This document shows positions 1 through 64,000 of a stretch of DNA of 64,000 bases, one piece after another. The DNA comes from a virus. Taxonomy: Duplodnaviria; Heunggongvirae; Uroviricota; Caudoviricetes. Below the pieces are notes generated by a model. That model worked only from the letters and a program-made list of their open reading frames with translations. It was not told the DNA's origin and did not search any database. Location of the stretch: IMG/VR virus record IMGVR_UViG_2654587772_000002. One strand, written 5' to 3'. Position numbers and translations under genes: made by a program. How positions within the stretch are numbered: the stretch's first letter is position 1; each line of letters begins with the position of its first letter.

Positions 1-66
1 GATTGTTCTTTGATTACGCGCTTGGAGTCGGCGCTATCACAAGTCATTCGTCGAGCGTTAGATAAA

Positions 67-83
67 ATTGCTCTAATGCATTG
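67..83 (+). promoter_or_regulatory. C1 repressor operator-like site (ATTGCTCTAATGCATTG) upstream of lpa
   Basis: Direct match to the asymmetric P1 C1 operator consensus ATTGCTCTAATAAATTT. Confidence 0.5.
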
Positions 84-153
84 CTATTTCTTTAATCGAT
101 GGTATTATATTCGACGTTGATTAGTTGACATGGGCTAATCAGTAGGTGACAGG

Positions 154-606
154 ATGTTACTTAACTGGCAGGGACGCCACTTCATGGAAATAAATCACTC
201 ACGAATAACATCGTACGAGATTGCGGATTACATGATCCGCACTAAATCTCTTCTATCAGCGAAAGAACTCGCAGCAATTCTTGAAAAGGAATACCCGCAT
301 CTGGATGTCGATAAGCGCGATGTTTATCTGCGCTTAAAGGCTATCGCTGTGTCTAAGTATTCGTCTGTTTTGATTGATGACAGTACACGCCCACGTAGAT
401 TTCAGATCCACTCTCTGAATCCTGAATTCTTTCGCCGCAGCCGCGCTCCGCGCCGGTTTGATGAAAAACTCCAGAACGAACTCTATATGACGCAGGACGA
501 AAAGGAACGCCGGGAGCACCAGCCTTGGGTAATGGCGCGTCAACTTTTCAATAAGGTGGCCCGTCAGCACCGTCATTACGGTAATGCCACATCCGCACGT
601 ATCTGA
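154..606 (+). CDS. lpa: Late promoter activator Lpa-like protein (150 aa)
   Basis: 150-aa ORF immediately upstream of pacA, as in P1; assigned by size and synteny, not by sequence recall. Confidence 0.55.
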   Translation: MLLNWQGRHFMEINHSRITSYEIADYMIRTKSLLSAKELAAILEKEYPHLDVDKRDVYLRLKAIAVSKYSSVLIDDSTRPRRFQIHSLNPEFFRRSRAPRRFDEKLQNELYMTQDEKERREHQPWVMARQLFNKVARQHRHYGNATSARI

Positions 607-691
607 TTGATTGCTTGCCCGTTCCGGGCCTTTTGACATGTGACTTTCGTTACCCTCGCGTCAAAAAGAGTTTTTACGAAAGGAAGCATAA

Positions 692-1885
692 GTGACCTGG
701 GACGATCACAAGAAGAATTTTGCTCGCCTGGCGCGAGATGGTGGTTACACCATCGCACAGTATGCCGCCGAGTTTAATCTTAACCCTAATACCGCACGTC
801 GTTATCTCCGTGCCTTCAAAGAAGACACCAGGACTGCGGACAGCCGCAAGCCAAATAAGCCAGTCAGGAAGCCACTAAAAGGCATGATCATTGATCACTC
901 TAATGATCAACATGCAGGTGATCATATTGCGGCTGAAATAGCGGAAAAACAGAGAGTTAATGCCGTTGTCAGTGCCGCAGTCGAGAATGCGAAGCGCCAA
1001 AATAAGCGCATAAATGATCGTTCAGATGATCATGACGTGATCACCCGCGCCCACCGGACCTTACGTGATCGCCTGGAACGCGACACCCTGGATGATGATG
1101 GTGAACGCTTTGAATTCGAAGCTGGCGATTACCTGATAGATAACGTTGAAGCGCGGAAGGCCGCGCGCGCTATGTTGCGTCGGTCCGGGGCCGATGTTCT
1201 GGAAACCACTCTTCTTGAAAAGTCTCTTTCTCATCTCCTTATGCTGGAGAACGCCAGGGATACGTGTATTCGTCTGGTGCAGGAAATGCGCGATCAGCAA
1301 AAAGACGATGATGAAGGGACTCCGCCTGAATATCGTATCGCGAGCATGCTAAACAGCTGTTCCGCGCAGATAAGCAGCCTGATCAACACCATTTACAGCA
1401 TCCGGAATAACTATCGAAAAGAAAGCCGGGAGGCGGAAAAGCACGCTTTATCTATGGGGCAAGCTGGCATTGTTAAGCTGGCATACGAACGAAAGCGTGA
1501 AAATAACTGGTCAGTGCTGGAAGCAGCTGAATTCATCGAGGCGCATGGCGGAAAAGTGCCGCCCCTGATGCTGGAGCAAATCAAAGCCGATCTGCGTGCT
1601 CCTAAGACCAATACCGATGATGAGGAAAGGCAAACAGCCGTCGGTGGCCCTTCTCTTGAAGATCTGGACAAAGTTGCGCGAGAACGGGCTGCCAACCGCC
1701 GCGCCGATGCCGCATTGTGGATTGAGCAGCGTAGGGAAGAAATCGCCGATATCGTTGATACAGGCGGTTATGGAGATGTTGATACTGAAGGTGTATCAAA
1801 CGACCCATGGCTGGAACAAGACCTGGACGAAGACGAGGAGGAAGACGAAGAAGTTACCCGCAAGCTATACGGGGATGATGATTAA
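692..1885 (+). CDS. pacA: Terminase pac-recognition subunit PacA (397 aa)
   Basis: 397 aa, GTG start with AAGGAAG SD; contains the GATC-hexamer pac site internally; stop overlaps pacB start. Confidence 0.8.
885..1044. other. pac packaging site: four TGATCA hexamers (885-924) and three TGATCR hexamers (1015-1044) flanking the cleavage region
   Basis: Hexamer repeats containing Dam GATC sites read directly in sequence inside pacA, matching the P1 pac architecture. Confidence 0.7.
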
Positions 1886-3369
1886 TGGCCAGAAGTTGCG
1901 TAACGGATCCACGTTGGCGCGAGCTGGTGGCGCTATATCGTTATGACTGGATTGCTGCCGCTGATGTTTTGTTCGGCAAAACACCTACCTGGCAGCAGGA
2001 TCTGATTATTGAGTCTGTGCAGGAACAGGGTAGCAAGACATCTGTTTCGTCTGGTCACGGTACCGGGAAATCAGACATGACTTCTATCATGATCATGTTG
2101 TTCATAATCATGTATCCCGGTGCCCGCGCCATTATCGTTGCGAACAAAATTCAGCAGGTAATGACCGGTATATTCAAGTACATCAAGATAAACTGGGCTA
2201 CTGCCACCAGCCGTTTTCCATGGCTTGCTGATTATTTTGTTCTGACAGAAACCGCTTTCTATGAGGTTACTGGTAAAGGTGTATGGACTGTAGTACCGAA
2301 GGGCTTTCGTCTGGGAAGTGAAGAAGCTCTCGCCGGTGAACACGCAGATCATCTTCTGTATATTATCGATGAAGCCTCCGGTGTCAGTGATAGAGCTTTC
2401 GGTATCATCACTGGTGCTCTTACCGGACAGGATAACCGCATCTTATTACTGTCACAGCCTACACGCCCAAGCGGCTATTTCTACGATACTCACCATAAAC
2501 TGGCCAAGCGTCCTGGTAACCCTGATGGCGTTTATACGGCGATCACGCTTAACAGTGAGGAATCACCGCTGGTAACGCCAGCATTTATCAAAATGAAGCT
2601 GGCGGAGTACGGCGGGCGTGATAACCCTATGTACATGATTAAGGTACGCGGACTATTCCCTAAATCACAGGATGGCTTCCTTCTTGGACGTGATGAGGTT
2701 GAACGTGCGACGCGGCGGAAAGTCAAGATTGCCAAAGGATGGGGCTGGCTTGCATGTGTGGACGTTGCTGGTGGTACAGGACGGGATAAGTCCGTTATCA
2801 ATATCATGATGGTGTCCGGCCAGCGAAATAAACGCCGTGTAATCAACTATCGAATGCTGGAATACACAGACGTTACAGAAACGCAGCTTGCCGCCAAAAT
2901 TTTCGCAGAATGTAATCCTGAGCGATTCCCAAATATCACCATAGCGATAGACGGCGATGGGCTGGGTAAAGCAACGGCGGATCTGATGTACGAGTATTAT
3001 GGTATTACCGTACAGCGCATACGCTGGGGTAAAAAGATGCATAGCCGTGAAGATAAGAGCCTGTACTTTGATAAACGTGCTTATGCCAACGTTCAAGCCG
3101 CAGAGGCCGTAAAATCTGGTCGTATGAGACTGGATAAGGGTAATGAAACTATTGAGGAAGCGTCGAAAATCCCTGTAGGGATTAACTCCGCAGGTCAATG
3201 GAAGGTGATGAGTAAGGAGGATATGAAGAAAAAACTCAACCTGCACTCACCAGACCATTGGGATACATATTGTTTCGCTATGCTGGCGGATTATGTTCCC
3301 CAGGACGAAGTGCTTAGCGTCGAAGACGAAGCGCAGGTTGATGAAGCTCTGGCATGGCTTAATGAATGA
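1885..3369 (+). CDS. pacB: Terminase large subunit PacB (494 aa)
   Basis: 494-aa ORF translationally coupled to pacA (ATGATTAATGG overlap). Confidence 0.8.
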
Positions 3370-3372
3370 ATA

Positions 3373-3389
3373 CTTGCTCTAATAAATTG
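3373..3389 (+). promoter_or_regulatory. C1 operator-like site (CTTGCTCTAATAAATTG) preceding the immI-like module
   Basis: 15/17 match to C1 operator consensus. Confidence 0.5.
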
Positions 3390-3569
3390 TGTTTTTTAAC
3401 TGCCGATGTTACATTGAGCCTGACCTCTTGCGCCTTGAGGCATTTTCGGTTTATGCTTATCAGGCACCTCAGTAAAACGGGTGCCGGGATTGAGACCCCG
3501 GATAATGCAAAAGGCGACACAGACGCCAAAAGCGTCTTTTTTTGTGTCATGCCATCGCACAGCCATACG

Positions 3570-3700
3570 TAGCGTTTAGCTCAGAGATCAATGGTAGTGC
3601 TGGCTGGGCTGCCGAAAGGCAGGCCGGTTCCCTTTTGCGCCGGTAGTCTCAACCCAGTCAGTGCTACCGCCATTGAGATTGAGACCTCACGCGGTAGCTC
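3570..3700 (+). ncRNA. Candidate c4-type antisense RNA (structured, tRNA-like leader) upstream of icd-ant
   Basis: Non-coding stretch with extended internal complementarity (ATCAATGGTAGTGCTGG vs CAGTGCTACCGCCATTGAG) and a segment (CAATGGTAGT) complementary to the icd leader/SD region (GCTGCCATTG); position matches the c4-icd-ant arrangement of P1 immI. Confidence 0.3.
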
Positions 3701-3728
3701 CTTAAATTAGCAAAAGGAGGCTGCCATT

Positions 3729-3950
3729 GTGGCTACTATCCCTACCCCAGCTCATCCTGAATTTATCTGGCGCTTTTACTCCTGCCAAAAACGTCACTAT
3801 CACTTCGTTATTGCACCGACAGAAGATGAGGCACGTTCTCAGCTTCCGGATGCTCCCTGTATTTTCTCTGCCCGCTTTTCTACCGATTCGCGCAATTCTC
3901 TCAGTTACTGGTGCCTCCCTGTTAACGCTTCTGCTCAGGAGGGACTATGA
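3729..3950 (+). CDS. Icd-like small protein (73 aa), translationally coupled to ant
   Basis: GTG start 10 nt after strong SD AAAGGAGG; stop overlaps ant ATG (ATGA); size matches P1 icd. Confidence 0.4.
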   Translation: MATIPTPAHPEFIWRFYSCQKRHYHFVIAPTEDEARSQLPDAPCIFSARFSTDSRNSLSYWCLPVNASAQEGL

Positions 3951-5049
3951 GAACGTCATTAGTCACCCGTGAAGAGATGATCGAGGCAATTGAACAGCAC
4001 ACTGCCTGTATCAGTACCAGGGATATACCGGGCGTTATTGCCAACTACTTCATGATCACCAAACAACTTTACCGGAGAAAGGACAAATACGCGGTTCACC
4101 GCATTCTGCTAACCGATATCCGTGAATACCTGCTCGAACAGGGTCATCTGAATTACGCAACCGTCGCAGCCGAAGCACGCAAGGAGGCACACAGAATGAA
4201 AGCAACTAACGTTAAATCAGAAAAAATTTATGCACCTTCAGTTCAGGAATCGGAACTGGTGGTTGTTCAGAATCAGCCGGATGAAATTCCCGTTCTGGAA
4301 TGGCAGGGAGTACGTGTCGTGACAACCGAAACTCTTGCTAGAGGGTATGGTGTCGATGAAGCCAATATTCGCAACAATTTGTCTCGCAACCTTGACCGCT
4401 TTGAAGAAGGTAAGCATTACTTTCTTCTAACTGGTTTAAAATTAAGAGAATTTAAGAACAGAGTAACCGGAAGTTACTCTGTTGGTAAGAACGCCAGAAG
4501 CCTTACACTCTGGACAGAGCGCGGCGCTGCACGCATGTCTAAGATCGTGGACACAAATGAAGCATGGGCATTCTTTGAAAAACTGGAAGACAGCTACTTC
4601 CGGCAAAAAGAACAGCAACCGGTTGCAATCCCCCAGACGCTTCCAGAAGCTCTGCGCCTGGCTGCCGAACTGGCTGAACAAAAGAACAGAAAGCCCACCA
4701 GCTAAATCAGCAGCTGGTGGCCGCCGCTCCTAAAGTCGATTTTGCCGACCGGGTATCAGTAGCTAAAGGGATCCTGATTGGGAATTTTGCAAAGGTTGTT
4801 GGACTTAAGCAAAACGCGCTGTTTGCCTGGTTACGGGAGAACGGCATCCTGATAGCGTCCGGTGGACGTAAAAATGTGCCGTTCCAGCAGTACATCAATG
4901 CGGGGTATTTCACGGTGAAAGAAGTGGTGCTGGATGATGAAGATGGCTACCAGATACGGTTGACGCCTCAATTAACGGGTAAAGGCCAGCAGTGGTTGAC
5001 GCGTAAACTGCTCGATGCTGGCTTGTTAAAACCGGTGGCGGCTGAATAA
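3947..5049 (+). pseudogene. Antirepressor Ant-like gene (ORF6N-type N-domain + KilAC-type C-domain) split into two ORFs (3947-4705 and 4717-5049) by a frameshift near 4678-4705
   Basis: Domain-like motifs recognised in translation (VRVVTTETLARGYGVDEANI...; PKVDFADRVSVAKGILIGNFAKVVG...); frame 1 is open from 4678 and continues the reading sense of the upstream ORF. Confidence 0.5.
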
Positions 5050-5056
5050 TGGAAGA

Positions 5057-5078
5057 ATGCCCGGTTGATGCCGGGCAT
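5057..5078. terminator. Bidirectional hairpin terminator between ant (+) and c1 (-)
   Basis: 8-bp perfect stem ATGCCCGG/CCGGGCAT with 6-nt loop between convergent genes. Confidence 0.5.
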
Positions 5079-5081
5079 AAT

Positions 5082-5933
5082 TTATTGCGCGCTTTCGGGG
5101 TTGTCGTTTACTGGCTGCCCCTTCTTGGTTTTACGGCTGCGCGTAACTGATGCGGCTGACTTAACCTTTTTCTCTTCGCGAGTGATGGCAATTTGTTTTT
5201 TTACATTTTCAATATCTGCCAGGCGATATATTTTTGCTTGCGGCCAGCGGTCGCAGATGATCGGTTCTATAGAGTCATAAAGGCTAAATTTTGCTTTCTC
5301 GAATTCACCGTTGATGATGATTCCATCACGGAGAGTTTCATCGCAGATAAACACGCCACACAGCGGTACATGGTAACTAACTGATTTACCATCATTGTAG
5401 TTAGGGCTACTGGAGATGTAGTGGACGCGCAGCATTGTTTCGCTAAAGCCGTGTACACGCATACGGAATTTTTCATCCTCCGGGTACTGCCTCATTAGCT
5501 CTTTTGTTGCTTCCAGGTTCTCTATGTATTTCGCACTGTGCTCATTGATCCCCGCGCTTTTTTGGATGCGAATGTCCTTATCAATCAGATGAATAATGCG
5601 GCCAGCGGTCATGTTGACGCTGTTCACAGCTTCTGTCTGATAAGTTGTAACCTTGCGCACACCGCGAAGGATGTTAGGCACTGGATATAAAATAGTCTTT
5701 GGGATATTGAGGTCTGGGTACTGTTCCAGTTCCCGCGCCATTAAAGTCCATTTATCAATTTCAGCCTGAATGCTGTCAGTTTCTTTGAACGGTAGAACGA
5801 CAACCGGGCGTACAGGACGACCGTCGCTGGCTGTATCAACGTGTTGGGCGCGTGCAACAGCTTTTTTTAGAAAGAGATCCCTGAAGCTGACGAACTCCTG
5901 GTACAGTTGTTCGCCGTAGACATAATTTATCAT
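5082..5933 (-). CDS. c1: C1 repressor of lysis (283 aa)
   Basis: 283-aa ORF beginning MINYVYGEQLYQEF, recognised as P1 C1; adjacent coi and operator sites. Confidence 0.9.
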   Translation of the reverse strand: MINYVYGEQLYQEFVSFRDLFLKKAVARAQHVDTASDGRPVRPVVVLPFKETDSIQAEIDKWTLMARELEQYPDLNIPKTILYPVPNILRGVRKVTTYQTEAVNSVNMTAGRIIHLIDKDIRIQKSAGINEHSAKYIENLEATKELMRQYPEDEKFRMRVHGFSETMLRVHYISSSPNYNDGKSVSYHVPLCGVFICDETLRDGIIINGEFEKAKFSLYDSIEPIICDRWPQAKIYRLADIENVKKQIAITREEKKVKSAASVTRSRKTKKGQPVNDNPESAQ

Positions 5934-6043
5934 TGATCCTCCTCCAGAATTGACATGGTCAATAACGCCCGGCTGAGAAAACCGGTCATTACTGACCTAT
6001 ATTATAGAGGGATCAAACAAAAATAATAGATTTATTAGTGCAT

Positions 6044-6253
6044 TTATTGTGAGTCCAACTGGTTAGTTGCCATGAGATATTCGATTGTGTCAGTGAGGTC
6101 ATCCAGGTCGTCTTGGGTGATGCGGTACTCCTGATTGGATATCTTTGAGTAGTGTTCAGCAATGGCGCGGGCAGCGTCGGTTTCGGCAGGGTCTACAGAT
6201 AAAGCGTTAGAGCAATGTCTAACGTCGTCGATGGTTGGTTGAATGAAAGCCAT
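6044..6253 (-). CDS. coi: C1 inactivator Coi (69 aa)
   Basis: 69-aa ORF upstream of c1 in same orientation, operator sites upstream. Confidence 0.8.
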   Translation of the reverse strand: MAFIQPTIDDVRHCSNALSVDPAETDAARAIAEHYSKISNQEYRITQDDLDDLTDTIEYLMATNQLDSQ

Positions 6254-6492
6254 AATTATGCCTCACTGTATTGACAACACAGAGCCTGAAGCTCTGACCT
6301 ACTGTTTCACCCATGATCCATGCTGGGGTAATCTAACAACATTGCGCTGTGTGTAAGATGAGCAATGCATAGCTGTAATGCCGTTGTATAAGGTTTCCCT
6401 GTTTGCTCATTTCCTTCTGAGCCGCTCTACAACGCTGAAGACACATTAAATAGTGAATCCAAAGTCGTATTACGAAACGGCGGCAAAACTAT

Positions 6493-6509
6493 AATTTATT
6501 AGAGCAATT
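6493..6509 (-). promoter_or_regulatory. C1 operator (reverse complement ATTGCTCTAATAAATTA) in coi-c1 promoter region
   Basis: 16/17 consensus match on minus strand. Confidence 0.6.
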
Positions 6510-6574
6510 GTCAAACAACTATGAAAAACAATCCAGTTTTTGGCTGGTGGAGTGGGATTTTTCTCTCAAAATTT

Positions 6575-6590
6575 ATTGCTCTAATAATTC
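6575..6590 (+). promoter_or_regulatory. C1 operator (ATTGCTCTAATAATTC) in coi-c1 promoter region
   Basis: Consensus match read in sequence. Confidence 0.6.
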
Positions 6591-6634
6591 TTGATTTTTA
6601 TGCGCAGCTGGACGTAAACTCCTCTTCAGACCTA

Positions 6635-6668
6635 ATAACTTCGTATAGCATACATTATACGAAGTTAT
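6635..6668. other. loxP: loxP site-specific recombination site (ATAACTTCGTATA-GCATACAT-TATACGAAGTTAT)
   Basis: Exact 34-bp loxP sequence present. Confidence 0.98.
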
Positions 6669-6857
6669 ATTAAGGGTTATTGAATATGATCAATTTACCT
6701 GTAAATCCATACAGTTCAATACCTTGGCAGGTCAAATAGTGATCACTTGATCATTTGATCAAGGTTGCGCTACGTAAAATCTGTGAAAAATTGGCGGTGT
6801 TAGTCCTACAGATTTCGCGTAGCGCACTTAGCACCACCAATCAATCAGAGGTGAAAA

Positions 6858-7079
6858 ATGGGATATTCAACTGCTAAAGTGTCCACTCATCTTGAGCTTG
6901 AGAAAAACCGTGGTTACTGGCGGGCAAAAGGGTTTGATCGTGATAGTTGCCAACTGTCATTATCGCGCGGTGAAGAAAAAATAGAACGCACGCGCGGTCG
7001 CTGGCGTTTCTATGACGAGAACCATAAACAGGTAAAGGCAGAGCCGATCCTGTACACTTTACTTAAAACCATTATCTGA
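6858..7079 (+). CDS. Hypothetical small protein (73 aa) between loxP and cre
   Basis: ORF with SD GAGGTG 7 nt upstream of ATG; no recognisable domain. Confidence 0.3.
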   Translation: MGYSTAKVSTHLELEKNRGYWRAKGFDRDSCQLSLSRGEEKIERTRGRWRFYDENHKQVKAEPILYTLLKTII

Positions 7080-7086
7080 GTGTTAA

Positions 7087-8118
7087 ATGTCCAATTTACT
7101 GACCGTACACCAAAATTTGCCTGCATTACCGGTCGATGCAACGAGTGATGAGGTTCGCAAGAATCTGATGGACATGTTCAGGGATCGCCAGGCGTTTTCT
7201 GAGCATACTTGGAAAATGCTTCTGTCCGTTTGCCGGTCGTGGGCGGCATGGTGCAAGTTGAATAACCGGAAGTGGTTTCCCGCAGAACCTGAAGATGTTC
7301 GCGATTATCTTCTATATCTTCAGGCGCGCGGTCTGGCAGTGAAAACTATCCAGCAACATTTGGGCCAGCTAAATATGCTTCATCGTCGGTCCGGGCTGCC
7401 ACGACCAAGTGACAGCAATGCTGTTTCACTGGTCATGCGACGGATCCGAAAAGAAAACGTTGATGCCGGTGAGCGTGCAAAACAGGCGCTGGCGTTCGAA
7501 CGCACTGATTTCGACCAGGTTCGTTCACTCATGGAAAATAGCGATCGCTGCCAGGATATACGTAATCTGGCATTTCTGGGGATTGCTTATAACACCCTGT
7601 TACGTATAGCCGAAATTTCCAGGATCAGAGTTAAAGATATCTCACGTACTGACGGTGGGAGAATGTTAATCCATATTGGCAGAACGAAAACGCTGGTTAG
7701 CACCGCTGGTGTAGAGAAGGCACTTAGTCTGGGGGTAACTAAACTGGTTGAGCGATGGATTTCTGTCTCTGGTGTGGCTGATGATCCGAATAACTACTTG
7801 TTTTGCCGTGTCAGAAAAAATGGTGTTGCCGCGCCATCTGCCACCAGCCAGCTATCAACTCGCGCCCTGGAAGGGATTTTTGAAGCAACTCACCGATTGA
7901 TTTACGGGGCTAAGGATGACTCTGGCCAGAGGTACCTGGCCTGGTCTGGACACAGTGCCCGTGTCGGAGCCGCGCGAGATATGGCCCGCGCCGGAGTTTC
8001 AATACCGGAGATCATGCAAGCTGGTGGCTGGACCAACGTAAATATTGTCATGAACTATATCCGTAACCTGGATAGTGAAACAGGGGCAATGGTGCGCCTG
8101 CTGGAAGATGGCGATTAG
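7087..8118 (+). CDS. cre: Cre tyrosine recombinase (343 aa)
   Basis: Translation begins MSNLLTVHQNLPALPVDATSDEVRKNLMDMFRDRQAFSEHTWKMLLSVCRSWAAWCKLNNRKWFPAEPEDVRDYLLYLQARGLAVKTIQQHLGQLNMLHRRSGLPRPSDSNAVSLVMRRIRKENVDAGERAKQALAFERTDFDQVRSLMENSDRCQDIRNLAFLGIAYNTLLRIAEISRIRVKDISRTDGGRMLIHIGRTKTLVSTAGVEKALSLGVTKLVERWISVSGVADDPNNYLFCRVRKNGVAAPSATSQLSTRALEGIFEATHRLIYGAKDDSGQRYLAWSGHSARVGAARDMARAGVSIPEIMQAGGWTNVNIVMNYIRNLDSETGAMVRLLEDGD, i.e. Cre; loxP ~420 bp upstream. Confidence 0.98.
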   Translation: MSNLLTVHQNLPALPVDATSDEVRKNLMDMFRDRQAFSEHTWKMLLSVCRSWAAWCKLNNRKWFPAEPEDVRDYLLYLQARGLAVKTIQQHLGQLNMLHRRSGLPRPSDSNAVSLVMRRIRKENVDAGERAKQALAFERTDFDQVRSLMENSDRCQDIRNLAFLGIAYNTLLRIAEISRIRVKDISRTDGGRMLIHIGRTKTLVSTAGVEKALSLGVTKLVERWISVSGVADDPNNYLFCRVRKNGVAAPSATSQLSTRALEGIFEATHRLIYGAKDDSGQRYLAWSGHSARVGAARDMARAGVSIPEIMQAGGWTNVNIVMNYIRNLDSETGAMVRLLEDGD

Positions 8119-8168
8119 CCATTAACGCGTAAATGATTGTTCTAATTCTTTGATATTTATGGTGACAT

Positions 8169-8480
8169 ATGAGAAAGGATTTCAACATCGACGGAAAATA
8201 TGTAGTGCTGTCTGTAAGCACTAATATTCAGTCGCCAGCCGTCATTGTCACTGTAAAGCTGAGCGATAGAATGCCTGATATTGACTCAATATCCGTTGCG
8301 TTCCCTGTCAAAAGTATGCGTGGTGCTGAACATTTCGTGATGAATGCCACCGAGGAAGAAGCACGGCGCGGTTTTGCTAAAGTAGTGTCTGACTTTGGCG
8401 AACTCTTGGATAAGGTTAACAATGTCCTTTCAATCAGTTCAGCAAGGTCCAAAGCGTTAACAGCTTCCATGATGAAATAA
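8169..8480 (+). CDS. Hypothetical protein (103 aa) downstream of cre (position of P1 cra)
   Basis: ORF only; no domain recognised. Confidence 0.35.
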   Translation: MRKDFNIDGKYVVLSVSTNIQSPAVIVTVKLSDRMPDIDSISVAFPVKSMRGAEHFVMNATEEEARRGFAKVVSDFGELLDKVNNVLSISSARSKALTASMMK

Positions 8481-8485
8481 AAAAA

Positions 8486-8504
8486 GCCTGGCAAGGAACC
8501 AGGC
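8486..8504 (-). terminator. Hairpin GCCTGG-loop-CCAGGC preceded by an A-run (U-run on minus strand)
   Basis: Stem-loop plus T-tract when read on minus strand. Confidence 0.35.
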
Positions 8505-8607
8505 TGCACAAAAGAGCGGGTTTGTGTTCCGCATCCAATCAATCAGAAAGGAGTATAGCACATAGATACTAAAGTGAAAAAATGTGACTGAAGATAAACA
8601 ATATAAC

Positions 8608-8624
8608 ATTGCTCTAATTGATTG
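8608..8624 (+). promoter_or_regulatory. C1 operator-like site (ATTGCTCTAATTGATTG), apparently orphaned from ref by the cargo insertion
   Basis: Consensus match; no operator found immediately upstream of the ref-like gene at 11982. Confidence 0.45.
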
Positions 8625-8828
8625 TTATAATTGAGCCGTGGCGTTAGTCAACTACGAAGACGTGGCCATTACCTACTTAACCAGTTCCGCCAGGGCAGCA
8701 GAGTAGGTTTCATCTCGGATGTACCATGCCTGCATGTTTTCCAGAGAAGCCCGCGAGGTTCCCGGACAGGACTCTGCCATTGCGATAGATTAAATGCAAT
8801 AACCTAAAAGCGATAACGTGGTGGAAAA

Positions 8829-9468
8829 ATGTTCATCAGAGCTTATTTAAGGGCATCAACGGAAGATCAGTTTGCCGATCGGGCAAAAGAGATGCTGGGG
8901 CAGTTTGTTCAGGAGCGGGGACATAAAATAGCCAGTTACTACCGGGAGAACATAAGCGGTACAAAACTCGACCGCCGGAACTGGGACGCTTACTGATGGA
9001 CAGCCACCGCAATGATATTTTACTGGTCGAGCAAATTGACCGCCTGACCCGTCTGAGTAACAGTGACTGGATTACGCTGAAAAAGCAGATAGAACAACAC
9101 GAACTGCGGATTGTCGCCTGGATGTATCCACCTCATGGCAGGCGCTGTCAGATAAAGACCCTTCGCAGGCTGACCCAATCACCCGCGCCGTGATAACCGC
9201 CATCAATAACATGCTTATCGACCTGATGGCCGCGATGTCGCATAAGGACTGGCTGAGCCGTCGCCAACGGCAACAACAGGGAATTGAACGGGCTCATACG
9301 CTGGGTAAATACCGGGGATAACAGGCCGATCAGGAACGGCATCAGAAAGTCCTGTACTACTGGCAGGTCAAGAAACTAAGTATCCATGAAACGGCAGATG
9401 CGACAGGGTACAGTCCTTCACAGATATGCCGCATTCAAGCCCTTTATAGAGAGCCTGAATCGGAATAA
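8829..9468 (+). pseudogene. Serine recombinase (resolvase/invertase family) remnant with at least two frame disruptions
   Basis: N-terminal MFIRAYLRASTEDQ motif (catalytic Ser region), then ...DILLVEQIDRLTRL... and a C-terminal HTH-like part in other frames; interrupted by stops. Confidence 0.6.
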
Positions 9469-9574
9469 AAAGTAGCCCAGGCGTTAATGGATTACCTTTC
9501 CAGGCTAAGCTCATTGCTCCTGTCAGATACGCAGCCCTGCCTGTAATAATACAGACTGGGCAATGTGTTGCCAC

Positions 9575-9904
9575 TCAGGCTGACAACTGTCGGAGGATAT
9601 CCGCTGTATTATAATGAGCCCGTTTTTCTATATATTTCCCGTCTTTCAGAGTGATCATAAACATCAGAGAAAAGCGCACTTTCCTGCCGCTGGCAGGATG
9701 CCCAAGGAATTCACGGGTCTGCACGCCTTCAAAGATAAGATAGCAGGCGACTTTATCGTCTCTGGCAAAGATTTCGTGGATACGCATTGTAAATCCCGGA
9801 AAAGCATCCATATGGCCTTTTTCCTGTACGATAAACTGCTCACTGTTCAGCGGTGTATCCACCTGAGAATAGAATTTAAAATCCGGATGGCAGAGGTTTT
9901 TCAC
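9575..9904 (-). CDS. NTF2-like/SnoaL-like small protein; upstream in-frame ATG (9976) is separated from the body by a TAA at 9965-9967
   Basis: Translation ...ENIKTVKKFYRLIEENKYDEVKNLCHPDF... resembles SnoaL-like fold proteins; in-frame stop read directly. Confidence 0.45.
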   Translation of the reverse strand: MKNLCHPDFKFYSQVDTPLNSEQFIVQEKGHMDAFPGFTMRIHEIFARDDKVACYLIFEGVQTREFLGHPASGRKVRFSLMFMITLKDGKYIEKRAHYNTADILRQLSA

Positions 9905-9984
9905 CTCATCATATTTATTTTCTTCAATCAGACGATAAAACTTTTTAACCGTTTTGATATTTTCTTAAACAGACATATTGCACC

Positions 9985-10974
9985 TCATTTTTCAGTTTCT
10001 TTACCTGCCGGAATATTGCCTTCCGGCGTTCCGTTAAATGTTTTTCGCCATTCACTGGGACTGACTCCCATCCGCTGCCGGAATATCTGCCGGAAAGTAA
10101 TGGTGGACTGAAAGCCTGCCAGTTCGGCAACCCGCTCCACTGCAATATCTGTACTTTCCAGCAGTTCCTGACTCCGCCGGAGACGCTCTGTGGTGATCCA
10201 CTCCCAGACCGTCATTCCTGTGGCCGAATGAAAATGGCGTGTAAGCGTTCTTCGGCTCATGGAGGCTAAATGGGCCAGAGTGTCAATATCATGTGGTAAT
10301 CCCAGATTTGCGGACAGGTATTCCAGCAGCTGGTTTATGCGGTTATCGGACGTACTTTTGGGAATAAGCAGTTGCCGGTACTGTGCCTGTCCGCCTTCCC
10401 GGTAAGGAGGAGCAACCATCCGGCGGGCTATTTGATTAGCCGTATATCTGCCCAGGCGTTGCCGGATCACATGGAGACAACAGTCCAGTGCTGCGGCTGT
10501 ACCGGCTGAGGTGATAATCCGCTCGTCCTCAACATAAAGCACGTTCACGTCCAGATGAACCGCCGGGAAAAGCATCTGGAAATCCCGTTCAGCCTCCCAG
10601 TGCGTGGCCGCCCGTTTACCATCCAGCAGACCGGTGTAAGCCAGAACAAAACTCCCCAGGCACAGGCCCACCACCTGAGCTCCATTTTTCCAGGCTGCAA
10701 CCAGGGCACTGAGCAGAGTTTCAGAAGGCCTTTCATGGATGTGTTTCCAGAAAGGAATAATAACGATATCGGCCTCTGCCAGTGCATCAAGCCCGTATTC
10801 TGCCCTCATCGCCGTACCTTCAGCAGACCAGATAAGCCCGGGCTCTTCCGCACATACCCGGCGGCTGAAGAGGGCCTTCCCTTCCAGTATCTCCCCGAAC
10901 AGGATTAATGGAACGGAGACATGAAATGTACTGAACCCTTCGGTGATCACTATAGCGACAGTGATGGTGGACAT
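9985..10974 (-). CDS. GlxA-family transcriptional regulator (DJ-1/PfpI N-domain + AraC-type HTH C-domain), 329 aa
   Basis: Domain architecture recognised in translation (C-terminal ...RRTLTRHFHSATGMTVWEWITTERLRRSQELLESTDIAVERVAELAGFQSTITFRQIFRQRMGVSPSEWRK). Confidence 0.75.
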   Translation of the reverse strand: MSTITVAIVITEGFSTFHVSVPLILFGEILEGKALFSRRVCAEEPGLIWSAEGTAMRAEYGLDALAEADIVIIPFWKHIHERPSETLLSALVAAWKNGAQVVGLCLGSFVLAYTGLLDGKRAATHWEAERDFQMLFPAVHLDVNVLYVEDERIITSAGTAAALDCCLHVIRQRLGRYTANQIARRMVAPPYREGGQAQYRQLLIPKSTSDNRINQLLEYLSANLGLPHDIDTLAHLASMSRRTLTRHFHSATGMTVWEWITTERLRRSQELLESTDIAVERVAELAGFQSTITFRQIFRQRMGVSPSEWRKTFNGTPEGNIPAGKETEK

Positions 10975-10989
10975 GCCATGGCCTCCGGG

Positions 10990-11766
10990 TTAAATCGTAA
11001 CTGATTCACCATCAGCAGGAGCGACAACTGACGCCTGGATCTGGTTATCGCGGGCATATTCCAGCAGTTCCTGACGGGTCAGCAGACAGTGGTTTACGGC
11101 CTCCATGTGCGTTGCCACAATCAGTGCCTCTGGTACGATACGATGGGCTTTCAGGACATCTTCCCTGCCGAAAATAATGGGGCCGAATCCGAGAACATGC
11201 GCCCAGCCCGTATTCATAATAACGACGCCAGGATTGAACCGACGTAAATTATCCTCTACAGCCTTGATCCAGATGGTATCCCCAACCAGATAGAGCGTTT
11301 TTTCGGACGGATGCTGGAAGACCACCCCACAGGCATCCCCAAGAATTGCTGCGAGTTGCGGGTTAGCATAGGCTTCGTCCGAACCATGCTGACAAACGGT
11401 TTTAATAAGTGAAATTTCGCCAAATGTGCTTTTGTCAGACAGAATAACAAGGTTGCTGAAGCCCTGGGAACGCAGGATCTTTTCATCATGTTCATTCTGA
11501 ACATAAATCAGTTTATCTTTCGGGATGTGCGCAACAGCCGCTTCATCCCAGTGGTCAGGGTGTGTGTGGGTGACAATAATGGCATCCACATCCAGCAGTA
11601 CATCAAGGTCAAAAGGCAGCTCAGTCATCGGGATGCGGATATCTGACCGGGCCGTTCCTTCGAATCCCGGATAGGCTTCTTTTTTCGCAAGCATCGGATC
11701 GACAAGAAATTTTTTACCAGCGTAAGAAATGAGTTGTGTGGCGTTACGTACCTGGATGATCTTCAT
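10990..11766 (-). CDS. MBL-fold metallo-hydrolase (258 aa) with HTHPDH metal-binding motif
   Basis: HxHxDH motif and overall MBL-like pattern in translation. Confidence 0.7.
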   Translation of the reverse strand: MKIIQVRNATQLISYAGKKFLVDPMLAKKEAYPGFEGTARSDIRIPMTELPFDLDVLLDVDAIIVTHTHPDHWDEAAVAHIPKDKLIYVQNEHDEKILRSQGFSNLVILSDKSTFGEISLIKTVCQHGSDEAYANPQLAAILGDACGVVFQHPSEKTLYLVGDTIWIKAVEDNLRRFNPGVVIMNTGWAHVLGFGPIIFGREDVLKAHRIVPEALIVATHMEAVNHCLLTRQELLEYARDNQIQASVVAPADGESVTI

Positions 11767-11981
11767 TTTAGCAAGTCCTGTATTGGTTAATAACCATCAG
11801 AGCCATATCATGATGGCCTAATGTGATAATTATGATTAAATCAGGCCTGCCTGCCACTGAAATAATGCCATATTTGGATGATATCAGGCCATTCTTCTGG
11901 CTCTCAGGTTTCAGGAATATGTCTGCTGAAAGCGGGTACAGATCTGACGCATTGAAGGGAAGTATCGTCCTTTAAGGCTTA

Positions 11982-12371
11982 TTGATGTCAGCCAGTACAA
12001 AAAATCATCTTAACGTACAATATCTTCCGTTTCCCAAACGGAGCCCACCAACGACGGAGGAACGGCGCATCGCCAATGCTCTTGGCGCTCTCCCCTGCAT
12101 TGCCTGCTATATGCCTGGAGTAATATCTAATGAGGTGTCTCTGAACCATATCGCCGGTCGTACCGCGCCGGGTTGTCACAAAAAGCAATTGCCACTTTGT
12201 AGATGGCACCACCAGCATGCAGCACCGGCTGAAGTAAGAGAAAAATACCCCTGGCTGGTCCCTGTTCATGCCGATGGTGTGGTTGGAGGCAAGAAAGAAT
12301 TCACCTTGCTGAACAAGTCAGAGATGGAGTTGCTGGCTGACGCCTATGAAATGGCAAACGTCATGCACTAA
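11982..12371 (+). CDS. HNH-type nuclease-like protein, possibly Ref (recombination enhancement) homolog lacking the N-terminal region
   Basis: Cys/His cluster (CIACYMPG...SLNHIAG...CHKK...CRWHHQH); position before mat as P1 ref; shorter than P1 Ref as I recall it. Confidence 0.4.
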   Translation: MMSASTKNHLNVQYLPFPKRSPPTTEERRIANALGALPCIACYMPGVISNEVSLNHIAGRTAPGCHKKQLPLCRWHHQHAAPAEVREKYPWLVPVHADGVVGGKKEFTLLNKSEMELLADAYEMANVMH

Positions 12372-12560
12372 TAAATATATTATTTTTAATCTTAAATGAT
12401 TGACAACTGACAAGTGACTTGAGTCAGAATCATCACACGCCCGGTACGGATGGATCCCTTTTCAAATATTCCATGGACGGCACAGTCTGAGTACCGGGCG
12501 CTACCTTCTGTTGTATTGCTAAGCCGCCGCTGGTGGCTTTTCTTTTTTATAGGGGGCGAT

Positions 12561-13205
12561 ATGGATAAGAAAATATGCGTTGTTTCGATGAGCGTCGGTA
12601 AACCGGCGTCAATGACTGCTGCATGGATCAACAACGAGCTGATAATGGCTGAGCGGACCAGCTACCCTGAACGCCGCCGCGATATGGAACTCCAGCTGCT
12701 GCGCGAATTGCGAGAAAAAGAGGAAAAGGGTTTTATCGTGCTGGTGGAAGAGGAAAACAGCTTTATTACCGGTCGAGTTGGCCAGCGTGTAAGGTTGCGC
12801 GATCCCTTCATGAACGGCAGGCCGGTACTAATTGAAGCAATGCAGATTTACAAGGAGCTGGAACGCCAGAAAGCGATCAAGTTACCGCGCAAGGAATCCG
12901 GCAAATACATCCTCCACCAAAGCATCTTCGATTCCGAACACGATAAAAAAGGCGATGAGTTTTTCAACATCAACTGGAGCGAAATAACGACAGAGCATGT
13001 TCTGACGTTGTTATGCTGCTTCGCAACAGAATACAACAACGTGGTAAGCGCAGACTACATCAGGACAATGACAGACACCGTTACTAAACAAGACAACGAA
13101 TATTCACCATATGAGCCATTTGTAAATATGATAAAAGCATTTTATCGGATGGAGCTCGCTAAAGTTCCTCAAGGTAAATTAACAGGTAAGGATAACATCT
13201 TTTAA
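12561..13205 (+). CDS. Mat-like particle maturation protein (position-based); ORF track extends to 12450 but ATG 12561 has strong SD AGGGGG
   Basis: Synteny with P1 mat; SD-ATG spacing. Confidence 0.45.
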   Translation: MDKKICVVSMSVGKPASMTAAWINNELIMAERTSYPERRRDMELQLLRELREKEEKGFIVLVEEENSFITGRVGQRVRLRDPFMNGRPVLIEAMQIYKELERQKAIKLPRKESGKYILHQSIFDSEHDKKGDEFFNINWSEITTEHVLTLLCCFATEYNNVVSADYIRTMTDTVTKQDNEYSPYEPFVNMIKAFYRMELAKVPQGKLTGKDNIF

Positions 13206-13258
13206 GCACAGTAATGAGGTGCTTAGATGTTAATATCAATATCCTAACTCTCTGCATC

Positions 13259-13948
13259 TCATAAATCTGATAGCCACTTACTATCTATGGACTCAATCTC
13301 CGTCAGCGGAATTGATGGGAAAAAATATCCCTGAGCGCCCCATAGCCCTATTCCTTTTGATAACTTATGACAATCAATGTTTTCGACGCCTTCAGCGATG
13401 ATATTCGGACATAACTTTTTTAAATTGCTAATAATGACATCAAAATGAGGCTTAATCATATGCTCTTGAAAAAATGACTTATCAAGTTTTATTGCATGGT
13501 ATTTATTTTTAATTAATGCTTTCATGGTGGCGTTACCACTTCCAAAATCATCAAGCCAAACATAGTCTGTCAAAGTCAGGAGAAAGGGTATAACGTAATC
13601 CTCATCGCTTAAATCAGGGTAGTTTTCTGATATCTCAAGAACTATAAATTTATTGTTTTTAATTAACTCTTGAGTTTGTTTATTACTGTATATATATATA
13701 CATGTATCATAATCTACATTAATAGAACATAGTATATTATGGCGTTCAAAAAAACACTTGTATTTCATTATTGTGTTAAGTTGTGATTTAAGTAAATTAA
13801 TCTTCATCTTATTGGTAAACATACCCAATACTCTTTGAGTAGGAAGAGCGACACCATCTTTGGAGCGAAATCTGCTTAACACTTCTACTGCAATCAACTT
13901 GTTCGTGCTCGTAGAAATGATTGGTTCTGCAATGTAGATAACTTCCAT
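13259..13948 (-). CDS. Stand-alone EAL-domain protein (229 aa), YdiV/PdeH-like, catalytic motifs apparently conserved
   Basis: Motifs EVL, EISEN, DDFGSG, KLDKSF, EGVEN, QGYFF in EAL order; strong SD GAGGGTGG upstream; very AT-rich. Confidence 0.7.
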   Translation of the reverse strand: MEVIYIAEPIISTSTNKLIAVEVLSRFRSKDGVALPTQRVLGMFTNKMKINLLKSQLNTIMKYKCFFERHNILCSINVDYDTCIYIYSNKQTQELIKNNKFIVLEISENYPDLSDEDYVIPFLLTLTDYVWLDDFGSGNATMKALIKNKYHAIKLDKSFFQEHMIKPHFDVIISNLKKLCPNIIAEGVENIDCHKLSKGIGLWGAQGYFFPSIPLTEIESIDSKWLSDL

Positions 13949-14184
13949 ATCCCCACCCTCAAGTTTTAAATTGCTTGATTTTGCTCAGATAACGAGCCCC
14001 CTATATTTACAAGAGTTACACTCTACTTTTGTAGATTAAATGTCAATTTATTTGTTTGTGATAATATTGAAAAATATCAATTAAAACAATCAAAAAATGT
14101 GACATAAATCAATAATTTTATTTTTACACAACTTCTTGATTTCTGAGCCTAGCTATCTCTATTCTTATTCAAAGCCTCTTTAGA

Positions 14185-14919
14185 ATGGTGGTGGCCATGT
14201 CAGCAGTTTGTTACTTCATACTCATAAAGAAACCTATAAGCTTTCAATTTCTTAAGGATTTCTTAATATTAAATTATGGTGATGTGTTGTTGCTTAAGCA
14301 TTCTGAGCATGAATGCTTAAAAATCTATTCAGACAAATATATAGAATTCGAACTCAATGATAATACCGTAAGAAACTATTTATCATGCAACAACAACCAT
14401 GGAAACCAATCGCTGGATAAGTGTCCGCATTTGCTAAAAAAGTCTTTTGCCTATCCTGATTTATTAATCAGGATGATCGATAATATAAGCGATCAAAATC
14501 ATATCCATTCTGATTTTAGGGAGGCAGTAACTTTTTCATTACTCTCAATTTTTAATGATGTTGATAACTTTAGAGCATTTCTTACGTCTGGTATGCCCAC
14601 TTTCTCAGGGAAAGTGCGCAGCATATTTCTTTCAGATGTATCTAAACACTGGAAACTAAGAGACCTAACCGATTATCTCTACATGAGTGAAAGCTTAATA
14701 AAGAAAAAACTATTATTGGAAAACACCTCCTTCAGTAAGTTATTACTTGATACACGGATGGCTTTTGCTATTAAATTACTAAAGCAAAATCATCCAGTCA
14801 AACAAGTATCAGAAAGCTGTGGCTTTAGTAGTACATCGTACTTTGTGTGCCTGTTCAGGCAATATTATAATTGCACGCCACGTGAATATGCAAAACATCA
14901 ATTATTATCTGGAAAATAA
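14185..14919 (+). CDS. AraC-family transcriptional regulator, AppY/EnvY/GadX-like (244 aa)
   Basis: C-terminal HTH region WKLRDLTDYLYMSESLIKKKLLLENTSFSKLLLDTRMAFAIKLLKQ...GFSSTSYFVCLFRQYYNCTPREY closely resembles E. coli AppY. Confidence 0.75.
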   Translation: MVVAMSAVCYFILIKKPISFQFLKDFLILNYGDVLLLKHSEHECLKIYSDKYIEFELNDNTVRNYLSCNNNHGNQSLDKCPHLLKKSFAYPDLLIRMIDNISDQNHIHSDFREAVTFSLLSIFNDVDNFRAFLTSGMPTFSGKVRSIFLSDVSKHWKLRDLTDYLYMSESLIKKKLLLENTSFSKLLLDTRMAFAIKLLKQNHPVKQVSESCGFSSTSYFVCLFRQYYNCTPREYAKHQLLSGK

Positions 14920-14957
14920 GATGCATTTATCTCCCAGATAATATTGTAATATTAAAC

Positions 14958-15206
14958 TCAGTCAGCATTTAGTAGCAGAGCATTATCTATGATGATCTGC
15001 TCCCATTCTTCGAATGCCCGGTCACGGACGCCCTGGGGAACACTGTTTGTTTTGAAATCAACGACTGTCCGCCATTTCCCGTCCGGACGGTACATGCGCA
15101 GAGCTTTACTTCCCCCTTCCCTACGCACCTCAACGTTATGCTTGTCAGCAAACTCTTGTAATGCTCGTAGCGTCCCATGCTTTACTGTGTAGTATCGCTT
15201 TTTCAA
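14958..15206 (-). CDS. lxc: Lxc/Bof-like C1 co-repressor (82 aa)
   Basis: 82-aa ORF immediately downstream of ulx-darB as in P1; assigned by size and synteny. Confidence 0.55.
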   Translation of the reverse strand: MKKRYYTVKHGTLRALQEFADKHNVEVRREGGSKALRMYRPDGKWRTVVDFKTNSVPQGVRDRAFEEWEQIIIDNALLLNAD

Positions 15207-15643
15207 GTTTTCTCTCCAGCCTGTGCCAAGGCTTCAACTTCCAAATCGTAAGACTCAAACTCATAGTCCTGGTCGTCAACTTCTTCAGGCACTGGCAGTA
15301 AATGCCAGGCTGAGTATATCTGACCATTATCAAAACGCTCCTGGCTGTAGAGCGTCGCAGCTATGAGCGTCAGCGCCGGGCGGTCATAACGGTAAATTTT
15401 GCGAACGTCACGGTCAACGAGACGACCGAAATTACCATAACCGCGCTCCAGTAATAATTTTTTAATTTCCGGCCAGTATGGGCCATAGCTGCGGTACAGG
15501 CGGGGATTTTTCAGTAATCGCCCGCGTAGCCCTGACAGGAAGAAATCAACGTATTCGTCTTCTGTCTTTCCTAACAACGCTGTACGGAGTACCGCCTCAA
15601 GATATGTTTTATTCGGTTTTATTGTATCAGATAGTGTGGCCAT
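15203..15643 (-). CDS. Ulx-like protein (146 aa), darB-associated
   Basis: Coupled (4-nt overlap) to lxc, downstream of darB. Confidence 0.5.
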   Translation of the reverse strand: MATLSDTIKPNKTYLEAVLRTALLGKTEDEYVDFFLSGLRGRLLKNPRLYRSYGPYWPEIKKLLLERGYGNFGRLVDRDVRKIYRYDRPALTLIAATLYSQERFDNGQIYSAWHLLPVPEEVDDQDYEFESYDLEVEALAQAGEKT

Positions 15644-15676
15644 ATTATGCGACGCCCGGCGAACCGGGCGCTCCTG

Positions 15677-18600
15677 TTATGCGTATTGTTGGATGACGGC
15701 CAGAACGTCCGCCACGTTGTGTTTTGTCTCGATAATCCACCAGTTACCCGGGAAATCGCTGTTCTTCGCCTTCGCTGGCAGCCAGCGAGCGCCGAATTTC
15801 GCCTTGATTGCGTCTTTCGCACGGAAAAGAACGCCTTTCATGCCTGAGGCTTCCTGAAGCCCAAATACCTCGCCAGCGGCGAATTTTGGTGCGTACATCA
15901 TCTTCAGGTCGGCGGTGGATACGCGATAATTCAGACCTAGAGACTGAGCTATGCTGGTGGCATCACCCTGTATTGATGATAACTCTTCTTGTTTCTCGTT
16001 TCTGGCGGCAATCTCTTCCTCCGTGATGTTGCCAAGGGCCAGGTTTATCCGATCAGCGTCGGCCTGTTTCTCTTCATCGGTGCGCCCGGCAAGAACCGTG
16101 TTAATTCTCTGCAATATCTCCACATGATTCTTGCGCATGCTGAGCAATTCCGGCGTAACCTCGTTAAGATCCACCAGCCCAAGGATGGCAAGGTCGGAAA
16201 ACATTGATACCAGGTTGTAGGTCATGCGATAGCTGAGTTGACCATAGGCTGATGGCAACTTCACCGCATCCATTTGATAGGCATCCATAAATTTAGAGCC
16301 GTCGTTTACGACATCCGCTATTGCAGGTGTGATTTTCCCTGTGGTGGCGGCCTCCCTGATTGCTGTTACCCACGATTGAGTCAGCGCGGCGACTGCATGA
16401 TTCAGATTGGCTTCCCGTTCTGCTGCGATGCGCGCGCTTGCTGCGTCCATTGCCTGCTTGATCTCGGCTTTATTGCTGTAAATGCCAATGGTGCCAAACT
16501 GTGCTGTGGTGATCTCATAATCTGACGCCCGGAACTCATTGGTACCGAAAATGGCATTGGTGACTTCAAGTTCAGAATCCCCGTTACGAGTAGCCCCCTG
16601 GCTTGTTTTTTCCGGCATTCTGGCGATCGCATCCGCTATTTTCTCCTGAATTGCTTCAGGGGATAGCGTATCTCCGTATGACGCGATTACATCGCCATAA
16701 TTGGAGCCAAACAATTCAACCAGGAATGTTTCTGCCGAACGGATCTGGCGGTTATTCCCTTCCGACATCATACCAAGCACCCATTTTGCAATTGACGACT
16801 TCAGCGCGACGTCACGGCGATCCGGGTAAACCGCATGCTTCAGTGGGTCCGTATAGGTACCAACAAAATCAATGCTATAGCCTGACTCTGTAGTCTGAAC
16901 GCCGTATGAGTCAGTGATTTTGATCATGCCGCGCTGCTGGAAACGGTAGAAATCGTCACAGGAAATGATGTCGTTAATCCCGGCGATGGAGACGCCGCCA
17001 CTGATTTTCTGCATAACAGCATCTTCATCGGGAGTTACATCAACCTGTTTATCCAGCGTCTTCACATCCCAGTTACCCGATTTGGTACCTTTGAAGGTAA
17101 AGATAATCTCCACGTCTGCGCGCAGGCTGTCGAAGTCCAGCGACTTAATGCGAACGATATCACCGGCACAATCGTAGTATTGGCCTACACGCCATGAGCG
17201 ATCGCCGATAATAAGGAACTCACTCGCATGGTTAACCAGGTCAGGATCAACATCCAGAATGCCTTTATTTATTGCATCCTCCACCAGCGGGCGCAGGCGT
17301 TTGATATCCGTCGCGGCCTTCTGAGTACGGTTCAATAATTTCTCATAGCGGGAGATGGCTTGAGAGATATTAGCCTTGCGCTGAATGGCGCTTTTCAACG
17401 ACGCGCGATACTGTGCTAACAACGTACGGTCTGTGTGATGGACGCTACCCCAGCGGGCTTTCCAGTCTGCGTTATCAGCTGCTTTGGCCATTACCGCCTG
17501 TTTGAATTTGGCGACGTCGGCGGTGGTCTTTTCAAGTTCCGCTTTGCTTCGCTCTAATTCAGCGGTAAGCACCTCCACATCCTCACCAGCTGCGTGCTGC
17601 GCCTTGATGTAGTTCTGAAGGTCGATAGTAGCCTGTTCTTTCTGGCGAGCGCGTTGCGCGGCTTTCGCCTTATCCATTTGAACCTGCATCATTGCCAGAC
17701 GTTCGCCATCATCCTTAGCGGTATACATCTGCATTTCGATCATATCGTTGGCGTCGGCGTTCTCCATTTCTGACTTATCTGAACGGAGGATATCGGAGAT
17801 CCAACCTGCTTTACGCTTCAGCGTCTTCAGTCGGTATTCATCGAAAGAACCCTTGCCGCAGTAGTAGTGAACGCGAACGCTTGCACGGTTGGAACCAACT
17901 CGGGCACCGCGACCGTTACGCTGTGCGATACTGGCTGGTGTCCATGGCAACGTCAGATGATGGATGTCAGTCGTTCCTCGATGCAGGTTGATACCCACCT
18001 CTGCCTTTTTGTTGCAGATGATGATCGGAGTCCGGCCCTCCTGGAAGTCGGCTGCAATCTTTTCCAGACCGCCCAACGACATTTCATTTTGCTGCGCGAT
18101 ATAGGCGTCATACAGAGCTATTTGCTCGTTGTATTTCGCTATCTGTGCATCTGTTGGTTCATCCGGTAACTCTTTCGGCGGTTTAACCGCTTTCAGTTTC
18201 TTACCGGTTTTACCTGCCTCGGCAACCGTCTGAGCATTCAGGATCCCCACCTTTGAAGGTTCAAGGTTAAGAGCATTGCAGATAATGCGCTTGAGCTTCT
18301 GGTGTTGCGTTTTTTCATCGGTGAAGATGATTTGCTTACCTTCTGGGAAAAACTCCTTCAGCGTGGCAATCAGCTTCGCGTATTTGGGCGTAACGGGGTG
18401 AGTTACGGTCTGTTCGTCAATGCCAAACTTGGCCAGGCGCTTATTCACTTCCTGCTCAAATGCTTCCGGTACCTGCAACTGAATAAACTCGCCCTTATCT
18501 ATCAGGGAGTATTGCGATTGCTGCGTGATTGAATCATCACTGTCGTCGTCTTCGCTGGTGGCTTGTTTGGGCAAACTGTCCGCCAGCTGCTGCACCGCAT

Positions 18601-21600
18601 CGGCGTACTCCGGCAGGAAACGATAGGTGATCCGGCGATAGTACAGGTCCATGTCAGTACATACGCGGTCCATATCCCTGATTATTGAGAAGATCGGACG
18701 GGCTTTCTCGTGCTCAATCACGCCGTCTTCATTGACCGAGGTCATTACGCCATTGTTGGCTTTGGCCGCCGCTTCCGCCTGCTGACGCAATTCTTCATAC
18801 GCCGCCAGTTGTTCTTCAGTAAGTGGTGCATCCTGCTGGTGTTCGTCCAGCTCCGGGATCTCCACGGTATCCTTAACGTCTTCCGCCGTTTTAAGCGTTA
18901 CCCAGCGATGGAATATACCGCGCAGCGCATCAAGGTTTTCAAAGCCCACCAGCGCCATTTTTTCTTCAACTTCACCGCTGATTTTCTGTACCGTTTCCAG
19001 CCTGGTCTTGCCGAAGAATTTAACGAAGTCATCAGGACCGTAGATCCCCATCTTCTGCCAGTATTCCTTCGGCAGAACATGAGAAAGCATGTTGTATGCA
19101 TCGATCGGGGTGTTAACGACTGGCGTTGCAGTCAGGAGAACCGGCCCGCGCCCGCCATTCTTTTTCATCAGGTACGCGTTTTTAATTGCCATATCTCGCG
19201 CCGATTGCGCCACCGCGCTGGTGGGCAGATAGGCCAGCTGTGACGCTTCGCGACCATTTTTATAGCTATTGCGGTAGTTGTGGCCTTCGTCAGCAATCAC
19301 GCTGTCGAAGCCCATATCCTCAAAGTACGGATACTTCTCTGCTTTTTCGGTACCGGTATCTGAATACTCCGACAATACCCGGCGACGCGCCGCCTCTTTG
19401 CGATGGGAATCGGAGTCCATTGCGCTGGCCACACGCCTGGCAGCAACGAAGTCATAAAGCATGTCTTGTGCATGCTCATCTACGGTGTCATCACGTAGCG
19501 GAATGCGGGCGTATTGTTCTTTGGTAAACACGACTGCACGGTAGTTTGAGTGCGGGATCGCGTTCATCCGCGCCGTGATAGTGGCTTCATCTGCCAGTTT
19601 AAGGGCATCGCGCATAACGGGAGTGCCATCTGCACCAACGACAGGTTTACCGTTCTCATCGAGCACCGGCACCTGGCGAATCTGATCGCCATCCATCAGC
19701 ACATCAAGACCGACGAACAGGTAGTTACTGAATGCCTCTTCACTCAGGAACTCTTTTGCTTCGTAATACCAGTTTTCCAGCACTGCTTTAGGCACTACAT
19801 AAGCAGTACGGGTGGAGCGACCGTTCTCATAGTTGAACGCCTCAAGCGCCAGCGCGGTCGTCGTTTTACCCAGCCCGGTGCCGAAGCCCAGGATGCCGCG
19901 CCCATCTTCGGACAGTCGGCGCACCTCGCTATTCTGGTAATCAAATGGCTGGCGCTTACCGCTTAATCCCTTCAACCCAAGCGGATCGCCAGAGTGTTCA
20001 TACGGGATATTGCTATTGAACACATCGTTGTATTTGGCAACCAACTCATCGTAGCGATCGTGCGTCTTGATCCACTTATTGAACTGGTCCTCAAGCAGTG
20101 CCATCTGCTCGCGGTAGCCGTTCGCCGTCGCGCTATCTTTGCCACCGATACGCGCACCATTGAGATACTTTTCCAGCTGTGCCGGGAACCCGGTCGCGTT
20201 TTCACCTGATTTACGGTCCCACTCGTAGCGGATCTCGCCTGTTTCTTTATCCTTGCGCTGGACGACACCGTATCGGTGCCCTACGAACAGGCCATCACCA
20301 CCGTGATAGGTGTCAGAAACCATTTCGTCGCCTTCCAGCTGCACTGACTGCACATAGCGCAGATCCGGATAGCCGTTTTCCTGCAAAAATTCCAGAATGA
20401 CGGAACGGTCGAACCAACGGCTATTGAGCTTAAACCGGATATTCTCTGCTGGCGTCTTGATGCGCTTCTCTTCGATCGCTGCCAGCTGATTAAGGACGTT
20501 GTTCTTTACTGGACCGTCGGGGAGCGTGGCGAGGAATTCCTGTTTTGGAGCCACTATCTCGTTAATGTCGCCGCTGGTGGCGCGGGCAAACGGAACAATC
20601 CCGCCATACGGTGAAACCGCAATACCAGGGGTGCTGGCCAATAAATTAAGCAACTCGTCATCACTGGCTGGCAGTTCGCCGGTAAACGCAAGGCGGAAAT
20701 CATCGAGCTGGATTGGATCGCGGGTAAGATCGCTATAGAGATAACGCAGGGTGTCCTGATAGCTGTTGGAGTCATAACTGGCGCTGGAGTCATGCGTAAC
20801 CAGCTTTCCTGTCAGCTCGTCTGAAATAGAGCCATCCAGCTTAATCGCACCACGGAAAGCAAACCAGGCGCGCGCACCGCTCCCCGACAATTTCGCTATA
20901 GGACCGCGACCAGGATTACCAAAGCGGTCAATCTCTGCCTGCAAACGGGATACCAGAGAAAGGCGCTGCTGTTCGATTTGTTCAGCACTATGCCCGGCGG
21001 CCTTCATATCCTGATATTCAATTAACATCCGGCCAATCATCGCCCCGCGATACAAGCGTTCACGGTATTTTTCAGGCTGGCTGTTAATCCAGTCCACCAG
21101 CTGCACCATATCGTCGCTGATTGATGTGGTGTACTTATCGCGGACATTTGCCATCTGGGTAAATGTCATGCCGAGACGGCCTTCTGTTGTAGTCAGGTTA
21201 CGCTGAAGAGCCTCCCAGCTATCCGCGCCATAACTGGCAGCATCGATCTTAAGTTCCTTCCCGGCATCAGCTTCAATCCAGCGACCACCAGCATATTTTT
21301 GCCATACGCCATTAATCAGGCGCATTTCCCCTTCACCAACAACGTCTGCGGTCGGTGACGGTTCAGCCATATCGAGCAAAGACCAGTCGATACGGCTTTC
21401 GAAACGATGAATCAGCTTCGCTTTAAGAGCCTGGTTATCAATCTGACCGTCGGCACGAACCTCAATACGCCCCTGGAAGCCCTTTTCCTGGGTGCCATGA
21501 ACAAACCGGCGGCCATCCTTTTCAAACCACTTGCCAGAAATAAACGTTGGCCAAAGCACATTTGCCGATTCAAGAGTGCTTTCATCCACCAGGGGGATTT

Positions 21601-22444
21601 TCTCAGCCATCTCTGCCGGATGTTTGCGCATCAGCACCACATCAACGACTGTACTGGTCCCGTTTGCGTCAAAAGTACCGGTAGGCAAGCGGTGAGCGCC
21701 AAGAAATTCAGCTTTACGGGATAAGCGCAGGCGTAACCGCTTCATGTTTGAACCTGAAACAATGGACGGCGGCACAATCACGCACATGAATCCGCCTGGC
21801 TTTATCTTGTCCAGCATGCGGAGCATGAAGTAAGAACCCATGTCCGTTTCTTCTGCGTAAGGCTTATCGATGTTGCGTGTGTTATCACGACCGCCGAACG
21901 GAACGTTACCCACAACATGGTCGAATGAATCGTTAGGCGTGCTTATAGCCAGCTGTTCGAACGGGGAAATCTGTACGCTGTCTTCCGGGTGTAACAACTG
22001 GTTTATACGACCGGAAACACTGCTGATCTCAGTCGCGGTCATCACCGTACCAACCGGTTTTGTCTCATTAAAAACGCCGGTTCCCGCCGATGGTTCCAGA
22101 GTGTTACCTACGTCCGCGCCGTAGAGCTTCATGATCTCCCAGACACCTTCAGCGATCGGCTTTGGTGTGTAATATTCGGAGACGGACCCGCCAATGCCGC
22201 CTTCACCGGTGTACCCAGCCAGGATCTGGCGCTGTTCATCTGTCAGTGTCGCGCCGTCCACCAGCGAATTAAGCAAATCTATCGCCTTCTGATTCGCCTC
22301 CCGGCGCAGTCGGTCATAGCTTTTGCCTTCCACCTTTTCCACGCCGTATTTAATCGGCGCTCGGTGAGATGTTATTGCCCTAATGTATTTCAATATTTCG
22401 CTGACACTTGAACAGCAAAACACCCCCATAAATAGCTTGTTCAT
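15677..22444 (-). CDS. darB: DarB antirestriction protein (2255 aa; N6-adenine methyltransferase-like + DExH helicase domains)
   Basis: Exactly 2255 aa; NVPFGG methyltransferase-like motif, DEGHNYRN helicase motif II. Confidence 0.85.
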   Translation of the reverse strand: MNKLFMGVFCCSSVSEILKYIRAITSHRAPIKYGVEKVEGKSYDRLRREANQKAIDLLNSLVDGATLTDEQRQILAGYTGEGGIGGSVSEYYTPKPIAEGVWEIMKLYGADVGNTLEPSAGTGVFNETKPVGTVMTATEISSVSGRINQLLHPEDSVQISPFEQLAISTPNDSFDHVVGNVPFGGRDNTRNIDKPYAEETDMGSYFMLRMLDKIKPGGFMCVIVPPSIVSGSNMKRLRLRLSRKAEFLGAHRLPTGTFDANGTSTVVDVVLMRKHPAEMAEKIPLVDESTLESANVLWPTFISGKWFEKDGRRFVHGTQEKGFQGRIEVRADGQIDNQALKAKLIHRFESRIDWSLLDMAEPSPTADVVGEGEMRLINGVWQKYAGGRWIEADAGKELKIDAASYGADSWEALQRNLTTTEGRLGMTFTQMANVRDKYTTSISDDMVQLVDWINSQPEKYRERLYRGAMIGRMLIEYQDMKAAGHSAEQIEQQRLSLVSRLQAEIDRFGNPGRGPIAKLSGSGARAWFAFRGAIKLDGSISDELTGKLVTHDSSASYDSNSYQDTLRYLYSDLTRDPIQLDDFRLAFTGELPASDDELLNLLASTPGIAVSPYGGIVPFARATSGDINEIVAPKQEFLATLPDGPVKNNVLNQLAAIEEKRIKTPAENIRFKLNSRWFDRSVILEFLQENGYPDLRYVQSVQLEGDEMVSDTYHGGDGLFVGHRYGVVQRKDKETGEIRYEWDRKSGENATGFPAQLEKYLNGARIGGKDSATANGYREQMALLEDQFNKWIKTHDRYDELVAKYNDVFNSNIPYEHSGDPLGLKGLSGKRQPFDYQNSEVRRLSEDGRGILGFGTGLGKTTTALALEAFNYENGRSTRTAYVVPKAVLENWYYEAKEFLSEEAFSNYLFVGLDVLMDGDQIRQVPVLDENGKPVVGADGTPVMRDALKLADEATITARMNAIPHSNYRAVVFTKEQYARIPLRDDTVDEHAQDMLYDFVAARRVASAMDSDSHRKEAARRRVLSEYSDTGTEKAEKYPYFEDMGFDSVIADEGHNYRNSYKNGREASQLAYLPTSAVAQSARDMAIKNAYLMKKNGGRGPVLLTATPVVNTPIDAYNMLSHVLPKEYWQKMGIYGPDDFVKFFGKTRLETVQKISGEVEEKMALVGFENLDALRGIFHRWVTLKTAEDVKDTVEIPELDEHQQDAPLTEEQLAAYEELRQQAEAAAKANNGVMTSVNEDGVIEHEKARPIFSIIRDMDRVCTDMDLYYRRITYRFLPEYADAVQQLADSLPKQATSEDDDSDDSITQQSQYSLIDKGEFIQLQVPEAFEQEVNKRLAKFGIDEQTVTHPVTPKYAKLIATLKEFFPEGKQIIFTDEKTQHQKLKRIICNALNLEPSKVGILNAQTVAEAGKTGKKLKAVKPPKELPDEPTDAQIAKYNEQIALYDAYIAQQNEMSLGGLEKIAADFQEGRTPIIICNKKAEVGINLHRGTTDIHHLTLPWTPASIAQRNGRGARVGSNRASVRVHYYCGKGSFDEYRLKTLKRKAGWISDILRSDKSEMENADANDMIEMQMYTAKDDGERLAMMQVQMDKAKAAQRARQKEQATIDLQNYIKAQHAAGEDVEVLTAELERSKAELEKTTADVAKFKQAVMAKAADNADWKARWGSVHHTDRTLLAQYRASLKSAIQRKANISQAISRYEKLLNRTQKAATDIKRLRPLVEDAINKGILDVDPDLVNHASEFLIIGDRSWRVGQYYDCAGDIVRIKSLDFDSLRADVEIIFTFKGTKSGNWDVKTLDKQVDVTPDEDAVMQKISGGVSIAGINDIISCDDFYRFQQRGMIKITDSYGVQTTESGYSIDFVGTYTDPLKHAVYPDRRDVALKSSIAKWVLGMMSEGNNRQIRSAETFLVELFGSNYGDVIASYGDTLSPEAIQEKIADAIARMPEKTSQGATRNGDSELEVTNAIFGTNEFRASDYEITTAQFGTIGIYSNKAEIKQAMDAASARIAAEREANLNHAVAALTQSWVTAIREAATTGKITPAIADVVNDGSKFMDAYQMDAVKLPSAYGQLSYRMTYNLVSMFSDLAILGLVDLNEVTPELLSMRKNHVEILQRINTVLAGRTDEEKQADADRINLALGNITEEEIAARNEKQEELSSIQGDATSIAQSLGLNYRVSTADLKMMYAPKFAAGEVFGLQEASGMKGVLFRAKDAIKAKFGARWLPAKAKNSDFPGNWWIIETKHNVADVLAVIQQYA

Positions 22445-22510
22445 TGGTAATCCTTAACAAGTGACTAGTGTTAAATTCCGTTCAAACACGATGCGAATTA
22501 TTCTAATTAA

Positions 22511-24241
<1,731 letters not shown>

Positions 24242-25516
24242 ACGGCAAACATTCCCAATTCACAGAGTCCGACCTAAACCACATGAAGCGGCTTAGGAAT
24301 TACAGACTCTCCAAGGGCTAACACTGCCAGCCCGGCAGCTTTTATATTACGGGCCGCGTTAATATCACGATCATGCTCTGCGCCACATTCCGGGCAGTGC
24401 CATTTACGAATATTAAGAGGCATTTTTTGCATGGTGAAGCCGCAACTGCTGCAACGTTTGGAAGAAGGGAAATACTGGTCGATAGCGACAATGCTACGTC
24501 CACCCCATTCTCCTTTGTACTGGAGTTGGCGTACAAGTTCGCTCCAGCCTGCGTCAGCTATTGCTTTAGACAGCTTCGGGTTACGGATCATGTTTTTCAC
24601 TTTAAGGGATTCGACGCAAACAACTTGGTTTTCGTTAATCAGTTTGCGGGACAACTTATGCAGGTTATCCATCCGACAATCGACTATTCTCGCGTGGAGG
24701 CGGGCAACCTTTAAACGTGCTTTGGCGCGGTTCTTTGAGCCTTTTTGTTTCTTGCTCAATCTGCGCTGTAACACTGCTAATCGCTTCGCGTATTTAGCGT
24801 TGTGTCGAGGATTGCCAGTTTTAAAACCGGTATCGGTGACGAACAAATCTTTTAAACCAATATCAATGCCGACCGTGGAAACGGTGATCGGCAGTGATAC
24901 AGGCTCAAACTCGCAGAGACAGGATACAAAATATCGTCCGGCAGCATCCCTGGTGATAGTGACAGTGGATGGAGCAGACGGCAACGGACGGCTCCAGCGA
25001 ACATCTAACGGCTCTTTGCTCTTTGCCATGTACAGCTTGCCGTCACGGTATTTAAATGCGCTGGCAGTTAGTTCTGCGGCCTGTTTATGCCGCTTGCTCT
25101 TAAAAACTGGGTATGCAGCACGCCCGGCGAAAAAGTTAGCAAAAGCCGTTTGTTGGTGGCGCAGAGACTGCTGGAGGGGGACGCAGGAAACGTCATTCAG
25201 CCAAGCGAATTCTGGTTCTTTTTTCAGTGCCGTTAATTTGGCGCTGGCTTGTGCATAGCCGACCCTCTCATGGCGTGCGTAGTACGCATCGGTGCGCCAG
25301 CGAAGGAGGCTGTTATAGACAAAACGCACACACCCAAAAGTCCGGGCTAATAGCTCGGTTTGTTCGGGAGTTGGATAGAATCGATATTTATAGGCACGCT
25401 TCATGTTCTATATAATACATTGAAACTAATGAGTATATAAATGAATACACGGACGAAAATGTTATCAAAGCCAATATACCAACAGACATTAGGTAAGGTA
25501 GCTGGAGGGCAATATA
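24242..25516 (-). mobile_element. IS200/IS605-family tnpB-only element (IS1341-type) inserted between portal and protease genes
   Basis: Intact TnpB ORF fills the intergenic space; no tnpA; boundaries approximate. Confidence 0.55.
24274..25404 (-). CDS. tnpB: TnpB (OrfB) RNA-guided endonuclease-like transposase accessory protein (376 aa)
   Basis: N-terminal MKRAYKYRFYPTPEQ, RuvC-like core and C-terminal zinc finger CSSCG...CPECG. Confidence 0.85.
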   Translation of the reverse strand: MKRAYKYRFYPTPEQTELLARTFGCVRFVYNSLLRWRTDAYYARHERVGYAQASAKLTALKKEPEFAWLNDVSCVPLQQSLRHQQTAFANFFAGRAAYPVFKSKRHKQAAELTASAFKYRDGKLYMAKSKEPLDVRWSRPLPSAPSTVTITRDAAGRYFVSCLCEFEPVSLPITVSTVGIDIGLKDLFVTDTGFKTGNPRHNAKYAKRLAVLQRRLSKKQKGSKNRAKARLKVARLHARIVDCRMDNLHKLSRKLINENQVVCVESLKVKNMIRNPKLSKAIADAGWSELVRQLQYKGEWGGRSIVAIDQYFPSSKRCSSCGFTMQKMPLNIRKWHCPECGAEHDRDINAARNIKAAGLAVLALGESVIPKPLHVV

Positions 25517-26536
25517 ATGACTGATGTTTTGAAAACGGTCACTGACCGCTTTTGTCTCTATAGCAATGCTCGAAAAGGTCGCCAGAACGGGCGACAGTAT
25601 GTATTAAGCGCGGTTAAGACCATGCTTGAAAGCAAGGAAACTCAGGAAGGTTTACGCCTTGGAGAGCTTTTCGGCTATTACGGTCACGGTCGCCGACAGC
25701 TGACCGGCAAACTGGAAGTACCAGAAACCAGCGTAATCATGGTGGAAGGTCGCCCGGTCGTAATCGACAATGTTCCAGCGTGCCGCACAGTGGCTATATC
25801 CGTTGACGACAACGGCATCGTTACCCATACACAGGAAATTCTTAACACAGAGCCGGGTAAAATTGTCGCCGCGATGATCGAAAGCCGAGCTGGTGGCTGG
25901 AGCTGGGCCACTGGCGGGCGTGAGTCCGGGAAAATCGCTGTAACCACCAGCTTCCATGGTGTGGATTATGTGACAACGCCGAACTATATCAGTCTGGATC
26001 ATCCTGCCAGCGCCGGAATGTTTGAAAGCGCGGATTCTAAATCTTTACTGGCAGAGTCCCTGGCGGCGCATGGGTACTCCGACGAGTCAGTGCAGGCCGT
26101 TATATCCCATTACGGCAAAATGGCTGAACTGGAAATGATGGTGGAGGCGACAGAGCGTACGGCAGAACTGGAAACTGCACTACTCGAAAGCCAGGGCCGC
26201 CACCTCGAAGCAATGGCCAAGATCGCAGATGCTGAAGCGCGAATCGCTTTGCTGGAGGAAACAGCGGGTATCCGCGACGATGTGCTGGCAGCAATGCAAG
26301 ACGAACTGGATAACCTCCCGATCTTCGTCTCCGCCGCCCAAAAAGACGCATTCCGCCTCAAAGAACCTGGTGATGCAAAAATCGTTGCCACACTTTTCGA
26401 ATCTCTGATCAAAGTTGGCGCACGCAACTTGCCTGTCACCAAGAAAATTAAGGAGGTTCCGCAAGCGGCTAACGTCCAGGCACCGCGTGAGACAAGCATC
26501 ATCACGTTTAATAATTCAATCAATCCGTTTAAATAA
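25517..26536 (+). CDS. Head processing protease Pro-like (339 aa)
   Basis: Synteny with P1 pro. Confidence 0.5.
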   Translation: MTDVLKTVTDRFCLYSNARKGRQNGRQYVLSAVKTMLESKETQEGLRLGELFGYYGHGRRQLTGKLEVPETSVIMVEGRPVVIDNVPACRTVAISVDDNGIVTHTQEILNTEPGKIVAAMIESRAGGWSWATGGRESGKIAVTTSFHGVDYVTTPNYISLDHPASAGMFESADSKSLLAESLAAHGYSDESVQAVISHYGKMAELEMMVEATERTAELETALLESQGRHLEAMAKIADAEARIALLEETAGIRDDVLAAMQDELDNLPIFVSAAQKDAFRLKEPGDAKIVATLFESLIKVGARNLPVTKKIKEVPQAANVQAPRETSIITFNNSINPFK

Positions 26537-26549
26537 CCACCAAAAATAA

Positions 26550-26567
26550 CCCCGGCAGCTGCCGGGG
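26550..26567. terminator. Palindromic hairpin CCCCGGCAG/CTGCCGGGG between convergent pro and a minus-strand small ORF
   Basis: Perfect 9-bp palindrome. Confidence 0.5.
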
Positions 26568-26580
26568 TTCTCGTTAACTA

Positions 26581-26835
26581 TTATCGCCTTCGTGCCATAT
26601 ATTTGCGCACCGCGCGGCGTGGACAATCTGAAGCGGTTTCTTTCTGCTGCATCAATCTCGCAGCCATGCTCAAAAATGTCAGGCACAGCCGAAGCCCGGC
26701 ATACAATAGCGGTTCCAGTGGCCACGTCTCATTGAGCACATATACCGCCATGAAAATCGAGTCAAAAACTATCGCCGCCAGCGATAACTTCATTGTCGAA
26801 AGTCGGCGGAGCTGCCGGAGTTTATTCATTGACAA
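26581..26835 (-). CDS. Small two-TM membrane protein immediately downstream of lyz (possible lysis accessory protein)
   Basis: Two hydrophobic segments and basic C-terminus; overlaps lyz 3' end; could also start at internal Met (26793). Confidence 0.3.
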   Translation of the reverse strand: MSMNKLRQLRRLSTMKLSLAAIVFDSIFMAVYVLNETWPLEPLLYAGLRLCLTFLSMAARLMQQKETASDCPRRAVRKYMARRR

Positions 26836-27379
26836 GCCCCGTCAGGCAAAGCTGGCGTTCTTTTTCACGGCGAATCTTTAAACCTCGCAGGGGCACGCCG
26901 TTACTGTTCACGAAATCAGGGAGATGGTTACACATATTCACCCATTCCCCTTTCTGCGCCCACTTGTGGATGGACGTTTCTACTCGCATGCCTCGCGCTT
27001 TGCTGTAGTAGGTCCGTAAGCTATTGCATCCCATATTGAATGCCGCGCTTGTCATTGCACTGAAGGCATTATCGGGCATGTCTTTGCCCCGGAAGTGCTG
27101 ATTAATACAGCGTTCAGCGATCAGGATATTCTTTTCCCAATCAGCGGCGATTTGCTGGTCGGTTTTTCGCACACCCGGCGTTACCCCGTGTGTATTACCG
27201 ATCCCGTCAGTCCATACCCCCGCCGGGCACATGTATGGATCACGTCGGCAACCTTCAGCGTTACCAATCTGCTCAAGCCCCGCCTGGTTGGTTCGCACAT
27301 TGCCATTACCCATCACGATGGTAATCATCACCGCGATAGCGCAAATTGCACCGCCTCCTGCGGCTGTTTTTCCCTTCAT
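26822..27379 (-). CDS. lyz: SAR-type endolysin Lyz (T4 lysozyme fold), ~185 aa from ATG 27379
   Basis: N-terminal hydrophobic SAR segment MKGKTAAGGGAICAIAVMITIVMGNG; SD GAGG 7 nt upstream; ORF track N-extension rejected. Confidence 0.8.
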   Translation of the reverse strand: MKGKTAAGGGAICAIAVMITIVMGNGNVRTNQAGLEQIGNAEGCRRDPYMCPAGVWTDGIGNTHGVTPGVRKTDQQIAADWEKNILIAERCINQHFRGKDMPDNAFSAMTSAAFNMGCNSLRTYYSKARGMRVETSIHKWAQKGEWVNMCNHLPDFVNSNGVPLRGLKIRREKERQLCLTGLVNE

Positions 27380-27512
27380 AAAGACCTCATAAGCGAATTT
27401 TTTACGCTCCAGGACAAACACCCATTCACAGCCAATACCGACTGACTCGATCCCTTTAGAAGGCACAGGATAATGCAAATCACTTGTTAGCTACGTTTCA
27501 AAGATATACATT

Positions 27513-27529
27513 ATTGCTCTAATTAATTT
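27513..27529 (+). promoter_or_regulatory. C1 operator (ATTGCTCTAATTAATTT) upstream of ssb
   Basis: Consensus match 20 nt upstream of ssb start. Confidence 0.55.
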
Positions 27530-27548
27530 ATTTTATTAGGTAAGATAA

Positions 27549-28037
27549 GTGGCACAACGCGGTGTAAACAAAGTCATCCTGATTGGTACCCTGGGGCAAG
27601 ACCCGGAGATCAGGTATATACCAAATGGCGGAGCGGTCGGAAGACTCAGCATCGCAACGAATGAATCATGGCGCGACAAGCAAACTGGCCAACAGAAAGA
27701 GCAAACAGAATGGCATAAAGTCGTTTTGTTCGGAAAACTTGCTGAAATTGCGAGTGAATATTTACGAAAAGGTTCTCAGGTCTACATCGAAGGGAAACTT
27801 AAAACCCGTAAGTGGACAGATGACGCCGGTGTAGAACGTTACACGACGGAAATTATCGTCAGCCAGGGCGGCACCATGCAAATGATCGGCGCTCGCCGTG
27901 ACGATTCACAGTCCTCAAATGGCTGGAGGCAATCAAACCAACCTCAAAACCACCAGCAATACAGCGGTGGCGGTAAACCTCAGAGCAACGCCAATAACGA
28001 ACCTCCAATGGACTTTGACGACGATATTCCGTTTTGA
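27549..28037 (+). CDS. ssb: Single-stranded DNA-binding protein (162 aa)
   Basis: Near-identity in pattern to E. coli SSB N-terminus ([23 protein letters not shown]...) and acidic DDDIPF tail. Confidence 0.95.
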
Positions 28038-28234
28038 ATGTGTAAAAAACGACTGAAAGAAAAGCGGTGGTCCAAACGCCAACAAAAGCACGAACTCGCT
28101 AAAAAACGCCAAAGTTGGCAATGGCACGCGCTTTTCACGAAAAGAACACCCCGAGATATTGCTTTCGCTGGTGGGAAAACATTCCTGACCCACCTGAAGG
28201 CGCAATACATCAGGTTTTAAGCAGAGGAAAGACT

Positions 28235-28912
28235 ATGAATAACATGACAACGAAAGAGCTTTTGACGGCACTTCCAAAATACAAAAGCCATAAAACAGTT
28301 CGTGCCTCAAAAATCAAAGATATCGAAATTATCGCCCTAATGGATGTGGTCCTTCTTTGCAACATCGAAGTCGTTGAGCCAGAAGGGGTAAAAGTCCATG
28401 TTGATAAAATGTTTTTGCAAAAACACCGACCAGAAATTGGCGGATATCTGGTCGCTTACGAGGACGGATCTCTGTCCTATTCACCAGAAAAAACATTTGA
28501 AGAAGGCTTTAGTCGGACTAACGACTTCTTCGAAAATGGGGTATCGCTCAGCATTGAAGGTCACAACGGGGTGACATTCATTACAGCCAAGGACGTAACT
28601 ATTTCTGCTGGCGGTATCGCTACTCTACAAGAAGAAATCGACCTTGAAGCAGCCGACTTTTCTGACGCGCTGATGTGGCTGAAGGATGGCAAGAAAGTTG
28701 CTCGACGCGGGTGGAACGGCGAAAACCAATTCTGCTGGCTGGTTCCTGAAGGACAGTACCCGGCACGAATGGAAGCCATTAAGGGATATTTCCCCGGCGA
28801 CCTCGTTCCGTATGGTGCTTATTTCGCCTTAAAAAATGCACAAGGTGTAGTTGTTCCGTGGGTTCCTTCTGTAGGCGACTTACTGGCATGTGACTGGTTT
28901 GTAGTGGAGTGA
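28235..28912 (+). CDS. Two-domain protein: unknown N-domain + C-terminal DUF2829-like (Tad2-like) domain
   Basis: C-terminal ~85 aa ALMWLKDGKKVARRGWNG...PWVPSVGDLLACDWFVVE matches my recollection of the DUF2829 signature; start chosen at ATG 28235 with SD. Confidence 0.5.
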   Translation: MNNMTTKELLTALPKYKSHKTVRASKIKDIEIIALMDVVLLCNIEVVEPEGVKVHVDKMFLQKHRPEIGGYLVAYEDGSLSYSPEKTFEEGFSRTNDFFENGVSLSIEGHNGVTFITAKDVTISAGGIATLQEEIDLEAADFSDALMWLKDGKKVARRGWNGENQFCWLVPEGQYPARMEAIKGYFPGDLVPYGAYFALKNAQGVVVPWVPSVGDLLACDWFVVE

Positions 28913-28918
28913 TTTAAC

Positions 28919-29707
28919 GTGGAAAATACTAAAGCAATTCAATACCGCCTGCGTAATGGCCAGAGTGTCGAAGTGACCATCAATAATGATGGTGTACCTG
29001 GCGAAAAGGTTTCTATCTCTGATCTGGCTATCGAAAAAACCATCATGTGCCACCTTGGCTTTACTGAAGAAGTGAGCAAAAAGCATGGTGTAGCTATCTG
29101 GCGAACAATGGATACTGGCATGCGCAGATTCATTACCGCTCGTACCCCAGGTATGACCATGATGGACCTCATGCAGATTGCGCCGCTGTTTGAGTGTGAA
29201 CCTTTGGATGTATTCAGCAATCCAGCTATCTGCCAGCAGTTATATGGTGAGATGAAACTCGCGGTTACCCCCATTGTGCTGCATGAAGGATCGCTTGCTG
29301 GCGTATGGAAAGTAGAGCGAATTTCAAGCTATATGCCCTTCCACATCCATGTCAACGGCGTAATCGCAGGTGAAAATCAACCTGTTTCAGTTACAAAGTC
29401 AGACCTCAAGCGCGCAATTCTTGAAGCAAGTTGTCGAGTTATCGGCCTGGGCAAACAGTCTTATGTTTTCTTCCCGGCTGGCCCTGAAGGCCCGGCAGAA
29501 ATTCTGATTATGGATGCCGATCTGCTCTGGCAAATACAGTTTCTGATTGGCAAAAGCATCATCCGCGCTGAAGAACTCGATCAGTACATTACCTGCACGA
29601 TGACGGATGAAGTCAAAAGTGTGGCTATAGCCAATGCCCGGAACCTATGTCGTGCTGCATTAACAGAACTGCAAGAAAACACCACGGAAGAAGTGGAAAG
29701 CGATTAA
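28919..29707 (+). CDS. Hypothetical protein (262 aa)
   Basis: ORF, GTG start 6 nt after previous stop, followed by hairpin terminator. Confidence 0.45.
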   Translation: MENTKAIQYRLRNGQSVEVTINNDGVPGEKVSISDLAIEKTIMCHLGFTEEVSKKHGVAIWRTMDTGMRRFITARTPGMTMMDLMQIAPLFECEPLDVFSNPAICQQLYGEMKLAVTPIVLHEGSLAGVWKVERISSYMPFHIHVNGVIAGENQPVSVTKSDLKRAILEASCRVIGLGKQSYVFFPAGPEGPAEILIMDADLLWQIQFLIGKSIIRAEELDQYITCTMTDEVKSVAIANARNLCRAALTELQENTTEEVESD

Positions 29708-29710
29708 AAA

Positions 29711-29734
29711 AAATCCCGCCGATTGGCGGGATTT
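29711..29734. terminator. Bidirectional hairpin terminator AAATCCCGCC-GATT-GGCGGGATTT
   Basis: 10-bp perfect stem flanked by A-run and T-run. Confidence 0.7.
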
Positions 29735-29736
29735 CT

Positions 29737-30045
29737 TCAATATACGATCTGGTCTACATGATCACCAAAATCATCGTCGTCGTCCTCATCGCCACCATCT
29801 ACTGCTGGCCAATCAACAAACCAGCCAGCGTAAAGATGCAGCGTTCGGAGAACATCACTTGCGGGAGCATCAAGGGTGTTAACGAATCCCATATAGCTAT
29901 TGGGATTTGCTCCAGCTATGGCTTCAGCGATCATGTCCTCGGTAATGTCACCGGAGATAATGCTTAAACGCCCGGAAACTTCTTCATTATCATCAAATTC
30001 GATAATGGCATCTCCGCCTAATGGCGCTGCGATTTTAATCTGCAT
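29737..30045 (-). CDS. Hypothetical acidic protein (102 aa), last gene of dar operon
   Basis: Start overlaps ddrB stop; poly-Asp C-terminal region. Confidence 0.45.
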   Translation of the reverse strand: MQIKIAAPLGGDAIIEFDDNEEVSGRLSIISGDITEDMIAEAIAGANPNSYMGFVNTLDAPASDVLRTLHLYAGWFVDWPAVDGGDEDDDDDFGDHVDQIVY

Positions 30046-33022
30046 TATTTAGCTCCTTTGCCACACCTAATAACAGTTCCAGCAATCCGTCACCATTCAT
30101 CAGTGATGCGGCAGCGGCCTCTTTGTCATGATACAACTGAAGAGCCATAGAGAACACTTCCGTTGCTGACGTTTTGGAAATTGTCGGAGATTTGTGTCGA
30201 AATTTACCAGAATTACTCACTGAGACAGGCGGGTATACCTTCGCCATATAAATATCACTCAATCGAGATCTGAAGCACCATTCAGGCTTGCCACGCCCAC
30301 CGATATTAACGAAAGATGGCTTATCCCCTTCAACATTGGCCTTCAGGAATGACCTGGCTTTCTCTAACAAACCCGGGTTACTGTACTCAAGATGATGACC
30401 CAGCTCGTGCCACAGTGCATTTGCATTTTCATCGTGCAAATCGACAGCAACAACACCATTAAGATTTGCATACGCCCTACCCTTGTGGTGAATTACCCTT
30501 GATAAGGTTGATATTTTCCCGCCGGTCAGGCGATAAATATCAGCAAGTTCCTTGCGCAGGTCTATTCCACCATTCTGTCCAGCGCGGGCTTCTTCCACTT
30601 CTTCCGTGATAAAAGAGTCGGCCCACTCAAGAGCTTTTTCTTCTGATACGGATGAGTTGGTGATCGCACTGTTCATGGCAGATAACACTTTCTCGTAGAC
30701 CGAATCCATACTTCGCTGATTCATTTGCCAGCGTTTCTGCGGGATATATGAAAATCGATTGAGTAGCTGGTCAAGCTGCTCAAGTTCTTCTTCACTGACA
30801 TGCTTTTTAGCCTCACCAATAATGCTGGGGAGAATAATGCCGTTAGGATTAAACGCTCGCGAAAGGAAGAGTTTCAGCGCCCCCATGCCCTCCGATGCTT
30901 CAATATCACCAATAACACGGTTAACAATGGCCGCATTCTTCGGATTAACGTCCTCCAACGCCCTAGCTACGATTTGCAGGGACGATACGACCTCACGCTG
31001 CATATCCGTCCTGATCTCATCAATTAACTCTGGCGTTATGCCGTGCTCTTTAAGGATATCCCGGCCTTCCGCCGTTACCCCATCGATATCACCGACATGT
31101 TTATTAACACGACTTTGCAATGCCTTAAATGCCTTCAGAATTCCACGGGCATCATCCGCTTTACTAACGGCCTTCCTGAATGCTGGCAAGAAGTCTGAGT
31201 TAACCTCATTTTGTTGATCGGCCCACTGAATGGAGGCTTCCTTCATCTCGTCCAGAGTCAGATCACCCAACGCGGTATGGTCTGTGAATATGAGCGATAA
31301 CCTCTGAACCATTTCTGCCAATGGTGATACTGATTGCGCCGCGCTAAGGAATGCTTTCACCCTGGTTGGGCGAATGGAAAACCAGTCAATAGCTGGTGGC
31401 ATATCTCCGTTTTGTATCGCCTGCGCTATCTCATCAAAGCCGTCGCGCCCAAGGGAGGATGCGTGATTTAACAATCCGCGAAGTAACGAATTGCTGATAC
31501 CGAATAATCGGCACCATTTATTCACGTCGGCAACAGGCATTCGAACAAAATGCGCAAGCACTTGTACAAGCTGTTCATCCTGGGGATCTCTACGGGAAAG
31601 CAGCCTTATCAGATGAATAATGTCTTTGATGCCGGATGACCGATGTAATAGCAAGCTGGTATATGGAGCAACACCGTTGTAACTACCGCCGGAAACGGAC
31701 TCGAAAAGACCGCCTGATATCCCTTGCATGCCTTCGTTTTCCAGTTCCTGAGACACCTGGCGAAGGATATCCTGTAACGACACATCACCACCGCCAAACA
31801 TATCCCCCAGCGCCTGGCCCTGGTGCTGTAACTCATCATTGATACGTTGAGCCATCAATTTAAAGGCGGTGGCCATACGCTTCGCGCTACGGTTATTCGC
31901 GACGATGAACAACGCGAGAGCTTTCACTTCCGGGGCTGTTTCGCTGAACATATCCCCCTGAGCAATGACATCGGTAATATGCTGGCCTGACTCCTTCGAT
32001 TGCCTTACCAGGTCTACCGCATCTTTCAATGCCGCCAGCGCCTTTTTATCGAGGCTATCCGCTGTCTCAATGCCATCAACAATAGTTGTCACAGCCTGCT
32101 TGTGCGCTTCTCCTGATAAAGCCTGCATCTGGACAAAATCATTGGCTGCCGCATTAAGCGCCGTCAGAACATTACGCATATCCGGATCAGGTTCTTCTGC
32201 AACCATCCTTACCAGGCGCGCATCCTTATATGCCTTGGCAAAGATCGCGTTTTGTATACGGTCTACAAGTTGCCGCGTTGGTCGCCCATCTTCCGTTACA
32301 AGGCCAGCAGCCTGTGTGGCACCAACTTGCGTCATGAATCCGCGAATAAACGCGTCATTACTGCGGCTAAGCAGATCTCCACTTTCTGACGGGTTAAACA
32401 ACGCCATCATCGCCGGTGTTATGCTGTCGGCATCAACAAAAGCCTTTTCACTGGCTGCCATTTCCTGGAGATCAGAAATATTTGAGTCCTTGGCAAACTG
32501 AACACGGTCAGCCTTCGTTAACCGGCGGCGCACCAGTACCGGAGCCGTCATTGATTCAACCTTTTCAGGCCGTATGCCGAATTCGGTCGCATGTTCAATC
32601 AGGTACTCCCGATACCGATCCGCATTACCGTCCTGATAGGCTTTAATGATCCCCATGGTCCGCCCATTACCTGACTCAACGGCATTGTCCTCACCAATTA
32701 TTGGCGCGCCATGGCTGGATAAACCGGAATCGGTAAGCTGGGCAGGACGCAAATCCTTGGATATCTGGTTGACCTGAAGAAGGCTGGATGCGCGGGTCCG
32801 GTCGCGCGGCTGAAGTTCCTGGGGATAGTCTGGATTAATTTTCCCATCCAGAGTATTGGATACCAAAAGAACTGAGGCATCGACGATATCAAACGCTGTT
32901 TTTACCTCGTCTCCCTTCGCTGTCACCACATACGAAACCCGCCCGTAATCGGGCAGGTTTTTTAGCAGCTCGATCAGCGTTTCTATGCTGGTGGCCATCA
33001 CCACCTGATCGCTTAAGCTCAT
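30035..33022 (-). CDS. ddrB: DdrB-like antirestriction-associated virion protein (995 aa)
   Basis: Size and position downstream of darA-ddrA. Confidence 0.55.
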   Translation of the reverse strand: MSLSDQVVMATSIETLIELLKNLPDYGRVSYVVTAKGDEVKTAFDIVDASVLLVSNTLDGKINPDYPQELQPRDRTRASSLLQVNQISKDLRPAQLTDSGLSSHGAPIIGEDNAVESGNGRTMGIIKAYQDGNADRYREYLIEHATEFGIRPEKVESMTAPVLVRRRLTKADRVQFAKDSNISDLQEMAASEKAFVDADSITPAMMALFNPSESGDLLSRSNDAFIRGFMTQVGATQAAGLVTEDGRPTRQLVDRIQNAIFAKAYKDARLVRMVAEEPDPDMRNVLTALNAAANDFVQMQALSGEAHKQAVTTIVDGIETADSLDKKALAALKDAVDLVRQSKESGQHITDVIAQGDMFSETAPEVKALALFIVANNRSAKRMATAFKLMAQRINDELQHQGQALGDMFGGGDVSLQDILRQVSQELENEGMQGISGGLFESVSGGSYNGVAPYTSLLLHRSSGIKDIIHLIRLLSRRDPQDEQLVQVLAHFVRMPVADVNKWCRLFGISNSLLRGLLNHASSLGRDGFDEIAQAIQNGDMPPAIDWFSIRPTRVKAFLSAAQSVSPLAEMVQRLSLIFTDHTALGDLTLDEMKEASIQWADQQNEVNSDFLPAFRKAVSKADDARGILKAFKALQSRVNKHVGDIDGVTAEGRDILKEHGITPELIDEIRTDMQREVVSSLQIVARALEDVNPKNAAIVNRVIGDIEASEGMGALKLFLSRAFNPNGIILPSIIGEAKKHVSEEELEQLDQLLNRFSYIPQKRWQMNQRSMDSVYEKVLSAMNSAITNSSVSEEKALEWADSFITEEVEEARAGQNGGIDLRKELADIYRLTGGKISTLSRVIHHKGRAYANLNGVVAVDLHDENANALWHELGHHLEYSNPGLLEKARSFLKANVEGDKPSFVNIGGRGKPEWCFRSRLSDIYMAKVYPPVSVSNSGKFRHKSPTISKTSATEVFSMALQLYHDKEAAAASLMNGDGLLELLLGVAKELNNAD

Positions 33023-33034
33023 CCCTGTTACGCC

Positions 33035-33400
33035 TTATGCTGCCTCTTTAATGTTGGCGGCTATCCATGCCGCCGTGTGCTGTTTAACCTGGTCCAGATC
33101 GATGTATGTGCCAACATATTGACTCAAGTCCTGCAACGTACCGATAAATGCATCGGTGCTCTGATCGACGAATTTATCAGCCAGGAAATCAGCAACCAGT
33201 TTTGGCACACCATCATGTACCGAAGGTTGTTTTTCCTCGCCACTACCGCCGCCGGACGCGCCGTACCCCATCTGTTGCATGATCTGGTCAATTTCATCGC
33301 TGATATCCAGCAACTCCATGCCACTCGCGGTAGCCGCTTTGGACATCAGAGCATCCAACTTATCGCTGAGATCCATTAACTCAATAGCTGATAGTGTCAT
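33035..33400 (-). CDS. ddrA: DdrA-like protein (121 aa)
   Basis: Size/position; overlaps darA stop. Confidence 0.55.
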   Translation of the reverse strand: MTLSAIELMDLSDKLDALMSKAATASGMELLDISDEIDQIMQQMGYGASGGGSGEEKQPSVHDGVPKLVADFLADKFVDQSTDAFIGTLQDLSQYVGTYIDLDQVKQHTAAWIAANIKEAA

Positions 33401-35316
33401 GCCGCTACCCCCGCTTTCTGGATTGCTACCAGCAGATCAGCCAGGTGGCGAGCTGCGCCGTTAACCAGCTCTTCGTTTTCCTCAAAACGTCCGGCAGCCT
33501 GAAGGGCTGCAATCGCTTCCCGGACATTGCCCCGGGCGTTACGGATCTCCGCCATGTCAGTGCTTTGTATATCCATCACGTTATTGAGATATTCAATGGC
33601 TTTATTAGCCTCTGCATCTGCTTCGCTAACCGTTTCATCAGGCTGTGCCGGGGCCGGTTCTGGCTGAGTAATCTCACCGACTTCGGCCTGCAATGCATTG
33701 ATCATGCTCTGCACCATTTTCTCGGTGCCAGCGCCCCCAGGAAACGCAATATTGGGGAAAGTTTTTTGAAACTGAGTTTTCAGCATTACGCGGAACTCGT
33801 CTGGTGAGCTGGTGGCCAGCTCCAGAGCTTTTTGTGCATATTTGCCAAACGGACCATTAGTAAGTGTCTTCGCCAGGAAGTCGAAAGAATCCTCGCGAGG
33901 CAATAACTTCAGGTCGTACTCACTCATTTGCTGATCAGAAAGCGGGGTATCGTAAGTAGCAATGCCGTAGCGTGCATATTCATAATACGGGTCACCTTCA
34001 TCAGGGCGCGGCAGAATTGCTTTGTTACCTTCAGGTATTGCGCCAGGGGCCGCCGGACGCATTTGCAGGGCATATCGATATGCACCTACAGAGACTTCTG
34101 GTTCAGGCGAAGAGCTACCGGTATCCTCCGCTGGTTCAGGCTCGACGTTTTCCGGTTTATGTTCTTCTGGTTGGACCAGGTATTCCGATACATTACCCGC
34201 TTTATAGGCTTTAAACAGCTTGCCGATCGCATCTGCCATGTCCACACCCTGTATGGATTTAGCCTTGATCATGTATACGCTGCCATCCGGATCGGTTAAC
34301 TGGATATACCCTTCGCCGCCCCCAATGAATTGCTTCATTGATGCACCATTACTGAGCGTCACTTCCCCGTCCATATGCATACGATTTTTGATACTGGCAA
34401 GGCGATCCGTCAGCGCGCGAGAGTGCCCACCAGTCATCCCCGCTGGAGCAATGGTATCGCGCCCACCAGTGCGATTGAGCTGATCAATCTCCGTCTGCAA
34501 ACGCTCATTCTCTTCATAAAGAGAATCCGCTTCCGATGCAACAGCGTTAATTTTCTGCTCCAGATCTGCCTTCTGCCCTTCTACCGCTGCCACCTGATCC
34601 GCGAGGTCGCTCATGGCATCCTCTTTCTGGTCACTGTCAGCCTGTAGTTGGGTTATTTCATCAACAAGGGCTTTTTTCTTCTTCTGCGCACGCTGGAATT
34701 TTGCCGAGTTTTTCTCTGCAAGGTTGGCAAGTTTCATGGTGACCTGCGCCAGCGTCATATCACGTCCACTCATCGGAGCAACGGTGTGAGTAACGTCTTT
34801 TTTATTCAGTAAGAACTGGAAAGCAACCAGCGTATCGCTATTGGTGATCCGGTTTTCCGCTGTCGGGCTATGAAACAGAATGCTGATAGTCTGACCATCA
34901 CTGAGCGGAATAATGGCTGGCAGGACTGGCAGCCCGTTAACGTTACGTGCCCGGCCAATTTCAGCGCCGCCGATCGCGCGCGCGCCGCTCTGGGCCACAT
35001 CCCCCGTTTTATCACTCCCCGCAGAGATTCCGGTACCATTCAGCTTCTGGTTCAATGCCCGGACAAATGCCTGCATGGTCCGGTGTAACTGCAAACGAGT
35101 AGAACTAATCGCCTCCAATAAATCCGTAGCACACCAGTGGATCGGCGTGTCATAGAAGAACGTTGCCTCGATTTCCTCCAGGGTGTTGGATTCCGTCATC
35201 AGATAGCGGTCCTGACCAGCCATTAATGCGCGATATTCATCATCAGTCACCGGCGGGGGAAGCACGTCAAGCCCCGGCTTAATCGTCACCCCTTTATTGA
35301 TATTGAACTGTTCCAT
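33397..35316 (-). CDS. darA: DarA-like antirestriction/head protein (639 aa)
   Basis: Size/position in lydA-lydB-hdf-darA-ddrA-ddrB arrangement. Confidence 0.6.
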   Translation of the reverse strand: MEQFNINKGVTIKPGLDVLPPPVTDDEYRALMAGQDRYLMTESNTLEEIEATFFYDTPIHWCATDLLEAISSTRLQLHRTMQAFVRALNQKLNGTGISAGSDKTGDVAQSGARAIGGAEIGRARNVNGLPVLPAIIPLSDGQTISILFHSPTAENRITNSDTLVAFQFLLNKKDVTHTVAPMSGRDMTLAQVTMKLANLAEKNSAKFQRAQKKKKALVDEITQLQADSDQKEDAMSDLADQVAAVEGQKADLEQKINAVASEADSLYEENERLQTEIDQLNRTGGRDTIAPAGMTGGHSRALTDRLASIKNRMHMDGEVTLSNGASMKQFIGGGEGYIQLTDPDGSVYMIKAKSIQGVDMADAIGKLFKAYKAGNVSEYLVQPEEHKPENVEPEPAEDTGSSSPEPEVSVGAYRYALQMRPAAPGAIPEGNKAILPRPDEGDPYYEYARYGIATYDTPLSDQQMSEYDLKLLPREDSFDFLAKTLTNGPFGKYAQKALELATSSPDEFRVMLKTQFQKTFPNIAFPGGAGTEKMVQSMINALQAEVGEITQPEPAPAQPDETVSEADAEANKAIEYLNNVMDIQSTDMAEIRNARGNVREAIAALQAAGRFEENEELVNGAARHLADLLVAIQKAGVAA

Positions 35317-35317
35317 G

Positions 35318-35929
35318 TTAATTTCCTGCTTTCAGTTGCTTAAGACGGCGTTTGAGTTCGCCATTCCGTGCCTTTTCGTTATTGAGTCGGCCCGTCTCCT
35401 TATCCAACTTCGCCCGCAAATCTGTGATCTGCTGTTGATTGAAAGACACCGAATTCTGCGCGGACTTATAAGCGGCAACCACCTGAGCATTCCGCTGTTT
35501 TGCTTCTTGCAGGCGCTGAAAGTTGGATTTAACTGCCGGTTTCTTGTCTACCGGATTGGCAACACGCTTCGCTTTGGCGATCAGTGATTTCTGGAATTTC
35601 GCAGAGTTTTTGCGGGCCGCTTGCCCCATGACGGTACCAAGCGTCTTGATATCTGGCGACTGTGCGTTAGGAATAGATTTTCCATTCAGTTTCACAGCCG
35701 ATATATCACCAGTATCGTTTACCTGTATGGCAAGAATTTGTCCGTCGTTAAGAACCAGTTTTGCGGTTTTAACTTTAACGCCATCTTTCGTTGTTGCGCG
35801 GTTGCTGGAGTCAACCTCAATTACCGTAACACCGGTTTTATTGATCGCCGCGATAAGGGATTTCAGCCCCTTTTCATTAACCTGGTCAAAATCGACCGTT
35901 GCATACTTATTTTTCGTCATCTGACACAT
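35318..35929 (-). CDS. Hdf-like protein (203 aa), basic coiled-coil C-terminus
   Basis: Position between lydB and darA. Confidence 0.45.
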   Translation of the reverse strand: MCQMTKNKYATVDFDQVNEKGLKSLIAAINKTGVTVIEVDSSNRATTKDGVKVKTAKLVLNDGQILAIQVNDTGDISAVKLNGKSIPNAQSPDIKTLGTVMGQAARKNSAKFQKSLIAKAKRVANPVDKKPAVKSNFQRLQEAKQRNAQVVAAYKSAQNSVSFNQQQITDLRAKLDKETGRLNNEKARNGELKRRLKQLKAGN

Positions 35930-36350
35930 CCTGTGCGAGATTTATTACGTAACTTCTGCGGATTTGCTGAGTAACAGGGAAAATCCGATACAACGGGTTA
36001 ATGAACGAGTCGCCATGCGTAACCATGACGTTGAAATGCCACAGTCGCTCTCCTTTACCCATATATTCAGTGGGTATGTACAACCATTCACTGTTTTCGC
36101 CCTGTTCAGCCGACGTCAGACAACGTTGTTCGCCTTCAATCACTGTCGTCGGCTTCTGAACATCGCGGATCCAATATCTGACCGTTGCGCCGCGCAAAAA
36201 CGGGAATTTAGACCGGTATTTGAACGGCACCCGAATGAAACCCGGTTTAATTTCCACATCACCAAGTTCTAAATGCGTGATGTCCTTGCGTTTTAGCAAA
36301 TAGCGATCGGCTAAGGCTAACGCAAGAACGCATACACCCCAGCCAATCAT
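35907..36350 (-). CDS. lydB: LydB-like antiholin (147 aa)
   Basis: Coupled downstream of holin gene. Confidence 0.55.
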   Translation of the reverse strand: MIGWGVCVLALALADRYLLKRKDITHLELGDVEIKPGFIRVPFKYRSKFPFLRGATVRYWIRDVQKPTTVIEGEQRCLTSAEQGENSEWLYIPTEYMGKGERLWHFNVMVTHGDSFINPLYRIFPVTQQIRRSYVINLAQDVSDDEK

Positions 36351-36676
36351 TTCCCACCTCCCTTTTTCACCAAACTTGTAAGAACATTCAGAATGCTATC
36401 GATATTCACTCGTTTCATCCCTGAAATCACCTCATGACCGTTATTGCTGGCTATCGTTACCATTAAGTACGTAATTGATAACTCCCAGCCTTCGTGTTGC
36501 CCCAATAGGTACGCCACCGCGCCAGCTGTCACTGCAACAAAGATCTCCGTAACCAATCCCAACAAGTTGCCAGACTGGCGACCATCTCGGACATCCATCA
36601 GGAACGTGCCTATCCCACCAATTACTGAAAGCAGGAGCGCAATAGCAACTGGAGCTAATTCCTGTGTGTCAAGCAC
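36347..36676 (-). CDS. lydA: LydA-like holin (109 aa)
   Basis: Multiple TM segments in 109-aa protein, SD GAGGGA upstream. Confidence 0.65.
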   Translation of the reverse strand: MLDTQELAPVAIALLLSVIGGIGTFLMDVRDGRQSGNLLGLVTEIFVAVTAGAVAYLLGQHEGWELSITYLMVTIASNNGHEVISGMKRVNIDSILNVLTSLVKKGGGK

Positions 36677-36778
36677 AAGTTCCCTCCTACGTTGTCAGGA
36701 GGTAATGGTATGCAAAGTAACTTCTCAACCGGTCATGTTACTTGACATCCTCCACGTCCTTTAGAGCGTGGAGGATGT

Positions 36779-37600
36779 GTGCGCCCAGCATGGGCGCGAT
36801 CTTGGAGGTGAAAGCCCTCCCGCGAGCTGACCACAGCGAGCGAAAGGAAGTGCAACTGCGTGAGGGCGGCTAGGCGTGGGGAGGAAGCACGGAATGAACC
36901 CGTGAGCCGATGAACAAGAATCGGATATGAGGCGCGATGGAGCAAGGCGAGCAGGCACATCACTGCGAAGCTTTCGTGACAAAGTCGCGTAGATCCGACG
37001 GTTGTGCGGGGAAGGATCGCGTTCTTACCTGGGGAGTTCTCGCCTCATGCCTGAAAGGGCAACGTCGTAAGACGGAGCGAGAAGTCAGCAGAGGCCGTAG
37101 TAGTCAGGACTCCGACGAAGGGCCGAACGAGAAGGAAAGCCAAAAGATATGACTCTTGACAGGACATTGCGTCAGAAGCCGGGGAAGCCCGGTACGGACC
37201 CGCATGCCGGGTGGTGTGGCAGGGGCGCAGCCTTGTGCTCCCCCCTATGCCGATCAAGCAGAACATTGTGCTGGGCCTCTGACGCATCTCCTTGATGGTC
37301 TTGGCATCGTGCTTAAGTGGATTGGTGTCGTCTCTGATAGGCTCATGGAGGCAGAATGAAACTCAAAAATCCGGGACAGCACGCAAAACAGGCTGCACAA
37401 AAAGCGCAGGTTGCGTAGGAGTGGAATCCCGCTCCCAAAAAATGGTGCAGAAGTTGCGGCAGTGGTCATCCGACGCACTGGAAAATAACAAACCCGCCGT
37501 GACCAGAATCGGAGGCCTGAGGGAGTGACCGTAAAACCGGATAACCCAGGCAGCAAATACCCGCTGGATGAGGCATGGTTCCGGCAGATAATACCGAAAA
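36779..37600 (+). ncRNA. GC-rich non-coding block with group II intron-like 5' end (GTGCGCCCAG), preceded by a perfect hairpin (36746-36777); possibly ORF-less or degenerate intron or other large structured RNA
   Basis: No credible ORF on either strand across ~0.9 kb; 5' end resembles the Ll.LtrB intron start as I recall it; many GNRA-type tetraloop motifs; 3' boundary and domain V not identified. Confidence 0.3.
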
Positions 37601-37674
37601 CCGCCAGACACACTGGATAATCAGTAGAAATAACCCATTAAAATCATTATAATAATTGGGCACATTATTATATT

Positions 37675-38238
37675 ATGCTGAATAATAGAGACATGAATAT
37701 TAATGAACTTAAAGACTGTATTCACTATGAAGTAATCGGTAGCGAGCGTCCTTTCTCCTGGCGAAAGGCAATTGTTCGCGCAATAAAACATAGAAGAGTT
37801 CGTTATTTATTTTGGTGGCGCATAGCCAAATACCTTTTTGATAAAGGCGGATACTGTCGGAAGATTGCGGGGAAAATGGAACGTTTCATTCTTGATAAAT
37901 ATAGTGTAACAGTCCCTTTAACTGTAAATATAGGGAAAGGCTTTGATATTTCTTATCTCAACGGTGTTGTTATCGGTCACAAAGTAACCATTGGTGAAAA
38001 TTGTTCAATAAAACCAGGGGTAACTATTGGGCTACGTGGTGATTTTAATGATATGGATATTGTTATAGGACATAATGTGACCATTGGTTGTAATGCCACC
38101 ATTCTTGGTGGCAAAGTGCGTATAGGAAACAATGTCACAATAGGTGCTCATGCATTGGTATTGCATGATATTCCTGATGATTCAACATTCATCACTAAAT
38201 TTCAGTCTGAAGTTATCTGCTCGTCCTCTTGCACATAA
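37675..38238 (+). CDS. Hexapeptide-repeat (left-handed beta-helix) O-acetyltransferase, CysE/WbbJ-like (187 aa)
   Basis: Tandem hexapeptide repeats ([21 protein letters not shown]...[32 protein letters not shown]); AT-rich. Confidence 0.7.
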
Positions 38239-38819
38239 CCCTGATTCATCAGCTCTGGCCATACGATATCCGGAGCTGTACTGGTGTCAATTCGACTCAC
38301 TAATACTCTGTATTTTCTCCAGGAATCCAGTTGTGAATTTTCCTCGGTTGTTGCTATTTCAAGATTAACTGCATCCTGCAGAATTGCGATGTTATCTGTT
38401 GCCTCCTGAATCAACCTTGCCTTTTTCTCTTCCGCTTCCCGTATCCGAAACAGTTTTTCTGCTTCCTCATCCTTCACCCAGGATACGCCGTCCCACTTCT
38501 GATACTCCCCTGCTGGCGACAACCAGGTGACATTCTCTGGTAACGGTCCGAGTTCAGAAATAAACAACGCGTCCCCCGATGCCACGTCATAGACCGTTTT
38601 ACCACGATGGTCTTCAACAATAATCCATGATTCATTTTCACTGTTAAAAACTGCCACAAAGCCAGCAGGAATTTCCGGTGGGGCGATATCTGTAGAATTA
38701 GCTGGTAGCCCTGTATGAGGTGGAATATATGCGTCACCTTCACCAATAAACTCATTAGTTCCGGCGAGCAGGTTATAAATTTTTACAGTACGTGATTGTT
38801 CACTCATTCTGAATGCCAT
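38202..38819 (-). CDS. Tail fibre assembly chaperone (Tfa/U-like), 205 aa
   Basis: N-terminus MAFRMSEQ...[42 protein letters not shown] matches the lambda/E. coli Tfa family. Confidence 0.85.
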
Positions 38820-39709
38820 TATGCAAGCCTCACAATATAATTAAATGCGATGTTTTTAACGGTGTTTTCCGAGTTACCAGCAGCGTTAACGGTGATGGTG
38901 TGTCCATGTGAACCAATCGCAACAGAGTGCGTATGAGCGCCAATATCAACTGTATGTGCATGCGCCCCTGCACTTGCAGCGGTGCCTGATACTGAGTGGG
39001 TGTGTGCACCAGAAGAAGGCACAGTTCCATTCCCCACCACAGTGCCGCTTGATGAGCCATCAAGCCAGTCGAAATTCATACCGCCACCATCTGGTCTCCT
39101 TAATGGAACGGTATGAGTATGTGCGCCAGCACTATTTGCAGTACCAGATACATTGTGGGTATGTGCACCTGTGTTATTCGTTGATTTAGTACCGTAATCA
39201 AACGAAGATGTGGTTTTCGTACCCAAATCCGTATTGGATGCGCTGGCGCTGTGGGTGTGCGATTTAATGCCATCCTGTTCCAGAGACAATACGTCCCGAC
39301 CACTGGCGGGTTTGCCCTTGATTGTCCAGCCACGCATATCCGGGATCACGCCTGACGGATAAGCGGCTGCAAGTTTCGGGTATGCAGATTTGTCAAAAGT
39401 CTGTCCCTGCATCAGGGCGTAACCAGACGGCACAGTATCTGATGGCCACGGATGCGGAACACCAACAGGAAGGACCTCAATATCCCCGGAACCATCAAAC
39501 GAAACGTTATTAATTTTACGGGCTGTTTTCAGCTTTGTAGCCGTTGAGGCATTGCCGGACAGCTCACCAGAAATGCCACCAACAACTGTTAGATCACCAG
39601 TTATTGTGCCGCCTGAACTTTCCAGTTTTTTAGCAACATCACTCTTAATAGAGTCGATTTCTTTTTTCAGATTAGTTATATCTGCTGGTATCGTTGTCAC
39701 TGTTGCCAT
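38819..39709 (-). CDS. Distal tail fibre / receptor-binding protein with HxH repeats (296 aa)
   Basis: Repeated GAHTHxV and SGAHTH motifs typical of fibre tips; coupled to tfa. Confidence 0.7.
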
Positions 39710-39718
39710 ATTAATTCC

Positions 39719-39997
39719 TTACGCCCATTCCCGCAGCGGTTGTTCTAATTGAACTTCAAAACCATCAAACATTTGTTGTTTCAAACTGTTGTTTAAAATA
39801 CGAACATTAACGAAGAAGCCATCATTTTTAATCACTGTTGGTTCTTCGTTCTCGCCGTTTGGTATTTCGGTATATGTAACACCTACAACATCAAGAAGAA
39901 TGTTGTTTTGCAGCTCTTCATTATCGTGCCAGGATATACTCTCTAAAAAAGAGTCGTATTCTGCCCTGTCTCTGAATTTCAACGTGATATCTTTCAT
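39719..39997 (-). CDS. Small protein (92 aa) coupled to S, possible fibre chaperone
   Basis: ATG overlaps S stop (TAATG). Confidence 0.35.
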   Translation of the reverse strand: MKDITLKFRDRAEYDSFLESISWHDNEELQNNILLDVVGVTYTEIPNGENEEPTVIKNDGFFVNVRILNNSLKQQMFDGFEVQLEQPLREWA

Positions 39998-42897
39998 TAA
40001 ATAACCTCAGCCATTTGTTGGTCTGTTAATGCTTTATGCCATATTCTGAAATTTCTGATATGACCAAATAAATGACGTAACCCTGCTGTAGTCTGGCCTC
40101 CAATACGGATGGTTGCAGAGTTCTGAATATAGGACCATGTCGTCTTTGTTTCGCTGGATATGCGCCCGTTACTTACTGAGCACGTAGACTGATCTGATTT
40201 TACACGCATCCCCATAACCATTTTTTCAAGCAATGCGTTTTCGTTTACCCGTCTGTTAGCTCCTCCAATATCGCAATAAGGAAATCCGTCGTAATCTGCT
40301 GAAGAACCGAAGCCAAGAATAATAGCCGCTCCGGTTTGATGACCGCCGGTATCAAAAACACGTGGCGCTGCATTTGGCGTTTTATACCAGTTCTTATGTA
40401 CCTCACAAAGAACCGTAAAAGGAAGATTATAAAGATTATTATTAATTGGAACTGTAACTATATCGCTTGCGCGGGTAGCCGCCGTCGTTCCCGAGATAAT
40501 AAAAGATGATGCACACGAACCATCCTCAACCTGAGGGGTGGACAGATAAATATAGTCTCCAGATATGGTTGCTCCGCCCTGCTTAGGAGAATACTGTATC
40601 TGAGATCCTATTTTTAACTCATCATCAATTGCCTGGATTGTTGCCTCTGCAAAAATCCATCCGGTAGCTTCGTCCTTTCTGACTCTCGCTGTAATCCTTG
40701 AGGCCGCGCCACCTGTCATATTAATTTCAAGCGTTTGTGTATCAATATATGCATCACCAAGAAAAGTTGTTGCACTACCGTCATATTTATCAAAGCGGAT
40801 ACGTAACCTTACCTGTCGTTCTGTTTTAAAACGACATGAGGTTGTCACGTACTTGTTATCGCCTGAAACATCAACTGACTTTGTAGCAGCAATTGATGCC
40901 ATATTAATGGCTGACGTTTGCCCAATCAGAGAATCGTTACAGACAAACTTTCCATAGGTAAAACCAAAACTATCCGTCCCGGTTTCGGGAACATCCATAT
41001 TTGACGAGCGCCCCCAACTGGCAGGGTTTTCCGAATTGAGCATGTAGTTTGTTCGTTGTCCCTCAATAAGCAGACCATCACGTTCAAATCGTGGCTCGTC
41101 AATGGCAGCCTCTGTCAGCACACCAGATTTATTTATATAGGTTGCTTTCGATGCGCGTTTAAACTTAACAACCTTGTCGCCAGGCATTGTTATTTCGTCG
41201 TCGCCAATAACAATCTTTTTATATGATGGAGAAAAGCCCGCAATCATATCCAGCGAATCGTTAAACGGTATCCACACATCTGGCAGCGGTTGAATAATCT
41301 TCCTGGCATCCTCCAGTGACAATGCTTCGACATCCGAAGCTGTTAAAGAAATATCTGCCGAACCGTCAAATGAAACGTTGTTAATCATCCGTGCTGTTTT
41401 TAATTTCGTTGCGGTGTCGGCGTTCCCCATCAGTGCGCCGGTGATCCCGCCGTTGAAAGTCTGGCGTGCACTCCATGTGTTAGCCGTGCTCAACAGGGGG
41501 ATCTTTTCACCGCTTGTGCCGAGTTCTCTTAAACCAAGGTATTGGATAACAGCAAGGACGCTTGTTTTGGACAGAATATCGCGACCGACTGACGTTAAGT
41601 CAGTCTGAGAAACAGTGTCTGTACCGGTAAAGTACGGCAGTTTATTTGCGCCTGTAGCAAGACCAGCAAGCGCGGTTAAAGTTGCATCCAGAGGCTGTTT
41701 GCCTGCCAGCGCATTTGTCATTGTTGTCGCAAAGTTCGGGTCATTACCAAGTGCTGCGGCAAGCTCATTCAGGGTATCAAGAGCTTCTGGTGATGAACCA
41801 ACCAATGCGGATATGGCAGCTCTTACATAAGCAGTCGTAGCAATCTGCGTATTATTTGTGCCCTGCGCAGCCGTAGGCGCAGTAGGGACTCCCGTTAATG
41901 CAGGGCTTGCCAAAGGCGCTTTGAGGGCTAGGGCATTGTTGATAGTTGTGCTGAAATTCGGGTCGTTATTGATCGCAGCAGCTATTTCTTTAAGCGTATC
42001 CAGTGTGCCAGGTGCACCGTTGATAAGTGCCGTTATAGCTGACTTAACAAAGGCTGTATTTGCGATCTGCGTGCTATTTGTACCTTGCGCTGCCGTCGGC
42101 GCGGTTGGCGTTCCTGTCAGACTCGGGCTTTCTATTGGCGCTTTGGTATCAGCAAGACCTTTTACAGACTTAACGGCTTTAGGGGTAGCCGCCATTGTTT
42201 CGCTGTCGCTGTTAGTTTCGCTACTGAGCTGAACTAATCCCTTTTGCGTTGTGCTTGCATCCTGTGCCGTATACTTGCTTTTCGCCAGATCGTAGGCTTT
42301 TTTAGCTGCCAGCGAACTTGCAGCAACATCACTTCTGCTACTGGTTACAGAGTCTGAAATATCAATGCCGATCGTGCGGTTAATACGCTCGGATGTATCA
42401 ATCATCTCCTGGGTAATGGCTGATACGCCAGCAGGGATATTCACCGTACAAACAAGCAGCTCTCCATCTCCTAACTGATATGAATCGGTATAGGTTCTGG
42501 CAACAAATTCAGCCGCATGAATATGTGACGCGGTATTAACCTGATAGGTATCCTCTCCAAGGAGGTATCTTCCCTTCAGCACAATTGCATATTTCTTGCC
42601 TTCACTAAGTGCAAGAGAAATATCCTTACGGTGCCGAATAGTTACCTGGTAGAATTCACCAATATCCACTGACGCAGCGCCAGCAGTTTTATCACCATCC
42701 ACTGAGGTGATTAACAGGTTCATACCACCGCCAGGCTTCGGCAGGAAACCGGCATAAAACCCAGGATCAACAATTCCCCTGAATTTTCGGTTTAGCGCGG
42801 CTGACAGATATGGTTCGTGGTATTGCACATCAGCCACCAGAGCCAGTGACTCGGGCGATGGGTAAGTAACTGATGTAACAACTGTAACGTCATTCAT
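39997..42897 (-). CDS. Tail fibre protein S-like (start taken at MNDVTVVTSVTYP; ORF track extends to 42984)
   Basis: Tandem ~50-aa repeats (…APTAAQGTN.TQIA.TA.V…LDTL.E.AAA..NDPNF.TT…) typical of P1/Mu/lambda side tail fibres. Confidence 0.75.
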   Translation of the reverse strand: MNDVTVVTSVTYPSPESLALVADVQYHEPYLSAALNRKFRGIVDPGFYAGFLPKPGGGMNLLITSVDGDKTAGAASVDIGEFYQVTIRHRKDISLALSEGKKYAIVLKGRYLLGEDTYQVNTASHIHAAEFVARTYTDSYQLGDGELLVCTVNIPAGVSAITQEMIDTSERINRTIGIDISDSVTSSRSDVAASSLAAKKAYDLAKSKYTAQDASTTQKGLVQLSSETNSDSETMAATPKAVKSVKGLADTKAPIESPSLTGTPTAPTAAQGTNSTQIANTAFVKSAITALINGAPGTLDTLKEIAAAINNDPNFSTTINNALALKAPLASPALTGVPTAPTAAQGTNNTQIATTAYVRAAISALVGSSPEALDTLNELAAALGNDPNFATTMTNALAGKQPLDATLTALAGLATGANKLPYFTGTDTVSQTDLTSVGRDILSKTSVLAVIQYLGLRELGTSGEKIPLLSTANTWSARQTFNGGITGALMGNADTATKLKTARMINNVSFDGSADISLTASDVEALSLEDARKIIQPLPDVWIPFNDSLDMIAGFSPSYKKIVIGDDEITMPGDKVVKFKRASKATYINKSGVLTEAAIDEPRFERDGLLIEGQRTNYMLNSENPASWGRSSNMDVPETGTDSFGFTYGKFVCNDSLIGQTSAINMASIAATKSVDVSGDNKYVTTSCRFKTERQVRLRIRFDKYDGSATTFLGDAYIDTQTLEINMTGGAASRITARVRKDEATGWIFAEATIQAIDDELKIGSQIQYSPKQGGATISGDYIYLSTPQVEDGSCASSFIISGTTAATRASDIVTVPINNNLYNLPFTVLCEVHKNWYKTPNAAPRVFDTGGHQTGAAIILGFGSSADYDGFPYCDIGGANRRVNENALLEKMVMGMRVKSDQSTCSVSNGRISSETKTTWSYIQNSATIRIGGQTTAGLRHLFGHIRNFRIWHKALTDQQMAEVI

Positions 42898-42908
42898 CAA
42901 GCATATCC

Positions 42909-43343
42909 TTATGCTATAGTCGTGTTGATGGCCATAACTGCGGTATATGTTTTTCCCACATACAGCGAGTCTTCCTGAACACAAATAATTGCGATGGGCT
43001 TATTCTCGTTATCCAGAACAACCAGAGTGTTGAATGGATAGTTTTTCCCTTCCTGCAACTGGCTTTGATCAAGGTCCATTCGGACAGTAATTATCCCGCC
43101 AGAGTAGGTTGGGACGAGGTTGATGGTGCAAAATTGACTGGTCAGTTCTGCCAACTCGAAAGTCTTTGGCAGTTCTCCAATGTCATAAGTACCATCTTCA
43201 TTTTTGGTAACCAGCGAACTGGTGCCGAAAACGGCCTTGCTGATTAAAAATCGAGAGCCTTTGTTAATGGACGATTCAGCGCGTCGCTGATAGTAATAAT
43301 CCAACAACTGACTCTTATAGAGATTTGTTGAGACGTCAGACAT
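42909..43343 (-). CDS. Tail fibre-associated structural protein R-like (144 aa)
   Basis: Position upstream of S. Confidence 0.45.
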   Translation of the reverse strand: MSDVSTNLYKSQLLDYYYQRRAESSINKGSRFLISKAVFGTSSLVTKNEDGTYDIGELPKTFELAELTSQFCTINLVPTYSGGIITVRMDLDQSQLQEGKNYPFNTLVVLDNENKPIAIICVQEDSLYVGKTYTAVMAINTTIA

Positions 43344-43421
43344 GATTTTCCCTAATCAATGTTGTGAAGCCTCATTGTAAGAGAAGTAACTTGTCACCCC
43401 GCCCTGCGGACGGGGTAATTG

Positions 43422-44261
43422 TCAGGCATCGCTATCCAGCAGCAAATCATCTGCGCGGGAGCGATCAAACGTAGGCGTTGCTTTCACAATAGTGCCGCCC
43501 GGCGTTGCAGTGATCGGGGCACTAATCGACGTAACTCCGGCAAGCGAAGTTGTATCCGAAGTTTCAAACCAGCAGTACGCTTTTTCGGTATCAGAAATCT
43601 CGTTCAAAGTGATCATGTCGGCCTGTTCATTTACAACAACCGACAAATAGAGCGTAAGCCCATCAAACACTATATGCAGTGGCAGTAGAGGCTTTACGAA
43701 CTGATTAAACTTTCTGAGAATTTCTTCTGTAATTGCGGACTGATCTATCGTGCCAGTAATACCCATTGTCCTGGCCAGGTCGTTTATGGGAATACTGATC
43801 ATCCCTCTGGAAGTCAGAAACATCTCGCCGAATGTGCCGCCAGTAGTCTCCAGTGTGCTTTCTGGTATTAGAACTGTGCCATAGGGATGACGCTCAAGGT
43901 CCACCGGTGCATATATCGGATCCCATAAAACAGAAATACCGTTAAATTCGCGGTAAATTGTCTGGTTTATAGGACGTTCAGTTCCCTTAAAGTGGATCTC
44001 ATCAAGCCGCTGTTGTAACAACATCGGAACGGAAGATGAGTTCGAGGTTCTGATAGTAAAGAACTGGCCAAGTTCATTTGTCCTGGTCTCCAGATCCTCC
44101 TTGCTCATGGAGAAAATAGACTTCCGGTTGGTAATTCGCTCCAACCATGGGTCAACAAAGGTGTCCATCATTGACTGAACCAAATCAGCCAATGATTTAT
44201 AGAGCAATGACTTTTGCTTAGCTGATGTAAGCCGGTTATTAAACCAGGAACGCTGCATCAC
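43422..44261 (-). CDS. Baseplate protein (P1 gp16-like), 279 aa
   Basis: Synteny; coupled to following baseplate gene. Confidence 0.45.
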   Translation of the reverse strand: MMQRSWFNNRLTSAKQKSLLYKSLADLVQSMMDTFVDPWLERITNRKSIFSMSKEDLETRTNELGQFFTIRTSNSSSVPMLLQQRLDEIHFKGTERPINQTIYREFNGISVLWDPIYAPVDLERHPYGTVLIPESTLETTGGTFGEMFLTSRGMISIPINDLARTMGITGTIDQSAITEEILRKFNQFVKPLLPLHIVFDGLTLYLSVVVNEQADMITLNEISDTEKAYCWFETSDTTSLAGVTSISAPITATPGGTIVKATPTFDRSRADDLLLDSDA

Positions 44262-45691
44262 TCCTCCTCATACGAAATATTAAAGGTGGAGCTTTCTGTA
44301 TCCAGATAAACGAAATCGTAAAAGCCGTTGGACTCATTCCACTCGACAAATTCCAGATAAAAGTCGCGGAAATAACCCAGCGTTTCGATAAACGCCCAAA
44401 CGTCTTTTTTCTTAATCAGGATGTACTTTCCGACGCGGTTCGGATCAAAGAAAGTTGAGTCGCGCCCAAATTTTGTTTCCAGTGCCGACTTCAGCTCATC
44501 GGTCACATTCTCAATGGTCAGGCTTGCCGATATCCGTCCGGTGATGGTTATCTTAAATGGTAGTTTTCTGACCTCTTTATAAGAGAATTTCTTGTTCAGT
44601 TCATTCGGTACCTTCTTAAAGGCAGTCAGGATCATTTCTTCAAGCTCTGACTGGCTTTTATTTGGATGCCATCCTGAAATAAATATCTTATTGATATTCT
44701 GAACATTATAAGCACCATCTAATTTCTCTTGCTGGCCTTCGCCCCATGCCTTTACCCAGGACAGCCCCGGGATGTTACGAACCAGAAAATACGTATAGTC
44801 CCCGCCCCATACGACCTGATCATCATAGGCAAGGTAATATTGTGCACGGTTACGTGTGATCTCCGTTGTTTCAGCATCGGTACCTGCGGTTATAGGTGTC
44901 GTTGTCTTAACTGAAATCAAATTAGCTAAATCAGCCGCAGAATCGACAGGCGTCAGGTTTTGGCCAGCAACCAGGGTTATATCGCCGTTGGTGCACCATA
45001 CCTTAAGCGTAATTGTCGAACCTTCTGGCGGTATTTGCCCAATTAGCCCATCGCCGAATCGAACCCCCAACTGCTCGGATGGTTTATAAAACTCAACGTA
45101 GACCTGGCTTTTACTACCGGCTAACCGGAACATAGTGCTGGAAGACCACTGCGTGGTCTTCCCATCGGTTGTCACGAATACTTCCAGCTTATAGCAGACA
45201 GCAGTAAGAGCCTTTGATAACACGACTTCCAGAAATTCTTTGGCTGCCGTAACGGTATATGTCACCTCCTGGATTTCCAACTGTGCCACTTCTACCGTAC
45301 CGGTGCCGTCAACCAACCTGCATACATCCATAGTCATGTAAGGGTACTGGTCGTCAGATATTAAAGGCATGTTTTTGGGGATTACCGCTGGGGCATCTTC
45401 ACTTGTGGCGGTGATCTCAATCATCCCCGATGACGGTGTTGGCTTGGTACCAACATAACTGTTCGTTTCTGCCGCAGCCAGGATAGAGGAACGCCGCGTC
45501 GCGGTCGATATAAAGCCTTCAGCCAGCGCCGCATCGGCATACTGAAAGCACCTGTAGACAATCTGGGTAATAAACAATGTCAGCATCGAGACAAATTGAG
45601 AGCCGACAAACTTCGACCAGAATGAATCTTTCTCGACAAGCTCTTCAAACTCTGCACGAATACTGTCTTTAGTCGGTGTTGTTTTACTCAT
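44258..45691 (-). CDS. Baseplate J-like protein BplA-like (477 aa)
   Basis: Size/synteny. Confidence 0.5.
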   Translation of the reverse strand: MSKTTPTKDSIRAEFEELVEKDSFWSKFVGSQFVSMLTLFITQIVYRCFQYADAALAEGFISTATRRSSILAAAETNSYVGTKPTPSSGMIEITATSEDAPAVIPKNMPLISDDQYPYMTMDVCRLVDGTGTVEVAQLEIQEVTYTVTAAKEFLEVVLSKALTAVCYKLEVFVTTDGKTTQWSSSTMFRLAGSKSQVYVEFYKPSEQLGVRFGDGLIGQIPPEGSTITLKVWCTNGDITLVAGQNLTPVDSAADLANLISVKTTTPITAGTDAETTEITRNRAQYYLAYDDQVVWGGDYTYFLVRNIPGLSWVKAWGEGQQEKLDGAYNVQNINKIFISGWHPNKSQSELEEMILTAFKKVPNELNKKFSYKEVRKLPFKITITGRISASLTIENVTDELKSALETKFGRDSTFFDPNRVGKYILIKKKDVWAFIETLGYFRDFYLEFVEWNESNGFYDFVYLDTESSTFNISYEEE

Positions 45692-46047
45692 AGCACCACG
45701 TCCTGTGTGATAGTTATATCCCTGATACGAATGGATATTTTCAACTTATCAAAAGCATCTCCCTCGGCTACTGACAAGCCAGAAATCGGTATGTCAGGTA
45801 AATCTACCGTCAGTTTTTGCAACAGCATTGCCTCAACCGCAATTTGAACATGCGACAAGTTGGTCGGTTCGTGTTTAAACTGCGGTAAAACATTGCCCCA
45901 TGACGGATCTCCGTATACCTCACCCTGATAAGTGTTTAGCCACTCATATAAACGAGCGCCCCAGGCCTCCTCCTGGGACTCATACGTTTTTACGCCGGAT
46001 AACTCCAGCGTCAGCAAAGGATCAATTTCGTTATTGTTGGCCATCAA
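45688..46047 (-). CDS. Baseplate/morphogenesis protein (PmgA-like), 119 aa
   Basis: Synteny. Confidence 0.4.
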   Translation of the reverse strand: MMANNNEIDPLLTLELSGVKTYESQEEAWGARLYEWLNTYQGEVYGDPSWGNVLPQFKHEPTNLSHVQIAVEAMLLQKLTVDLPDIPISGLSVAEGDAFDKLKISIRIRDITITQDVVL

Positions 46048-49000
46048 TCAACTCTCGCGTAGTCATTCATCAACGGATCATCAATTGACAGTGGCACCGT
46101 GCGCATAACGCCCGGTTGAGGCGTGCTGACCTTTACGACAGTTCCCTGGCCTTTCGCCGAGTCTTTAGTGTGCTCTTCAATCCTGGCAAGCAATGAGGTC
46201 ATCTGCGCAAACAGCCGCTTCGTTTCACCATCAAGTGAAACGGTATTATCAGCCAACTGCATTGTCGGCTTGGCACCAGAGCCGCCAAGGTCACTAATAA
46301 CCTGTCCGTCTATCTGCATACGACCGGTTGGTTGCTGCAAATCGTTGGCGGCAGTCGTCACCTGGGACGTGGAGGCTGGTTGAGGAGAGTTATTTGAGCG
46401 CATTCCCCGGGCATTAATGAGTTTGTCATACAGCCCATCAATCCCCATTTGTGCACCGAGTTGGTCAAAGTAACTTGAGTTGTTTGCTACCGGACGTGCC
46501 TCTTCAACTGGCATAGGTGTATCAACATACACATTGCCAGCAGCCGTTGCGGTTCCCCTTCCTCGTGCACGTTCTTCGAGGGTTCCCTGAACGACTTCCC
46601 GACGCATCCCCCGACCATTCATGAATTTGTTGACCAGATCGTTAACGCCAACAGCATTACCGATTTTGTCTACCAAACCGCCTTTCTCAAACGGGCTATC
46701 ACCAGGGGTAAACGCCAGACCAGTAGACTGATCGATAACGGCGTTATCAGGCAGTGGTCCCCTCACTCCATATTGCGCCCCACCCTGTGCTCCTGCTCCA
46801 GGTGTATAGATTTCACCACCTAAATAGCGAGCACGATGAGTATTGACCTTGATCGCGTACTCACGGTTTTCTTTCGATAAGTCACCTGTGCCTTTTTTCC
46901 ACTTATTGATAGTGCCAAACCCAGCATTATATGCAGTGATGGCCTCGTTTAAGTCTCCATTGGCTTGCTTCAGATACTTGCTCATGAGAAGAGCCGCAGC
47001 TTCTGCCGATTTCACAGGATCAAATGCATCCTGTTCCGATATCCCTGTCTCTTTACGAGCAATACTCGTGAACTGGAACATCCCGAGTGCGCCACCACTT
47101 AACTTTCCATCTGGTGATCTTGTAAGCGGAGACTTTGCGTTAGGATCCCCTCCTGATTCAGTTGCCGCAATCGAGTAAAGAGTGCCTTCAGGAAGGCCAT
47201 ATTTATTCTCTAGTTCAGCAAAATACGGAGCCAGCTTATCCAGATTTGCCTTACCTTCAGCGCCAAGGCTTCCGACTTTTACATCTAAGTTGCCATTGTT
47301 GTAGGTATCCGCAGCTTTCTGAATGTCATTCCTAGTGCCAGTAGTATTAAGCGACGATGATGATGAGCTATTTTGACCAATAGCATTATCAATTTTCTGC
47401 AACGCTCGATTGCCCGTTTCTACGGCATTTGCATTGATAATCTGATTGGCAGTTTCTTTAACTGTTTTATTGCTATCTTTCGCCGTCTCTAGGGATGCAT
47501 TTACAACACGAGTGACAATATTAGCCTTTTTAGGGGTATATTCAGTCTTAGGAGCATTGTCCTCCTGACTTTCTTTAGCTGGTGTTTTTAATTCAGGTGT
47601 AACCTCTTTCGCATCCGCTTTGTTGACTAGCTTTGATGCAACCCAGGCCACAGGGGTGCTCTGAACAGCGGCATCGGCAACCTTACCAGGAAGCTCTTTT
47701 GCGGCATTCCATAGATTACTACCAGCCTCTTTAATGTATTTTCCCGGGTTCTTAATGAAATCAATTGCACTATCAATTGCATCACTGAAAACCTTTTTCA
47801 GGTTATCGACAGTAAAGAAGTCTTTGATGGCGTCTAATTTTTCGTTCAGACTCTTGGTTGTGTCACTGAACCAGGCTGAAATAGCATCGCCAATCTTGGC
47901 TGTGTAATCGTTGAATGTTGTGGATATGGTGTCACCAAGGTTAGAAATATATGTTTCTAAATTGGTAATCCCACTATCAATGGCCTGGGCAATACTTTCC
48001 GTCGAAAATGATTGCAACATATTGCCGATATCCTCAAATCCAAGTGATTTGAGAACGCCACCAATGGCATTGCTAATACCAGATACCAGTCCTCCCATAT
48101 CGAGAACGTTAGCCAGTGTATAAGCCGCTTTTTGCTGAAAAGATGGATCTTCCCCATCCTTAAGCCCAAAGGTCCGACGTTGTGCTTCTGTATCATTCCA
48201 ACCGGTTACCGCATCATAGATACCTCCAGCCACCGTGCCGACTAGCGGAATTGCGCGTAAAGCCCCCTTTGCAAAAGCCTTAACACCTAGTTTCTCCAAT
48301 CCCTTAGTTGCAAGTTTTCCGGCACCGCGAGTAGCCAATTCGCCAGCTTCTTTGGCAGCAGCTTTTTTCCCACCAAAGCCCAATAAGCTTGCAACTTTTT
48401 TTATACCTAAAGCGCCTAGTGCCATCGAGCCAACTTTCTTTAGTGCCCCACGGCAAAAAATAAGGGAAGCAATACCACCGGCCCCCTTCCCTAACAGGCT
48501 AAATAATTTGGACAGCAAGCCGCCCTTCTTTTTCCCGGTGTTTTTGGCTATCTGATCAAGGGCGCTGAGAATCTTGTCATTGCCCTCTTTAATTTCGCTG
48601 GTCTGATCCTGAAGTTCCTGAACCGTCCGTTTTTGGGTGTTAACCTGAACGACATCGGCACTACTTTGCGATTTACGCCTAAAAAAACCTTTTCTACGGC
48701 TGTTATCGTCATTGCCACGAATCACATCGGCAATTGACTTTCTGGCACCATTAAGCGAACCGCCAACTTCTTTTGATATTCCGCCAAGCTCCTTTCCTGC
48801 TGCCCACAATGGACCAGCAACGGCATAACCTAAAGCATCGACGGCACGAGTCTCTGAAGGGTTACCTATGCCTTCAGCTACTTTTGACAGTTTTTTTAAT
48901 AAACCCGATTCAGCATTTAGACGCTCATCATCCTCTTTGCGCCTAGCTTTTTCAGCACGTTCAGCACGGGCATCTTCCGCTGCGGCCTTACTCCCTGACT

Positions 49001-49472
49001 TCCCAATAAAACGACCACGCGCATCGCGTTGGTTTTGGCTTTTTTGCGCACCGCCTTTTTGACCGAACATTTCGCGAGCGTGTTCGGCTGCTTCGGTCCG
49101 TTGTGCCTTTACATCCTCTGGTATAGCCTTCCTGCGTCGTTTTTTACCCTTTGGTGTGGTTGATTTGGCCCGCTGTTCCTGTTGAGCAACATCTTCCTGA
49201 ACTACACGAGAAACGTCCCCTAAGTTAAGCCGTTTCATTGCCTCAACAATAGGGTCCACTGATGGCGCATTGGCCACAAAGTCTGGCCGTGAATTTTCGA
49301 TTGTGCGATTTAATGCCGACACACTGCGAGAGACAGGATCAACAGTTGCAACGCGCCCCCCTTTCAAATCTTCAACAGCTTCCCGGATACCTGCAAGCTC
49401 TTCCAGCTCTTTTGCGCTGGCGGTTTCAACTGTCCTTATAACATCGTCAATGTTGGCGTTTTTTCGTTCCAT
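46044..49472 (-). CDS. sit: Sit: tape-measure-like structural protein with lytic transglycosylase domain (1142 aa)
   Basis: SLT-like motif region (…GGALGMFQF…AYNAG…) within very large ORF, size as P1 Sit. Confidence 0.75.
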   Translation of the reverse strand: MERKNANIDDVIRTVETASAKELEELAGIREAVEDLKGGRVATVDPVSRSVSALNRTIENSRPDFVANAPSVDPIVEAMKRLNLGDVSRVVQEDVAQQEQRAKSTTPKGKKRRRKAIPEDVKAQRTEAAEHAREMFGQKGGAQKSQNQRDARGRFIGKSGSKAAAEDARAERAEKARRKEDDERLNAESGLLKKLSKVAEGIGNPSETRAVDALGYAVAGPLWAAGKELGGISKEVGGSLNGARKSIADVIRGNDDNSRRKGFFRRKSQSSADVVQVNTQKRTVQELQDQTSEIKEGNDKILSALDQIAKNTGKKKGGLLSKLFSLLGKGAGGIASLIFCRGALKKVGSMALGALGIKKVASLLGFGGKKAAAKEAGELATRGAGKLATKGLEKLGVKAFAKGALRAIPLVGTVAGGIYDAVTGWNDTEAQRRTFGLKDGEDPSFQQKAAYTLANVLDMGGLVSGISNAIGGVLKSLGFEDIGNMLQSFSTESIAQAIDSGITNLETYISNLGDTISTTFNDYTAKIGDAISAWFSDTTKSLNEKLDAIKDFFTVDNLKKVFSDAIDSAIDFIKNPGKYIKEAGSNLWNAAKELPGKVADAAVQSTPVAWVASKLVNKADAKEVTPELKTPAKESQEDNAPKTEYTPKKANIVTRVVNASLETAKDSNKTVKETANQIINANAVETGNRALQKIDNAIGQNSSSSSSLNTTGTRNDIQKAADTYNNGNLDVKVGSLGAEGKANLDKLAPYFAELENKYGLPEGTLYSIAATESGGDPNAKSPLTRSPDGKLSGGALGMFQFTSIARKETGISEQDAFDPVKSAEAAALLMSKYLKQANGDLNEAITAYNAGFGTINKWKKGTGDLSKENREYAIKVNTHRARYLGGEIYTPGAGAQGGAQYGVRGPLPDNAVIDQSTGLAFTPGDSPFEKGGLVDKIGNAVGVNDLVNKFMNGRGMRREVVQGTLEERARGRGTATAAGNVYVDTPMPVEEARPVANNSSYFDQLGAQMGIDGLYDKLINARGMRSNNSPQPASTSQVTTAANDLQQPTGRMQIDGQVISDLGGSGAKPTMQLADNTVSLDGETKRLFAQMTSLLARIEEHTKDSAKGQGTVVKVSTPQPGVMRTVPLSIDDPLMNDYARVD

Positions 49473-49553
49473 GATCTTATCGCCTACCGTTTCGGTTTAA
49501 GTTTTTCTTCCAGTTTCTCCAACAGGAAAAACGCATAGGATTCAGTAAGCCTT

Positions 49554-50435
49554 TCAGCGTCCTGAATCGGTATACCCCCATACAAAACCAGGTTGGACAC
49601 TAAGGTCTGATAGCTTTTCAATCCCCACCTGTGGAATGAAGTCGGTAGCCCGAAAGGGCACCCACAGACGGGTATATGCACCCTCTGTGGACTCCTTTTT
49701 ATCCTGATTTGGGCATTTATGCGGCGGGAGACGAAGACGCATTTCACCTTTATCGATGTAGCACGGCAAACCATGTTCGAGCTTTTCATGAGCCAGTCGG
49801 ATGTGTGCCGCCAGCTTCATAAATTCAGTATCAATGGCCATCCGTTTAATCGTTTCATAACGACGCTCAGCCTGATCTTCACGAGTACCGCTAACATCGT
49901 TATAAAGCTCACACTGATAAGCGAATTCCCAAAAACGCAAATCAACGATCGCTTCTTTGAATTCCGCGTCGTCTTCAGGTGGCAATGCTGCACGGCGCAT
50001 CTCCAGCATTTCCATTGCCCAACCATCAAGCGGCACGATACGCCATTGATAAGGCACTCCCTCTACAGACACCTCAATATCGTCAATGAACGGTTCCGCT
50101 TCCAGGACCTGGATATCTTCAGCCAGGGCATTCATATCGCAATCGTAATAATGCTCTTTACCGCAATGTTTACAGGTGTAGGTGAATGTCTCGACCGGTG
50201 TTTCACGGGAGCCGGTAAATATCCACCATAACGCGGTAATCCGGTCCTGCGCCGTCCATGTCAGGGGATCATGTTTCGCGGGTTCAGCCAGCAAGGCTTT
50301 TAAATACGCCGTTGTCTGTTGTTCTTGTTCCTCCGGTGTTATCGAGTTGAAACGCATCGCATCAGCAATATTTGGCTGACGGAACTGGATCAATTCAGTT
50401 GGCCGCGATGGTAGCGGGAAAAGAGGTAAAAGCAT
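49554..50435 (-). CDS. Tail morphogenesis protein (PmgB-like), 293 aa
   Basis: Synteny. Confidence 0.4.
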   Translation of the reverse strand: MLLPLFPLPSRPTELIQFRQPNIADAMRFNSITPEEQEQQTTAYLKALLAEPAKHDPLTWTAQDRITALWWIFTGSRETPVETFTYTCKHCGKEHYYDCDMNALAEDIQVLEAEPFIDDIEVSVEGVPYQWRIVPLDGWAMEMLEMRRAALPPEDDAEFKEAIVDLRFWEFAYQCELYNDVSGTREDQAERRYETIKRMAIDTEFMKLAAHIRLAHEKLEHGLPCYIDKGEMRLRLPPHKCPNQDKKESTEGAYTRLWVPFRATDFIPQVGIEKLSDLSVQPGFVWGYTDSGR

Positions 50436-50449
50436 CCTTGCTCCTTAAT

Positions 50450-51061
50450 TCAAAGAGAAAAGCTAAAGCCCAGAAGGGAAGCCAAAGAACTTGAGGATTG
50501 GTTAAACGTGCTGTGCAATGCGAAGGTCATTGGGAATGACTTAAATTCCGTAACCTGATCCCGCGCATAGGTGACATCTCCGGTAGTGACCGGGAATACC
50601 GTCATCTCATTTTCCAGTTTGGTTAAACCGGAGGACAGCAACCGATAAATACGCACATTGAGCAAATATTTAGATGGTATGTTCCCGGTGCCGTCAGGAT
50701 TGATCACCCGACTTTTTGCCGTCTTAAACCAGTCCAAAACGAGGCCATCAACGGTATCCCTGACCATCATTGTTATCTGCCCTGGCGAACGCTCCGTTGG
50801 CTGAAGGATATTCCCTCCGCCGATTTTAATCGTTTCATATTCGATGCTGTAATCGTGGTAGGTAATGTCTTTAGCAAAGAAGTCTGCCCCCTCCAGACCA
50901 TCAACTTCGACAGAGAACTGCCATCCTTGCGCGAACAGCATTTTGTTCATGATGATTGACGTCAGCTTACCAACTTCCCGTTCACCAACGCCGGAGCCAA
51001 ATAATGTCGTCGTTAATGCCGAAGATACATAAGACTTTACTGAAGCAACATTAAGCCCCAT
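50450..51061 (-). CDS. Tail tube-like protein (Tub-like), 203 aa
   Basis: Synteny/size. Confidence 0.4.
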   Translation of the reverse strand: MGLNVASVKSYVSSALTTTLFGSGVGEREVGKLTSIIMNKMLFAQGWQFSVEVDGLEGADFFAKDITYHDYSIEYETIKIGGGNILQPTERSPGQITMMVRDTVDGLVLDWFKTAKSRVINPDGTGNIPSKYLLNVRIYRLLSSGLTKLENEMTVFPVTTGDVTYARDQVTEFKSFPMTFALHSTFNQSSSSLASLLGFSFSL

Positions 51062-51071
51062 ATCAGCCCCC

Positions 51072-51662
<591 letters not shown>

Positions 51663-51996
51663 TTAACCGATTCTACGAGTAGTCATTTGTTCATCGTGTA
51701 ACAATATTGCCATTGGATAAAATAACTACAGCGCCCACAAACGGGCGCATTCTGTACATGACTTGAGATATATTATGTTGCATTAAAGCTTTTCAAATGA
51801 TAATCAGCCAAGCCTTTCGCAATTATCGGCATAGTATTTTGTTGCATTTACTATTATTGACTCATAATACGATTTGCATTCTTTCTTCCATGGAGTGCAC
51901 GAATTTATTTTTTCCATATCGTTTTTATTTTTAGAAATACCAACAAGCATAATGTACCCGATAAATCTTGTTGTCAACGCGCCAATCGGTAGCGTT

Positions 51997-52284
51997 CTAT
52001 TCTCGGCTACTGTCTTTTATTAAATTATCTTTATATTGAGGAATGAAATAGTTACCAACATATTCCAGATTTGCTTCAATAGGATTAAGATAGAATGAGC
52101 AATACTGAAAAGTGGGAATTTGTCTAAATTTAACACCAGAACATAATGAATAAATTTCTTGTTCTTTTGTTAGTTCTTTTACTATGTGACTGTTGTCAGT
52201 CGTATCTTCTAATCTTATATAGTTCAAAGACGATTTTGCTTGTCCTGGGCTTACAAGCTCAATAACAGGATGCCCATTAGACAA
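51997..52284 (-). CDS. Hypothetical protein (95 aa) in AT-rich island
   Basis: ORF only. Confidence 0.3.
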   Translation of the reverse strand: MSNGHPVIELVSPGQAKSSLNYIRLEDTTDNSHIVKELTKEQEIYSLCSGVKFRQIPTFQYCSFYLNPIEANLEYVGNYFIPQYKDNLIKDSSRE

Positions 52285-52334
52285 TGTTATTCTTTCGATC
52301 TTACCCCGAATTCTAGAAGTTTGACTCCATTCAT

Positions 52335-52568
52335 CTAGGCTGCTATTTCATTTTTCTTGAATGAATCAACAATATCTGATGGCAAGCTAAAAACAGTAGC
52401 TTTCGTATTCATAGTATATGCAAGCGAAGCAGATACCATATAGTTTCTGACTAAATTATAGTCCTTCTCGGAAACAGAATACTCATTAGGAATAGCTATT
52501 GAATTTGCAAATGAATAGCTGCTAACAAAAGCAAACGGCAACAATAGTTTAAACATTAATTTTTTCAC
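52335..52568 (-). CDS. Hypothetical small secreted protein (77 aa) with N-terminal signal peptide
   Basis: MKKLMFKLLLPFAFVSSYSFA signal-like N-terminus. Confidence 0.4.
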   Translation of the reverse strand: MKKLMFKLLLPFAFVSSYSFANSIAIPNEYSVSEKDYNLVRNYMVSASLAYTMNTKATVFSLPSDIVDSFKKNEIAA

Positions 52569-52597
52569 TTATCACTATCCTTCGAATATCTTTACAT

Positions 52598-52783
52598 TTA
52601 AAGCCCGTCTTTGCAGAGACTAGTTGCTGTAGCGGTAAGTTGTGAAACAGGAATGTTAGGGCTGTCCCGTTTCTGAAGATACCCGGCGCTTAGTGTGGAC
52701 TGATGCTCTGCTGCGCTCGCTGGCGTACCAGCGGCAACCAGCCAGACTACTGCGGACAGAATAACAGCACATAATTTACGCAT
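52598..52783 (-). pseudogene. lom: lom fragment: first ~37 codons of a Lom/Ail-family outer membrane protein fused to unrelated AT-rich sequence
   Basis: MRKLCAVILSAV...AAEHQSTLSAGYL matches lambda Lom N-terminus, then diverges and terminates at 61 aa. Confidence 0.7.
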
Positions 52784-52850
52784 AATTACCTCTCGCTTTT
52801 CTGCAATAAAAAAGGCGTCATTTCTGACGCCCGTATTGGGGTTATAAAAT

Positions 52851-55800
52851 TCAGCTGATACTGATGCCTGCGGTGGCTTTCTTCATCACCACAACCAGCA
52901 AATCGCTGATACTTGCTGTGGGATACCAGCCATTTACCCACCATGCTGATACCGAAAACTCCAGTGTCATTACGCCACTGCCTGCAGGCATATCAATAAC
53001 ACCCGTGTAAATCAGAGTATTATCCAGAGCCGTTCGGTTATAAATTTCAGCCCCGTTTTTCTTCACTATCAGGCGGCATGACGAATAAGTATCGCTATTC
53101 TCCCGTTCATGTCTGGCACCGCTGAAAGCCACCGCCGGGATAACAATTTGCCGGTCAAACGGCTGATCGTCATAAACCCTGACGGTAATGGTCCCTGATG
53201 GCCACCGTTCCGGTGCACGGGAGTCACGGGGGAAAGCTTTGCCCACTGTTTTAACGAGATCGCCTTCAATCTGGTTCGCGGACAGTTTTCCCAGAACCCG
53301 GCAGTTCTCGTTAATCGTGACGTTGTTGAGCGTCCCGGAGTTCGCATTCACGTTACCGCTGATATCGGCATTTTTTGCCGTCAGCCGCCCGTCCGGTGTC
53401 AGGGAAAATGCCGGAGGATTACCGCCGCTGGTAATGGTGGGAGCCGTCAGATATTTCAGGAACACTTCATTCATAAATATCTGATCGCCCTGACCAACAA
53501 ACATCGGCTTTGTGTTGCCATTCGCAGGATTAATCATCGCAATCCTGTCCGCCGCCAGCAGCACCTGACTCTGCATACCGTCAGGGGTATTCTCAATACC
53601 GGCACCAATACCCGCGATATAAAGGCGTCCGTCCTGCATCTGCTGCAGCTTCACAGCCCACATGCTGTTCAGGTTATTATTTGTATCAACCTGAACCTTC
53701 TGTATCTGCTGAATTGCCGCACTCTGGTCTTCCAGTTTCTTATTGACGGTCTGCGTGATTTCATTGCTGACATCCGTAATGGACGTCCTGATTTCAGCCA
53801 GGTCAGGCGCAAGCTGACCGTTATCAATCTGCGTCCACAGCTCCTGAGCCAGATGGCTTTTCCCTATCTCTCCTTTGAAAAAATCCAGATAGCCGGATGC
53901 ATCATCACTCGGCTGGCCAACAGCCTCCACAAATGCCGATTTGCCAACGGTGTTCACACTGCGGATGTAAAAATAATAATCATGGCCCGGTTTGATATTG
54001 ATACTGGCGGCTATCCAGTACAGCGCCGTGCCAAGATAGCGGGCTGTGGTTTCAACCTGCCTGATATCGGTAATCCGCTTTTCCGAGAACCAGAACTCAA
54101 ACTGTACCGTCGGGTCATAAATGGCAAGATGCGGCGTGGCGGTTATCTGAAAATAGCCCGGCGTCAGCTCAATCCTCGACGGTGCTGCCGGTGCGGCAAT
54201 CCGGAACGATACCGACGCCGCATCGCCCTGCTGCCCCACGCATTTACCGCCCGGACTGTCAGCCTGTAGTTCCCCAGCGCCAGTTGCGTGAAGCGGTATG
54301 TGGTTTCCGTCGTCCGGGCCGTGCTGACCAGCCGCTCACTGCCGTCGTCCGCTGTTACGGTCAGACGGAGCAGGAAGCTCACGCCCTTCACCACCTTCGG
54401 TGTGTCCCATCGCGCCAGCACCTGATATTCCCCGCTGTCTGCAGTGACTTCTGCGGTCAGGTGCTGCACCGCTGGCGGCGTGACACCATTCACCGTGCCA
54501 CTCTGTTCGCCGTCAAAGTGCGCCCCGTTATCCACGATGGCCTCTTTTTCCGGCACATGCTGCACGGCGGTGATGGCATACGTGCCGTCGTCGTTCTCAC
54601 GGATACTCACGCAGCGGAACAGGCGCTGGCGCAGCGTCGGCAGCTTCAGCCCCCATACGCTGTATTCAGCAACACCCTCAGGAACACGGCTCACTTTTAC
54701 CTTCACGCCGTCGTTGACGGACTGAACCTCCACGCTGACCGGATTGCCACTTCCGTCAACCAGGCTTATCAGCGTGGTACCGGAGGATGGCAGCGTGATT
54801 TCACGGTCGAGCGTCAGCGTCCGGGTCTGGCTGTTCACCGCCAGCACACGACCACCGGTGCTGATACCGGCATAGTCATCATCGCAGATTTCAATAACAT
54901 CGCCCGGTACATGGCGAAGCCCTTCTGCGCCGACGCTGAAATCCACGGTCTGCGTCTCCAGCAGCTCCGTTTTAATCAGCCACAGCCCGGCGCGGTGTGC
55001 CTGCCCCCGGCTGGTACAGCCAAAGGCATCCATCTTCGTAACATTACGACCGTAACGGGCAATGGCCTGCGTATCTTCAACAAGCTCTGTCGCCGTCTCC
55101 CAGCCGTTGTCCGGGTCAATCCAGTTCACCTCAACGGCATTATGGCGGTCTTTCAGGGCGCTGAAGCTGTAGCGGAACGGCGCGCCATCATCCGGCATCA
55201 CCACATTACTGCGGTTATAGGTCCACGCCTTATCCGACGGTCGGTCCTGCACGAACGTCAGCGTCTGCCCGTTCCATACCGGCATACAGCGCATCGCCGA
55301 GCAGAAATCACTGAGAACGTCCCACGCCTTGCGCTGTGTGGTCAGGTACGCATTACAGGTGATGCGCGGCTCCGTGCCGCCAAAGCCGTCCGGCACTGAC
55401 TGGTCGCAGTACTGGCCGATGACATACAGCGCCCATTTGTCCACATCCGCCGCACCAAGACGTTTCCCCATGCCGTAGCGCGGATGGGTCAGCATATCCC
55501 ACAGACACCAGGCCATGTTGTTGCTGTATGCTGGCTTAAACGTTCCGTCCCAGATACCGCTGTATTGTCGCGTCTGCGGGTTATAGTTCGACGGCACCTG
55601 CAGAATGCGCCCGCGAAGATGATAATTACGACTCACCTGCTGGCTGCCGAACTGCTCCGAGTCCACCTGTACGCCGACCAGTGCCGTGTTCGGGTAGCAC
55701 TGTTTCACATCGATGATTTCGGTGTATGACGACCAGAGCGTTTTGTTCTGCAGCTGGTCTGTGGTGCTGTCCGGCGTCATCCTGCGCATCCGGATATTAA

Positions 55801-56329
55801 ACGGGCGCGGCGGCAGGTTATCCACCACCACCGAGGCCAGATACTGCGAGGTGGTTTTGCCTTTAATGGTGATGTCTTTTTCCGTCACCCAGCCACCGTT
55901 ACGCTGTATCTGAACCAGCAGGCGGACTTCCGACGGATTCCGGTCCCCCTTTGAGGTGGTTTCCACCAGTGCCTGCACACCGAAGGTAAAGCGCAGACGG
56001 TCGATGTTTGCAGACGTGATGGTCCGGGTAATCGGCGTGTCGTACTTCACTTCCGTACCCAGCACCGTCTCGGAGCCGGAGGATTCAAACCCCTCCGGCG
56101 GTGTCTGCTCCTGCTCACCGGCACGGAACACCACCGTGACACCGGAGATGTTGGTATTCCCCTCAGTGTCCAGCACCGGCGTACTGTTCAGCAGCACGCT
56201 TTTTAATCCATCCACCGGACCTTCAACCGGCCCTTCGCTGATGGCATCGATCACACTCAGCAACTGCGTGGACTTCAGGTTGTCCTTCGCTTCGCGCGGG
56301 GTATGCCCCTTACTGCTTCCTTTACTCAT
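52851..56329 (-). pseudogene. J: Lambda-type central tail fibre / host specificity protein J, split by a frameshift near 54164-54239
   Basis: Two consecutive ORFs (721 + 462 aa) both near-identical in pattern to lambda gpJ; break at ...AVNAWG / QQGD... Confidence 0.9.
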
Positions 56330-56389
56330 TCCTCACGCTCCATAAATGACAAAACCGCCCGCAGGCGGTTTCACATAAAACATTTTGCA

Positions 56390-57061
56390 TCAGCGACCAA
56401 TCACCACAACCTGACCACCGTCCCCTTCGTCTGCCGTGCTGATCTCCTGAGAAACCACGCGTGACCCCACGCGCATTTCCCCGTACAGAACAGGCAGAAC
56501 ATTGCCCTGGGCAACCATGTTATCCAGTGAGGAGAAATAGGTGTTCTGCTTACCGTTATCCGTTGTCTGTGTACGGGGAGTTCTGGCTTTCGGTGCCAGC
56601 ATCTGCGCCACACCACCGAGGACCATACTGGCACCGAGAGAAAACAGGATGCCGGTCATACCACCGGCCCCAATGGCTGCCCCCCATGCTGCAAGGGTGG
56701 CTCCGGCGGTAAAGAATGATCCGGCAATGGCGGCAGCCCCCAGGACAATCTGGAATACGCCACCTGACTTGGCCCCGGCGACTCTGGGAACAATATGAAT
56801 CACAGCGCCATCAGGCAGAGTCTCATGTAACTGCGCCGTTAACCCGGACGTGCTGACGTCCCGCCCGGCAATCCGTACCTGATACCAGCCGTCGCTCAGT
56901 TTCTGACGAAACGCCGGGAGCTGTGTGGCCAGTGCCCGGATGGCTTCAGCCCCCGTTTTCACACGAAGGTCGATGCGGCGACCAAATCGTTGTAAATCCC
57001 CGTAAAGGCAGATGCGCGCCATGCCCGGTGACGCCAGAGGGAGTGTGTGCGTCGCTGCCAT
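56390..57061 (-). CDS. I: Lambda-type tail assembly protein I (223 aa)
   Basis: Recognised lambda gpI-like sequence and size. Confidence 0.9.
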   Translation of the reverse strand: MAATHTLPLASPGMARICLYGDLQRFGRRIDLRVKTGAEAIRALATQLPAFRQKLSDGWYQVRIAGRDVSTSGLTAQLHETLPDGAVIHIVPRVAGAKSGGVFQIVLGAAAIAGSFFTAGATLAAWGAAIGAGGMTGILFSLGASMVLGGVAQMLAPKARTPRTQTTDNGKQNTYFSSLDNMVAQGNVLPVLYGEMRVGSRVVSQEISTADEGDGGQVVVIGR

Positions 57062-57702
57062 TTGTCGGTGTACCTCTCTCGTTTGCTCAGTTGTTCAGGA
57101 ATATGGTGCAGCAGCTCACCGTCACCACAGTAAATGGCGGCATGATTCGGCACCGATGAACCAAAACAGCACAGCAGCACATCGCCCGGCTGCGCCGCTG
57201 ACAACGGCACCTGATACAGCCCTGTGGCCTCCAGATTATCCAGATAGAGATTCTGACCGTGACGCCACCAGTCATCCCCGCGATGAAAATCCGGCATCTC
57301 AATCCCCGCCAGATGATAAGCATCCCGGAACAGCGTGTAACAGTCCGTCACCCCGTGCTCAAAGCGCCGCCCGGTGAGATGCGGCACACAGCGGAACTTA
57401 TGAATCGCCCCCCGGCAGACCAGCCACCACGGCAAATCACTCTGCACCTGCAGCCGCCGGTCAGCCTCACTCAGCCAGGGCAGACCACCGGGGTGGCTGT
57501 GGACCAGCGCCACAATCTCACCCTGCATTTCTGCCTGCAGCCAGTCCTCCGGAGCCATCCGGAAATAATCCTCCGGCTCACCGGAAATATTCACGCCGGG
57601 AAAATATCTTTCCCCCTCCGGCGTGCTTACCACGAAGCCGCACGACTCCGCTGGCGCACATCGCCGGGCGTGCGCCAGAATCGCTGATTCTGTCTGTGTC
57701 AT
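56959..57702 (-). CDS. K: Lambda-type tail assembly protein K (NlpC/P60-JAB-like)
   Basis: MTQTESAILAHARRCAPAESCGFVVSTPEGERYF... as in lambda gpK. Confidence 0.9.
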   Translation of the reverse strand: MTQTESAILAHARRCAPAESCGFVVSTPEGERYFPGVNISGEPEDYFRMAPEDWLQAEMQGEIVALVHSHPGGLPWLSEADRRLQVQSDLPWWLVCRGAIHKFRCVPHLTGRRFEHGVTDCYTLFRDAYHLAGIEMPDFHRGDDWWRHGQNLYLDNLEATGLYQVPLSAAQPGDVLLCCFGSSVPNHAAIYCGDGELLHHIPEQLSKRERYTDKWQRRTHSLWRHRAWRASAFTGIYNDLVAASTFV

Positions 57703-57707
57703 GGGAT

Positions 57708-58406
57708 TTACTGCGAAAGTTTGTTAATGGAAAGGAAGCCGCCAAAGTTGCCGACGTTATTGCGAAACTTACAGCCACTCAGGCATTTGCTGCATTTATC
57801 CTTCGTGATATCGGACGTCGGCTGGTCATATTCATCCGCGACCGCCGGACCGCTATAACCGCACTCATCGCCGCGATAGGTCCAGGTGCAGGTGTTGGCC
57901 AGCATGATACGTCCCGGAAAAACAGCGCCATCCGTTTCAGTCGGCGTGGACAGTACAAAAGAGGCACTGACCGCGCTCAGTTCGCTGCACTGCTCGATGC
58001 GCCAGCGGCTGATCACCTCCTGCTCCGGATCGGCTTCGCTGTTTCCGTTGACGAAGTTCACCGCATCCAGAAAGCGGGCGTAAACCTTACGCCGGACCAC
58101 CGTTCCGCCGACCAGACTCTGCAGATCTTCCGCCATCCCGGTGATCATGCCGTGCAGGTTAGAGACCGTCAGTGTCGGACGGGCAGCACTGCCCTTGCCG
58201 TTCATCTCAAATCCACTCCCCTGAATGGGATAGGCCTGATACTGCCGACTCTGCCAGGTGACAGACTCACCTTTTTCGTTCTGCTCATTACAGAAAAAGT
58301 AGCGATCCCCGTCTACCTCTGTCAGGTCGATTTCCCAGAGCACCACGCTGGCAGACTGCTCCGCACGAATGCATTCATTCAGCGTTTCCTGTTGTATGTC
58401 CTGCAT
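57708..58406 (-). CDS. L: Lambda-type minor tail protein L (232 aa)
   Basis: Recognised gpL sequence incl. C-terminal Cys cluster. Confidence 0.9.
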   Translation of the reverse strand: MQDIQQETLNECIRAEQSASVVLWEIDLTEVDGDRYFFCNEQNEKGESVTWQSRQYQAYPIQGSGFEMNGKGSAARPTLTVSNLHGMITGMAEDLQSLVGGTVVRRKVYARFLDAVNFVNGNSEADPEQEVISRWRIEQCSELSAVSASFVLSTPTETDGAVFPGRIMLANTCTWTYRGDECGYSGPAVADEYDQPTSDITKDKCSKCLSGCKFRNNVGNFGGFLSINKLSQ

Positions 58407-58744
58407 CAGATCACCACTTCGTCAAACTGACACGAAAAATCGGTATAGGTGATATGTTCTGTCGCTGACCACGTTCGACACACCACTCTGATTTTTCTGT
58501 TAATACCCGGCGGGCGCCAAAAAAAAGATTTATAGCCTTCATGCCGGGCTAAAAATTTTTCAAATGAATCACGTTCATTCGCCTCAACTTTGAAATCACA
58601 GGTGAAAACGCGCAGAGAATGATTAAGTCCATTTGGACTTCGTTGCTCATAACCATCGCCAAATCTTACAGTTTTTATCGATGGTTTATTTTCTGTTTTC
58701 ATTCCATCCTCTGGTAACCAGTGAAATTCTTCCGTATTAGCCAC
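58406..58744 (-). CDS. M: Lambda-type minor tail protein M (112 aa)
   Basis: [10 protein letters not shown]... motif as gpM. Confidence 0.85.
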
Positions 58745-61700
58745 TTAACATTCCCCCATCACGTCGCATATTTAACAGATTGCCCTGCACCCGCTGATCA
58801 ACCATCCCCATAAGTGCTTTTATTGCCTGAGGGCCAATCTCTCCATTCTGGCCGTCATTTTGAATAGTGATTTGGTATACAGGGGCATAGGTAATATCTC
58901 CGCCTCCATTACCACTTTTACTATTAATAGCTCTGACACCAAGAGAACCATCGGAAGTTCGTGTTAATGGCATAATGGCTTCCGGACCAGCCTCACCAAA
59001 AACACCAGCCCCTCTTGCAAAAGCAAAAAATTGCGGGGAATCATAAATACCGTTCGAATACGTGTTCAATGACGGAGACTCATAAACACCGCCCTTTGCA
59101 TTCGGAATAAATTTACTAATAGCACTCCCGATAGTTCCTAAAATCCCCCCAGAAGAACTGTTACTAATGCTGTCGAAAATCCCAGTAATTGAAGCCTTTA
59201 ATGCTATTCGACTAAGATCCGAAATCACGGAAGTAGCGAAAGAACGAAAATTTGCCTTGCCTGTCGTGACAAAATCACCCAGCGCATCGGTCATTCCATC
59301 AAACATCTGAGTCGTGGTTGATTTTATCTGCTCACTGATATCCTTAGTGTCATCCAGCCAGTTATTGAATCCCTGGGAGGCACCACTAACCCAGTCTCCT
59401 GCCTGAATATCGAGCTGCTCGTTTTTCTGTCTGACAATTTCTTTTTCTCGTTCCAGAGCATCATTCAGAGCCTGCATTTTCTCCTGAAAAACATGATTTG
59501 ACATCCCACGGGATTTATCTGCATAGTCACGTTCAAGTTGCAGACGCTGATTGTTATATTCACGTTCAATCCGCAGTAATTCCTGCTGGCGTTGCTGATT
59601 TTTATCGCCAACCCCATAACCAGCAATCTGAATATCATACCCCTGTTGACGATTATCAATCGAAGCCTGCAATGAATCACGCCATGCAGCTATTTCGGCG
59701 GATTCCTTGATTAGCCTGTTATTTTTTTCAATCGCAACATTTTTCTCCATCAACGCGGTTATTTCTTCCAGGTGTAAGAGAAGCGATTTCTGATCCTGGG
59801 TTAATTTCGATGACGGTCGTGACTCCAGGTCGGCAATCTGCTGACGCCACTTAACCAGTTCCTGTTCAGAGGAACTTAATTTAACGGTTAATTCAGTTTG
59901 TGAACTTAGTAACGCATTCTGTTGATTCAGATGATCAATCATTCGTTGGGCAGCATCATCCGAATAACCTTTCGCCTTTGGTTGCTTTGGATCTTTATAA
60001 CGCTCATTTATTTGAGCGATAAAATTATTATATTCTTCCTTTGAATACTGACTCTTTAGCTTTTCCAGTTTTGCAAGTTCACTAGCTCTCTGCTGCTCCC
60101 GGGTCTGATATTGTTTTGAAAAGGCATCTGCTCTCTGTCTGAGTTCAATTCCTTCCTGTTGTCGCTTGTTGTAATCGTTTATTGATGAATTTAGGACGTC
60201 CTGAGCAATTTTTTCTGCTTGAAGTACGCCCAATTGCTGCTTTAATCGTGCCAGCCTTTTATTTTGAGCTCCGCCATCTCCAATGCCACCTAACCCGAAA
60301 ACTCCGGGTCGGGTATTTTTTTCTATTTCATCAATTTGACGGAGAACATCTGAGATTTTTTGATCAAGGGAGGCCTCACGGCCAATGTCCAGCATGGAAT
60401 CCCATGCCCATTTTGCGGAGTCTGCGACAGCTTTCCATGCAGTCTCAAGATAACCAAGATTTTCTTTAATCTGGTTGGTGCGCTGGATCATTGAGGATGA
60501 GTATTCTTCTGTCGCAATGCGGGCGGCCTCCTGCTGGTTCCCTTCATCCTGTAGCGCCTTAATCTGGTTATAAGTCGCAAGTGTCAGAAAATGGTACTGA
60601 TCATTAAGTTTTGATATGGCACTGACAGGATCCTTTGCAATTTCATTGAAGTCATTAACCAGTTGTTCGGTTGATATTCCTGTTACTTCGCTCGTTTTTA
60701 CTATCGCTGTCGTCACTTGCTCCAGCGAACTGCTCGCTACCTTTCCCGAACGCACAAGCTGATTTAATACTGCCGCCGCAGCACCAGTTGTCGAATCAGC
60801 CGCATTCCCGGCACGTTGAGCTATATCGCCCAATTGCCCGCTGGTTGTCCCCAACTGATTTCCGGTAAGAATAAGAGATTTATTAAATTCGTCCTGCTCC
60901 TGAGAGCCTTTATAGTAAGCCAGTCCTAAGACCCCAACGGCTGCTGCGGCCAGGGTAAAAGGATTAATTAATCCCAGCACATAAGAACCTACACCTTTGA
61001 TCGCCGGGCCAATCCCACCGAACATATCTTTTAGCTGGCCGCCCTGCTGCATTAACACCATAAATGGCGACTGACCAGTGGACAACCCAACAACAATATC
61101 CGTCATTTGTGCAGGCAACATGCGCATAGCAAAAGCCGTTTGTTTTGCCGACATTCCGGTTTTGCTTAATTGTGATTGAGTAACCTCAAGCTCACTCCGC
61201 ATAGCACGAAGTTTTCCAGAAAGCTCCTCATACATTTCAGGAGAAAGCATCCCCTTAGCTTTTGCTTCATTGAGCTGTTTCTGTTGTTCTACCAGACGAT
61301 TAAAAGCAGTTCCGACAGGATCAAGTTGAGCAATCAGACGTTGCAAAGCAACAACCTGTTCATCATGCGCTTTTGCTGCTTCTCGCTCTGCCTGAGCCTC
61401 TCCGGTAAGCTCTCGCCGTGTTTCCTGTATTTTTCGGCTATAATTCTCAAACTGAGAACCATTTATTTTCCCGGATGCAAACGCAGCATTAAGTTCATCA
61501 TGCTGTTGTTCAAGATTTCTTAGCGCCGCAGCCAGAGGGTCGATCTTGTCCAGCATTCTTTGAAAGGCCTGAGCCTGCGCTTCCTGCTGGGCGGCAGCAA
61601 GTTTTCCGGCCTTCTCGGCTTCTCTCTGCGCTTGCGCAACCCCGCTCAATTCCTCTGTGGTTTCATTAAGTTTACGGACAAGAAATTCATATTCTTCTTT

Positions 61701-61970
61701 ATCAATAAGCCCTTTATCGAAAAATTTCTTTAATTCAGAATAGCGTCGACCGACAGTATCAATTGCGGCACCAACTGGATCAATAGCTGCTTTTAATTTT
61801 GCGAGCGCGTTCTTCTCATCTTCTGTTGCCTTAGTCACTTTCCCTGCGCTATTTGCAGCAGTTTCCCCAGCCTGCGTCATTTTGACTAATGAGGAGGTCA
61901 GATTGTCAGCATTATTTTTCGCTCCAGTGCTATCAATAATTATTGCGAGACGCGAGGTTTGCTCTGCCAT
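58737..61970 (-). CDS. H: Tail tape measure protein (gpH-like), 1077 aa
   Basis: Long coiled-coil-rich ORF between G/T and M. Confidence 0.85.
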
Positions 61971-62135
61971 TTATTAAAACTCCTGACAACAAAAAACCCA
62001 CCGCGAAGTGGGTTTCAGGCGACATAATAGTAGATATAGCGATTACGAGGCCACGCAATGCTTTTCTCCAGGAGCATCATCGATTTAATTAAAGACACCA
62101 TCACATCTCTGTAACAGAGTGTACGTAATTAACAA

Positions 62136-62369
62136 CTACACACACTGCTCCTGAAAATACTGGTCATCCAGTGCAAAGATCACTGCTTCAAATTCATCGC
62201 GCTCAATCAATACCGGATGAGTGGCTAAATATTCATTTATCTCTGTCAGAGATAAAGGCAAAGGCACCCCAGCCATTCCAGCATAACGTCGGGCACGGGA
62301 TATTACCGAATAGGCGTACAACAACTCCTTAAGCACCGGGTCTATTTCTGGTTCCGGTATCGGTGGCAA
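62136..62369 (-). CDS. T: T segment of tail assembly chaperone, expressed as G-T fusion via -1 frameshift
   Basis: ORF in -1 frame relative to G, contiguous with slippery site A AAA AAG at the end of G. Confidence 0.7.
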   Translation of the reverse strand: MPPIPEPEIDPVLKELLYAYSVISRARRYAGMAGVPLPLSLTEINEYLATHPVLIERDEFEAVIFALDDQYFQEQCV

Positions 62370-62443
62370 CCTGAGTTTTTCTCGCTTCCATCTTGCCTTT
62401 TCCCCCCTTTCTCCCCCGAACTCCGATAACCACCGCTGGGCAG

Positions 62444-62905
62444 CTATGGCTTTTTTATCGTATCCTGCTTCTGCTGCTCTTTACCCTGGGCGATGCTGGC
62501 TGCTTCTGCAAGGATCTGCCAGTACAACTCTGGATTCTGCTTAAGCAGCGCGATCCCTCGTTCTGCCGTATATTCCAGTGCAACCTCAACACCATTAACC
62601 AGTTCACCAACCCCTTTCCAGTCTTTCAGCAGATAACGAGCGGCATTATCAATGAGTAAATCATCAACAGAATCCACCTCGGAAACCTTTGAAATATCAA
62701 ACTCCTTCGTTCCGACGTGCAAACTGGCATCCATTTTCTCAATGTGGCGACGGATTAATGCATTACGGGAGCGATACTGATCGTTATCGCTGCTTGCCAC
62801 CAACAGTTTTAACCCGTCTACAGGTTTTAAGTCCTTCATTGGCGTAAACCAGCGTTCTCCACCAATGATAATTTTCTGATTAAGAATAAACATCCATAAC
62901 CTCAT
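62444..62905 (-). CDS. G: Tail assembly chaperone G-like (153 aa)
   Basis: Position between major tail and tape measure genes; slippery heptamer at 3' end. Confidence 0.75.
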   Translation of the reverse strand: MRLWMFILNQKIIIGGERWFTPMKDLKPVDGLKLLVASSDNDQYRSRNALIRRHIEKMDASLHVGTKEFDISKVSEVDSVDDLLIDNAARYLLKDWKGVGELVNGVEVALEYTAERGIALLKQNPELYWQILAEAASIAQGKEQQKQDTIKKP

Positions 62906-62953
62906 TCAATGCGTCCCCCTGTAGGGCAGTACCACAGGAGGAATAACGGAAAA

Positions 62954-63916
62954 TCAACTAATCGCCTCAGCACTGGCTTTTGCGATCACGGCAGCCGGGG
63001 AATTTTTTTTTCTGGTTATCGTAGGTGCTTCATCTGCTGCGGTAATGCTCAATTGAACCTGGATAATGTCGCTATTACCCCCATCAGGCCATTCACCTGA
63101 CACCTGAACCTTCGGGAAACTGAAAGTGTATGCCCCCTCTCCATTCGAAAGCGTGAAGCTGAACGGAACTGTTTCTCCAGTCAGTGTTTTACTCCAGATT
63201 TCCCACGCGGCTTTAGACCATGAAAGCGTCACCGTACCGGACGGTGTAAAAGTAGTCGGAATATTTGCTCCTGCATAAGGCGAGCCAGTCCCGATACAAC
63301 GCTGTGTCTGGAGTTTGTTATCGAACTGAATATCAAAACTGTCGATACAAAAACCGTTACCTCCGGCAACACCATTCAGGCTTACTGCTGAAACCTCCTT
63401 AAACGAATAACGTAGCTTTCCTGCACTATCCACAGGTTCGCCTTTGATAAAATTCGTATCATCGGCCTTTGATTCCCAGTCCAGTCCGGCAAAGGTTACG
63501 GTCGCTGTAATATCGCCGTCGTTAGGGATCTGCATTTTCCATGAGCCAACCTGCGCTCCTCTGACGACAGAGGCAATTCCGACATCGGACGCATAGGTCG
63601 CCAGAGAAAATGTTATTCGCTCATTCCCCATTGTCAGAGAATCGCCTGACCATTCCGCGCCGAAACAGGATGCAAGAAAATCATCATGTTGACCCCAGCG
63701 AAATTTGGTACCAACATCACCGCCGACATCCACAGTGCCAGGCGTCGCCCCCTGAGCCATCCGGGAGCCACCAATCTCATTATTTTCGCCTTTATTATGG
63801 GTGGGTTTTACTCCCCAGCTTGTGCGTTTTAATAAACTCCAGTCACCACTTGCTGGCGTAGTGCCTGCAACCGTCTCCCGGATAAATGCCGAGATAACCT
63901 TTGCACCTGAACTCAC
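62954..63916 (-). CDS. Major tail (tube) protein, 320 aa, with Ig-like C-terminal region
   Basis: Position upstream of G-T-H; not the lambda gpV sequence. Confidence 0.6.
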   Translation of the reverse strand: MSSGAKVISAFIRETVAGTTPASGDWSLLKRTSWGVKPTHNKGENNEIGGSRMAQGATPGTVDVGGDVGTKFRWGQHDDFLASCFGAEWSGDSLTMGNERITFSLATYASDVGIASVVRGAQVGSWKMQIPNDGDITATVTFAGLDWESKADDTNFIKGEPVDSAGKLRYSFKEVSAVSLNGVAGGNGFCIDSFDIQFDNKLQTQRCIGTGSPYAGANIPTTFTPSGTVTLSWSKAAWEIWSKTLTGETVPFSFTLSNGEGAYTFSFPKVQVSGEWPDGGNSDIIQVQLSITAADEAPTITRKKNSPAAVIAKASAEAIS

Positions 63917-64000
63917 AGGAGCCTCCTATGTCATTAATTGCGCTAGAGCGCGCGATATGGAATTTGAAGATTAAGCTGGAACCAGCCATTCTTTTCGCCA

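Follow-up and report, generated by a model that had tools for sequence, protein, structure and literature searches.

Architecture of the pacB-c1 spacer

In the 64,000-nucleotide stretch of DNA analyzed here (the window), the spacer between pacB and c1 of a P1-like phage-plasmid is filled by a second immI-type cassette (bases 3370-5081); the corresponding spacer of P1 is empty and measures 24 bp. From 3373 to 5049, a C1 operator, two promoter-like sites, an IsrK-type leader, a C4 RNA, icd, and ant with its frame break follow one another on the plus strand. The original prediction, which was made from the letters alone and placed an immI-like module (operator, C4-like RNA, icd, and ant) beside immC, was borne out for every element that it listed, and P1 immI aligned with the cassette feature by feature.

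The putative C1 operator anticipated between pacB and c1 lies at 3373-3389 (CTTGCTCTAATAAATTG), matches the P1 consensus at 15 of 17 positions (two mismatches), and aligns with P1 Oc4, making it the counterpart of Oc4/Op51. Eight operator-like sites with three or fewer mismatches occur in the window (0.24 expected), and the operator of the cassette was kept in 61 of 62 IsrK-type relatives, 16 of which carry exactly CTTGCTCTAATAAATTG. The -35 hexamer TTGTGT (3387-3392) of a putative P51a-like promoter (TTGTGT-17 nt-TACATT, 3387-3415, plus strand), which corresponds in position to P1 P2c4 (alignment A1), overlaps the putative operator. A putative P51b-like promoter (TTGCGC-18 nt-TATGCT, 3428-3457, plus strand) occupies the position homologous to P1 P1c4 and is predicted to initiate near 3464, where the isrK match also begins. 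Both are weak promoter matches, and because a strict consensus promoter scan called neither of them, both assignments rest on positional homology to P1.

The leader RNA (3464-3543, plus strand) scored 58.2 bits with the Rfam isrK model (RF01394; threshold, 50), and the match (3464-3542) covered the full model length (1-77 of 77), including an intrinsic terminator that a terminator scan and folding agreed in placing at 3521-3537, followed by a run of seven T residues. Within this leader, a1 (TTGAGAC, 3490-3496) is positioned inside a hairpin loop and b1 (GCAAAAGG, 3507-3514) is single-stranded, and together they form a second, upstream copy of the C4 targets that covaries with a' and b'. The leader of P1 itself matches Rfam c4-a1b1, a member of the same clan as C4, and lacks an intrinsic terminator, whereas the cassette leader matches isrK and possesses one; this terminator could make C4 supply and control differ from those in P1.

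The C4-type antisense RNA (3587-3674, plus strand) matched Rfam C4 (RF01695) over the entire model (1-87 of 87; 75 bits, threshold 45), folded with -46.4 kcal/mol (z = -5.6), and ended in a sequence resembling a tRNA 3' end (ACCGCCA), as would suit the maturation by RNase P that belongs to C4 of the P1/P7 immI type. Its b' loop (CCTTTTGC, 3631-3638) and a' segment (GTCTCAA, 3646-3652) are exact complements of b2 (GCAAAAGG, 3710-3717; 8 nt) and a2 (TTGAGAC, 3679-3685; 7 nt), respectively, in the icd leader (3679-3720, plus strand), where b2 overlaps the icd Shine-Dalgarno sequence AAGGAGG (3714-3720). A structured non-coding region complementary to the downstream ribosome-binding region had been described from the sequence, and these perfect complements and the stable fold correspond to it. 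On alignment A3, 100% of the cells were paired for a2/b2, compared with 26-53% in slid control alignments, and compensatory changes were present in 7 of the 15 pairs. Complementarity among a', a1, and a2 and among b', b1, and b2 was retained in all 60 modules detected by a regular expression (11 specificity classes), and Rfam recovered a twelfth class at 26 further loci that the C4-loop expression had missed; all three a/b copies thus covary over at least 12 classes of relatives. A 39-aa open reading frame (ORF) labeled 'ash family' overlies the C4 RNA and had no match in NCBIfam; this coding sequence is likely a miscalled RNA gene.

The icd-like gene (3729-3950, plus strand; 73 aa, GTG start) was identified with NCBIfam phage_ICD_like (E = 2.6e-13), with no match in a Pfam search of the same 73-aa protein. 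Its product is 81% identical to P1 Icd and fully identical to RefSeq WP_001361625.1, named Icd-like. The icd stop codon overlaps the ant start as ATGA (3947-3950), and the Shine-Dalgarno-driven 73-aa ORF predicted to be coupled to a downstream gene is accordingly icd. The 5' part of ant, a 252-aa ORF with an ant1-type start at 3947 (3947-4705, plus strand), contains an ORF6N domain (Pfam, E = 1.3e-18) and closes after six out-of-frame codons. A nested in-frame ant2-type start is located at 4196, with a Shine-Dalgarno sequence (AAGGAGG) at 4181-4187, and the offset of 83 codons between the two starts is the same as in P1. The 3' remnant of ant (4684-5049, plus strand) encodes KilAC out of frame (Pfam ANT/KilAC, E = 4.3e-31); its longest ORF (4717-5049, 110 aa) begins with GTG and has no evident Shine-Dalgarno sequence. 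The DNA of the remnant is 83% identical to the 3' end of P1 ant. The two motifs recognized earlier in an antirepressor-like gene are therefore carried separately, ORF6N by the 252-aa ORF and KilAC by the 110-aa ORF. Overall, Ant of an intact relative shares 57% identity with P1 Ant1; the N- and C-terminal segments are conserved with respect to P1, whereas the central segment, ORF6N, is unrelated to P1 Ant, which lacks this domain, and it could give the cassette Ant a target differing from that of P1 Ant. Where ant and c1 converge, the terminator scan found a G+C-rich hairpin (5057-5078), a candidate two-way terminator with no counterpart in the short P1 spacer. The c1 gene follows on the minus strand (5082-5933, 283 aa) and bears the label phage repressor protein C1 in an identical ST2747 record and in relatives; C1 is presumably both the target of Ant and the protein that binds the operator.

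The interrupted antirepressor gene

Alignment to three relatives located the lesion at 4683/4684 (plus strand), in the linker that joins ORF6N to KilAC, where 10 bp (GCAGCTTCTG) are lost. Adding GCAGCTTCTG back after 4683 restored a single ORF of 370 aa; intact Ant in relatives measures 370-372 aa, and the window, with KilAC out of frame, has no intact ant. The interruption of the reading frame foreseen near 4678-4705 thus corresponds to a deletion relative to every aligned relative, and the break is real in comparison with them. The intact 71-nt form of the linker occurs at 61 loci, and the 61-nt form was found only in the window and in two ST2747 records. The deletion was present in neither approximately 330 plasmid records nor 337 Escherichia coli records, but it was common to the ST2747 assemblies and is private to the assemblies of this one strain. 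Disruption of ant was also seen in 3 of 57 assessable relatives, with the RNA sites intact there; one of these, an unrelated IMG/VR genome, has independently lost 10 bp at a point 4 nt away, in a different ant allele. Slippage between flanking direct repeats was considered as the origin of the lesion and dropped, as the microhomology is just 1 nt and a loss between the GAACA repeats, 18 nt apart, would preserve the reading frame.

The source genomes are PacBio RS II C2-chemistry assemblies of approximately 28x coverage, stitched from about 14 scaffolds; they contain several further 'frameshifted' genes in the region and differ mutually by single indels, all of which would fit an assembly or sequencing error in a gene that is intact in the cell. 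However, the lesion comprises 10 bp of non-repetitive sequence, unlike a homopolymer slip, the junction is identical in the window and two separately sequenced ST2747 assemblies, and the independent deletion in the unrelated IMG/VR genome indicates that such lesions occur here, so that we consider an error unlikely, with the small residual risk inherent in early PacBio assemblies of this depth. It is highly improbable that both pieces are made and act as a split protein or through programmed frameshifting. Each piece does contain one complete Pfam domain, and the break lies within an inter-domain linker of variable length, but the GTG at 4717 lacks a Shine-Dalgarno sequence, no slippery heptamer is found at the break, the linker is uninterrupted at 61 related loci, and RefSeq labels the gene a frameshifted pseudogene. 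The deletion cuts off both Ant forms before KilAC, and the operator, leader, C4, and icd are intact; the cassette can probably still protect, through C4, against incoming phages that share its a/b specificity, but it would no longer derepress.

Placement, canonical immI, and relatives

A position beside c1 had been regarded as unusual, but this did not hold: among PLSDB plasmids, approximately 309-329 have an occupied pacB-c1 junction and 315 an empty one, indicating that about half of P1-like plasmids carry a cassette at this site. Published work on pTZ20_1P and RCS47 also mentions the insertion briefly, as 'two short hypothetical orfs and ant inserted between pacB and c1', and the leader and C4 RNAs are both already represented in Rfam. 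The cassette is an ordinary representative of a known type to which a private pseudogenizing lesion has been added.

The module had been proposed to be either relocated or a second one. A single C4 match in the 64-kb window, together with P1 homology that ends just beyond pmgC, where sim-immI would be expected to start, would agree with the only immI of the element having moved from beside sim, kilA, and repL to the c1 side. The same E. coli ST2747 genome record refutes this: a canonical C4-icd-ant-kilA-repL block lies at the opposite end of its P1-like contig. Moreover, most plasmid relatives have two ant-related places per record, and the canonical block comes after pmgC in the intact relative NZ_CP027575.1. 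Relocation is thus highly improbable, and the alternative of a second module stands, in line with the short P1 spacer. Neither BLAST with P1 coordinates 46.5-52.5 kb nor an Rfam scan of the entire window detected the canonical immI there, because the P1-like sequence stops at 52672. The a/b sequences of the canonical immI in the ST2747 genome, which define C4 specificity, are unlike those of the pacB-c1 cassette. Chromosomal integration at the P1-like/lambdoid junction, severing the canonical immI promoter, was also considered and dropped: the ST2747 'chromosomes' were put together by concatenating about 14 scaffolds, a 3.4-kb duplicate of J'-lom' (99.9%) flanks the element, and about 746 bp are missing at the P1-like/lambdoid break relative to an intact plasmid.

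Judged by its parts (operator, promoters, a1/b1, C4, a2/b2, icd, and coupled ant1/ant2), the module is a true homologue of P1 immI. It shares with immI of P1/P7 the order of parts, a C1 operator over the -35 region, a C4 RNA recognized by the Rfam model, both target pairs at homologous positions with b2 over the icd Shine-Dalgarno sequence, a closely similar Icd, the ATGA overlap and ant start offset described above, and the conserved terminal segments of Ant. In contrast, immI of P1/P7 adjoins sim and kilA-repL and has an unbroken ant, and the a/b recognition sequences are TTGACAG/GTTAGTGA in P1 but TTGAGAC/GCAAAAGG in the cassette. RCS47, JL22, pTZ20_1P, and pHNTH9F11-2 carry the same cassette at the same site with 94-99% identity over the whole 1.7 kb and an intact ant (370-372 aa), although the b allele of RCS47 (GTCAAAGG) differs from that of the window. 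Phage D6 has a leader and C4 with 95.7% identity and the same a/b sequences, but there they are coupled with a distinct antirepressor, of the Rha/Roi type, and lie elsewhere in the genome.

The isrK-orf45-anrP locus of Salmonella Gifsy-1 (PMC4825925) resembles the cassette: its leader belongs to the IsrK family and has a terminator that is read through, a processed C4/CI-like RNA comes next, and the antirepressor is coupled in translation to a small ORF upstream of it. The small ORF of the cassette, however, is a recognizable Icd homologue, its antirepressor is of the P1 Ant1/Ant2 type, its promoter bears a predicted P1 C1 operator, and no AntQ-type antiterminator is involved. A parallel has also been drawn to the CI RNA and seqA-seqC of satellite phage P4, in which the targets paired by a processed small RNA are repeated on both sides of it (PMC4825925); P4 is set apart by controlling its replication genes via transcription termination only and by having no Icd, Ant, or C1 operator.

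Proposed regulation and specificity

In E. coli and Salmonella, resistance genes are commonly carried by P1-like phage-plasmids, whose immunity circuits decide whether such a plasmid enters an already-occupied cell and whether it remains quiescent. By homology with P1 immI and Gifsy-1 isrK, we consider it quite probable that bases 3370-5081 form a second, heteroimmune immI-type antirepressor cassette that works as follows. C1 bound to the operator would close the upstream promoter, whereas the second promoter downstream would go on transcribing the leader. Most transcripts would end at the leader terminator, giving an IsrK-type RNA of approximately 80 nt with a1 and b1, and read-through transcripts would be processed to C4 RNA. 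Pairing of a' and b' with a2 and b2 would mask the icd ribosome-binding site, and without icd translation the ATGA-coupled ant would be neither translated nor fully transcribed. Where C4 is outtitrated or absent, as when the cassette enters a cell without its C4 specificity, Icd and Ant1/Ant2 would be made, and Ant, once made, would inactivate C1. This model draws on the mechanism of P1 immI (PMC8198154) and on the read-through, translational coupling, and C4-like STnc1160 RNA described for IsrK (PMC4825925).

Control might instead follow the Gifsy-1 logic, in which the terminated leader would activate icd-ant translation in trans, either by soaking up C4 or by opening the read-through transcript, with the C1 operator being secondary. 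The isrK match of the leader, its terminator that P1 lacks, and the exposed a1 and b1 covarying with a' and b' are consistent with this, as is the activation of orf45-anrP by short IsrK in Gifsy-1, where the C4/CI-like STnc1160 RNA lies downstream (PMC4825925). Such activation by a short RNA, like binding to Hfq, is known for Gifsy-1 only (PMC4825925), a1 and b1 are present in P1 too although its leader has no terminator, the conserved operator argues for the importance of C1 control, and the evidence fits decoy action and simple autoregulation alike. We regard leader-driven activation as possible but doubtful; it overlaps the C1- and C4-based model preferred here and does not exclude it.

Under the preferred C1- and C4-based model, an insertion frequent in relatives appears as a complete antirepressor cassette that is wired to C1, controlled by RNA, and specific in its own way, turning the annotation line 'hypothetical, hypothetical, ant' into a testable circuit and linking the Salmonella IsrK small RNA family to the classical a1/b1 leader of P1. 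For the ST2747 element itself the practical consequence is small: of its two antirepressor genes, one is dead. More tentatively, and with less conviction than we attach to the cassette itself, the pacB-c1 cassette and the canonical immI might constitute two orthogonal RNA locks in a combinatorial immunity code of P1-like plasmids that compete with one another, with the leader as a trans-acting C4 decoy (a three-RNA switch) and the loss of ant as a selected 'disarmament'. If true, losing ant but retaining C4 would preserve immunity and remove the risk of self-induction. The pacB-c1 site has at least three a and at least three b alleles and the a1b1-type modules have two a and five b alleles, in reassorted combinations, and the a/b specificities differed in every module pair of the same contig or genome record for which both could be read. 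Disrupted ant alleles numbered four in all, two of which arose by the independent 10-bp deletions 4 nt apart.

Anatomy of the cassette

The first 52.7 kb of the window represent a P1-like phage-plasmid, in which lpa (154-606), pacA (692-1885) and pacB (1885-3369) are followed by an immI-type antirepressor cassette (3370-5081) and then by c1 (5082-5933, minus strand) and cre (7087-8118). We read the anatomy of the cassette by aligning the window to the annotated P1 immI region, and each P1 immI feature had a counterpart at the homologous position. The counterpart of the Oc4/Op51 operator was CTTGCTCTAATAAATTG at 3373-3389 (2 mismatches), one of eight C1 operator-like sites in the window (0.24 expected by chance); the remaining sites were at the places of P1's operators, before lpa and around c1/coi. 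Two putative promoters, predicted through positional homology to P1, corresponded to P2c4/P51a (TTGTGT at 3387-3392, 17 nt, TACATT at 3410-3415) and P1c4/P51b (TTGCGC at 3428-3433, 18 nt, TATGCT at 3452-3457); both sites are weak and were left uncalled by a strict promoter scan.

An Rfam scan of the whole window at curated thresholds identified a C4 antisense RNA at 3587-3674 (75 bits; threshold, 45; full model), with a predicted fold of -46.4 kcal/mol (z = -5.6), and an isrK RNA at 3464-3542 (58.2 bits; threshold, 50), which had not been foreseen and whose match begins at the predicted start of the second (P51b-like) promoter. The leader carries a1 (TTGAGAC, 3490-3496) and b1 (GCAAAAGG, 3507-3514), both exposed in the fold of the short leader, and an intrinsic terminator (3521-3537, then T7), whereas the P1 leader has no such terminator. 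Accordingly, the P1 leader matched Rfam c4-a1b1 (RF03163, which shares a clan with C4), while the leaders of the window, RCS47, pHNTH9F11-2 and D6 matched isrK. Downstream of C4 lie a2 (3679-3685) and b2 (3710-3717), the latter overlapping the Shine-Dalgarno (SD) sequence AAGGAGG of icd (3714-3720). RefSeq places a 39-aa "ash family protein" (WP_071527722.1; window 3591-3710) wholly inside the C4 RNA and a2 site in relatives and in ST2747; an NCBIfam scan of this ORF gave no match, and it is likely a miscall over an RNA gene.

The 73-aa ORF at 3729-3950 matched NCBIfam phage_ICD_like (81% identity to P1 Icd), and its TGA overlaps the ATG of ant (ATGA, 3947-3950). Its start codon is GTG (3729), as in pHNTH9F11-2 and JL22, with ATG found in RCS47, D6 and all the other specificity classes. 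Besides the ant1 start at 3947, an in-frame ant2 start (ATG at 4196, with SD AAGGAGG at 4181-4187) lies 83 codons downstream, the same offset as in P1. ORF6N was located in a 252-aa ORF and KilAC in the next, 110-aa ORF in another frame. Ant is a mosaic. In the cassette protein, the first 83 aa and the KilAC-containing end are conserved relative to P1 Ant, which lacks the ORF6N center; identity among relatives was 74% to 100% in the center and above about 91% at the ends. The window's ant allele (99.6-99.8% identical) was also found behind a c4-a1b1-type leader in one collected locus (L072), and D6 has the same leader and C4 joined to a different antirepressor, so RNA cassettes and antirepressor genes reassort. 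The original prediction of a C1 operator, a structured noncoding region and a 73-aa ORF coupled to an antirepressor-like gene with ORF6N and KilAC was thus borne out by the P1 alignment, the C4 model and the protein families.

Conserved pairing of C4 with its targets

To 79 related loci gathered from IMG/VR with the Icd protein, we added P1, RCS47, JL22, one PLSDB plasmid, D6 and the ST2747 records. The 60 modules detected by a loop pattern comprised 11 loop-sequence combinations. In every one of them, loop a' had an exact 7-nt complement immediately downstream of C4 and a further such complement within the leader, loop b' had an exact 8-nt complement covering the icd SD as well as one of 7-8 nt in the leader, and the pairing sites lay at fixed offsets. 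A twelfth class (26 loci) showed the same pairings, except that the downstream duplexes (a2, b2) each contained a single G-U pair. In a six-sequence covariation alignment of the IsrK-type classes, 100% of cells were paired in both pairing sets and 7 of 15 pairs had changed on both sides, compared with just 26-56% of cells paired when the partner was slid by 1-3 columns. Complementarity to the downstream ribosome-binding region, as initially noticed, is therefore clearly conserved and compensated in homologs across these classes. One IMG/VR contig (L016) carries two tandem IsrK-type leader and C4 copies (2257-2446 and 3823-4012, 1,566 nt apart) of identical specificity, together with two a1b1-type modules (L081, L086) whose specificities differ.

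A second module at the pacB-c1 junction

In P1, the pacB and c1 stop codons are separated by a 24-bp spacer, whose place is taken exactly by the 1.7-kb cassette. At least 80% of the cassette was present in 309 PLSDB records, the intact ant linker was present in 329, and 315 PLSDB records had the empty P1-type junction; presence or absence of the cassette at this site is thus a common polymorphism. Nearly all IsrK-type IMG/VR loci lay between pacB and c1. An insertion at pacB-c1 is already mentioned for pTZ20_1P and RCS47 in one report (PMC6906374); our literature search found no published description of the RNAs or operator of the cassette.

Window positions 1-6542 match E. coli ST2747 record NZ_CP007393.1 at 100% identity; at the far end of its P1-like stretch, this record has the canonical module, with C4 (69.6 bits), icd, ant (462 aa), kilA and repL. 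Of the two possibilities originally proposed, a relocated or a second module, the second is therefore correct. The recognition sequences of the canonical module (a, TTAGCAG; b, GATTGTGA) differ at several positions from those of the window (TTGAGAC and GCAAAAGG), so the two C4 RNAs should not cross-react, as the P1/P7 precedent suggests. The cassette belongs to the P1 immI kind as an ordinary member whose leader is of the IsrK type, and it represents no novel type of system; the window copy has neither an intact ant nor the canonical position on the map, features that are both present or explained in relatives. What is new is modest: a frequent, hitherto unannotated insertion is read at the RNA level, and a clean three-way covariation links isrK to the a1/b1 leader. 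Some single P1-like contigs (L021/L080, L046/L083 and L057/L084) carry, besides the cassette, an a1b1-type C4-icd-ant module 6-7 kb away, with differing a/b specificities in each pair; this module is probably the "RD-1" icd-ant insertion of pSvP1.

The canonical immI of NZ_CP007393.1 (32128-32240 of L008, a stretch of that record) retains a1, b1, C4, icd and ant and lacks Op51 and both promoters, because approximately 746 bp that plasmid NZ_CP027575.1 has (L089 4073-4818) are missing at a contig break, which probably reflects a gap in the assembly and not biology. The second ST2747 record, NZ_CP007394.1, aligned to the window at 99.98%, interrupted by large gaps, and the window itself is probably the third ST2747 assembly. 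Inside the P1-like element, segments of kilobase size are present in some of these three assemblies and missing from others (window 6543-8145, 18934-20870, 5060-9316 and 12455-24171); for instance, NZ_CP007393.1 lacks the cre region and NZ_CP007394.1 lacks c1-cre. These differences are either assembly noise or rapid rearrangement in nitrofurantoin-selected derivatives. P1-like sequence ends at window 52672/52673 and gives way to lambdoid tail genes (lom', J, I, K, L, M and tape measure; region 51709-56107), and in NZ_CP007393.1 the P1-like stretch is flanked at its opposite end by a 3,436-bp J'-lom' copy (99.9% identical; L008 32236-35671). Since the ST2747 "chromosomes" were made by placing approximately 14 PacBio scaffolds in order on a reference map, and given this flanking copy, it is most likely that the seeming insertion into the chromosome is an artefact of concatenation and that the element is really a plasmid. 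The lambdoid J is split into 721-aa and 462-aa ORFs (window 52851-56329, minus strand; overlap, 54164-54239) by a further frameshift, either real or an assembly error. Group II intron D1-D4 fragments (36860-37123; 95.5 and 46.8 bits in Rfam), with no reverse-transcriptase ORF nearby, sit in a segment, common to 37 plasmids, that is bordered by tail-fibre assembly/holin genes on one side and by a gene for serine acetyltransferase on the other.

Loss of KilAC and the proposed working

The suspected break of the ant frame near 4678-4705 proved, on alignment to three relatives, to be a single indel, the loss of 10 bp (GCAGCTTCTG) after 4683; restoring GCAGCTTCTG yielded a 370-aa ORF with a layout identical to that of the relatives. 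Because the break sits after ORF6N (aa 116-200) and before KilAC (aa 258-359), in the linker that joins the two domains, both Ant1-type and Ant2-type products stop at "...LAEQKNRKPTS" without KilAC. An 80-nt probe over the junction detected the deletion only in NZ_CP007393.1 and NZ_CP007394.1, and matched sequence without the deletion in 329 PLSDB records and 337 complete E. coli records; RefSeq labels the ST2747 gene "frameshifted". The ST2747 genomes are early PacBio assemblies of about 28x coverage (PMC3983296) with scattered single indels, so that the break might be a sequencing error. Three points argue for a real lesion: a 10-bp loss from nonrepetitive sequence is atypical of PacBio error, the assemblies sharing it come from separately sequenced cultures, and in an unrelated IMG/VR genome (L058, IMGVR_UViG_2737471840_000005) another ant allele has lost a different 10-bp stretch (TTCTGGAACA), located 4 nt downstream, with the same out-of-frame tail (RKPTS*) as a result. 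An artefact is thus improbable, and the deletion is pseudogenising and private to the strain. Two independent 10-bp deletions 4 nt apart possibly reflect a deletion hot spot or repeated selection against Ant. A perfect 10-bp inverted repeat (CCACCAGCTG...CAGCTGGTGG; 4695-4720) lies in the linker, 12 nt downstream of the deletion, and might favor slippage. Among assessable IsrK-type loci, ant was intact in 53 of 57; it was broken by a 4-bp insertion in L050 and by an insertion of approximately 1.3 kb in L028, and the C4 pairing sites were intact in these two, L058 and the window, wherever checkable.

Judging from its homology to P1 immI (summarized in PMC8198154), the cassette most likely works as follows. 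C1 bound at the operator would repress the upstream promoter, with leader and C4 supplied from the downstream one. C4 would pair with a2 and b2 and block icd translation, and through coupling of ant to icd the antirepressor would not be made. Upon entry into a cell without the same C4 specificity, Icd and Ant would be produced and Ant would inactivate C1. The IsrK-type terminator may add a layer like that of Gifsy-1, where most transcripts end as a short sRNA that turns translation on, and read-through gives an inactive mRNA and the processed C4/CI-like RNA STnc1160 (PMC4825925). The short leader could serve as a decoy for C4, because it carries exposed a1 and b1. With operator, leader, C4 and icd intact in the window and Ant lacking KilAC, the cassette has probably kept its defensive half (C4) and lost its offensive half (Ant), although the ORF6N fragment may have some remaining activity.

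Follow-up and report, generated by a model that had tools for sequence, protein, structure and literature searches.

Background

The Ref protein of phage P1 is a RecA-dependent HNH nuclease. It is toxic and makes lysogens more sensitive to ciprofloxacin (PMC4713147), and loss of 66-74 residues from its N terminus severely impairs both DNA binding and nuclease activity (PMC4330346). Insertion of Tn1721, a member of the Tn3 family, at ref/mat has been documented in the Salmonella phage P1-CTX, where it is accompanied by blaCTX-M-27 (PMC11117986). SaxA enzymes convert isothiocyanates to amines (PMC12903958), and a role for SaxA in virulence and tolerance has been demonstrated (PMC7036374).

The locus described here lies in a stretch of 64,000 nucleotides of phage DNA (the window). 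As in P1-CTX, the ref-mat region of a P1-like phage-plasmid appears to have received its cargo from a Tn3-family transposon, but the predicted cargo is a detoxification unit rather than an antibiotic-resistance gene, and the insertion lies inside ref and would have been fixed in place by later deletions. The features of the locus, in window coordinates, are as follows.

8603..8631, plus strand: retained P2ref-like promoter holding Oref (promoter-like match 10/12 with TG extension)
8608-8624, plus strand: Oref, a C1 operator, reading ATTGCTCTAATTGATTG, identical to the annotated Oref of P1 (P1 1962-1978)
8672/8673: left junction with P1; P1 homology ends at 8672
8677-8781, minus strand: internal fragment of tnpA (105 bp, about TnpA residues 626-660), with 90.5% identity to an internal part of the NZ_CP054355.1 tnpA
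8781..8828, plus strand: res stub of 48 bp beside tnpR, from alignment to the full tnpA-tnpR intergenic regions of loci L003, L088, and L089
8829..9468, plus strand: tnpR (serine resolvase) pseudogene, from PF00239 on two ORF fragments and from DNA and tblastn alignment
9575..9976, minus strand: SnoaL-like gene (NTF2 fold, 'ester cyclase'; PF07366, 6.9e-24)
9985..10974, minus strand: GlxA-family regulator, 329 aa, intact, with a DJ-1/PfpI-like domain (PF01965) and an AraC HTH (PF12833, PF00165)
10990..11766, minus strand: predicted SaxA-family MBL-fold hydrolase, 258 aa, intact
11767..11955, minus strand: upstream region moving with the operon; module homology in IncF and Providencia plasmids stops at 11955
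11953..12008: IR-proximal transposon segment common to transposon relatives with other cargo
12009..12046, minus strand: IRR, a 38-bp terminal inverted repeat, GGGCTCCGTTTGGGAAACGGAAGATATTGTACGTTAAG, with its outer end abutting ref
12047..12371, plus strand: ref remnant, P1 Ref residues ~80-186 (HNH core only), from PF16786 and alignment to P1 Ref

Boundaries of the foreign block and loss of ref

The block is flanked on both sides by P1 DNA (window 6652-8672 and 12047-13070) that is ~96-97% identical to the phage, and it occupies 8673-12046 (3,374 bp) in place of P1 2027-2312, an interval that in P1 spans the P1ref promoter -10 and the first 79 codons of ref. On the left, the last P1-homologous base, 8672, corresponds to P1 2026. 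The right edge was placed at 12046/12047 (approximately P1 2312/2313) after further copies of this transposon end were compared; blastn had put it at 12040, and it was moved because the seven extra bases (GGAGCCC) are IR sequence in four unrelated plasmids. Chance was ruled out as an explanation of this arrangement, since the entire 4.4-kb stretch was found again in at least 51 plasmids at 99.3-99.9% identity.

Alignment to P1 showed that Ref residues 1-79, the ref ATG, and the P1ref -10 are all missing. The remaining ORF (11982-12371) matches PF16786 at 2e-48 over profile positions 1-102 of 103, so that the HNH core is present, while its first 22 codons, from a start at TTG 11982 or ATG 11985, are transposon-end sequence. 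The basic N-terminal ~76 aa that Ref requires, together with its own promoter and start codon, are thus absent from the remnant, and the equivalent remnant in NZ_CP007394.1 is labeled by PGAP as a partial Ref pseudogene. As predicted from the alignment, the insertion knocks out ref, and functional Ref is lost as a side effect. The retained P2ref now faces the transposon remnant and runs antisense to the passenger genes. Two P1 records (MH422554 and MH445380) whose match starts at 12046 were set aside as trivial, ref being intact in both with a divergent 5' part.

A preliminary description of this DNA had noted a C1 operator-like site at 8608, a ref-like gene at 11982 that looked N-terminally short, and between them a foreign cassette containing a decayed serine recombinase and SnoaL-like, GlxA-type, and MBL-fold genes. 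All of these elements are present, the site at 8608 being P1 Oref, and the four gene identities were borne out by Pfam and NCBIfam. The cassette itself is real, while the edges given for it (8640-11980) were wrong. Its capture at the operator-ref junction, as had been proposed, was ruled out: an intact IRR sits directly against ref codon 79-80, and a deletion scar forms the left side, so that the cassette arrived with a Tn3-family transposon landing inside ref at about codon 79.

Anatomy of the transposon remnant

The closest known elements are Tn3-family unit transposons in which tnpA and tnpR diverge around res and the passenger lies between tnpR and IRR, a plan that the block shares. Tn3-family transposons are bounded at both ends by inverted repeats of ~38 bp (outer GGG..., inner ...ACGTTAAG), encode a DDE transposase, TnpA, and a serine resolvase acting with res, and are flanked by a 5-bp target-site duplication. 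The 38-bp IR of the window is a single match in 64 kb, with 0 expected, and the same IR with 1-2 mismatches bounds both ends of a complete, cryptic tnpA-res-tnpR transposon (L089, NZ_CP054355.1), closes the module in four further loci (L004, L005, L088, and L090), and belongs to relatives found beside blaIMI-2 and qnrS1. The adjoining sequence matches the blaIMI-2 context of L087 and L086 at 92.6% identity over 11953-12047. The tnpA fragment aligns to positions 8001-8105 of the NZ_CP054355.1 locus, and res homology begins at 8781, the remainder of res, including its upstream palindromic subsites, having been deleted. In tnpR, 1-bp deletions near 8974 and 9115 and an in-frame stop at 9319-9321 were identified relative to the intact 213-aa recombinase of L003, which bears out the earlier reading of this gene as decayed. 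The passenger region between tnpR and IRR measures 2.5 kb.

From these comparisons, the block is described as the right part of a Tn3-family transposon in a state of decay and classed as a remnant, not as an intact member of the family. In contrast to intact units, it retains a single IR, only 105 bp of tnpA, and 48 bp of res, and its tnpR is dead, so it can no longer transpose or resolve. An intact parent transposon with this passenger was not found among the contexts inspected.

The arrangement is consistent with the following history. A Tn3-family unit transposon with the layout IRL, tnpA (reverse), res, tnpR (forward), passenger, and IRR would have inserted near codon 79 of the ref gene carried by a P1-like phage-plasmid. 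Two later deletions would have taken most of tnpA, most of res, and IRL, and with them 286 bp of P1 that included the P1ref -10 and the start of ref with its codons 1-79, and point mutations thereafter would have inactivated tnpR and SnoaL. The order of the deletions is the one that appears most plausible to us; IRL and its flank, where one copy of the target-site duplication would lie, are gone. The remnant would be immobile by itself and inherited along with the phage-plasmid.

Distribution

The same junction was found in about 70 PLSDB plasmids, this being the count among ~680 records that matched a 401-bp probe across the transposon-end/ref junction, and at least 80% of the three-gene unit was present in 86 of 5,426 complete E. 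coli genomes. The carriers are P1-like phage-plasmids of E. coli from poultry, pigs, and humans. These copies are nearly clonal (at least 99% identical) and so reveal nothing about whether the cassette is selected in E. coli; several carry interrupting IS elements. An E. coli chromosomal match that was considered as the native locus proved to be a rearranged P1-like prophage. The same module is carried with an intact recombinase on an IncF plasmid, and in part (regulator and hydrolase genes plus IR) on a Providencia plasmid. The P1 and IncF modules are mosaic, with 99.8% nucleotide identity in SnoaL but 81% in the MBL gene, and this is not explained by a single-descent history.

The passenger operon

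The passenger is a minus-strand operon in the order MBL, GlxA-family regulator, SnoaL. Sigma-70-like sites were located upstream at 11907-11878 and 11857-11829 (promoter-like matches 9/12, consensus only). The SnoaL gene, whose presence had been noted in the preliminary description, carries a nonsense TAA at codon 4 (9965-9967; MSV*ENIK... in the window vs MSVEENIK... in IncF copies) that had been missed there. The stop also occurs in other P1-like copies, and the product is probably inactive or poorly translated. SnoaL is missing from 78 of the 80 chromosomal loci sampled. A domain-level description of saxB or saxC was not found in the literature searched.

On the chromosomes of Enterobacterales and Vibrionales, the MBL gene and the GlxA gene form a conserved pair, adjacent in 78 of the 80 sampled loci. 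Two cysteines of the regulator, Cys105 and Cys165, are invariant in 77 sequences, and its dN/dS between mobile alleles is 0.10-0.14. Assignment to the FtrA equivalog was rejected, as the model score of 312 bits lies under the 425 cut-off. From its position, the GlxA-family gene is presumed to regulate the hydrolase gene: the AraC-type protein would switch the operon on, possibly sensing an electrophile via an invariant DJ-1-type cysteine.

The MBL-fold enzyme

A phmmer search of all PDB chains (E<=10) with the MBL protein gave 6brm at E 2.3e-92; the two proteins are collinear along their full length, with 53% identity across 257 aa and one 1-residue gap. 6brm is a crystallized isothiocyanate hydrolase of the SaxA family from gut bacteria of Delia radicum. 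The AlphaFold model of the MBL protein (pLDDT 96) was matched by Foldseek to 6brm with TM 0.98 and rmsd 1.1 A, after which there is a gap down to generic MBL folds with TM <=0.78. Seven residues (H67, H69, D71, H72, H127, D163, H220) show no variation across 21 homologues and line up with 6brm, giving the HxHxDH motif and the further His/Asp metal ligands expected of a SaxA-family protein. The verified isothiocyanate hydrolase is nearer to the protein over its full length than any other characterized MBL enzyme. Another chain, 3rpc from Veillonella, is 46% identical and has no known function. An adjacent GlxA-type AraC regulator is likewise present in the genomic unit of the verified clade, as seen in three loci (L069, L078, and L079) whose enzymes are 91-94% identical to 6brm.

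Relative to 6brm and to SaxA of Pectobacterium and Pseudomonas, the window enzyme differs in lying on a separate branch of the family, and in being carried on a Tn3-family remnant of an E. coli phage-plasmid rather than by a plant pathogen or insect symbiont; its activity is predicted by homology. Its nearest named chromosomal relatives (Photorhabdus, Erwinia, Yersinia) reach only 75-79% protein identity, and no closer donor was identified among named relatives. The sequence and fold comparisons point to an isothiocyanate hydrolase, a metallo-enzyme that would turn isothiocyanates into the corresponding amines and so detoxify plant or dietary mustard oils. With only 53% of residues shared with the verified hydrolase, the substrate specificity could differ, and isothiocyanates may not be the sole or main substrate, given that many carriers of the pair, such as Citrobacter, Enterobacter, and Vibrio, show no obvious tie to plants.

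Evaluation of alternative explanations

For the explanation as a whole, namely a Tn3-family remnant in ref with a live SaxA-type hydrolase and regulator as cargo and with Ref lost, we estimate a probability of roughly 0.65; the locus is accordingly read as mobile detoxification cargo that is also a ref knock-out. The preliminary description had suggested instead that the MBL protein might be an Apyc1-like cyclic-nucleotide phosphodiesterase or a lactonase. As an anti-defence enzyme it would degrade cyclic-nucleotide immune signals, and the cassette would have been selected for helping the phage. What the locus has in common with Apyc1 is its MBL superfamily fold and its location in a phage genome, here a phage-plasmid, and nothing more. 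The reading also draws on one distant structural neighbor, the cAMP-binding MBL protein 7e3w (TM 0.65, 18% identity). Apyc1 structures are present in the PDB, and the comparison was made via PDB chains: no Apyc1 or AiiA-type chain was recovered by phmmer at E<=10 from all PDB sequences, and no Apyc1 chain was among the top 50 Foldseek PDB matches. Viral MBL structures reached at best TM <=0.59 and <=17% identity, a likeness of generic fold only, and PADLOC returned nothing. In contrast to Apyc1, the gene belongs to a chromosomal, regulator-linked family (in 80 sampled species, with its paired regulator), and it also rides non-phage IncF and Providencia plasmids, having arrived on a transposon; the cassette occurs in 0 of 22 matching INPHARED phage-collection records. 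The Apyc1, anti-defence, and lactonase readings were rejected on the PDB sequence search, the fold comparison, and PADLOC, and an anti-defence role is considered very improbable. Metabolic cargo, the fallback offered in the earlier account, is the reading favored by the evidence. That account had also named a high-identity match to a conserved chromosomal operon of known metabolism, together with a lack of similarity to Apyc1-like enzymes, as evidence against its own suggestion, and this is largely what was found: the pair is conserved (78/80), and the biochemistry of the verified clade is known. What matches is protein sequence (53-79%); high DNA identity is absent.

A hydrolase acting on another substrate (AHL, other lactone or ester, or a different electrophile), with the SaxA likeness reflecting a shared subfamily and the unit serving as metabolic or quorum-quenching cargo, is an unlikely reading but the strongest of the competing ones. 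It draws on the modest identity to the verified enzyme, on family annotations that go no further than 'MBL fold metallo-hydrolase' or 'UlaG-like', on the linked SnoaL 'ester cyclase' gene, which hints at different chemistry, and on the broad, non-plant taxonomic range of the pair. Against these stand the near-gapless full-length alignment and close superposition to 6brm, the shared synteny and GlxA-type regulator of the verified clade, the lack of any AHL-lactonase chain among the sequence matches or top 50 fold matches, and the dispensability of SnoaL, which is missing in nearly all chromosomal loci and interrupted here. We give still less weight to the cassette being a functionally irrelevant hitch-hiker in E. 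coli whose frequency comes from Ref loss or from linkage to a successful P1-like lineage. The decay of tnpA, res, tnpR, and SnoaL, the high identity of the copies and hence their recent spread, and the IS interruptions would fit such a history, and losing Ref could itself be advantageous, since Ref is toxic and ciprofloxacin-sensitizing (PMC4713147). Neither the MBL ORF nor the regulator ORF is broken, however, in the window or in the P1-like copies inspected for annotation, strong purifying selection is seen between mobile alleles (dN/dS 0.09-0.19 for the MBL gene), and decay is limited to the transposition genes and one gene dispensable in chromosomal loci.

Implications

The locus drops off the list of candidate phage counter-defence enzymes, and a testable function is offered for three proteins listed by PHROGs as 'unknown function' (phrog_27315, phrog_11275, and phrog_18194) and bearing generic names in RefSeq. 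P1-like phage-plasmids gain more than antibiotic-resistance genes by Tn3-family transposition at ref. If the enzyme is active, it would provide phage-transmissible tolerance to, and destruction of, dietary isothiocyanates in gut E. coli. A tentative and rather doubtful extension is lysogenic conversion, in which P1-like elements would spread regulated SaxA-type isothiocyanate detoxification among gut E. coli of poultry, pigs, and humans. If this were true, the trait would be selected by glucosinolate-rich feed or diet and could change sulforaphane availability in the host, the invariant DJ-1-type cysteine of the regulator would sense the electrophile, and the loss of Ref could reduce the fluoroquinolone sensitivity of the lysogen.

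P1 backbone and boundaries of the inserted block

The window is that of a P1-like phage-plasmid. Using blastn against P1 (NC_005856), positions 6652-8672 were aligned with P1 1-2026 at 96.9% identity, and positions 12040-13070 with P1 2306-3336 at 96.3%. The right boundary of 12040 was rejected because that alignment had overrun by 7 bases by chance; four aligned transposon ends all finish in ...CGTTTCCCAAACGGAGCCC and diverge beyond it, which places the transposon end in the window at 12046 and the resumption of P1 at about 2313. The cassette of the preliminary description, put at 8640-11980 between a C1 operator and ref, was confirmed, and its bounds were refined to 8673-12046.

Features of the window and of P1 (P1 coordinates from the P1 annotation)
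7087-8118, cre
8677-8781, internal fragment of tnpA
8781-8828, res stub
8829-9468, tnpR pseudogene
9575-9976, minus strand, SnoaL-like gene (PF07366)
9985-10974, minus strand, regulator, 329 aa (DJ-1/PfpI-like domain and AraC HTH)
10990-11766, minus strand, MBL protein, 258 aa (PF12706)
11982-12371, ref ORF remnant (PF16786)
13259-13948, minus strand, EAL-domain protein (PF00563, 5.5e-18)
14185-14919, plus strand, AraC-type regulator
P1 1957-1985, promoter P2ref
P1 1962-1978, Oref
P1 2017-2022 and 2039-2044, -35 and -10 of promoter P1ref
P1 2077-2637, ref

The C1 operator reported near 8608 proved to be P1 Oref: positions 8608-8624 read ATTGCTCTAATTGATTG, with no difference from P1, and are enclosed by a promoter-like site at 8603-8631 (score 10/12). 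The operator and P2ref were therefore retained, and what was lost is the -10 element of P1ref together with the start codon and 5' portion of ref. Other sites resembling the C1 operator consensus ATTGCTCTAATAAATTT, at one to three mismatches, are located at 67-83, 3373-3389, 6028-6044, 6492-6508, 6575-6591, 22374-22390 and 27513-27529, and are probably homologues of other P1 operators. P1 homology stops at 13070, within mat, and is followed by a low-GC island (28-35% GC) encoding the EAL-domain protein and the AraC-type regulator, where P1 has the EcoPI res/mod genes; this region (13070-14919) is a second cargo region, unrelated to the block in ref.

The ref-like gene had been described as N-terminally short, and in its ORF only about residues 80-186 are derived from P1 Ref, the first 22 codons being transposon-end sequence; H102P and H113N are among the few substitutions that set the remnant (12047-12371) apart from P1 Ref. 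DNA binding by Ref requires its basic N-terminal 76 residues, and removal of 66 or 74 residues from the N-terminus dramatically impairs both this binding and the nuclease activity, the truncated variants becoming active again only at 10-fold higher concentration (PMC4330346). Since the N-terminal region, P1ref and the native start are all gone, ref is effectively knocked out, and in one copy PGAP labels it a partial pseudogene. Ref raises the ciprofloxacin sensitivity of P1 lysogens and is toxic when expressed (PMC4713147), so its loss could itself be advantageous. P2ref/Oref now faces the remnant, antisense to the passenger operon, and any regulatory effect of this arrangement is speculation.

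Identification of the transposon remnant

The last 45-95 bp before ref match many unrelated plasmids, and in pKP2611-N the match forms the distal end of a unit in which cargo accompanies a recombinase and a Tn3-family transposase. The reverse complement of positions 12009-12046, GGGCTCCGTTTGGGAAACGGAAGATATTGTACGTTAAG, is a typical Tn3-family 38-bp inverted repeat (IR), which occurs once in the 64-kb window (0 expected). The same IR, with one mismatch and in inverted orientation, bounds a complete 3.9-kb cryptic element at locus L089 (NZ_CP054355.1), which was used for comparison.

Features of the cryptic element (L089 coordinates)
6962-6999, IRL
6995-9982, minus strand, tnpA
166 bp between tnpA and tnpR, res region
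10149-10790, plus strand, tnpR
10799-10836, IRR

The tnpA fragment in the window is 90.5% identical to this tnpA (approximately aa 626-660), and the res stub corresponds to the final 48 bp of its res region. Alignment of the tnpR pseudogene with an intact copy of 213 aa shows that single bases have been deleted near 8974 and near 9115 and that a stop interrupts the frame at 9319-9321. The window ceases to match the cryptic element at 9477, the exact point where the IRR of that element would start, so that 9478-12008 is passenger DNA between tnpR and IRR. Because IRL is missing, tnpA is almost entirely gone and res is largely removed, the element is capable of neither transposition nor resolution. 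In the simplest history, the transposon would have entered ref at about codon 79; one deletion would then have run from within tnpA across IRL into P1 up to position 2027 and a second from within tnpA into res, and point changes would have degraded tnpR. We read the block as a decayed Tn3-family transposon remnant in ref, with a probability of roughly 90%; the capture at the operator-ref junction previously proposed was wrong as to both insertion point and mechanism. A likewise Tn3-family transposon, Tn1721-blaCTX-M-27, has been documented at ref/mat of a P1-like phage (PMC11117986).

An IncF plasmid (NZ_CP117004.1, locus L003) carries the module with an intact recombinase at 90% identity over 8781-11955, and partial copies were found in a Providencia plasmid (96%) and other IncF plasmids, the IR lying about 80 bp past the module in each. 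Set against the IncF copy, the module is a mosaic: the nucleotide sequences agree at about 97% in tnpR, 99.8% in SnoaL, 90% in the regulator gene and 81% in the MBL gene. The MBL gene of the Providencia copy is 98% identical to that of the window. This pattern suggests recombination between transposon variants. IS5075 and IS4321 target Tn21/Tn3-family terminal repeats, and these IS110-family elements lie beside copies of the IR in IncF plasmids (L003, 8723-10004; L090, 3035-4039); in NZ_CP117004.1, IS5075 splits the IRR, which is about 1.4 kb from the module. The transposon end at 11953-12046 (the IR and about 56 bp inside it) also adjoins blaIMI-2/nmcR cargo in Enterobacter and E. coli plasmids (L086, L087), and the same IR ends a tnpA-tnpR-cargo unit near qnrS1 in an IncN plasmid (L088), indicating several passengers on one Tn3-family backbone.

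Annotation of the passenger genes

The gene identities originally assigned (serine recombinase pseudogene, MBL hydrolase, GlxA regulator and SnoaL) hold. The three passenger genes follow one another in the same orientation, on the minus strand, separated by 15 nt and 8 nt. Against all PDB sequences, the best match of the MBL protein was 6brm, 'metal-dependent isothiocyanate hydrolase SaxA' (E 2.3e-92; by BLASTP, 53% identical in an alignment of 257 residues that has a single gap of 1 residue), followed by 3rpc, an uncharacterised Veillonella protein (1.6e-73), the rest being no better than E 0.02. Its AlphaFold model (pLDDT 96) was superposed on 6brm with a TM of 0.98 and an rmsd of 1.1 A, and fold matches below 3rpc reached a TM of at most 0.78 at up to 19% identity (NAPE-PLD, UlaG-like and other generic MBL folds). 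The HxHxDH motif (H67, H69, D71, H72), H127, D163 and H220 are unvarying across 21 homologues. Enzymes of the SaxA type turn isothiocyanates into the matching amines, which are non-toxic (PMC12903958), and SaxA is needed for Pectobacterium virulence on Brassicaceae (PMC7036374).

A regulator homologue adjoins the MBL gene in 78 of 80 loci from different species found with an MBL profile, in nearly all of them directly 3' and on the same strand. Three loci (L069, L078, L079) in which the MBL protein is 91-94% identical to the 6brm enzyme have the regulator too, so the two-gene unit is common to the verified enzyme clade. The regulator (RefSeq name 'GlxA family transcriptional regulator') resembles FtrA, with a score under the FtrA model cut-off. 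Two cysteines, Cys105 (in a G-x-C-x-G 'nucleophile elbow') and Cys165, show no variation across 77 regulator sequences. This is compatible with covalent electrophile sensing and no proof of it, because many members of the DJ-1 superfamily share the elbow cysteine. Between the window alleles and plasmid alleles at loci L003 and L004, the MBL gene gave dN/dS values of 0.09-0.19 and the regulator gene values of 0.10-0.14, indicating that both were functional during their evolution on mobile elements. The nearest named chromosomal relatives of the MBL protein (Photorhabdus, Erwinia, Yersinia) reach only 75-79% identity, and no donor of the module was found among them.

The SnoaL-like gene is probably dispensable: its codon 4 is TAA in the window and in other P1-like copies and GAA in IncF copies, and of the 80 loci only 2 have a homologue of it with the MBL gene. 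In those two, L030 (Vibrio injensis, 744-2970) and L046 (Rhodanobacter, 6001-7188), SnoaL (59% identity) directly adjoins the MBL gene, lying in L030 between it and the regulator gene; the linkage is rare yet recurrent.

The MBL protein had been proposed as a possible anti-defence enzyme, an Apyc1-like phosphodiesterase, or a lactonase. PADLOC gave no match, no Apyc1 or AHL-lactonase chain appeared among all PDB sequences at E<=10 or the top 50 fold matches, and the best match among predicted viral structures reached a TM of only 0.59 at 17% identity. As the gene is moreover chromosomal in distribution, linked to a regulator and delivered by a transposon, an anti-defence role is very improbable, and the alternative of metabolic cargo, also raised in the preliminary description, is the better reading. 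The MBL protein is probably an isothiocyanate hydrolase of the SaxA type, and the best explanation of the block is a decayed Tn3-family transposon, carrying such a hydrolase and its regulator, fixed in ref of a successful P1-like lineage.

Distribution and significance

The 4.4-kb stretch with both junctions was found at 99.3-99.9% identity in at least 51 PLSDB plasmids and in one 95-kb IMG/VR contig; in all 22 matching INPHARED phage records the cassette is absent and only the P1 flanks match. A 401-bp probe across IRR/ref matched 680 PLSDB records, 70 of them with the junction proper and most among the matches listed through the ref half only; as a rough estimate, 1 in 10 of these plasmids carries the element. 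Sources among the matches listed include many chickens, hens, geese, ducks and pigs, and also humans. Matches were present in 99 of 5,426 complete E. coli genomes (at least 80% of the three-gene unit in 86), with 97 of 102 places on plasmids; the chromosomal copy inspected is inside a rearranged P1-like prophage. In PHROGs, the only strong matches of the passenger proteins were the near-identical, full-length phrog_27315, phrog_11275 and phrog_18194 ('unknown function'), which probably derive from P1-like genomes with the same cassette. A full-text literature search returned no paper linking phage-plasmids and isothiocyanate for such cargo. Lysogenic conversion to isothiocyanate tolerance, if shown, would add to the interest of the element.

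Follow-up and report, generated by a model that had tools for sequence, protein, structure and literature searches.

P1-like phage-plasmids, which spread resistance genes, are widespread in Escherichia coli, Salmonella and their relatives. The slot that holds res and mod in P1, called RD-1 or 'region 1', has been documented as a variable region of these elements (PMC6906374, PMC9603915). A 2019 paper described the RD-1 of plasmid pJIE250-3 in its Table 1 as '2 orfs including putative transcriptional regulator' (PMC6906374). The RD-1 content of pJIE250-3 (6,556-8,293) is the cassette that we describe here, in the same slot and with the same joints. The slot and the two ORFs, including a putative regulator, were all that the RD-1 papers reported. 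We add the EAL domain, its intact catalytic residues, the homologues on IncF plasmids and the frequency of the cassette, which those papers do not mention. In short, the P1 res/mod slot can hold a two-gene cargo that is conserved, common and shared with virulence plasmids.

Several described proteins resemble the EAL protein of this cargo. PdeH (YhjH) is likewise a stand-alone single-domain EAL protein of similar size with the same catalytic residues (E, N, ExxE, DDFG, K, EGVE, QG). However, PdeH falls in a separate clade of our tree and belongs to the flagellar regulon, whereas the EAL gene here lies on mobile elements. The closest solved structures, by sequence and by fold, are YdiV (RflP) and STM1697, which are about 230 aa long and carry GNAT/GNST in the loop that follows the DDFG position, as here. 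Neither of these proteins binds or cleaves c-di-GMP (PMC5622320). They lack the DD pair, the EGVE glutamate and other catalytic residues, but the EAL protein here keeps all of them. The SfaY-type EAL genes found at the ends of fimbrial operons in ExPEC are also stand-alone, adhesin-linked and carried on accessory DNA, but they are distant in sequence and lack a paired AraC gene. They are thought to couple adhesion to motility.

The regulator also has known relatives. YdeO and AppY are acid-stress regulators of the same AraC subfamily, but neither is paired with an EAL gene. AppY comes from prophage DLP12 and reprograms acid resistance, biofilm formation and motility in E. coli (PMC10057817); it thus sets a precedent for the rewiring of a host by a prophage regulator. 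Rns and CsvR (CfaD), the fimbrial activators of ETEC, are the best solved-structure matches for the regulator, at low identity, but the P1-like copies of the regulator have no accompanying fimbrial operon.

The cassette in the mat-lxc slot

The window, that is, the whole stretch of DNA analysed, comprises 64,000 nucleotides of IMG/VR record IMGVR_UViG_2654587772_000002. It has the following features in and around the slot.

12450..13205, + strand: mat (maturation control); its 5' 621 bp are P1 backbone, its final 135 bp are not
13071..13205, + strand: alternative 3' end of mat (last 45 codons), the left boundary of the variable segment
13259..13948, - strand: EAL gene, 229 aa, predicted active c-di-GMP phosphodiesterase (Pfam EAL, catalytic residues)
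13949..14196, no strand: divergent intergenic region, 248 bp, with a conserved block at about 14090-14165
14197..14919, + strand: AraC/XylS-family regulator of the YdeO/AppY/GadX/Rns group, 240 aa (Pfam HTH_18 and HTH_AraC); the ORF reaches upstream to 14185
14903..14943, no strand: 17-nt inverted repeat forming a terminator-like hairpin; it overlaps the stop codon of the regulator and lies where the AraC and lxc genes converge
14958..15206, - strand: lxc (bof), P1 backbone flank (BLASTN, P1 annotation)

The P1 reference (NC_005856) has the order mat (2716-3468), res, mod, lxc (9750-9998). The first-pass annotation of this DNA placed a divergent, AT-rich gene pair in the res/mod slot, and the P1 map and BLASTN bear this out: 13206-14957 is exactly the gap between the stop of mat (13205) and the stop of lxc (14958). 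The ORF list, the GC profile and the Pfam matches likewise agree that both ORFs are real, divergent and AT-rich. The GC content is 0.27-0.36 over 13200-14999 and about 0.5 in the flanks.

The non-P1 DNA defined by BLASTN is slightly wider than this gap; it covers 13071-14961 and stands in for P1 3337-9753. To its left, 12040-13070 is 96.3% identical to P1 2306-3336 (BLASTN); to its right, 14962-17208 is 98.0% identical to P1 9754-12000. The joints lie at 13070/13071 and at 14961/14962, the latter 4 bp within the 3' end of lxc. As the non-P1 DNA starts at 13071, the final 135 bp of mat belong to the variable segment. This mat 3' end (13071-13205) had no match in P1 by BLASTN and is 95-100% identical among cassette carriers. 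When P1-like plasmids with other cargo were aligned, the alignment also ended at the left joint, and the query coverage of 47-48% corresponds to the two flanks. The cassette has the marks of P1-like RD-1 (res-mod) cargo, with mat and lxc flanks homologous to those of P1 and joints common to its carriers.

We found the cassette in the mat-lxc slot of about 17% of the P1-like plasmids in PLSDB (122/706) and in about 2.7% of complete E. coli genomes (146/5,426). A conserved chromosomal pair of known function can be ruled out, because plasmids account for 149 of the 155 places in the E. coli genomes and the chromosomal copy in ST2747 sits within a P1-like element. Carriers include phage vB_EcoM-Ro157c2YLVW and a laboratory 'P1' stock (OP279344), and a scan of IMG/VR gave six P1-like contigs with the EAL gene. 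The same scan gave another 22 EAL genes that are only distantly related (28-30% identity). Most of these sit where a prophage contig ends, and they probably belong to flanking host DNA. A literature search for EAL domains in P1-like elements or phage-plasmids, or for prophage-encoded EAL proteins, found nothing relevant. The statement that no such P1-family module had been described does not stand, since the cassette is common in P1-like elements and was already listed.

The pair had also been read as carried instead of res/mod. Its occupancy of the slot is correct, but it is not a strict alternative to res/mod: the E. albertii plasmid pEA18_2 has both, in the order mat-EAL-AraC-res-mod-lxc, with the cassette beside res/mod. 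This plasmid rules out strict replacement. The co-occurrence touches one of the findings that the first-pass annotation had named as telling against its reading, namely res/mod elsewhere in homologous P1-like genomes and the pair as an ordinary conserved P1 gene.

Both genes of the cassette are real, intact and under strong purifying selection. Pairwise dN/dS was 0.11-0.35 for the EAL gene and 0.04-0.25 for the AraC gene, mostly 0.1-0.2, and values of about 0.1-0.2 hold for both genes in comparisons that include the IncF copies with dS >1. The full-length protein clusters contain hundreds to about a thousand sequences (P0007, 1,040; P0033, 916), against a few truncated ones. Chance ORFs in AT-rich DNA are ruled out by the Pfam matches and by dN/dS of 0.04-0.35 over many synonymous changes. 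Broken copies do occur. Phage Ro157c2YLVW has a frameshift in the EAL gene, the E. fergusonii copy of that gene is truncated, several plasmids have IS5 family insertions inside the cassette, and the OP279344 copy has a 7-aa deletion in the first helix-turn-helix of the regulator. The occasional broken copies and insertions, together with the very low GC, could suggest that the cassette is decaying, H-NS-silenced junk DNA without function. We give this almost no credence, as dN/dS is low in many pairs, full-length clusters reach 1,040 members against few truncated ones, and the catalytic residues are invariant.

The EAL protein and its active site

Profile searches placed both proteins in the families that had been proposed, EAL and AraC HTH, with scores above the Pfam cut-offs. 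The EAL protein matched Pfam EAL (PF00563) over profile positions 14-233 of 236 with 65.6 bits (E=5.5e-18), where the cut-off is 31.3. The catalytic set of EAL domains, in RocR numbering, consists of the E of the EAL motif, R, N, ExxE, DD, K, the E of EGVE, and Q. When the protein was aligned to PdeH and YahA (PdeL), catalytic R26 was present together with E22, N77, E105, E108, D133, D134, K154, E186 and Q206, and the latter nine do not vary among 21 relatives, which are 25-100% identical. The match to RocR itself (query 131-217, RocR 293-382) is in line with this set but spans only the C-terminal residues, D133 to Q206. The first-pass annotation had claimed that all catalytic signature residues are present, unlike in YdiV, and alignment to PdeH, YahA, YdiV and STM1697 confirmed this. 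YdiV and STM1697 read LGNLG/LGDLG and GGID/GGQE at the catalytic motifs; the site here is not degenerate in this manner. Thus, the EAL protein most likely hydrolyses c-di-GMP, as predicted from its active-site residues.

Loop 6 of canonical EAL domains reads DFG(T/A)GYSS. The loop here, DDFGSGNATMKAL (DDFGSGNAT), does not follow this pattern, and the loop of active PdeH, DDFGTGMANFSAL (GTGMAN), likewise departs from it. The best NCBIfam match of the EAL protein was the PdeH model NF008617 (3.2e-27), with 95.4 bits against an equivalog cut-off of 190, and the protein is 26% identical to PdeH of K-12. This cut-off and this identity rule out a PdeH orthologue.

The AlphaFold2 (AF2) model of the EAL protein has an EAL fold with a pLDDT of 93.2. 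Its best fold matches were YdiV (TM 0.88, rmsd 1.9) and STM1697 (TM 0.84), and active YahA gave TM 0.77-0.79. By sequence, the best matches among solved structures were STM1697 (1.5e-29) and YdiV (6e-22), with PdeL at 5e-9. Two observations count against the predicted phosphodiesterase role: a score of 95 bits where the PdeH cut-off is 190, and nearest folds that are catalytically dead FlhD-binders.

With STM1697 and YdiV as the top matches by both sequence and fold, the EAL protein could mainly be an anti-FlhD4C2 factor that binds FlhD and turns flagellar genes off, while its catalysis would be of minor importance or missing; lysogens would then have lower motility and less exposed flagellin. 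STM1697 contacts FlhD through V115, L116, L136, V147, F160, K167, L172, L173, K175, H176 and Y180 (PMC5622320). At these positions F159 and K166 are identical here and Y118, F135, I146, V171, I172 and L179 are hydrophobic equivalents; the central residues of the interface are kept or conservatively changed (F160 to F159, K167 to K166, L172 to V171, L173 to I172, V147 to I146). However, the polar contacts K175 and H176 have become S174 and N175, V115 has become D117, and close relatives have E-I, D-T and E-T at the equivalents of L172/L173. F159 is a general EAL residue and is therefore uninformative on FlhD binding. Additionally, selection for FlhD binding alone leaves unexplained why the catalytic residues are intact and invariant, and both known FlhD-binders have lost theirs. 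The neighbour-joining tree also argues against this alternative: it grouped the EAL protein with YdiV and STM1697 in only 56 of 200 bootstraps, and on this support a sister relationship to the two proteins was rejected. An FlhD-directed role as the main function seems unlikely to us.

A second proposal joins both activities. The EAL protein may stand between a phosphodiesterase and an anti-FlhDC factor and perform both functions, with a compact YdiV-like fold, partly conserved FlhD contacts and full catalysis. With its AraC partner it could form a phage-plasmid 'lifestyle or exclusion switch', which would set motility, matrix and c-di-GMP-dependent phage receptors in about one-sixth of P1-like lysogens. 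Taken as a whole, this joint claim is speculative and we hold it to be doubtful.

The regulator and the IncF relatives of the pair

The AraC ORF (14185-14919, + strand, 244 aa) scored 50.3 bits with HTH_18 against a cut-off of 33.6 and 37.1 bits with HTH_AraC against 26.6, and it has the C-terminal double helix-turn-helix of AraC/XylS regulators. The start of the regulator is likely at 14197 (240 aa), because the RefSeq annotation, the YdeO alignment and the IncF homologues all begin there. The regulator is 35% identical to YdeO over 233 aa, its full length (E=3e-46), and it matched the YdeO model NF007407 over the full length (2e-44) with 152.1 bits against a cut-off of 348. BLASTP aligned AppY at 40% identity with residues 112-235 only, the C-terminal half, and left the N-terminal half unaligned; a lysine equivalent to AppY K170 is shared. 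Thus, the first description of the regulator as having an AppY-like HTH holds for the C-terminal 125 aa, but the likeness is not full length, and the regulator is closer to YdeO and to Rns/CsvR. The curated cut-off and the alignment coverage rule out a YdeO or AppY orthologue.

Among solved structures, CsvR and Rns came closest to the regulator; the matches are at about 1e-20 and cover residues 42-232. The position of Rns R75, which we take to be the decanoate-binding residue, is a glutamate here, and on this ground we tentatively reject Rns-like fatty-acid sensing.

IncF plasmids carry the same divergent pair, with an EAL protein of 226 aa (67% identity) and an AraC protein of 234 aa (68%). 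This copy of the cassette is about 70% identical and adjoins fimbrial operons, 1.8 kb from a chaperone-usher operon. The nucleotide homology is confined to 13250-14898 of the window, which is the two genes and the spacer. P1-type and IncF-type copies share a conserved block in the spacer, at about 14090-14165, even though the genes on either side have reached saturation at their synonymous sites (dS >1.2). The same divergent arrangement, the confined homology and the conserved spacer block all indicate that the two genes travel together between P1-like elements and IncF plasmids.

These neighbours bring in another explanation. The pair may be a displaced adhesin-regulation locus from virulence plasmids, carried by P1 as a passenger that acts in trans on fimbriae and has no phage-specific role; the AraC protein would be a fimbrial activator of the Rns/CsvR type, and the EAL protein would link adhesion with motility, a role also proposed for SfaY-type genes. 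The resemblance of the regulator to the two ETEC activators and the IncF pair near a chaperone-usher operon are consistent with this. Additionally, a regulator of 59% identity adjoins a K88-type fimbrial subunit gene on an IncF plasmid, a pap-like operon has EAL relatives of 46-49% identity (P0017) at its end, and a distant EAL relative of 25% identity (P0030) is named SfaY. But in 122 P1-like plasmids the pair is intact, evolves under purifying selection and has no fimbrial genes next to it, and the presumed decanoate contact of Rns is a glutamate here. We think that a passenger of this kind is rather unlikely. It overlaps the explanation that we prefer, and the main difference lies in the targets of the regulator.

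A promoter scan of the spacer (13949-14196) found nothing above the shuffled expectation. The conserved block contains weak hexamers that resemble -35 and -10 elements (TTGATT, 18 nt, TATTCT) and a TGTGA-N6-TCAAT element; we give these no weight, because the spacing is not canonical for a CRP site. A search of 13071-14961 for the P1 C1 operator, allowing up to 3 mismatches, found none, and there are 8 operators elsewhere in the window; control of the cassette by the C1 repressor was rejected on this result. The inverted repeat at 14903-14943 is 88% complementary. It is the one terminator-like site, and shuffled sequences gave a mean of 1.2, so there is no excess.

A model for the cassette in lysogens

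On balance we lean towards a model in which the pair is a two-gene accessory ('moron') module in the RD-1 res-mod hot-spot of P1-like elements, expressed in lysogens and lowering host c-di-GMP. We propose that the compact stand-alone EAL enzyme most likely cleaves c-di-GMP and that the AT-rich module most likely has its own activator in the divergent YdeO/Rns-type regulator. Like the prophage-borne AppY, this regulator probably also acts on targets in the host or on plasmids. Once expressed by the resident prophage-plasmid, the module would reduce c-di-GMP in the host, and lysogens would become more motile and make less curli, cellulose and matrix. The activity of the enzyme, control of the EAL gene by the regulator, lysogenic expression and the direction of the phenotype are steps that we infer. 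The first-pass proposal that the pair could rewire motility, biofilm or stress responses of the host is plausible. The model is supported by a complete and invariant catalytic set, the confident AF2 prediction of an EAL fold and dN/dS of about 0.1-0.2. The joint movement of the two genes, the documented variability of the slot, the lack of a C1 operator in the cassette and the AppY precedent also speak for it. Further points tell against it: the non-canonical loop 6, a spacer with no above-chance promoter, some broken EAL copies and the helix-turn-helix deletion in OP279344.

Another reading is that the module might guard the lysogen from other phages or counter host defence. For instance, c-di-GMP depletion and a change in transcription could block phages with c-di-GMP-dependent receptors, such as N4, or the enzyme could remove a cyclic-dinucleotide immune signal. 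In other P1-like plasmids the slot often holds cargo of the defence type, namely res/mod, SIR2+DUF4145, PIN, RelA/SpoT, GNAT or YaaC, which is compatible with a defence role. N4 infection requires c-di-GMP, and PdeL, which is both an EAL enzyme and a transcription factor, needs its catalytic activity to protect E. coli (PMC8669472). An EAL enzyme with a separate regulator is loosely analogous. However, PADLOC-DB 2.0 gave no credible match: one hit at E=0.0089 had no passing stretch, and the regulator had none. On this result a known defence system was rejected and the counter-defence idea of the first-pass annotation found no support. EAL domains are to our knowledge specific for c-di-GMP, and the CBASS signals of E. 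coli are other nucleotides. The same pair beside IncF fimbrial operons also points to lifestyle regulation rather than immunity. We regard a defence role as improbable. Matches in PHROGs were to families of unknown function only.

If the enzyme is active, acquisition of the element would alter c-di-GMP in the host, and hence motility and biofilm matrix. Susceptibility to phages with c-di-GMP-dependent receptors might change as well. If the model of a c-di-GMP-lowering module is true, the cassette is a lysogenic-conversion trait masked by annotation as 'hypothetical protein' or 'EAL domain-containing protein'. In at least one laboratory 'P1' stock, OP279344, the cassette stands in place of res/mod, and therefore experiments with that stock are not equivalent to those with reference P1.

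The mat-lxc slot and its cargo

The P1 map given in the first-pass annotation, with res and mod between mat and lxc, is correct: the reference genome (NC_005856) has mat at 2716-3468, res at 3544-6456, an IS5-interrupted mod, and lxc at 9750-9998. In the window, this gap holds a divergent pair consisting of an EAL gene and an AraC-family regulator gene. The arrangement was confirmed by the ORF list, by Pfam profile matches and by a dip in GC content to 0.27-0.36 across the pair, compared with about 0.5 on either side.

12450-13205, plus strand: mat-like ORF, left neighbour of the pair
13259-13948, minus strand: EAL gene, 229-aa ORF (Pfam EAL, 5.5e-18, 65.6 bits against a cut-off of 31.3)
14185-14919, plus strand: AraC-family regulator ORF, 244 aa (Pfam HTH_18 and HTH_AraC)
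14958-15206, minus strand: lxc, right neighbour of the pair
15203-15643, minus strand: ulx, beyond lxc
15677-22444, minus strand: darB, beyond ulx

The regulator is likely to start at 14197, giving a predicted product of 240 aa, because the RefSeq annotation, the alignment with YdeO and the IncF homologues agree on this position. When the window was compared with P1 by BLASTN, the left joint fell at 13070/13071 (P1 3336/3337) and the right joint at 14961/14962 (P1 9753/9754), with flanks 96-98% identical to P1. Thus, the foreign segment is 1,891 bp long, reaching from the final 45 codons of mat to a point 4 bp into lxc. Homology is also lost at about 13070 in P1-like plasmids with other cargo, which suggests that every cassette comes with a Mat C-terminus of its own (here 13071-13205).

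The pair had been thought to stand in place of res/mod. The slot is indeed the same, but E. albertii plasmid pEA18_2 (9054-16147) has the order mat, EAL, AraC, res, mod, lxc and so combines the cassette with type III res/mod, which rules out a strict alternative. In pEA18_2, homology to the window continues past the cassette for about 97 bp of lxc 3' sequence and then stops; a complete lxc follows mod. The duplicate lxc end looks like a recombination scar such as the stacking of two cassettes would leave. The slot is additive as well as modular. EcoP1-type res/mod was found in 108 plasmids, part of them not P1-like, and the slot of other P1-like plasmids (PLSDB matches H83-H105) holds GNAT, YaaC, PIN, RelA/SpoT, DUF2971, SIR2+DUF4145 and KilAC-type antirepressor genes, cargo of a defence-like or toxin-like character.

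The idea of an exclusion or counter-defence role for the pair builds on this defence-rich cargo and on PdeL (YahA), an EAL enzyme and transcription factor in one, whose catalytic activity is needed for the protection it gives E. coli against phage N4 (PMC8669472); protection by PdeH was only limited in the same study (PMC8669472). However, PADLOC returned no credible match, and we regard such a role as improbable, at about one chance in ten.

Near matches to the 1.75-kb interval occur in 149 PLSDB plasmids and in 146 of 5,426 complete E. coli genomes, where 149 of the 155 places are plasmid-borne. A query running from the truncated ref through mat, the cassette and lxc to ulx matched 706 plasmids, 122 of them with the complete arrangement. 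Among phages, the interval matches the Punavirus vB_EcoM-Ro157c2YLVW at 97.4% and, at 87.4%, GenBank OP279344 ('Escherichia phage P1 isolate del res del mod'), the P1 stock of two Argonaute studies. The cassette was therefore not as new to the P1 family as had been supposed: it is common in P1-like plasmids, and published work already regards res-mod as a variable part of P1-like elements, named RD-1 or 'region 1' (PMC6906374, PMC9603915). In pJIE250-3, the coordinates of the cassette match exactly equal those given for RD-1 (PMC6906374). What stands of the claim is that our literature search found no paper naming the EAL domain or testing the function of the cassette. As a system, the module is uncharacterised but of no new kind: a predicted EAL phosphodiesterase and an AraC regulator, both of known types, travel on mobile elements as cargo of an established hot-spot. 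The module deserves attention because it is frequent and well conserved, and because an existing laboratory P1 stock already carries it.

The P1-like element of E. coli ST2747 chromosome assemblies is essentially the same as the window, and its cassette is 100% identical. Compared with ST2747 record CP007393, the window has two extra segments, 6543-8145 (lox-cra-cre) and 18934-20870 (an internal part of darB, which is annotated as frameshifted in CP007393); the remainder is 99.97-100% identical. A further stretch of about 3.4 kb between c8 and the truncated ref (8673-12039) has no P1 counterpart, and P1 2027-2305 is missing there. The stretch corresponds to the 'five additional orfs between c8 and mat' of pJIE250-3 and ST2747 (PMC6906374), and holds an ester cyclase gene and a decayed resolvase gene, together with:

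9985-10974: GlxA-type AraC/DJ-1 regulator
10990-11766: MBL-fold hydrolase

The EAL protein

All catalytic signature residues had been described as apparently present, and alignment with PdeH, YahA, YdiV and STM1697 bears this out. Every catalytic position aligns with PdeH and YahA:

EVLSR: E22, R26
INVD: N77
LEISEN: E105, E108
LDDFGSG: D133, D134
IKLDKS: K154
AEGVEN: E186
AQGY: Q206

Nine columns (E22, N77, E105, E108, D133, D134, K154, E186 and Q206) are invariant among 21 relatives of 25-100% identity. At the equivalent motifs, YdiV and STM1697 carry LGNLG/LGDLG and GGID/GGQE in place of the LDDFGSG and AEGVEN of our protein.

The best sequence matches among solved structures were STM1697 (1.5e-29) and YdiV/CdgR (6e-22), followed by PdeL/YahA (5e-9). 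The best NCBIfam model was the PdeH equivalog, at 95 bits well under its 190-bit cut-off, and K-12 PdeH is 26% identical. A confident AlphaFold2 model built from the 21-relative alignment (pLDDT 93.2, pTM 0.89) gave YdiV (TM 0.88, rmsd 1.9 A) and STM1697 (TM 0.84) as best Foldseek matches, with active EAL domains such as YahA at TM 0.77-0.79; no PdeH structure was among the sequence or Foldseek matches to solved structures. In an NJ tree, the P1, IncF and pap-linked EAL proteins formed a robust clade (200/200 bootstraps), whose link to YdiV and STM1697 was weak (56/200). The modelled fold is intermediate between active phosphodiesterases and degenerate anti-FlhDC factors.

These similarities raise the possibility that the protein binds FlhD as YdiV and STM1697 do. 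We projected the FlhD interface of STM1697 (PMC5622320) onto the sequence alignment with solved structures. The central hydrophobics and a single lysine are either retained or changed conservatively (F159, K166, V171, I172, I146), and polar contacts are changed (K175 to S174, H176 to N175; also V115 to D117). At the positions of L172/L173 in the STM1697 interface, close relatives show E-I, D-T or E-T. The interface residues speak neither for nor against FlhD binding; overall, we consider a role as a YdiV/STM1697-like FlhD-binder unlikely, at roughly one chance in seven.

Salmonella phage SJ1 (OQ595196.1, 11314-12006) has a 91% identical copy of the EAL gene without its partner, adjoining IS1. 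It is annotated as 'ydiV: putative anti-FlhC(2)FlhD(4) factor', a poor fit given that the window copy has its catalytic residues intact. A distant relative (28-30% identity) occurs in 22 IMG/VR viral contigs (L036-L057), mostly of about 50-55 kb and mostly at the contig end; these genes probably belong to host DNA flanking the called prophages, not to phage cargo.

The regulator and a model for the module

The label 'AppY-like' is approximate. AppY is 40% identical over the C-terminal 125 aa only (BLASTP), whereas the full-length match is to YdeO (NCBIfam, 2e-44, 152 bits against a cut-off of 348; K-12 YdeO, 35% identity over 233 aa by BLASTP). GadX, HilD and HilC models came next. Among solved structures, CsvR and Rns were best (about 1e-20, residues 42-232), followed by the GadX DNA-binding domain and ToxT. 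Proteins of the YdeO/AppY/GadX/Rns group typically activate AT-rich, H-NS-silenced genes, and by analogy the regulator may be an activator.

We propose that the pair is a cargo module in which an AraC-type activator would regulate the neighbouring EAL gene. The module would be expressed in the lysogen, and the EAL enzyme would hydrolyse c-di-GMP, so that host c-di-GMP falls. We give this model slightly better than even chances. AppY is a precedent for a prophage-borne regulator of the same type that rewires its host, as it alters acid resistance, biofilm formation and motility (PMC10057817). Mutation of AppY K170 abolishes DNA binding (PMC10057817), and the equivalent lysine is conserved in the window regulator.

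The P1 and IncF versions share a conserved spacer block at about 14090-14165, which fits a putative shared regulatory site. A promoter scan of the spacer gave nothing above chance, and no P1 C1 operator was found in the cassette.

The OP279344 regulator (4449-5150) has an in-frame 7-aa deletion, MSESLIKKKLLLEN to MSEILEN. It is probably unable to bind DNA, because the first HTH recognition helix is lost, and with it the lysine equivalent to AppY K170.

Relatives, selection and recombination

The same divergent pair occurs in IncFII-type plasmids (EAL, 226 aa, 67-69%; AraC, 234 aa, 68%), and nucleotide homology between the window and IncF versions is limited to the two genes and their spacer (13250-14898, 70-74%). 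One IncFII-type copy adjoins a ParE/RelB pair and repA, and a chaperone-usher fimbrial operon is located 1.8 kb from another. A distant lone EAL gene sits at the end of a pap-like operon, near SPATE and hly genes, and a distant lone regulator adjoins a K88-type subunit gene. Both genes are also present as a decayed copy in other plasmids. The fimbrial neighbours would suit a displaced fimbrial-regulation module acting in trans, to which we assign roughly one chance in seven.

Estimates of dN/dS (Nei-Gojobori, including pairs with dS > 1) ranged from 0.11 to 0.35 for the EAL gene and from 0.04 to 0.25 for the AraC gene. Both genes are intact and evolve under purifying selection, and replicons of different types have kept the two together as a unit. 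That the cassette is non-functional DNA is very hard to credit.

Across the P1-like carriers, identity is 95-100% in the flanks (with the alternative mat end counted in), 86-96% in the EAL gene, 86-98.5% in the regulator gene and 76-98% in the spacer. An O111:H8 plasmid is a mosaic, with its EAL gene near the pJIE250-3 allele (dS 0.06) and its AraC gene near the window allele (dS 0.07), which implies recombination within the cassette. Together with the divergence of the alleles, this mosaic indicates that old alleles circulate and recombine in a nearly uniform backbone.

The spacer exists in two types, mutually just 76% identical. Individual copies have been damaged: the EAL gene of Ro157c2YLVW (1725-2414) is frameshifted ahead of EGVEN, that of an E. 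fergusonii carrier (1554-1928) is truncated to 124 aa, and IS5 family elements lie inside the cassette in three plasmids (H10, H15 and H81).

Follow-up and report, generated by a model that had tools for sequence, protein, structure and literature searches.

A tnpB-only insertion of the IS200/IS605 type lies between the portal gene prt and the head-processing gene pro of a P1-like phage. It is best explained, on the sequence evidence set out below, as an element that probably acts in RNA-guided homing or competition among P1-like phages. The type of element is already known; its setting in a P1-like phage is new. The window analysed was a 64,000-nucleotide stretch of IMG/VR record IMGVR_UViG_2654587772_000002, which an earlier note had interpreted as carrying a solo IS1341-type TnpB insertion. 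That interpretation is supported, and the tests proposed for it all came out in its favour. Coordinates are collected in Table 1.

Table 1. Features of the insertion and its surroundings; positions are those of the window.
Feature	Position	Strand	Basis
Whole element, tnpB-only IS200/IS605 (IS1341-type), relative of ISEc42	24222..25516	-	P1 collinearity break
tnpB, 376 aa, intact RNA-guided nuclease gene	24274..25404	-	ORF, profiles, catalytic residues
Left end (LE), 112 nt, homologous to LEs of relatives, TnpA-type hairpin decayed	25405..25516	-	folding, alignment
Right end (RE), 52 nt past tnpB stop, ending ...GTCAA, with hairpin at 24230-24251	24222..24273	-	comparison with relatives
Predicted omega/reRNA scaffold; core 24222-24339, extra coding-region helix may extend to 24414	24222..24414	-	RNAalifold covariation
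Flank predicted as guide, 5'-UAUCGUUUCCCUCUUUAAAG, in prt 3' end	24202..24221	-	position directly 3' of RE end
ATGA (pro start codon plus A), TCAT on element strand; insertion target and presumed TAM	25517..25520	+	
GGAGGG Shine-Dalgarno from LE terminus, 7 nt before pro ATG	25504..25509	+	read from sequence
Promoter-like site (TTTATA-18-TATTAT) upstream of tnpB in LE	25412..25441	-	consensus scan; site count no more than chance
prt (portal), C-terminus rewritten from ...GNDND-stop to ...GNDIDNCPP-stop	22520..24241	+	ORF and P1 comparison
pro (head processing), coding sequence unaltered	25517..26536	+	ORF and P1 comparison

Collinearity with P1 (AF234172) breaks so as to delimit 1,295 bp of inserted DNA, with a 3-nt ambiguity (ATA), and both boundaries match the points where likeness among four relatives ends. 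Of the span 24242-25516 given in the earlier note, the 25516 end was confirmed whilst the other end moved to 24222, and the prt ORF closes with 20 nt of element DNA (24222-24241). In uninterrupted P1 the prt and pro genes overlap by 8 nt and the element splits that overlap. TnpB was right to be described as fitting precisely between the two genes, but it fills no native intergenic space. The fit is precise because the element family habitually inserts immediately 5' of a start codon. Comparison of the empty P1 site with the filled site places the insertion 3' of TCAT, the complement of the ATGA of pro, without target duplication; TCAT occurs once in the empty P1 site. The ends are of the IS200/IS605 type: inverted repeats and a target duplication are lacking, and the TCAT flank is conserved. 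The element appears to have inserted once, on the strand opposite the phage late genes, 3' of TCAT in the P1 prt/pro overlap.

The identical insertion was found in phage vB_EcoM-673R5 and in about 25 of some 460 P1-like plasmids in PLSDB (approximately 5%), always at this single site. The empty site could also be located, with uninterrupted prt and pro in P1, P7, SJ46, RCS47 and about 440 PLSDB plasmids; tnpB is therefore an insertion polymorphism and not a core gene. Status as a conserved core gene of P1 was rejected, the gene being absent from about 95% of P1-like plasmids and from all classical P1/P7 genomes. Carriers reside in E. coli, E. albertii and E. fergusonii, and their backbones differ in neighbouring genes. 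Among 5,426 E. coli genomes, copies at least 99% identical were all single-copy, and each lay on a plasmid of about 95-100 kb. In a search covering one genome for each of 185,579 species plus IMG/VR, the best protein match beyond the P1-like genomes was 86-87% identical.

The TnpB protein scored above the Pfam cut-offs for OrfB_IS605, Cas12f1-like_TNB and HTH_OrfB_IS605. It reached 357.9 bits on the NCBIfam guided_TnpB model (cut-off 100) and 393.7 on the narrower NCBIfam IS200_TnpB 'exception' model, under that model's cut-off of 425. The RefSeq label for the gene is already TnpB. Residues 3-365 match the ISDra2 TnpB structures 8exa and 8h1j (E=7e-77), a full-length homology in which catalytic and zinc-binding residues are identical. 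The RuvC triad D181/E265/D347 aligns to ISDra2 D191/E278/D361 with no mutation, and the CxxC...CxxC zinc finger is complete (C318/C321/C337/C340), bearing out the reading of an intact 376-aa TnpB with a RuvC core and C-terminal zinc finger. Against relatives, dN/dS of tnpB was 0.07-0.12 and, by this comparison, the gene is under purifying selection. Polymorphism within the P1-borne copies amounted by hand count to approximately 12 synonymous and 11 non-synonymous changes, a dN/dS near 0.3 and so less constraint than the comparisons with relatives indicate. The ORF was intact with all catalytic residues in 9 of 11 sampled copies. The remaining two, in vB_EcoM-673R5 and IMG/VR copy L138, carry indels, the latter of +2 nt; the vB_EcoM-673R5 frameshift is probably a sequencing error.

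These residues also bear on whether the protein could be a domesticated, nuclease-dead TnpB of the TldR kind, repressing phage or host genes under RNA guidance. Exapted TnpBs are known in Enterobacteria (PMC10705468), and the P1-borne element is single-copy and probably immobilised. However, neither the triad nor the zinc finger is damaged, the C-terminus reaches the full length seen in ISDra2, and the predicted RNA ends at the canonical right end with a guide taken from the flank. Such domestication is extremely unlikely and was rejected on the intact catalytic residues.

In ISDra2 the 3' part of tnpB and the right end together encode the guide RNA, whose guide segment comes from the flanking DNA. 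A corresponding structured RNA is predicted from the 3' 120-190 nt of the P1-borne element. Among 42 relatives, RNAalifold found compensatory changes in 26 of the 48 scaffold pairs; 95.4% of scaffold cells were paired, versus 35-45% with slid partners, and none of 500 shuffles reached the observed values. The P1-borne copy retains 46 of the 48 pairs, and the right-end hairpin shows compensatory changes specific to its lineage. The earlier prediction of a guide RNA around 24242-24420 was thus correct in placing a structured RNA over the tnpB 3' end and right end. The right end lies instead at 24222, and the predicted guide falls outside the element, at 24221-24202 in prt.

Within the predicted scaffold, a kink-turn-like GGA...UGAA module at 24252-24317 has the architecture of RAGATH-18 (5-bp stem, GGA, 5-bp stem ... 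UGAA). Sub-threshold matches to Rfam RAGATH-18 (RF03064) coincide with this module; the scores are 21.8 bits for the window and 32.4 for the relative L033, against a gathering threshold of 44.9. Searching Rfam with the window at E-values up to 10, and with nine relatives, we found no family that reached its gathering score. Membership of RAGATH-18, a known guide RNA of IS607 TnpBs (PMC11061315), was rejected because the scores fall below 44.9, and the resemblance is architectural. ISDra2 TnpB differs in this respect, the kink-turn module being a feature of the P1-borne scaffold. ISDra2 also has its own tnpA and uses TTGAT, whereas the P1-borne element lacks tnpA and appears to use TCAT.

The two ends of the element have fared differently. 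Judged by folding and alignment, the left end has lost its hairpin: its DNA folds at -1.2 kcal/mol (z +0.8), versus -9 to -10 in relatives, and it is 66-68% identical to the left ends of two relatives (L009 and L133) but lacks their 3' hairpin arm. The LE hairpin is present in relatives. The right-end hairpin is retained with compensatory changes (helix 10; DNA fold -4.7 kcal/mol). Since the left end decayed while the RNA scaffold was kept, the decay is selective. The 112-nt LE passes straight into tnpB, leaving no tnpA inside the element. No Y1 transposase was found in or adjoining it, and tblastn of the 64-kb window with IS200C TnpA, taken from a sibling plasmid, returned nothing, a search that a very divergent Y1 transposase could escape. 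The reported absence of TnpA was in this way borne out. With its LE hairpin decayed and TnpA absent, the copy is probably immobile: TnpA can probably no longer excise or transpose it, and it is probably IS200/IS605-derived without being a functional member of the family any longer.

A rival reading is an ordinary, still-mobile IS1341-type IS that reached P1 with TnpA supplied in trans by the host, could excise and move again, and uses TnpB only for donor-site retention. The insertion does show the canonical IS200/IS605 signature, the right-end hairpin persists, and IS200-type TnpA genes occur in E. coli genomes, even on the sibling plasmid. The family is also clearly mobile elsewhere: Serratia proteamaculans CBSDS_009 and Klebsiella sp. 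MISC125 have several copies in different places. Against this, the LE hairpin required by Y1 transposases is lost, TnpA is absent from the window, and IS200C TnpA appears to belong to a different subgroup with different ends. Whilst relatives are multi-copy in Serratia and Klebsiella, the P1-borne lineage occupied one site in all collections searched, with no second copy in the 5,426 E. coli genomes or elsewhere. Continued mobility of this copy is therefore unlikely.

Regulatory signals were also scanned. In the promoter and terminator scan, terminator-like sites were enriched on the plus strand. Allowing up to 3 mismatches to the P1 C1-operator consensus, eight operators were found in the window, none of them inside the element; there is therefore no sign of C1 control over tnpB.

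The predicted guide points to a specific target. TCAT together with flank 24221-24202 rebuilds the empty P1 site exactly. With TAM and guide length deduced from position only, the TAM and 20-nt target were perfect in 6 of 7 sampled non-carriers and in 312 non-carrier PLSDB plasmids. Another 121, roughly a quarter of the approximately 433 empty sites, have a seed-position variant, A-to-C at TAM-proximal target position 2. TnpB with an RNA guided by the prt flank would recognise TCAT followed by TATCGTTTCCCTCTTT..., and the predicted target, TCAT-TATCGTTTCCCTCTTTAAAG, would be the empty prt/pro junction, a sequence confined to P1-like genomes that lack the insertion. When a carrier meets a non-carrier in one cell, by superinfection or with a resident prophage-plasmid, the empty site would be cut. 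The break would then either destroy the competitor or, when repaired from the carrier, copy the element in, and the net effect would be an RNA-guided homing endonuclease or gene drive carried by a phage. It is established that TnpB can act as a homing-type nuclease against donor sites left empty (10.1101/2023.03.14.532601).

A single site that is either occupied or empty, the empty allele keeping the predicted target of the nuclease intact, is the pattern of phage homing endonuclease elements. The free-standing seg and mob genes of T-even phages are likewise nuclease genes wedged between conserved essential genes and polymorphic among close relatives; their target is the allele without the nuclease gene, and spread by break repair is expected in mixed infections. 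They differ in that the target of the P1-borne element would be set by a flank-copied RNA and not by the protein, and in its transposon origin. By this analogy, homing of the seg/mob type is the most likely way in which the P1-borne element works.

Variation around the insertion was compared between carriers and non-carriers. Flank diversity (pi) was 0.013-0.015, carriers being as diverse as non-carriers, whilst that of the element was 0.005, approximately 2.7 times lower than in its own flanks. Flank haplotypes switch down to 89 nt from the insertion. This pattern is compatible with homing, and general recombination could yield the same. P1-like genomes recombine heavily, and mosaic flanks with low element diversity need no nuclease-driven homing. 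A carrier frequency of about 5% is unlike the expectation for a strong drive.

The same frequency would suit a neutral hitch-hiker, a dead-end insertion tolerated since its left end restores pro translation, with tnpB and its RNA idle and so far undegraded. The decayed left end and the relaxed-looking polymorphism within the P1 copies, including indels in two of them, also fit such an insertion, as does its presence in an isolated phage, vB_EcoM-673R5, whose tnpB record reads frameshifted. An idle element would not, however, be expected to keep nine of eleven sampled ORFs intact with every catalytic residue, nor a scaffold with nearly all its pairs and lineage-specific compensation in the RE hairpin, nor to be so much less diverse than its flanks while sitting on differing flank haplotypes. 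We consider neutrality rather doubtful, and homing or competition remains the preferred reading.

The insertion also altered the translation signal of pro. The native Shine-Dalgarno of pro, at approximately 24210-24214, was displaced by 1.3 kb, and pro is predicted from the sequence to be translated now from the element-supplied site. Relatives share this arrangement, with GGAGGCATTCTG followed directly by the ATG. The LE is flanked by TCAT in about 33 independent insertions of the family, and in 27 of 32 independent TCAT-flanked insertions of relatives the element sits exactly at the host start codon, the left end giving a Shine-Dalgarno. Our literature search, of incomplete coverage, found no description of start-codon or Shine-Dalgarno-donating IS200/IS605 elements, and nothing specific on TnpB in P1-like phage-plasmids or on a TCAT TAM.

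The family is a group of tnpB-only IS200/IS605 elements akin to ISEc42 and to gipA of the Salmonella prophage Gifsy-1. ISEc42, between ybhB and bioA of E. coli CFT073, is built to the same plan and size: its LE measures about 108-112 nt, its TnpB 376 aa, and its RE 52 nt with GTCAA at the end. It shares the TCAT flank and RNA scaffold, and its LE abuts the ybhB start codon and carries GGAGG. It is about 81% identical to the P1-borne copy in nucleotides and 86% in protein, is chromosomal and has GC-rich hairpins at both ends, unlike the P1-borne copy with its missing LE hairpin. The gipA element (79.6% nucleotide and 85% protein identity) lies, as here, antisense within the morphogenesis operon of a phage and directly abuts the start codon of the gene that follows, at the Z/U junction, where its RE gives Z a stop codon and its LE gives U a Shine-Dalgarno. 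gipA itself is TnpB-like and has been reported as a virulence factor in Peyer's patches (PMC3627910). Gifsy-1 is, however, an integrated lambdoid prophage with both end hairpins of the element intact, whereas the P1-like genome is a phage-plasmid, and gipA entered an ATGA stop/start overlap whereas the P1 insertion entered one of 8 nt.

A bolder reading, possible but tentative, is that the immobilised TnpB/guide-RNA pair may have turned into a gene drive or competition weapon that needs no transposase and is directed by RNA against the prt/pro junction of P1-like phage-plasmids lacking it, with the position-2 variant as a resistance allele. As part of it, the family may be specialised to start codons in operons, the LE donating a Shine-Dalgarno and the RE a stop at ATGA overlaps, so that essential operons could be colonised without polar damage.

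The known role of TnpB is that of a transposon 'retention' nuclease, and Cas12 descends from it. The P1-borne case addresses what role TnpB has when stranded without a transposase. It is a natural case in the well-studied and genetically tractable P1, combining an intact nuclease and a predicted guide RNA with a decayed left end. The predicted target lies only in competing phages, and many of these already have a candidate resistance allele, so that RNA-guided homing or phage-versus-phage exclusion should be testable by standard P1 genetics. Start-codon insertion with a donated ribosome-binding site would account for the persistence of these elements in essential operons.

The window is a P1-like phage-plasmid in which a 376-aa tnpB ORF lies between prt and pro, on the strand opposite to both. 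The protein matched Pfam HTH_OrfB_IS605, OrfB_IS605 and Cas12f1-like_TNB, scored 357.9 bits against NCBIfam guided_TnpB (cut-off 100) and aligned with the solved ISDra2 TnpB over residues 3-365 (E=7e-77), confirming the intact TnpB that an earlier, sequence-only note had proposed here. Its RuvC catalytic residues, counted along the alignment, are unmutated (D181, E265 and D347, corresponding to ISDra2 D191, E278 and D361) and both zinc-finger CxxC pairs are kept (C318/C321 and C337/C340). The gene already carries a TnpB label in RefSeq. It is near certain that the element derives from a known class, the IS1341-type members of IS200/IS605, and is kin of ISEc42 and gipA.

Features of the prt-pro region and of the inserted element
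Feature	Coordinates	Strand	Basis and remarks
darB	15677-22444	-	gene calls and P1 annotation
prt	22520-24241	+	gene calls and P1 annotation
RE (right end), 52 nt	24273-24222	-	four-copy alignment
tnpB ORF, 376 aa	24274-25404	-	between prt and pro
LE (left end), 112 nt	25516-25405	-	four-copy alignment
pro	25517-26536	+	gene calls and P1 annotation; lydD/lyz and ssb next

The ends were defined by aligning the element, in tnpB orientation, with Gifsy-1 gipA, CFT073 ISEc42 and a Citrobacter plasmid copy. A ...GTCAA terminus and a preceding TCAT are common to the four copies. Walking in from both flanks, identity to P1 was lost after 24221 and regained at 25514-25517, the exact point being ambiguous by 3 nt (ATA). 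The shared ends, TCAT flanks and break with P1 thus fix the boundaries at 24222-25516 (1,295 bp), so that the right edge first placed at 24242 moves to 24222. As is typical of IS200/IS605, comparison of the filled site with the P1 empty site revealed no inverted repeats at the ends and no duplication of the target.

The P1 genes prt and pro share an 8-nt overlap. The final 20 nt of the window's prt ORF are element DNA, and Prt therefore ends in ...GNDIDNCPP in place of ...GNDND. The native SD of pro, a GAGGG within the 3' end of prt, is displaced by 1.3 kb; as read from the sequence, GGAGGG at 25504-25509, the complement of the LE terminus, substitutes for it 7 nt 5' of the pro ATG. Inside the element, a sigma-70-like site (10/12; TTTATA-18-TATAAT; 25387-25416, + strand) faces pro about 100 nt before its ATG, and eight terminator-like hairpins were found on the + strand where 1.6 were expected. 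A scan of the window for the P1 C1 operator consensus gave eight matches (0.24 expected), including 22374-22390 and 27513-27529 (+), upstream of prt and at ssb, and six others; none fell inside the element.

The exact fit between prt and pro reflects a family trait of insertion at start codons. At 27 of 32 independent TCAT-flanked insertions, an ORF of at least 60 codons (up to 776) begins exactly at the ATG complementary to the flanking TCAT. A long ORF preceded, once the empty site was reconstructed, by an in-frame stop at no more than 90 nt occurred at 20/32, against 10% of the remaining ATGA sites of those loci (binomial p ~1e-12); requiring a native SD motif as well gave 14/32 against 3.8%. 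The reconstructed sites have a textbook-like SD-spacer-ATG layout. In nearly all such elements the LE terminus is complementary to GGAGG(C)ATTCTG and so supplies a new SD 7 nt 5' of the ATG (25504-25520 in the window; family loci L006-L133). Eight of 29 empty sites are ATGA stop/start overlaps, where the RE terminus (TTGAC, host strand) restores the upstream TGA stop; among them is Gifsy-1 Z/U, with a synonymous change. A sister group with a TTAT/TTAC flank and a different LE had no such ORFs at the insertion. The pattern may reflect targeting, or it may reflect survival of harmless insertions. No description of this start-codon habit with SD donation was found in the literature searched.

For the predicted guide RNA, 42 distinct family members were aligned over their final 200 nt. 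RNAalifold recovered six helices running from the tnpB 3' end to the RE terminus, with compensatory changes in 26/48 pairs. Standard pairs formed in 95.4% of cells compared with 35-45% for slid partners, and 132 cells were changed on both sides compared with 29-36; 0/500 shuffles reached either value. Covariation extends into the TnpB coding sequence. The window copy keeps 46/48 pairs, and its RE hairpin (GTTTGCC...GGCGGAC) differs from that of relatives (CCCCGTC...GGCGGGG) by compensatory changes. The RNA contains a module (5-bp stem, GGA, 5-bp stem, insert, UGAA) with the architecture of Rfam RAGATH-18, which matched there below threshold both in the window (21.8 bits, 24252-24317, - strand) and in the related locus L033 (32.4 bits). 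Guide RNAs of IS607 TnpBs are RAGATH-18-derived (PMC11061315). The predicted RNA region, 24242-24420, was essentially right, but the scaffold reaches 24222. The putative guide is the prt flank outside the element, 24221-24202, 5'-UAUCGUUUCCCUCUUUAAAG.

The element is an insertion polymorphism and not a core gene. Among phage records it was present in 1/19 P1-like genomes (vB_EcoM-673R5, annotated 'ISEc42'). A 71-nt prt::RE junction probe identified 25 carriers among 467 PLSDB plasmids matching the prt end, whilst 312 had a perfect 34-nt empty site and 121 the same site with a single A-to-C at target position 2. Such common empty sites rule out a conserved P1 core gene, an alternative the earlier note had raised. 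Copies of at least 99% identity numbered 37 among 5,426 complete E. coli genomes and, among the matches listed, were all single-copy on plasmids of ~95-100 kb; the remaining E. coli copies were chromosomal ISEc42, ~81% identical. The best protein outside P1-like genomes was 86-87% identical (one genome for each of 185,579 species, plus IMG/VR). Single-copy plasmid carriage and so distant an outsider indicate a lineage specific to P1-like elements and to one site.

The tnpB gene is under purifying selection, judging from dN/dS values of 0.07-0.12 against nine relatives. Among 11 sampled P1 copies we counted ~12 synonymous and ~11 non-synonymous events (dN/dS ~0.3), and the ORF was intact in 9/11. 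One copy has +2 nt, and the 673R5 record (ON470615.2) is frameshifted by a compensating +1/-1 indel pair; its tnpB, prt and darB are all in fragments, probably through sequencing error rather than biology. The LE is homologous to those of relatives L009 and L133 (66-68% identity), but it has lost its hairpin 3' arm and folds as ssDNA at -1.2 kcal/mol (z +0.8) versus -9 to -10 in relatives. As the earlier note had observed of TnpA, no Y1 transposase lies in the element, and none was detectable in the window. These features, and the occurrence of the lineage at a single site, suggest that TnpA can no longer move this copy. Serratia proteamaculans CBSDS_009 and Klebsiella sp. MISC125 each hold several family copies at different chromosomal sites, all without tnpA, indicating mobilisation in trans there.

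The surrounding region varies among siblings. Plasmid NZ_CP027133.1 (L165), whose TnpB element is 100% identical, has IS200C (Y1 TnpA; L165:8049-8507) between pro and lyz, ~115 bp from the pro stop; it is absent from the window, whose pro-lyz interval is ~711 bp shorter. The non-carrier E. albertii p2RM15116 has a distinct ~402-aa TnpB gene just downstream of pro (L171:4582-5790), so prt-pro-lyz seems to collect several IS200/IS605-type elements. The carrier E. albertii p06-3542 has a KilAC antirepressor and an icd-like gene between pro and lyz (L175:5966-7296). Genes upstream of prt also vary among carriers, two E. albertii plasmids lacking darB. Such differing neighbours around the same insertion indicate mosaic backbones.

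Joined to the RE flank, TCAT by construction gives the uninterrupted prt/pro junction, which is identical in P1, P7, SJ46, RCS47, two more non-carriers and the 312 plasmids. In a carrier, the LE sequence that comes after this TCAT no longer matches the guide from position 4 onwards, so the element would not target itself. TnpB cuts empty donor sites, and the element is restored by recombination (10.1101/2023.03.14.532601). With no excision left, TnpB would meet empty sites only on other P1-like genomes, and its likeliest activity would be to home into insertion-free relatives or to exclude them. We give this homing or competition mechanism a roughly even chance of being correct. Carriers span three Escherichia species and backbones with differing neighbour genes, flank diversity in carriers matches that in non-carriers (pi 0.013-0.015; element pi 0.005) and flank haplotypes diverge as near as 89 nt from the insertion. 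These patterns support homing but are not decisive, as general recombination could account for them all, and carriers being only ~5% of the population speaks against homing or competition. The position-2 variant (TCAT|TCTCG..., as in L178, pERB8a1) makes a D-to-E change in Prt and falls within the predicted TAM-proximal seed. Reading it as a nuclease-resistance allele is speculation; it may simply be a common haplotype.

What is new here is the precise anatomy of the element, its selective decay, in which the LE was lost while nuclease and RNA were kept, its confinement to one site in P1-like phage-plasmids, and the population picture of susceptible versus variant target alleles.
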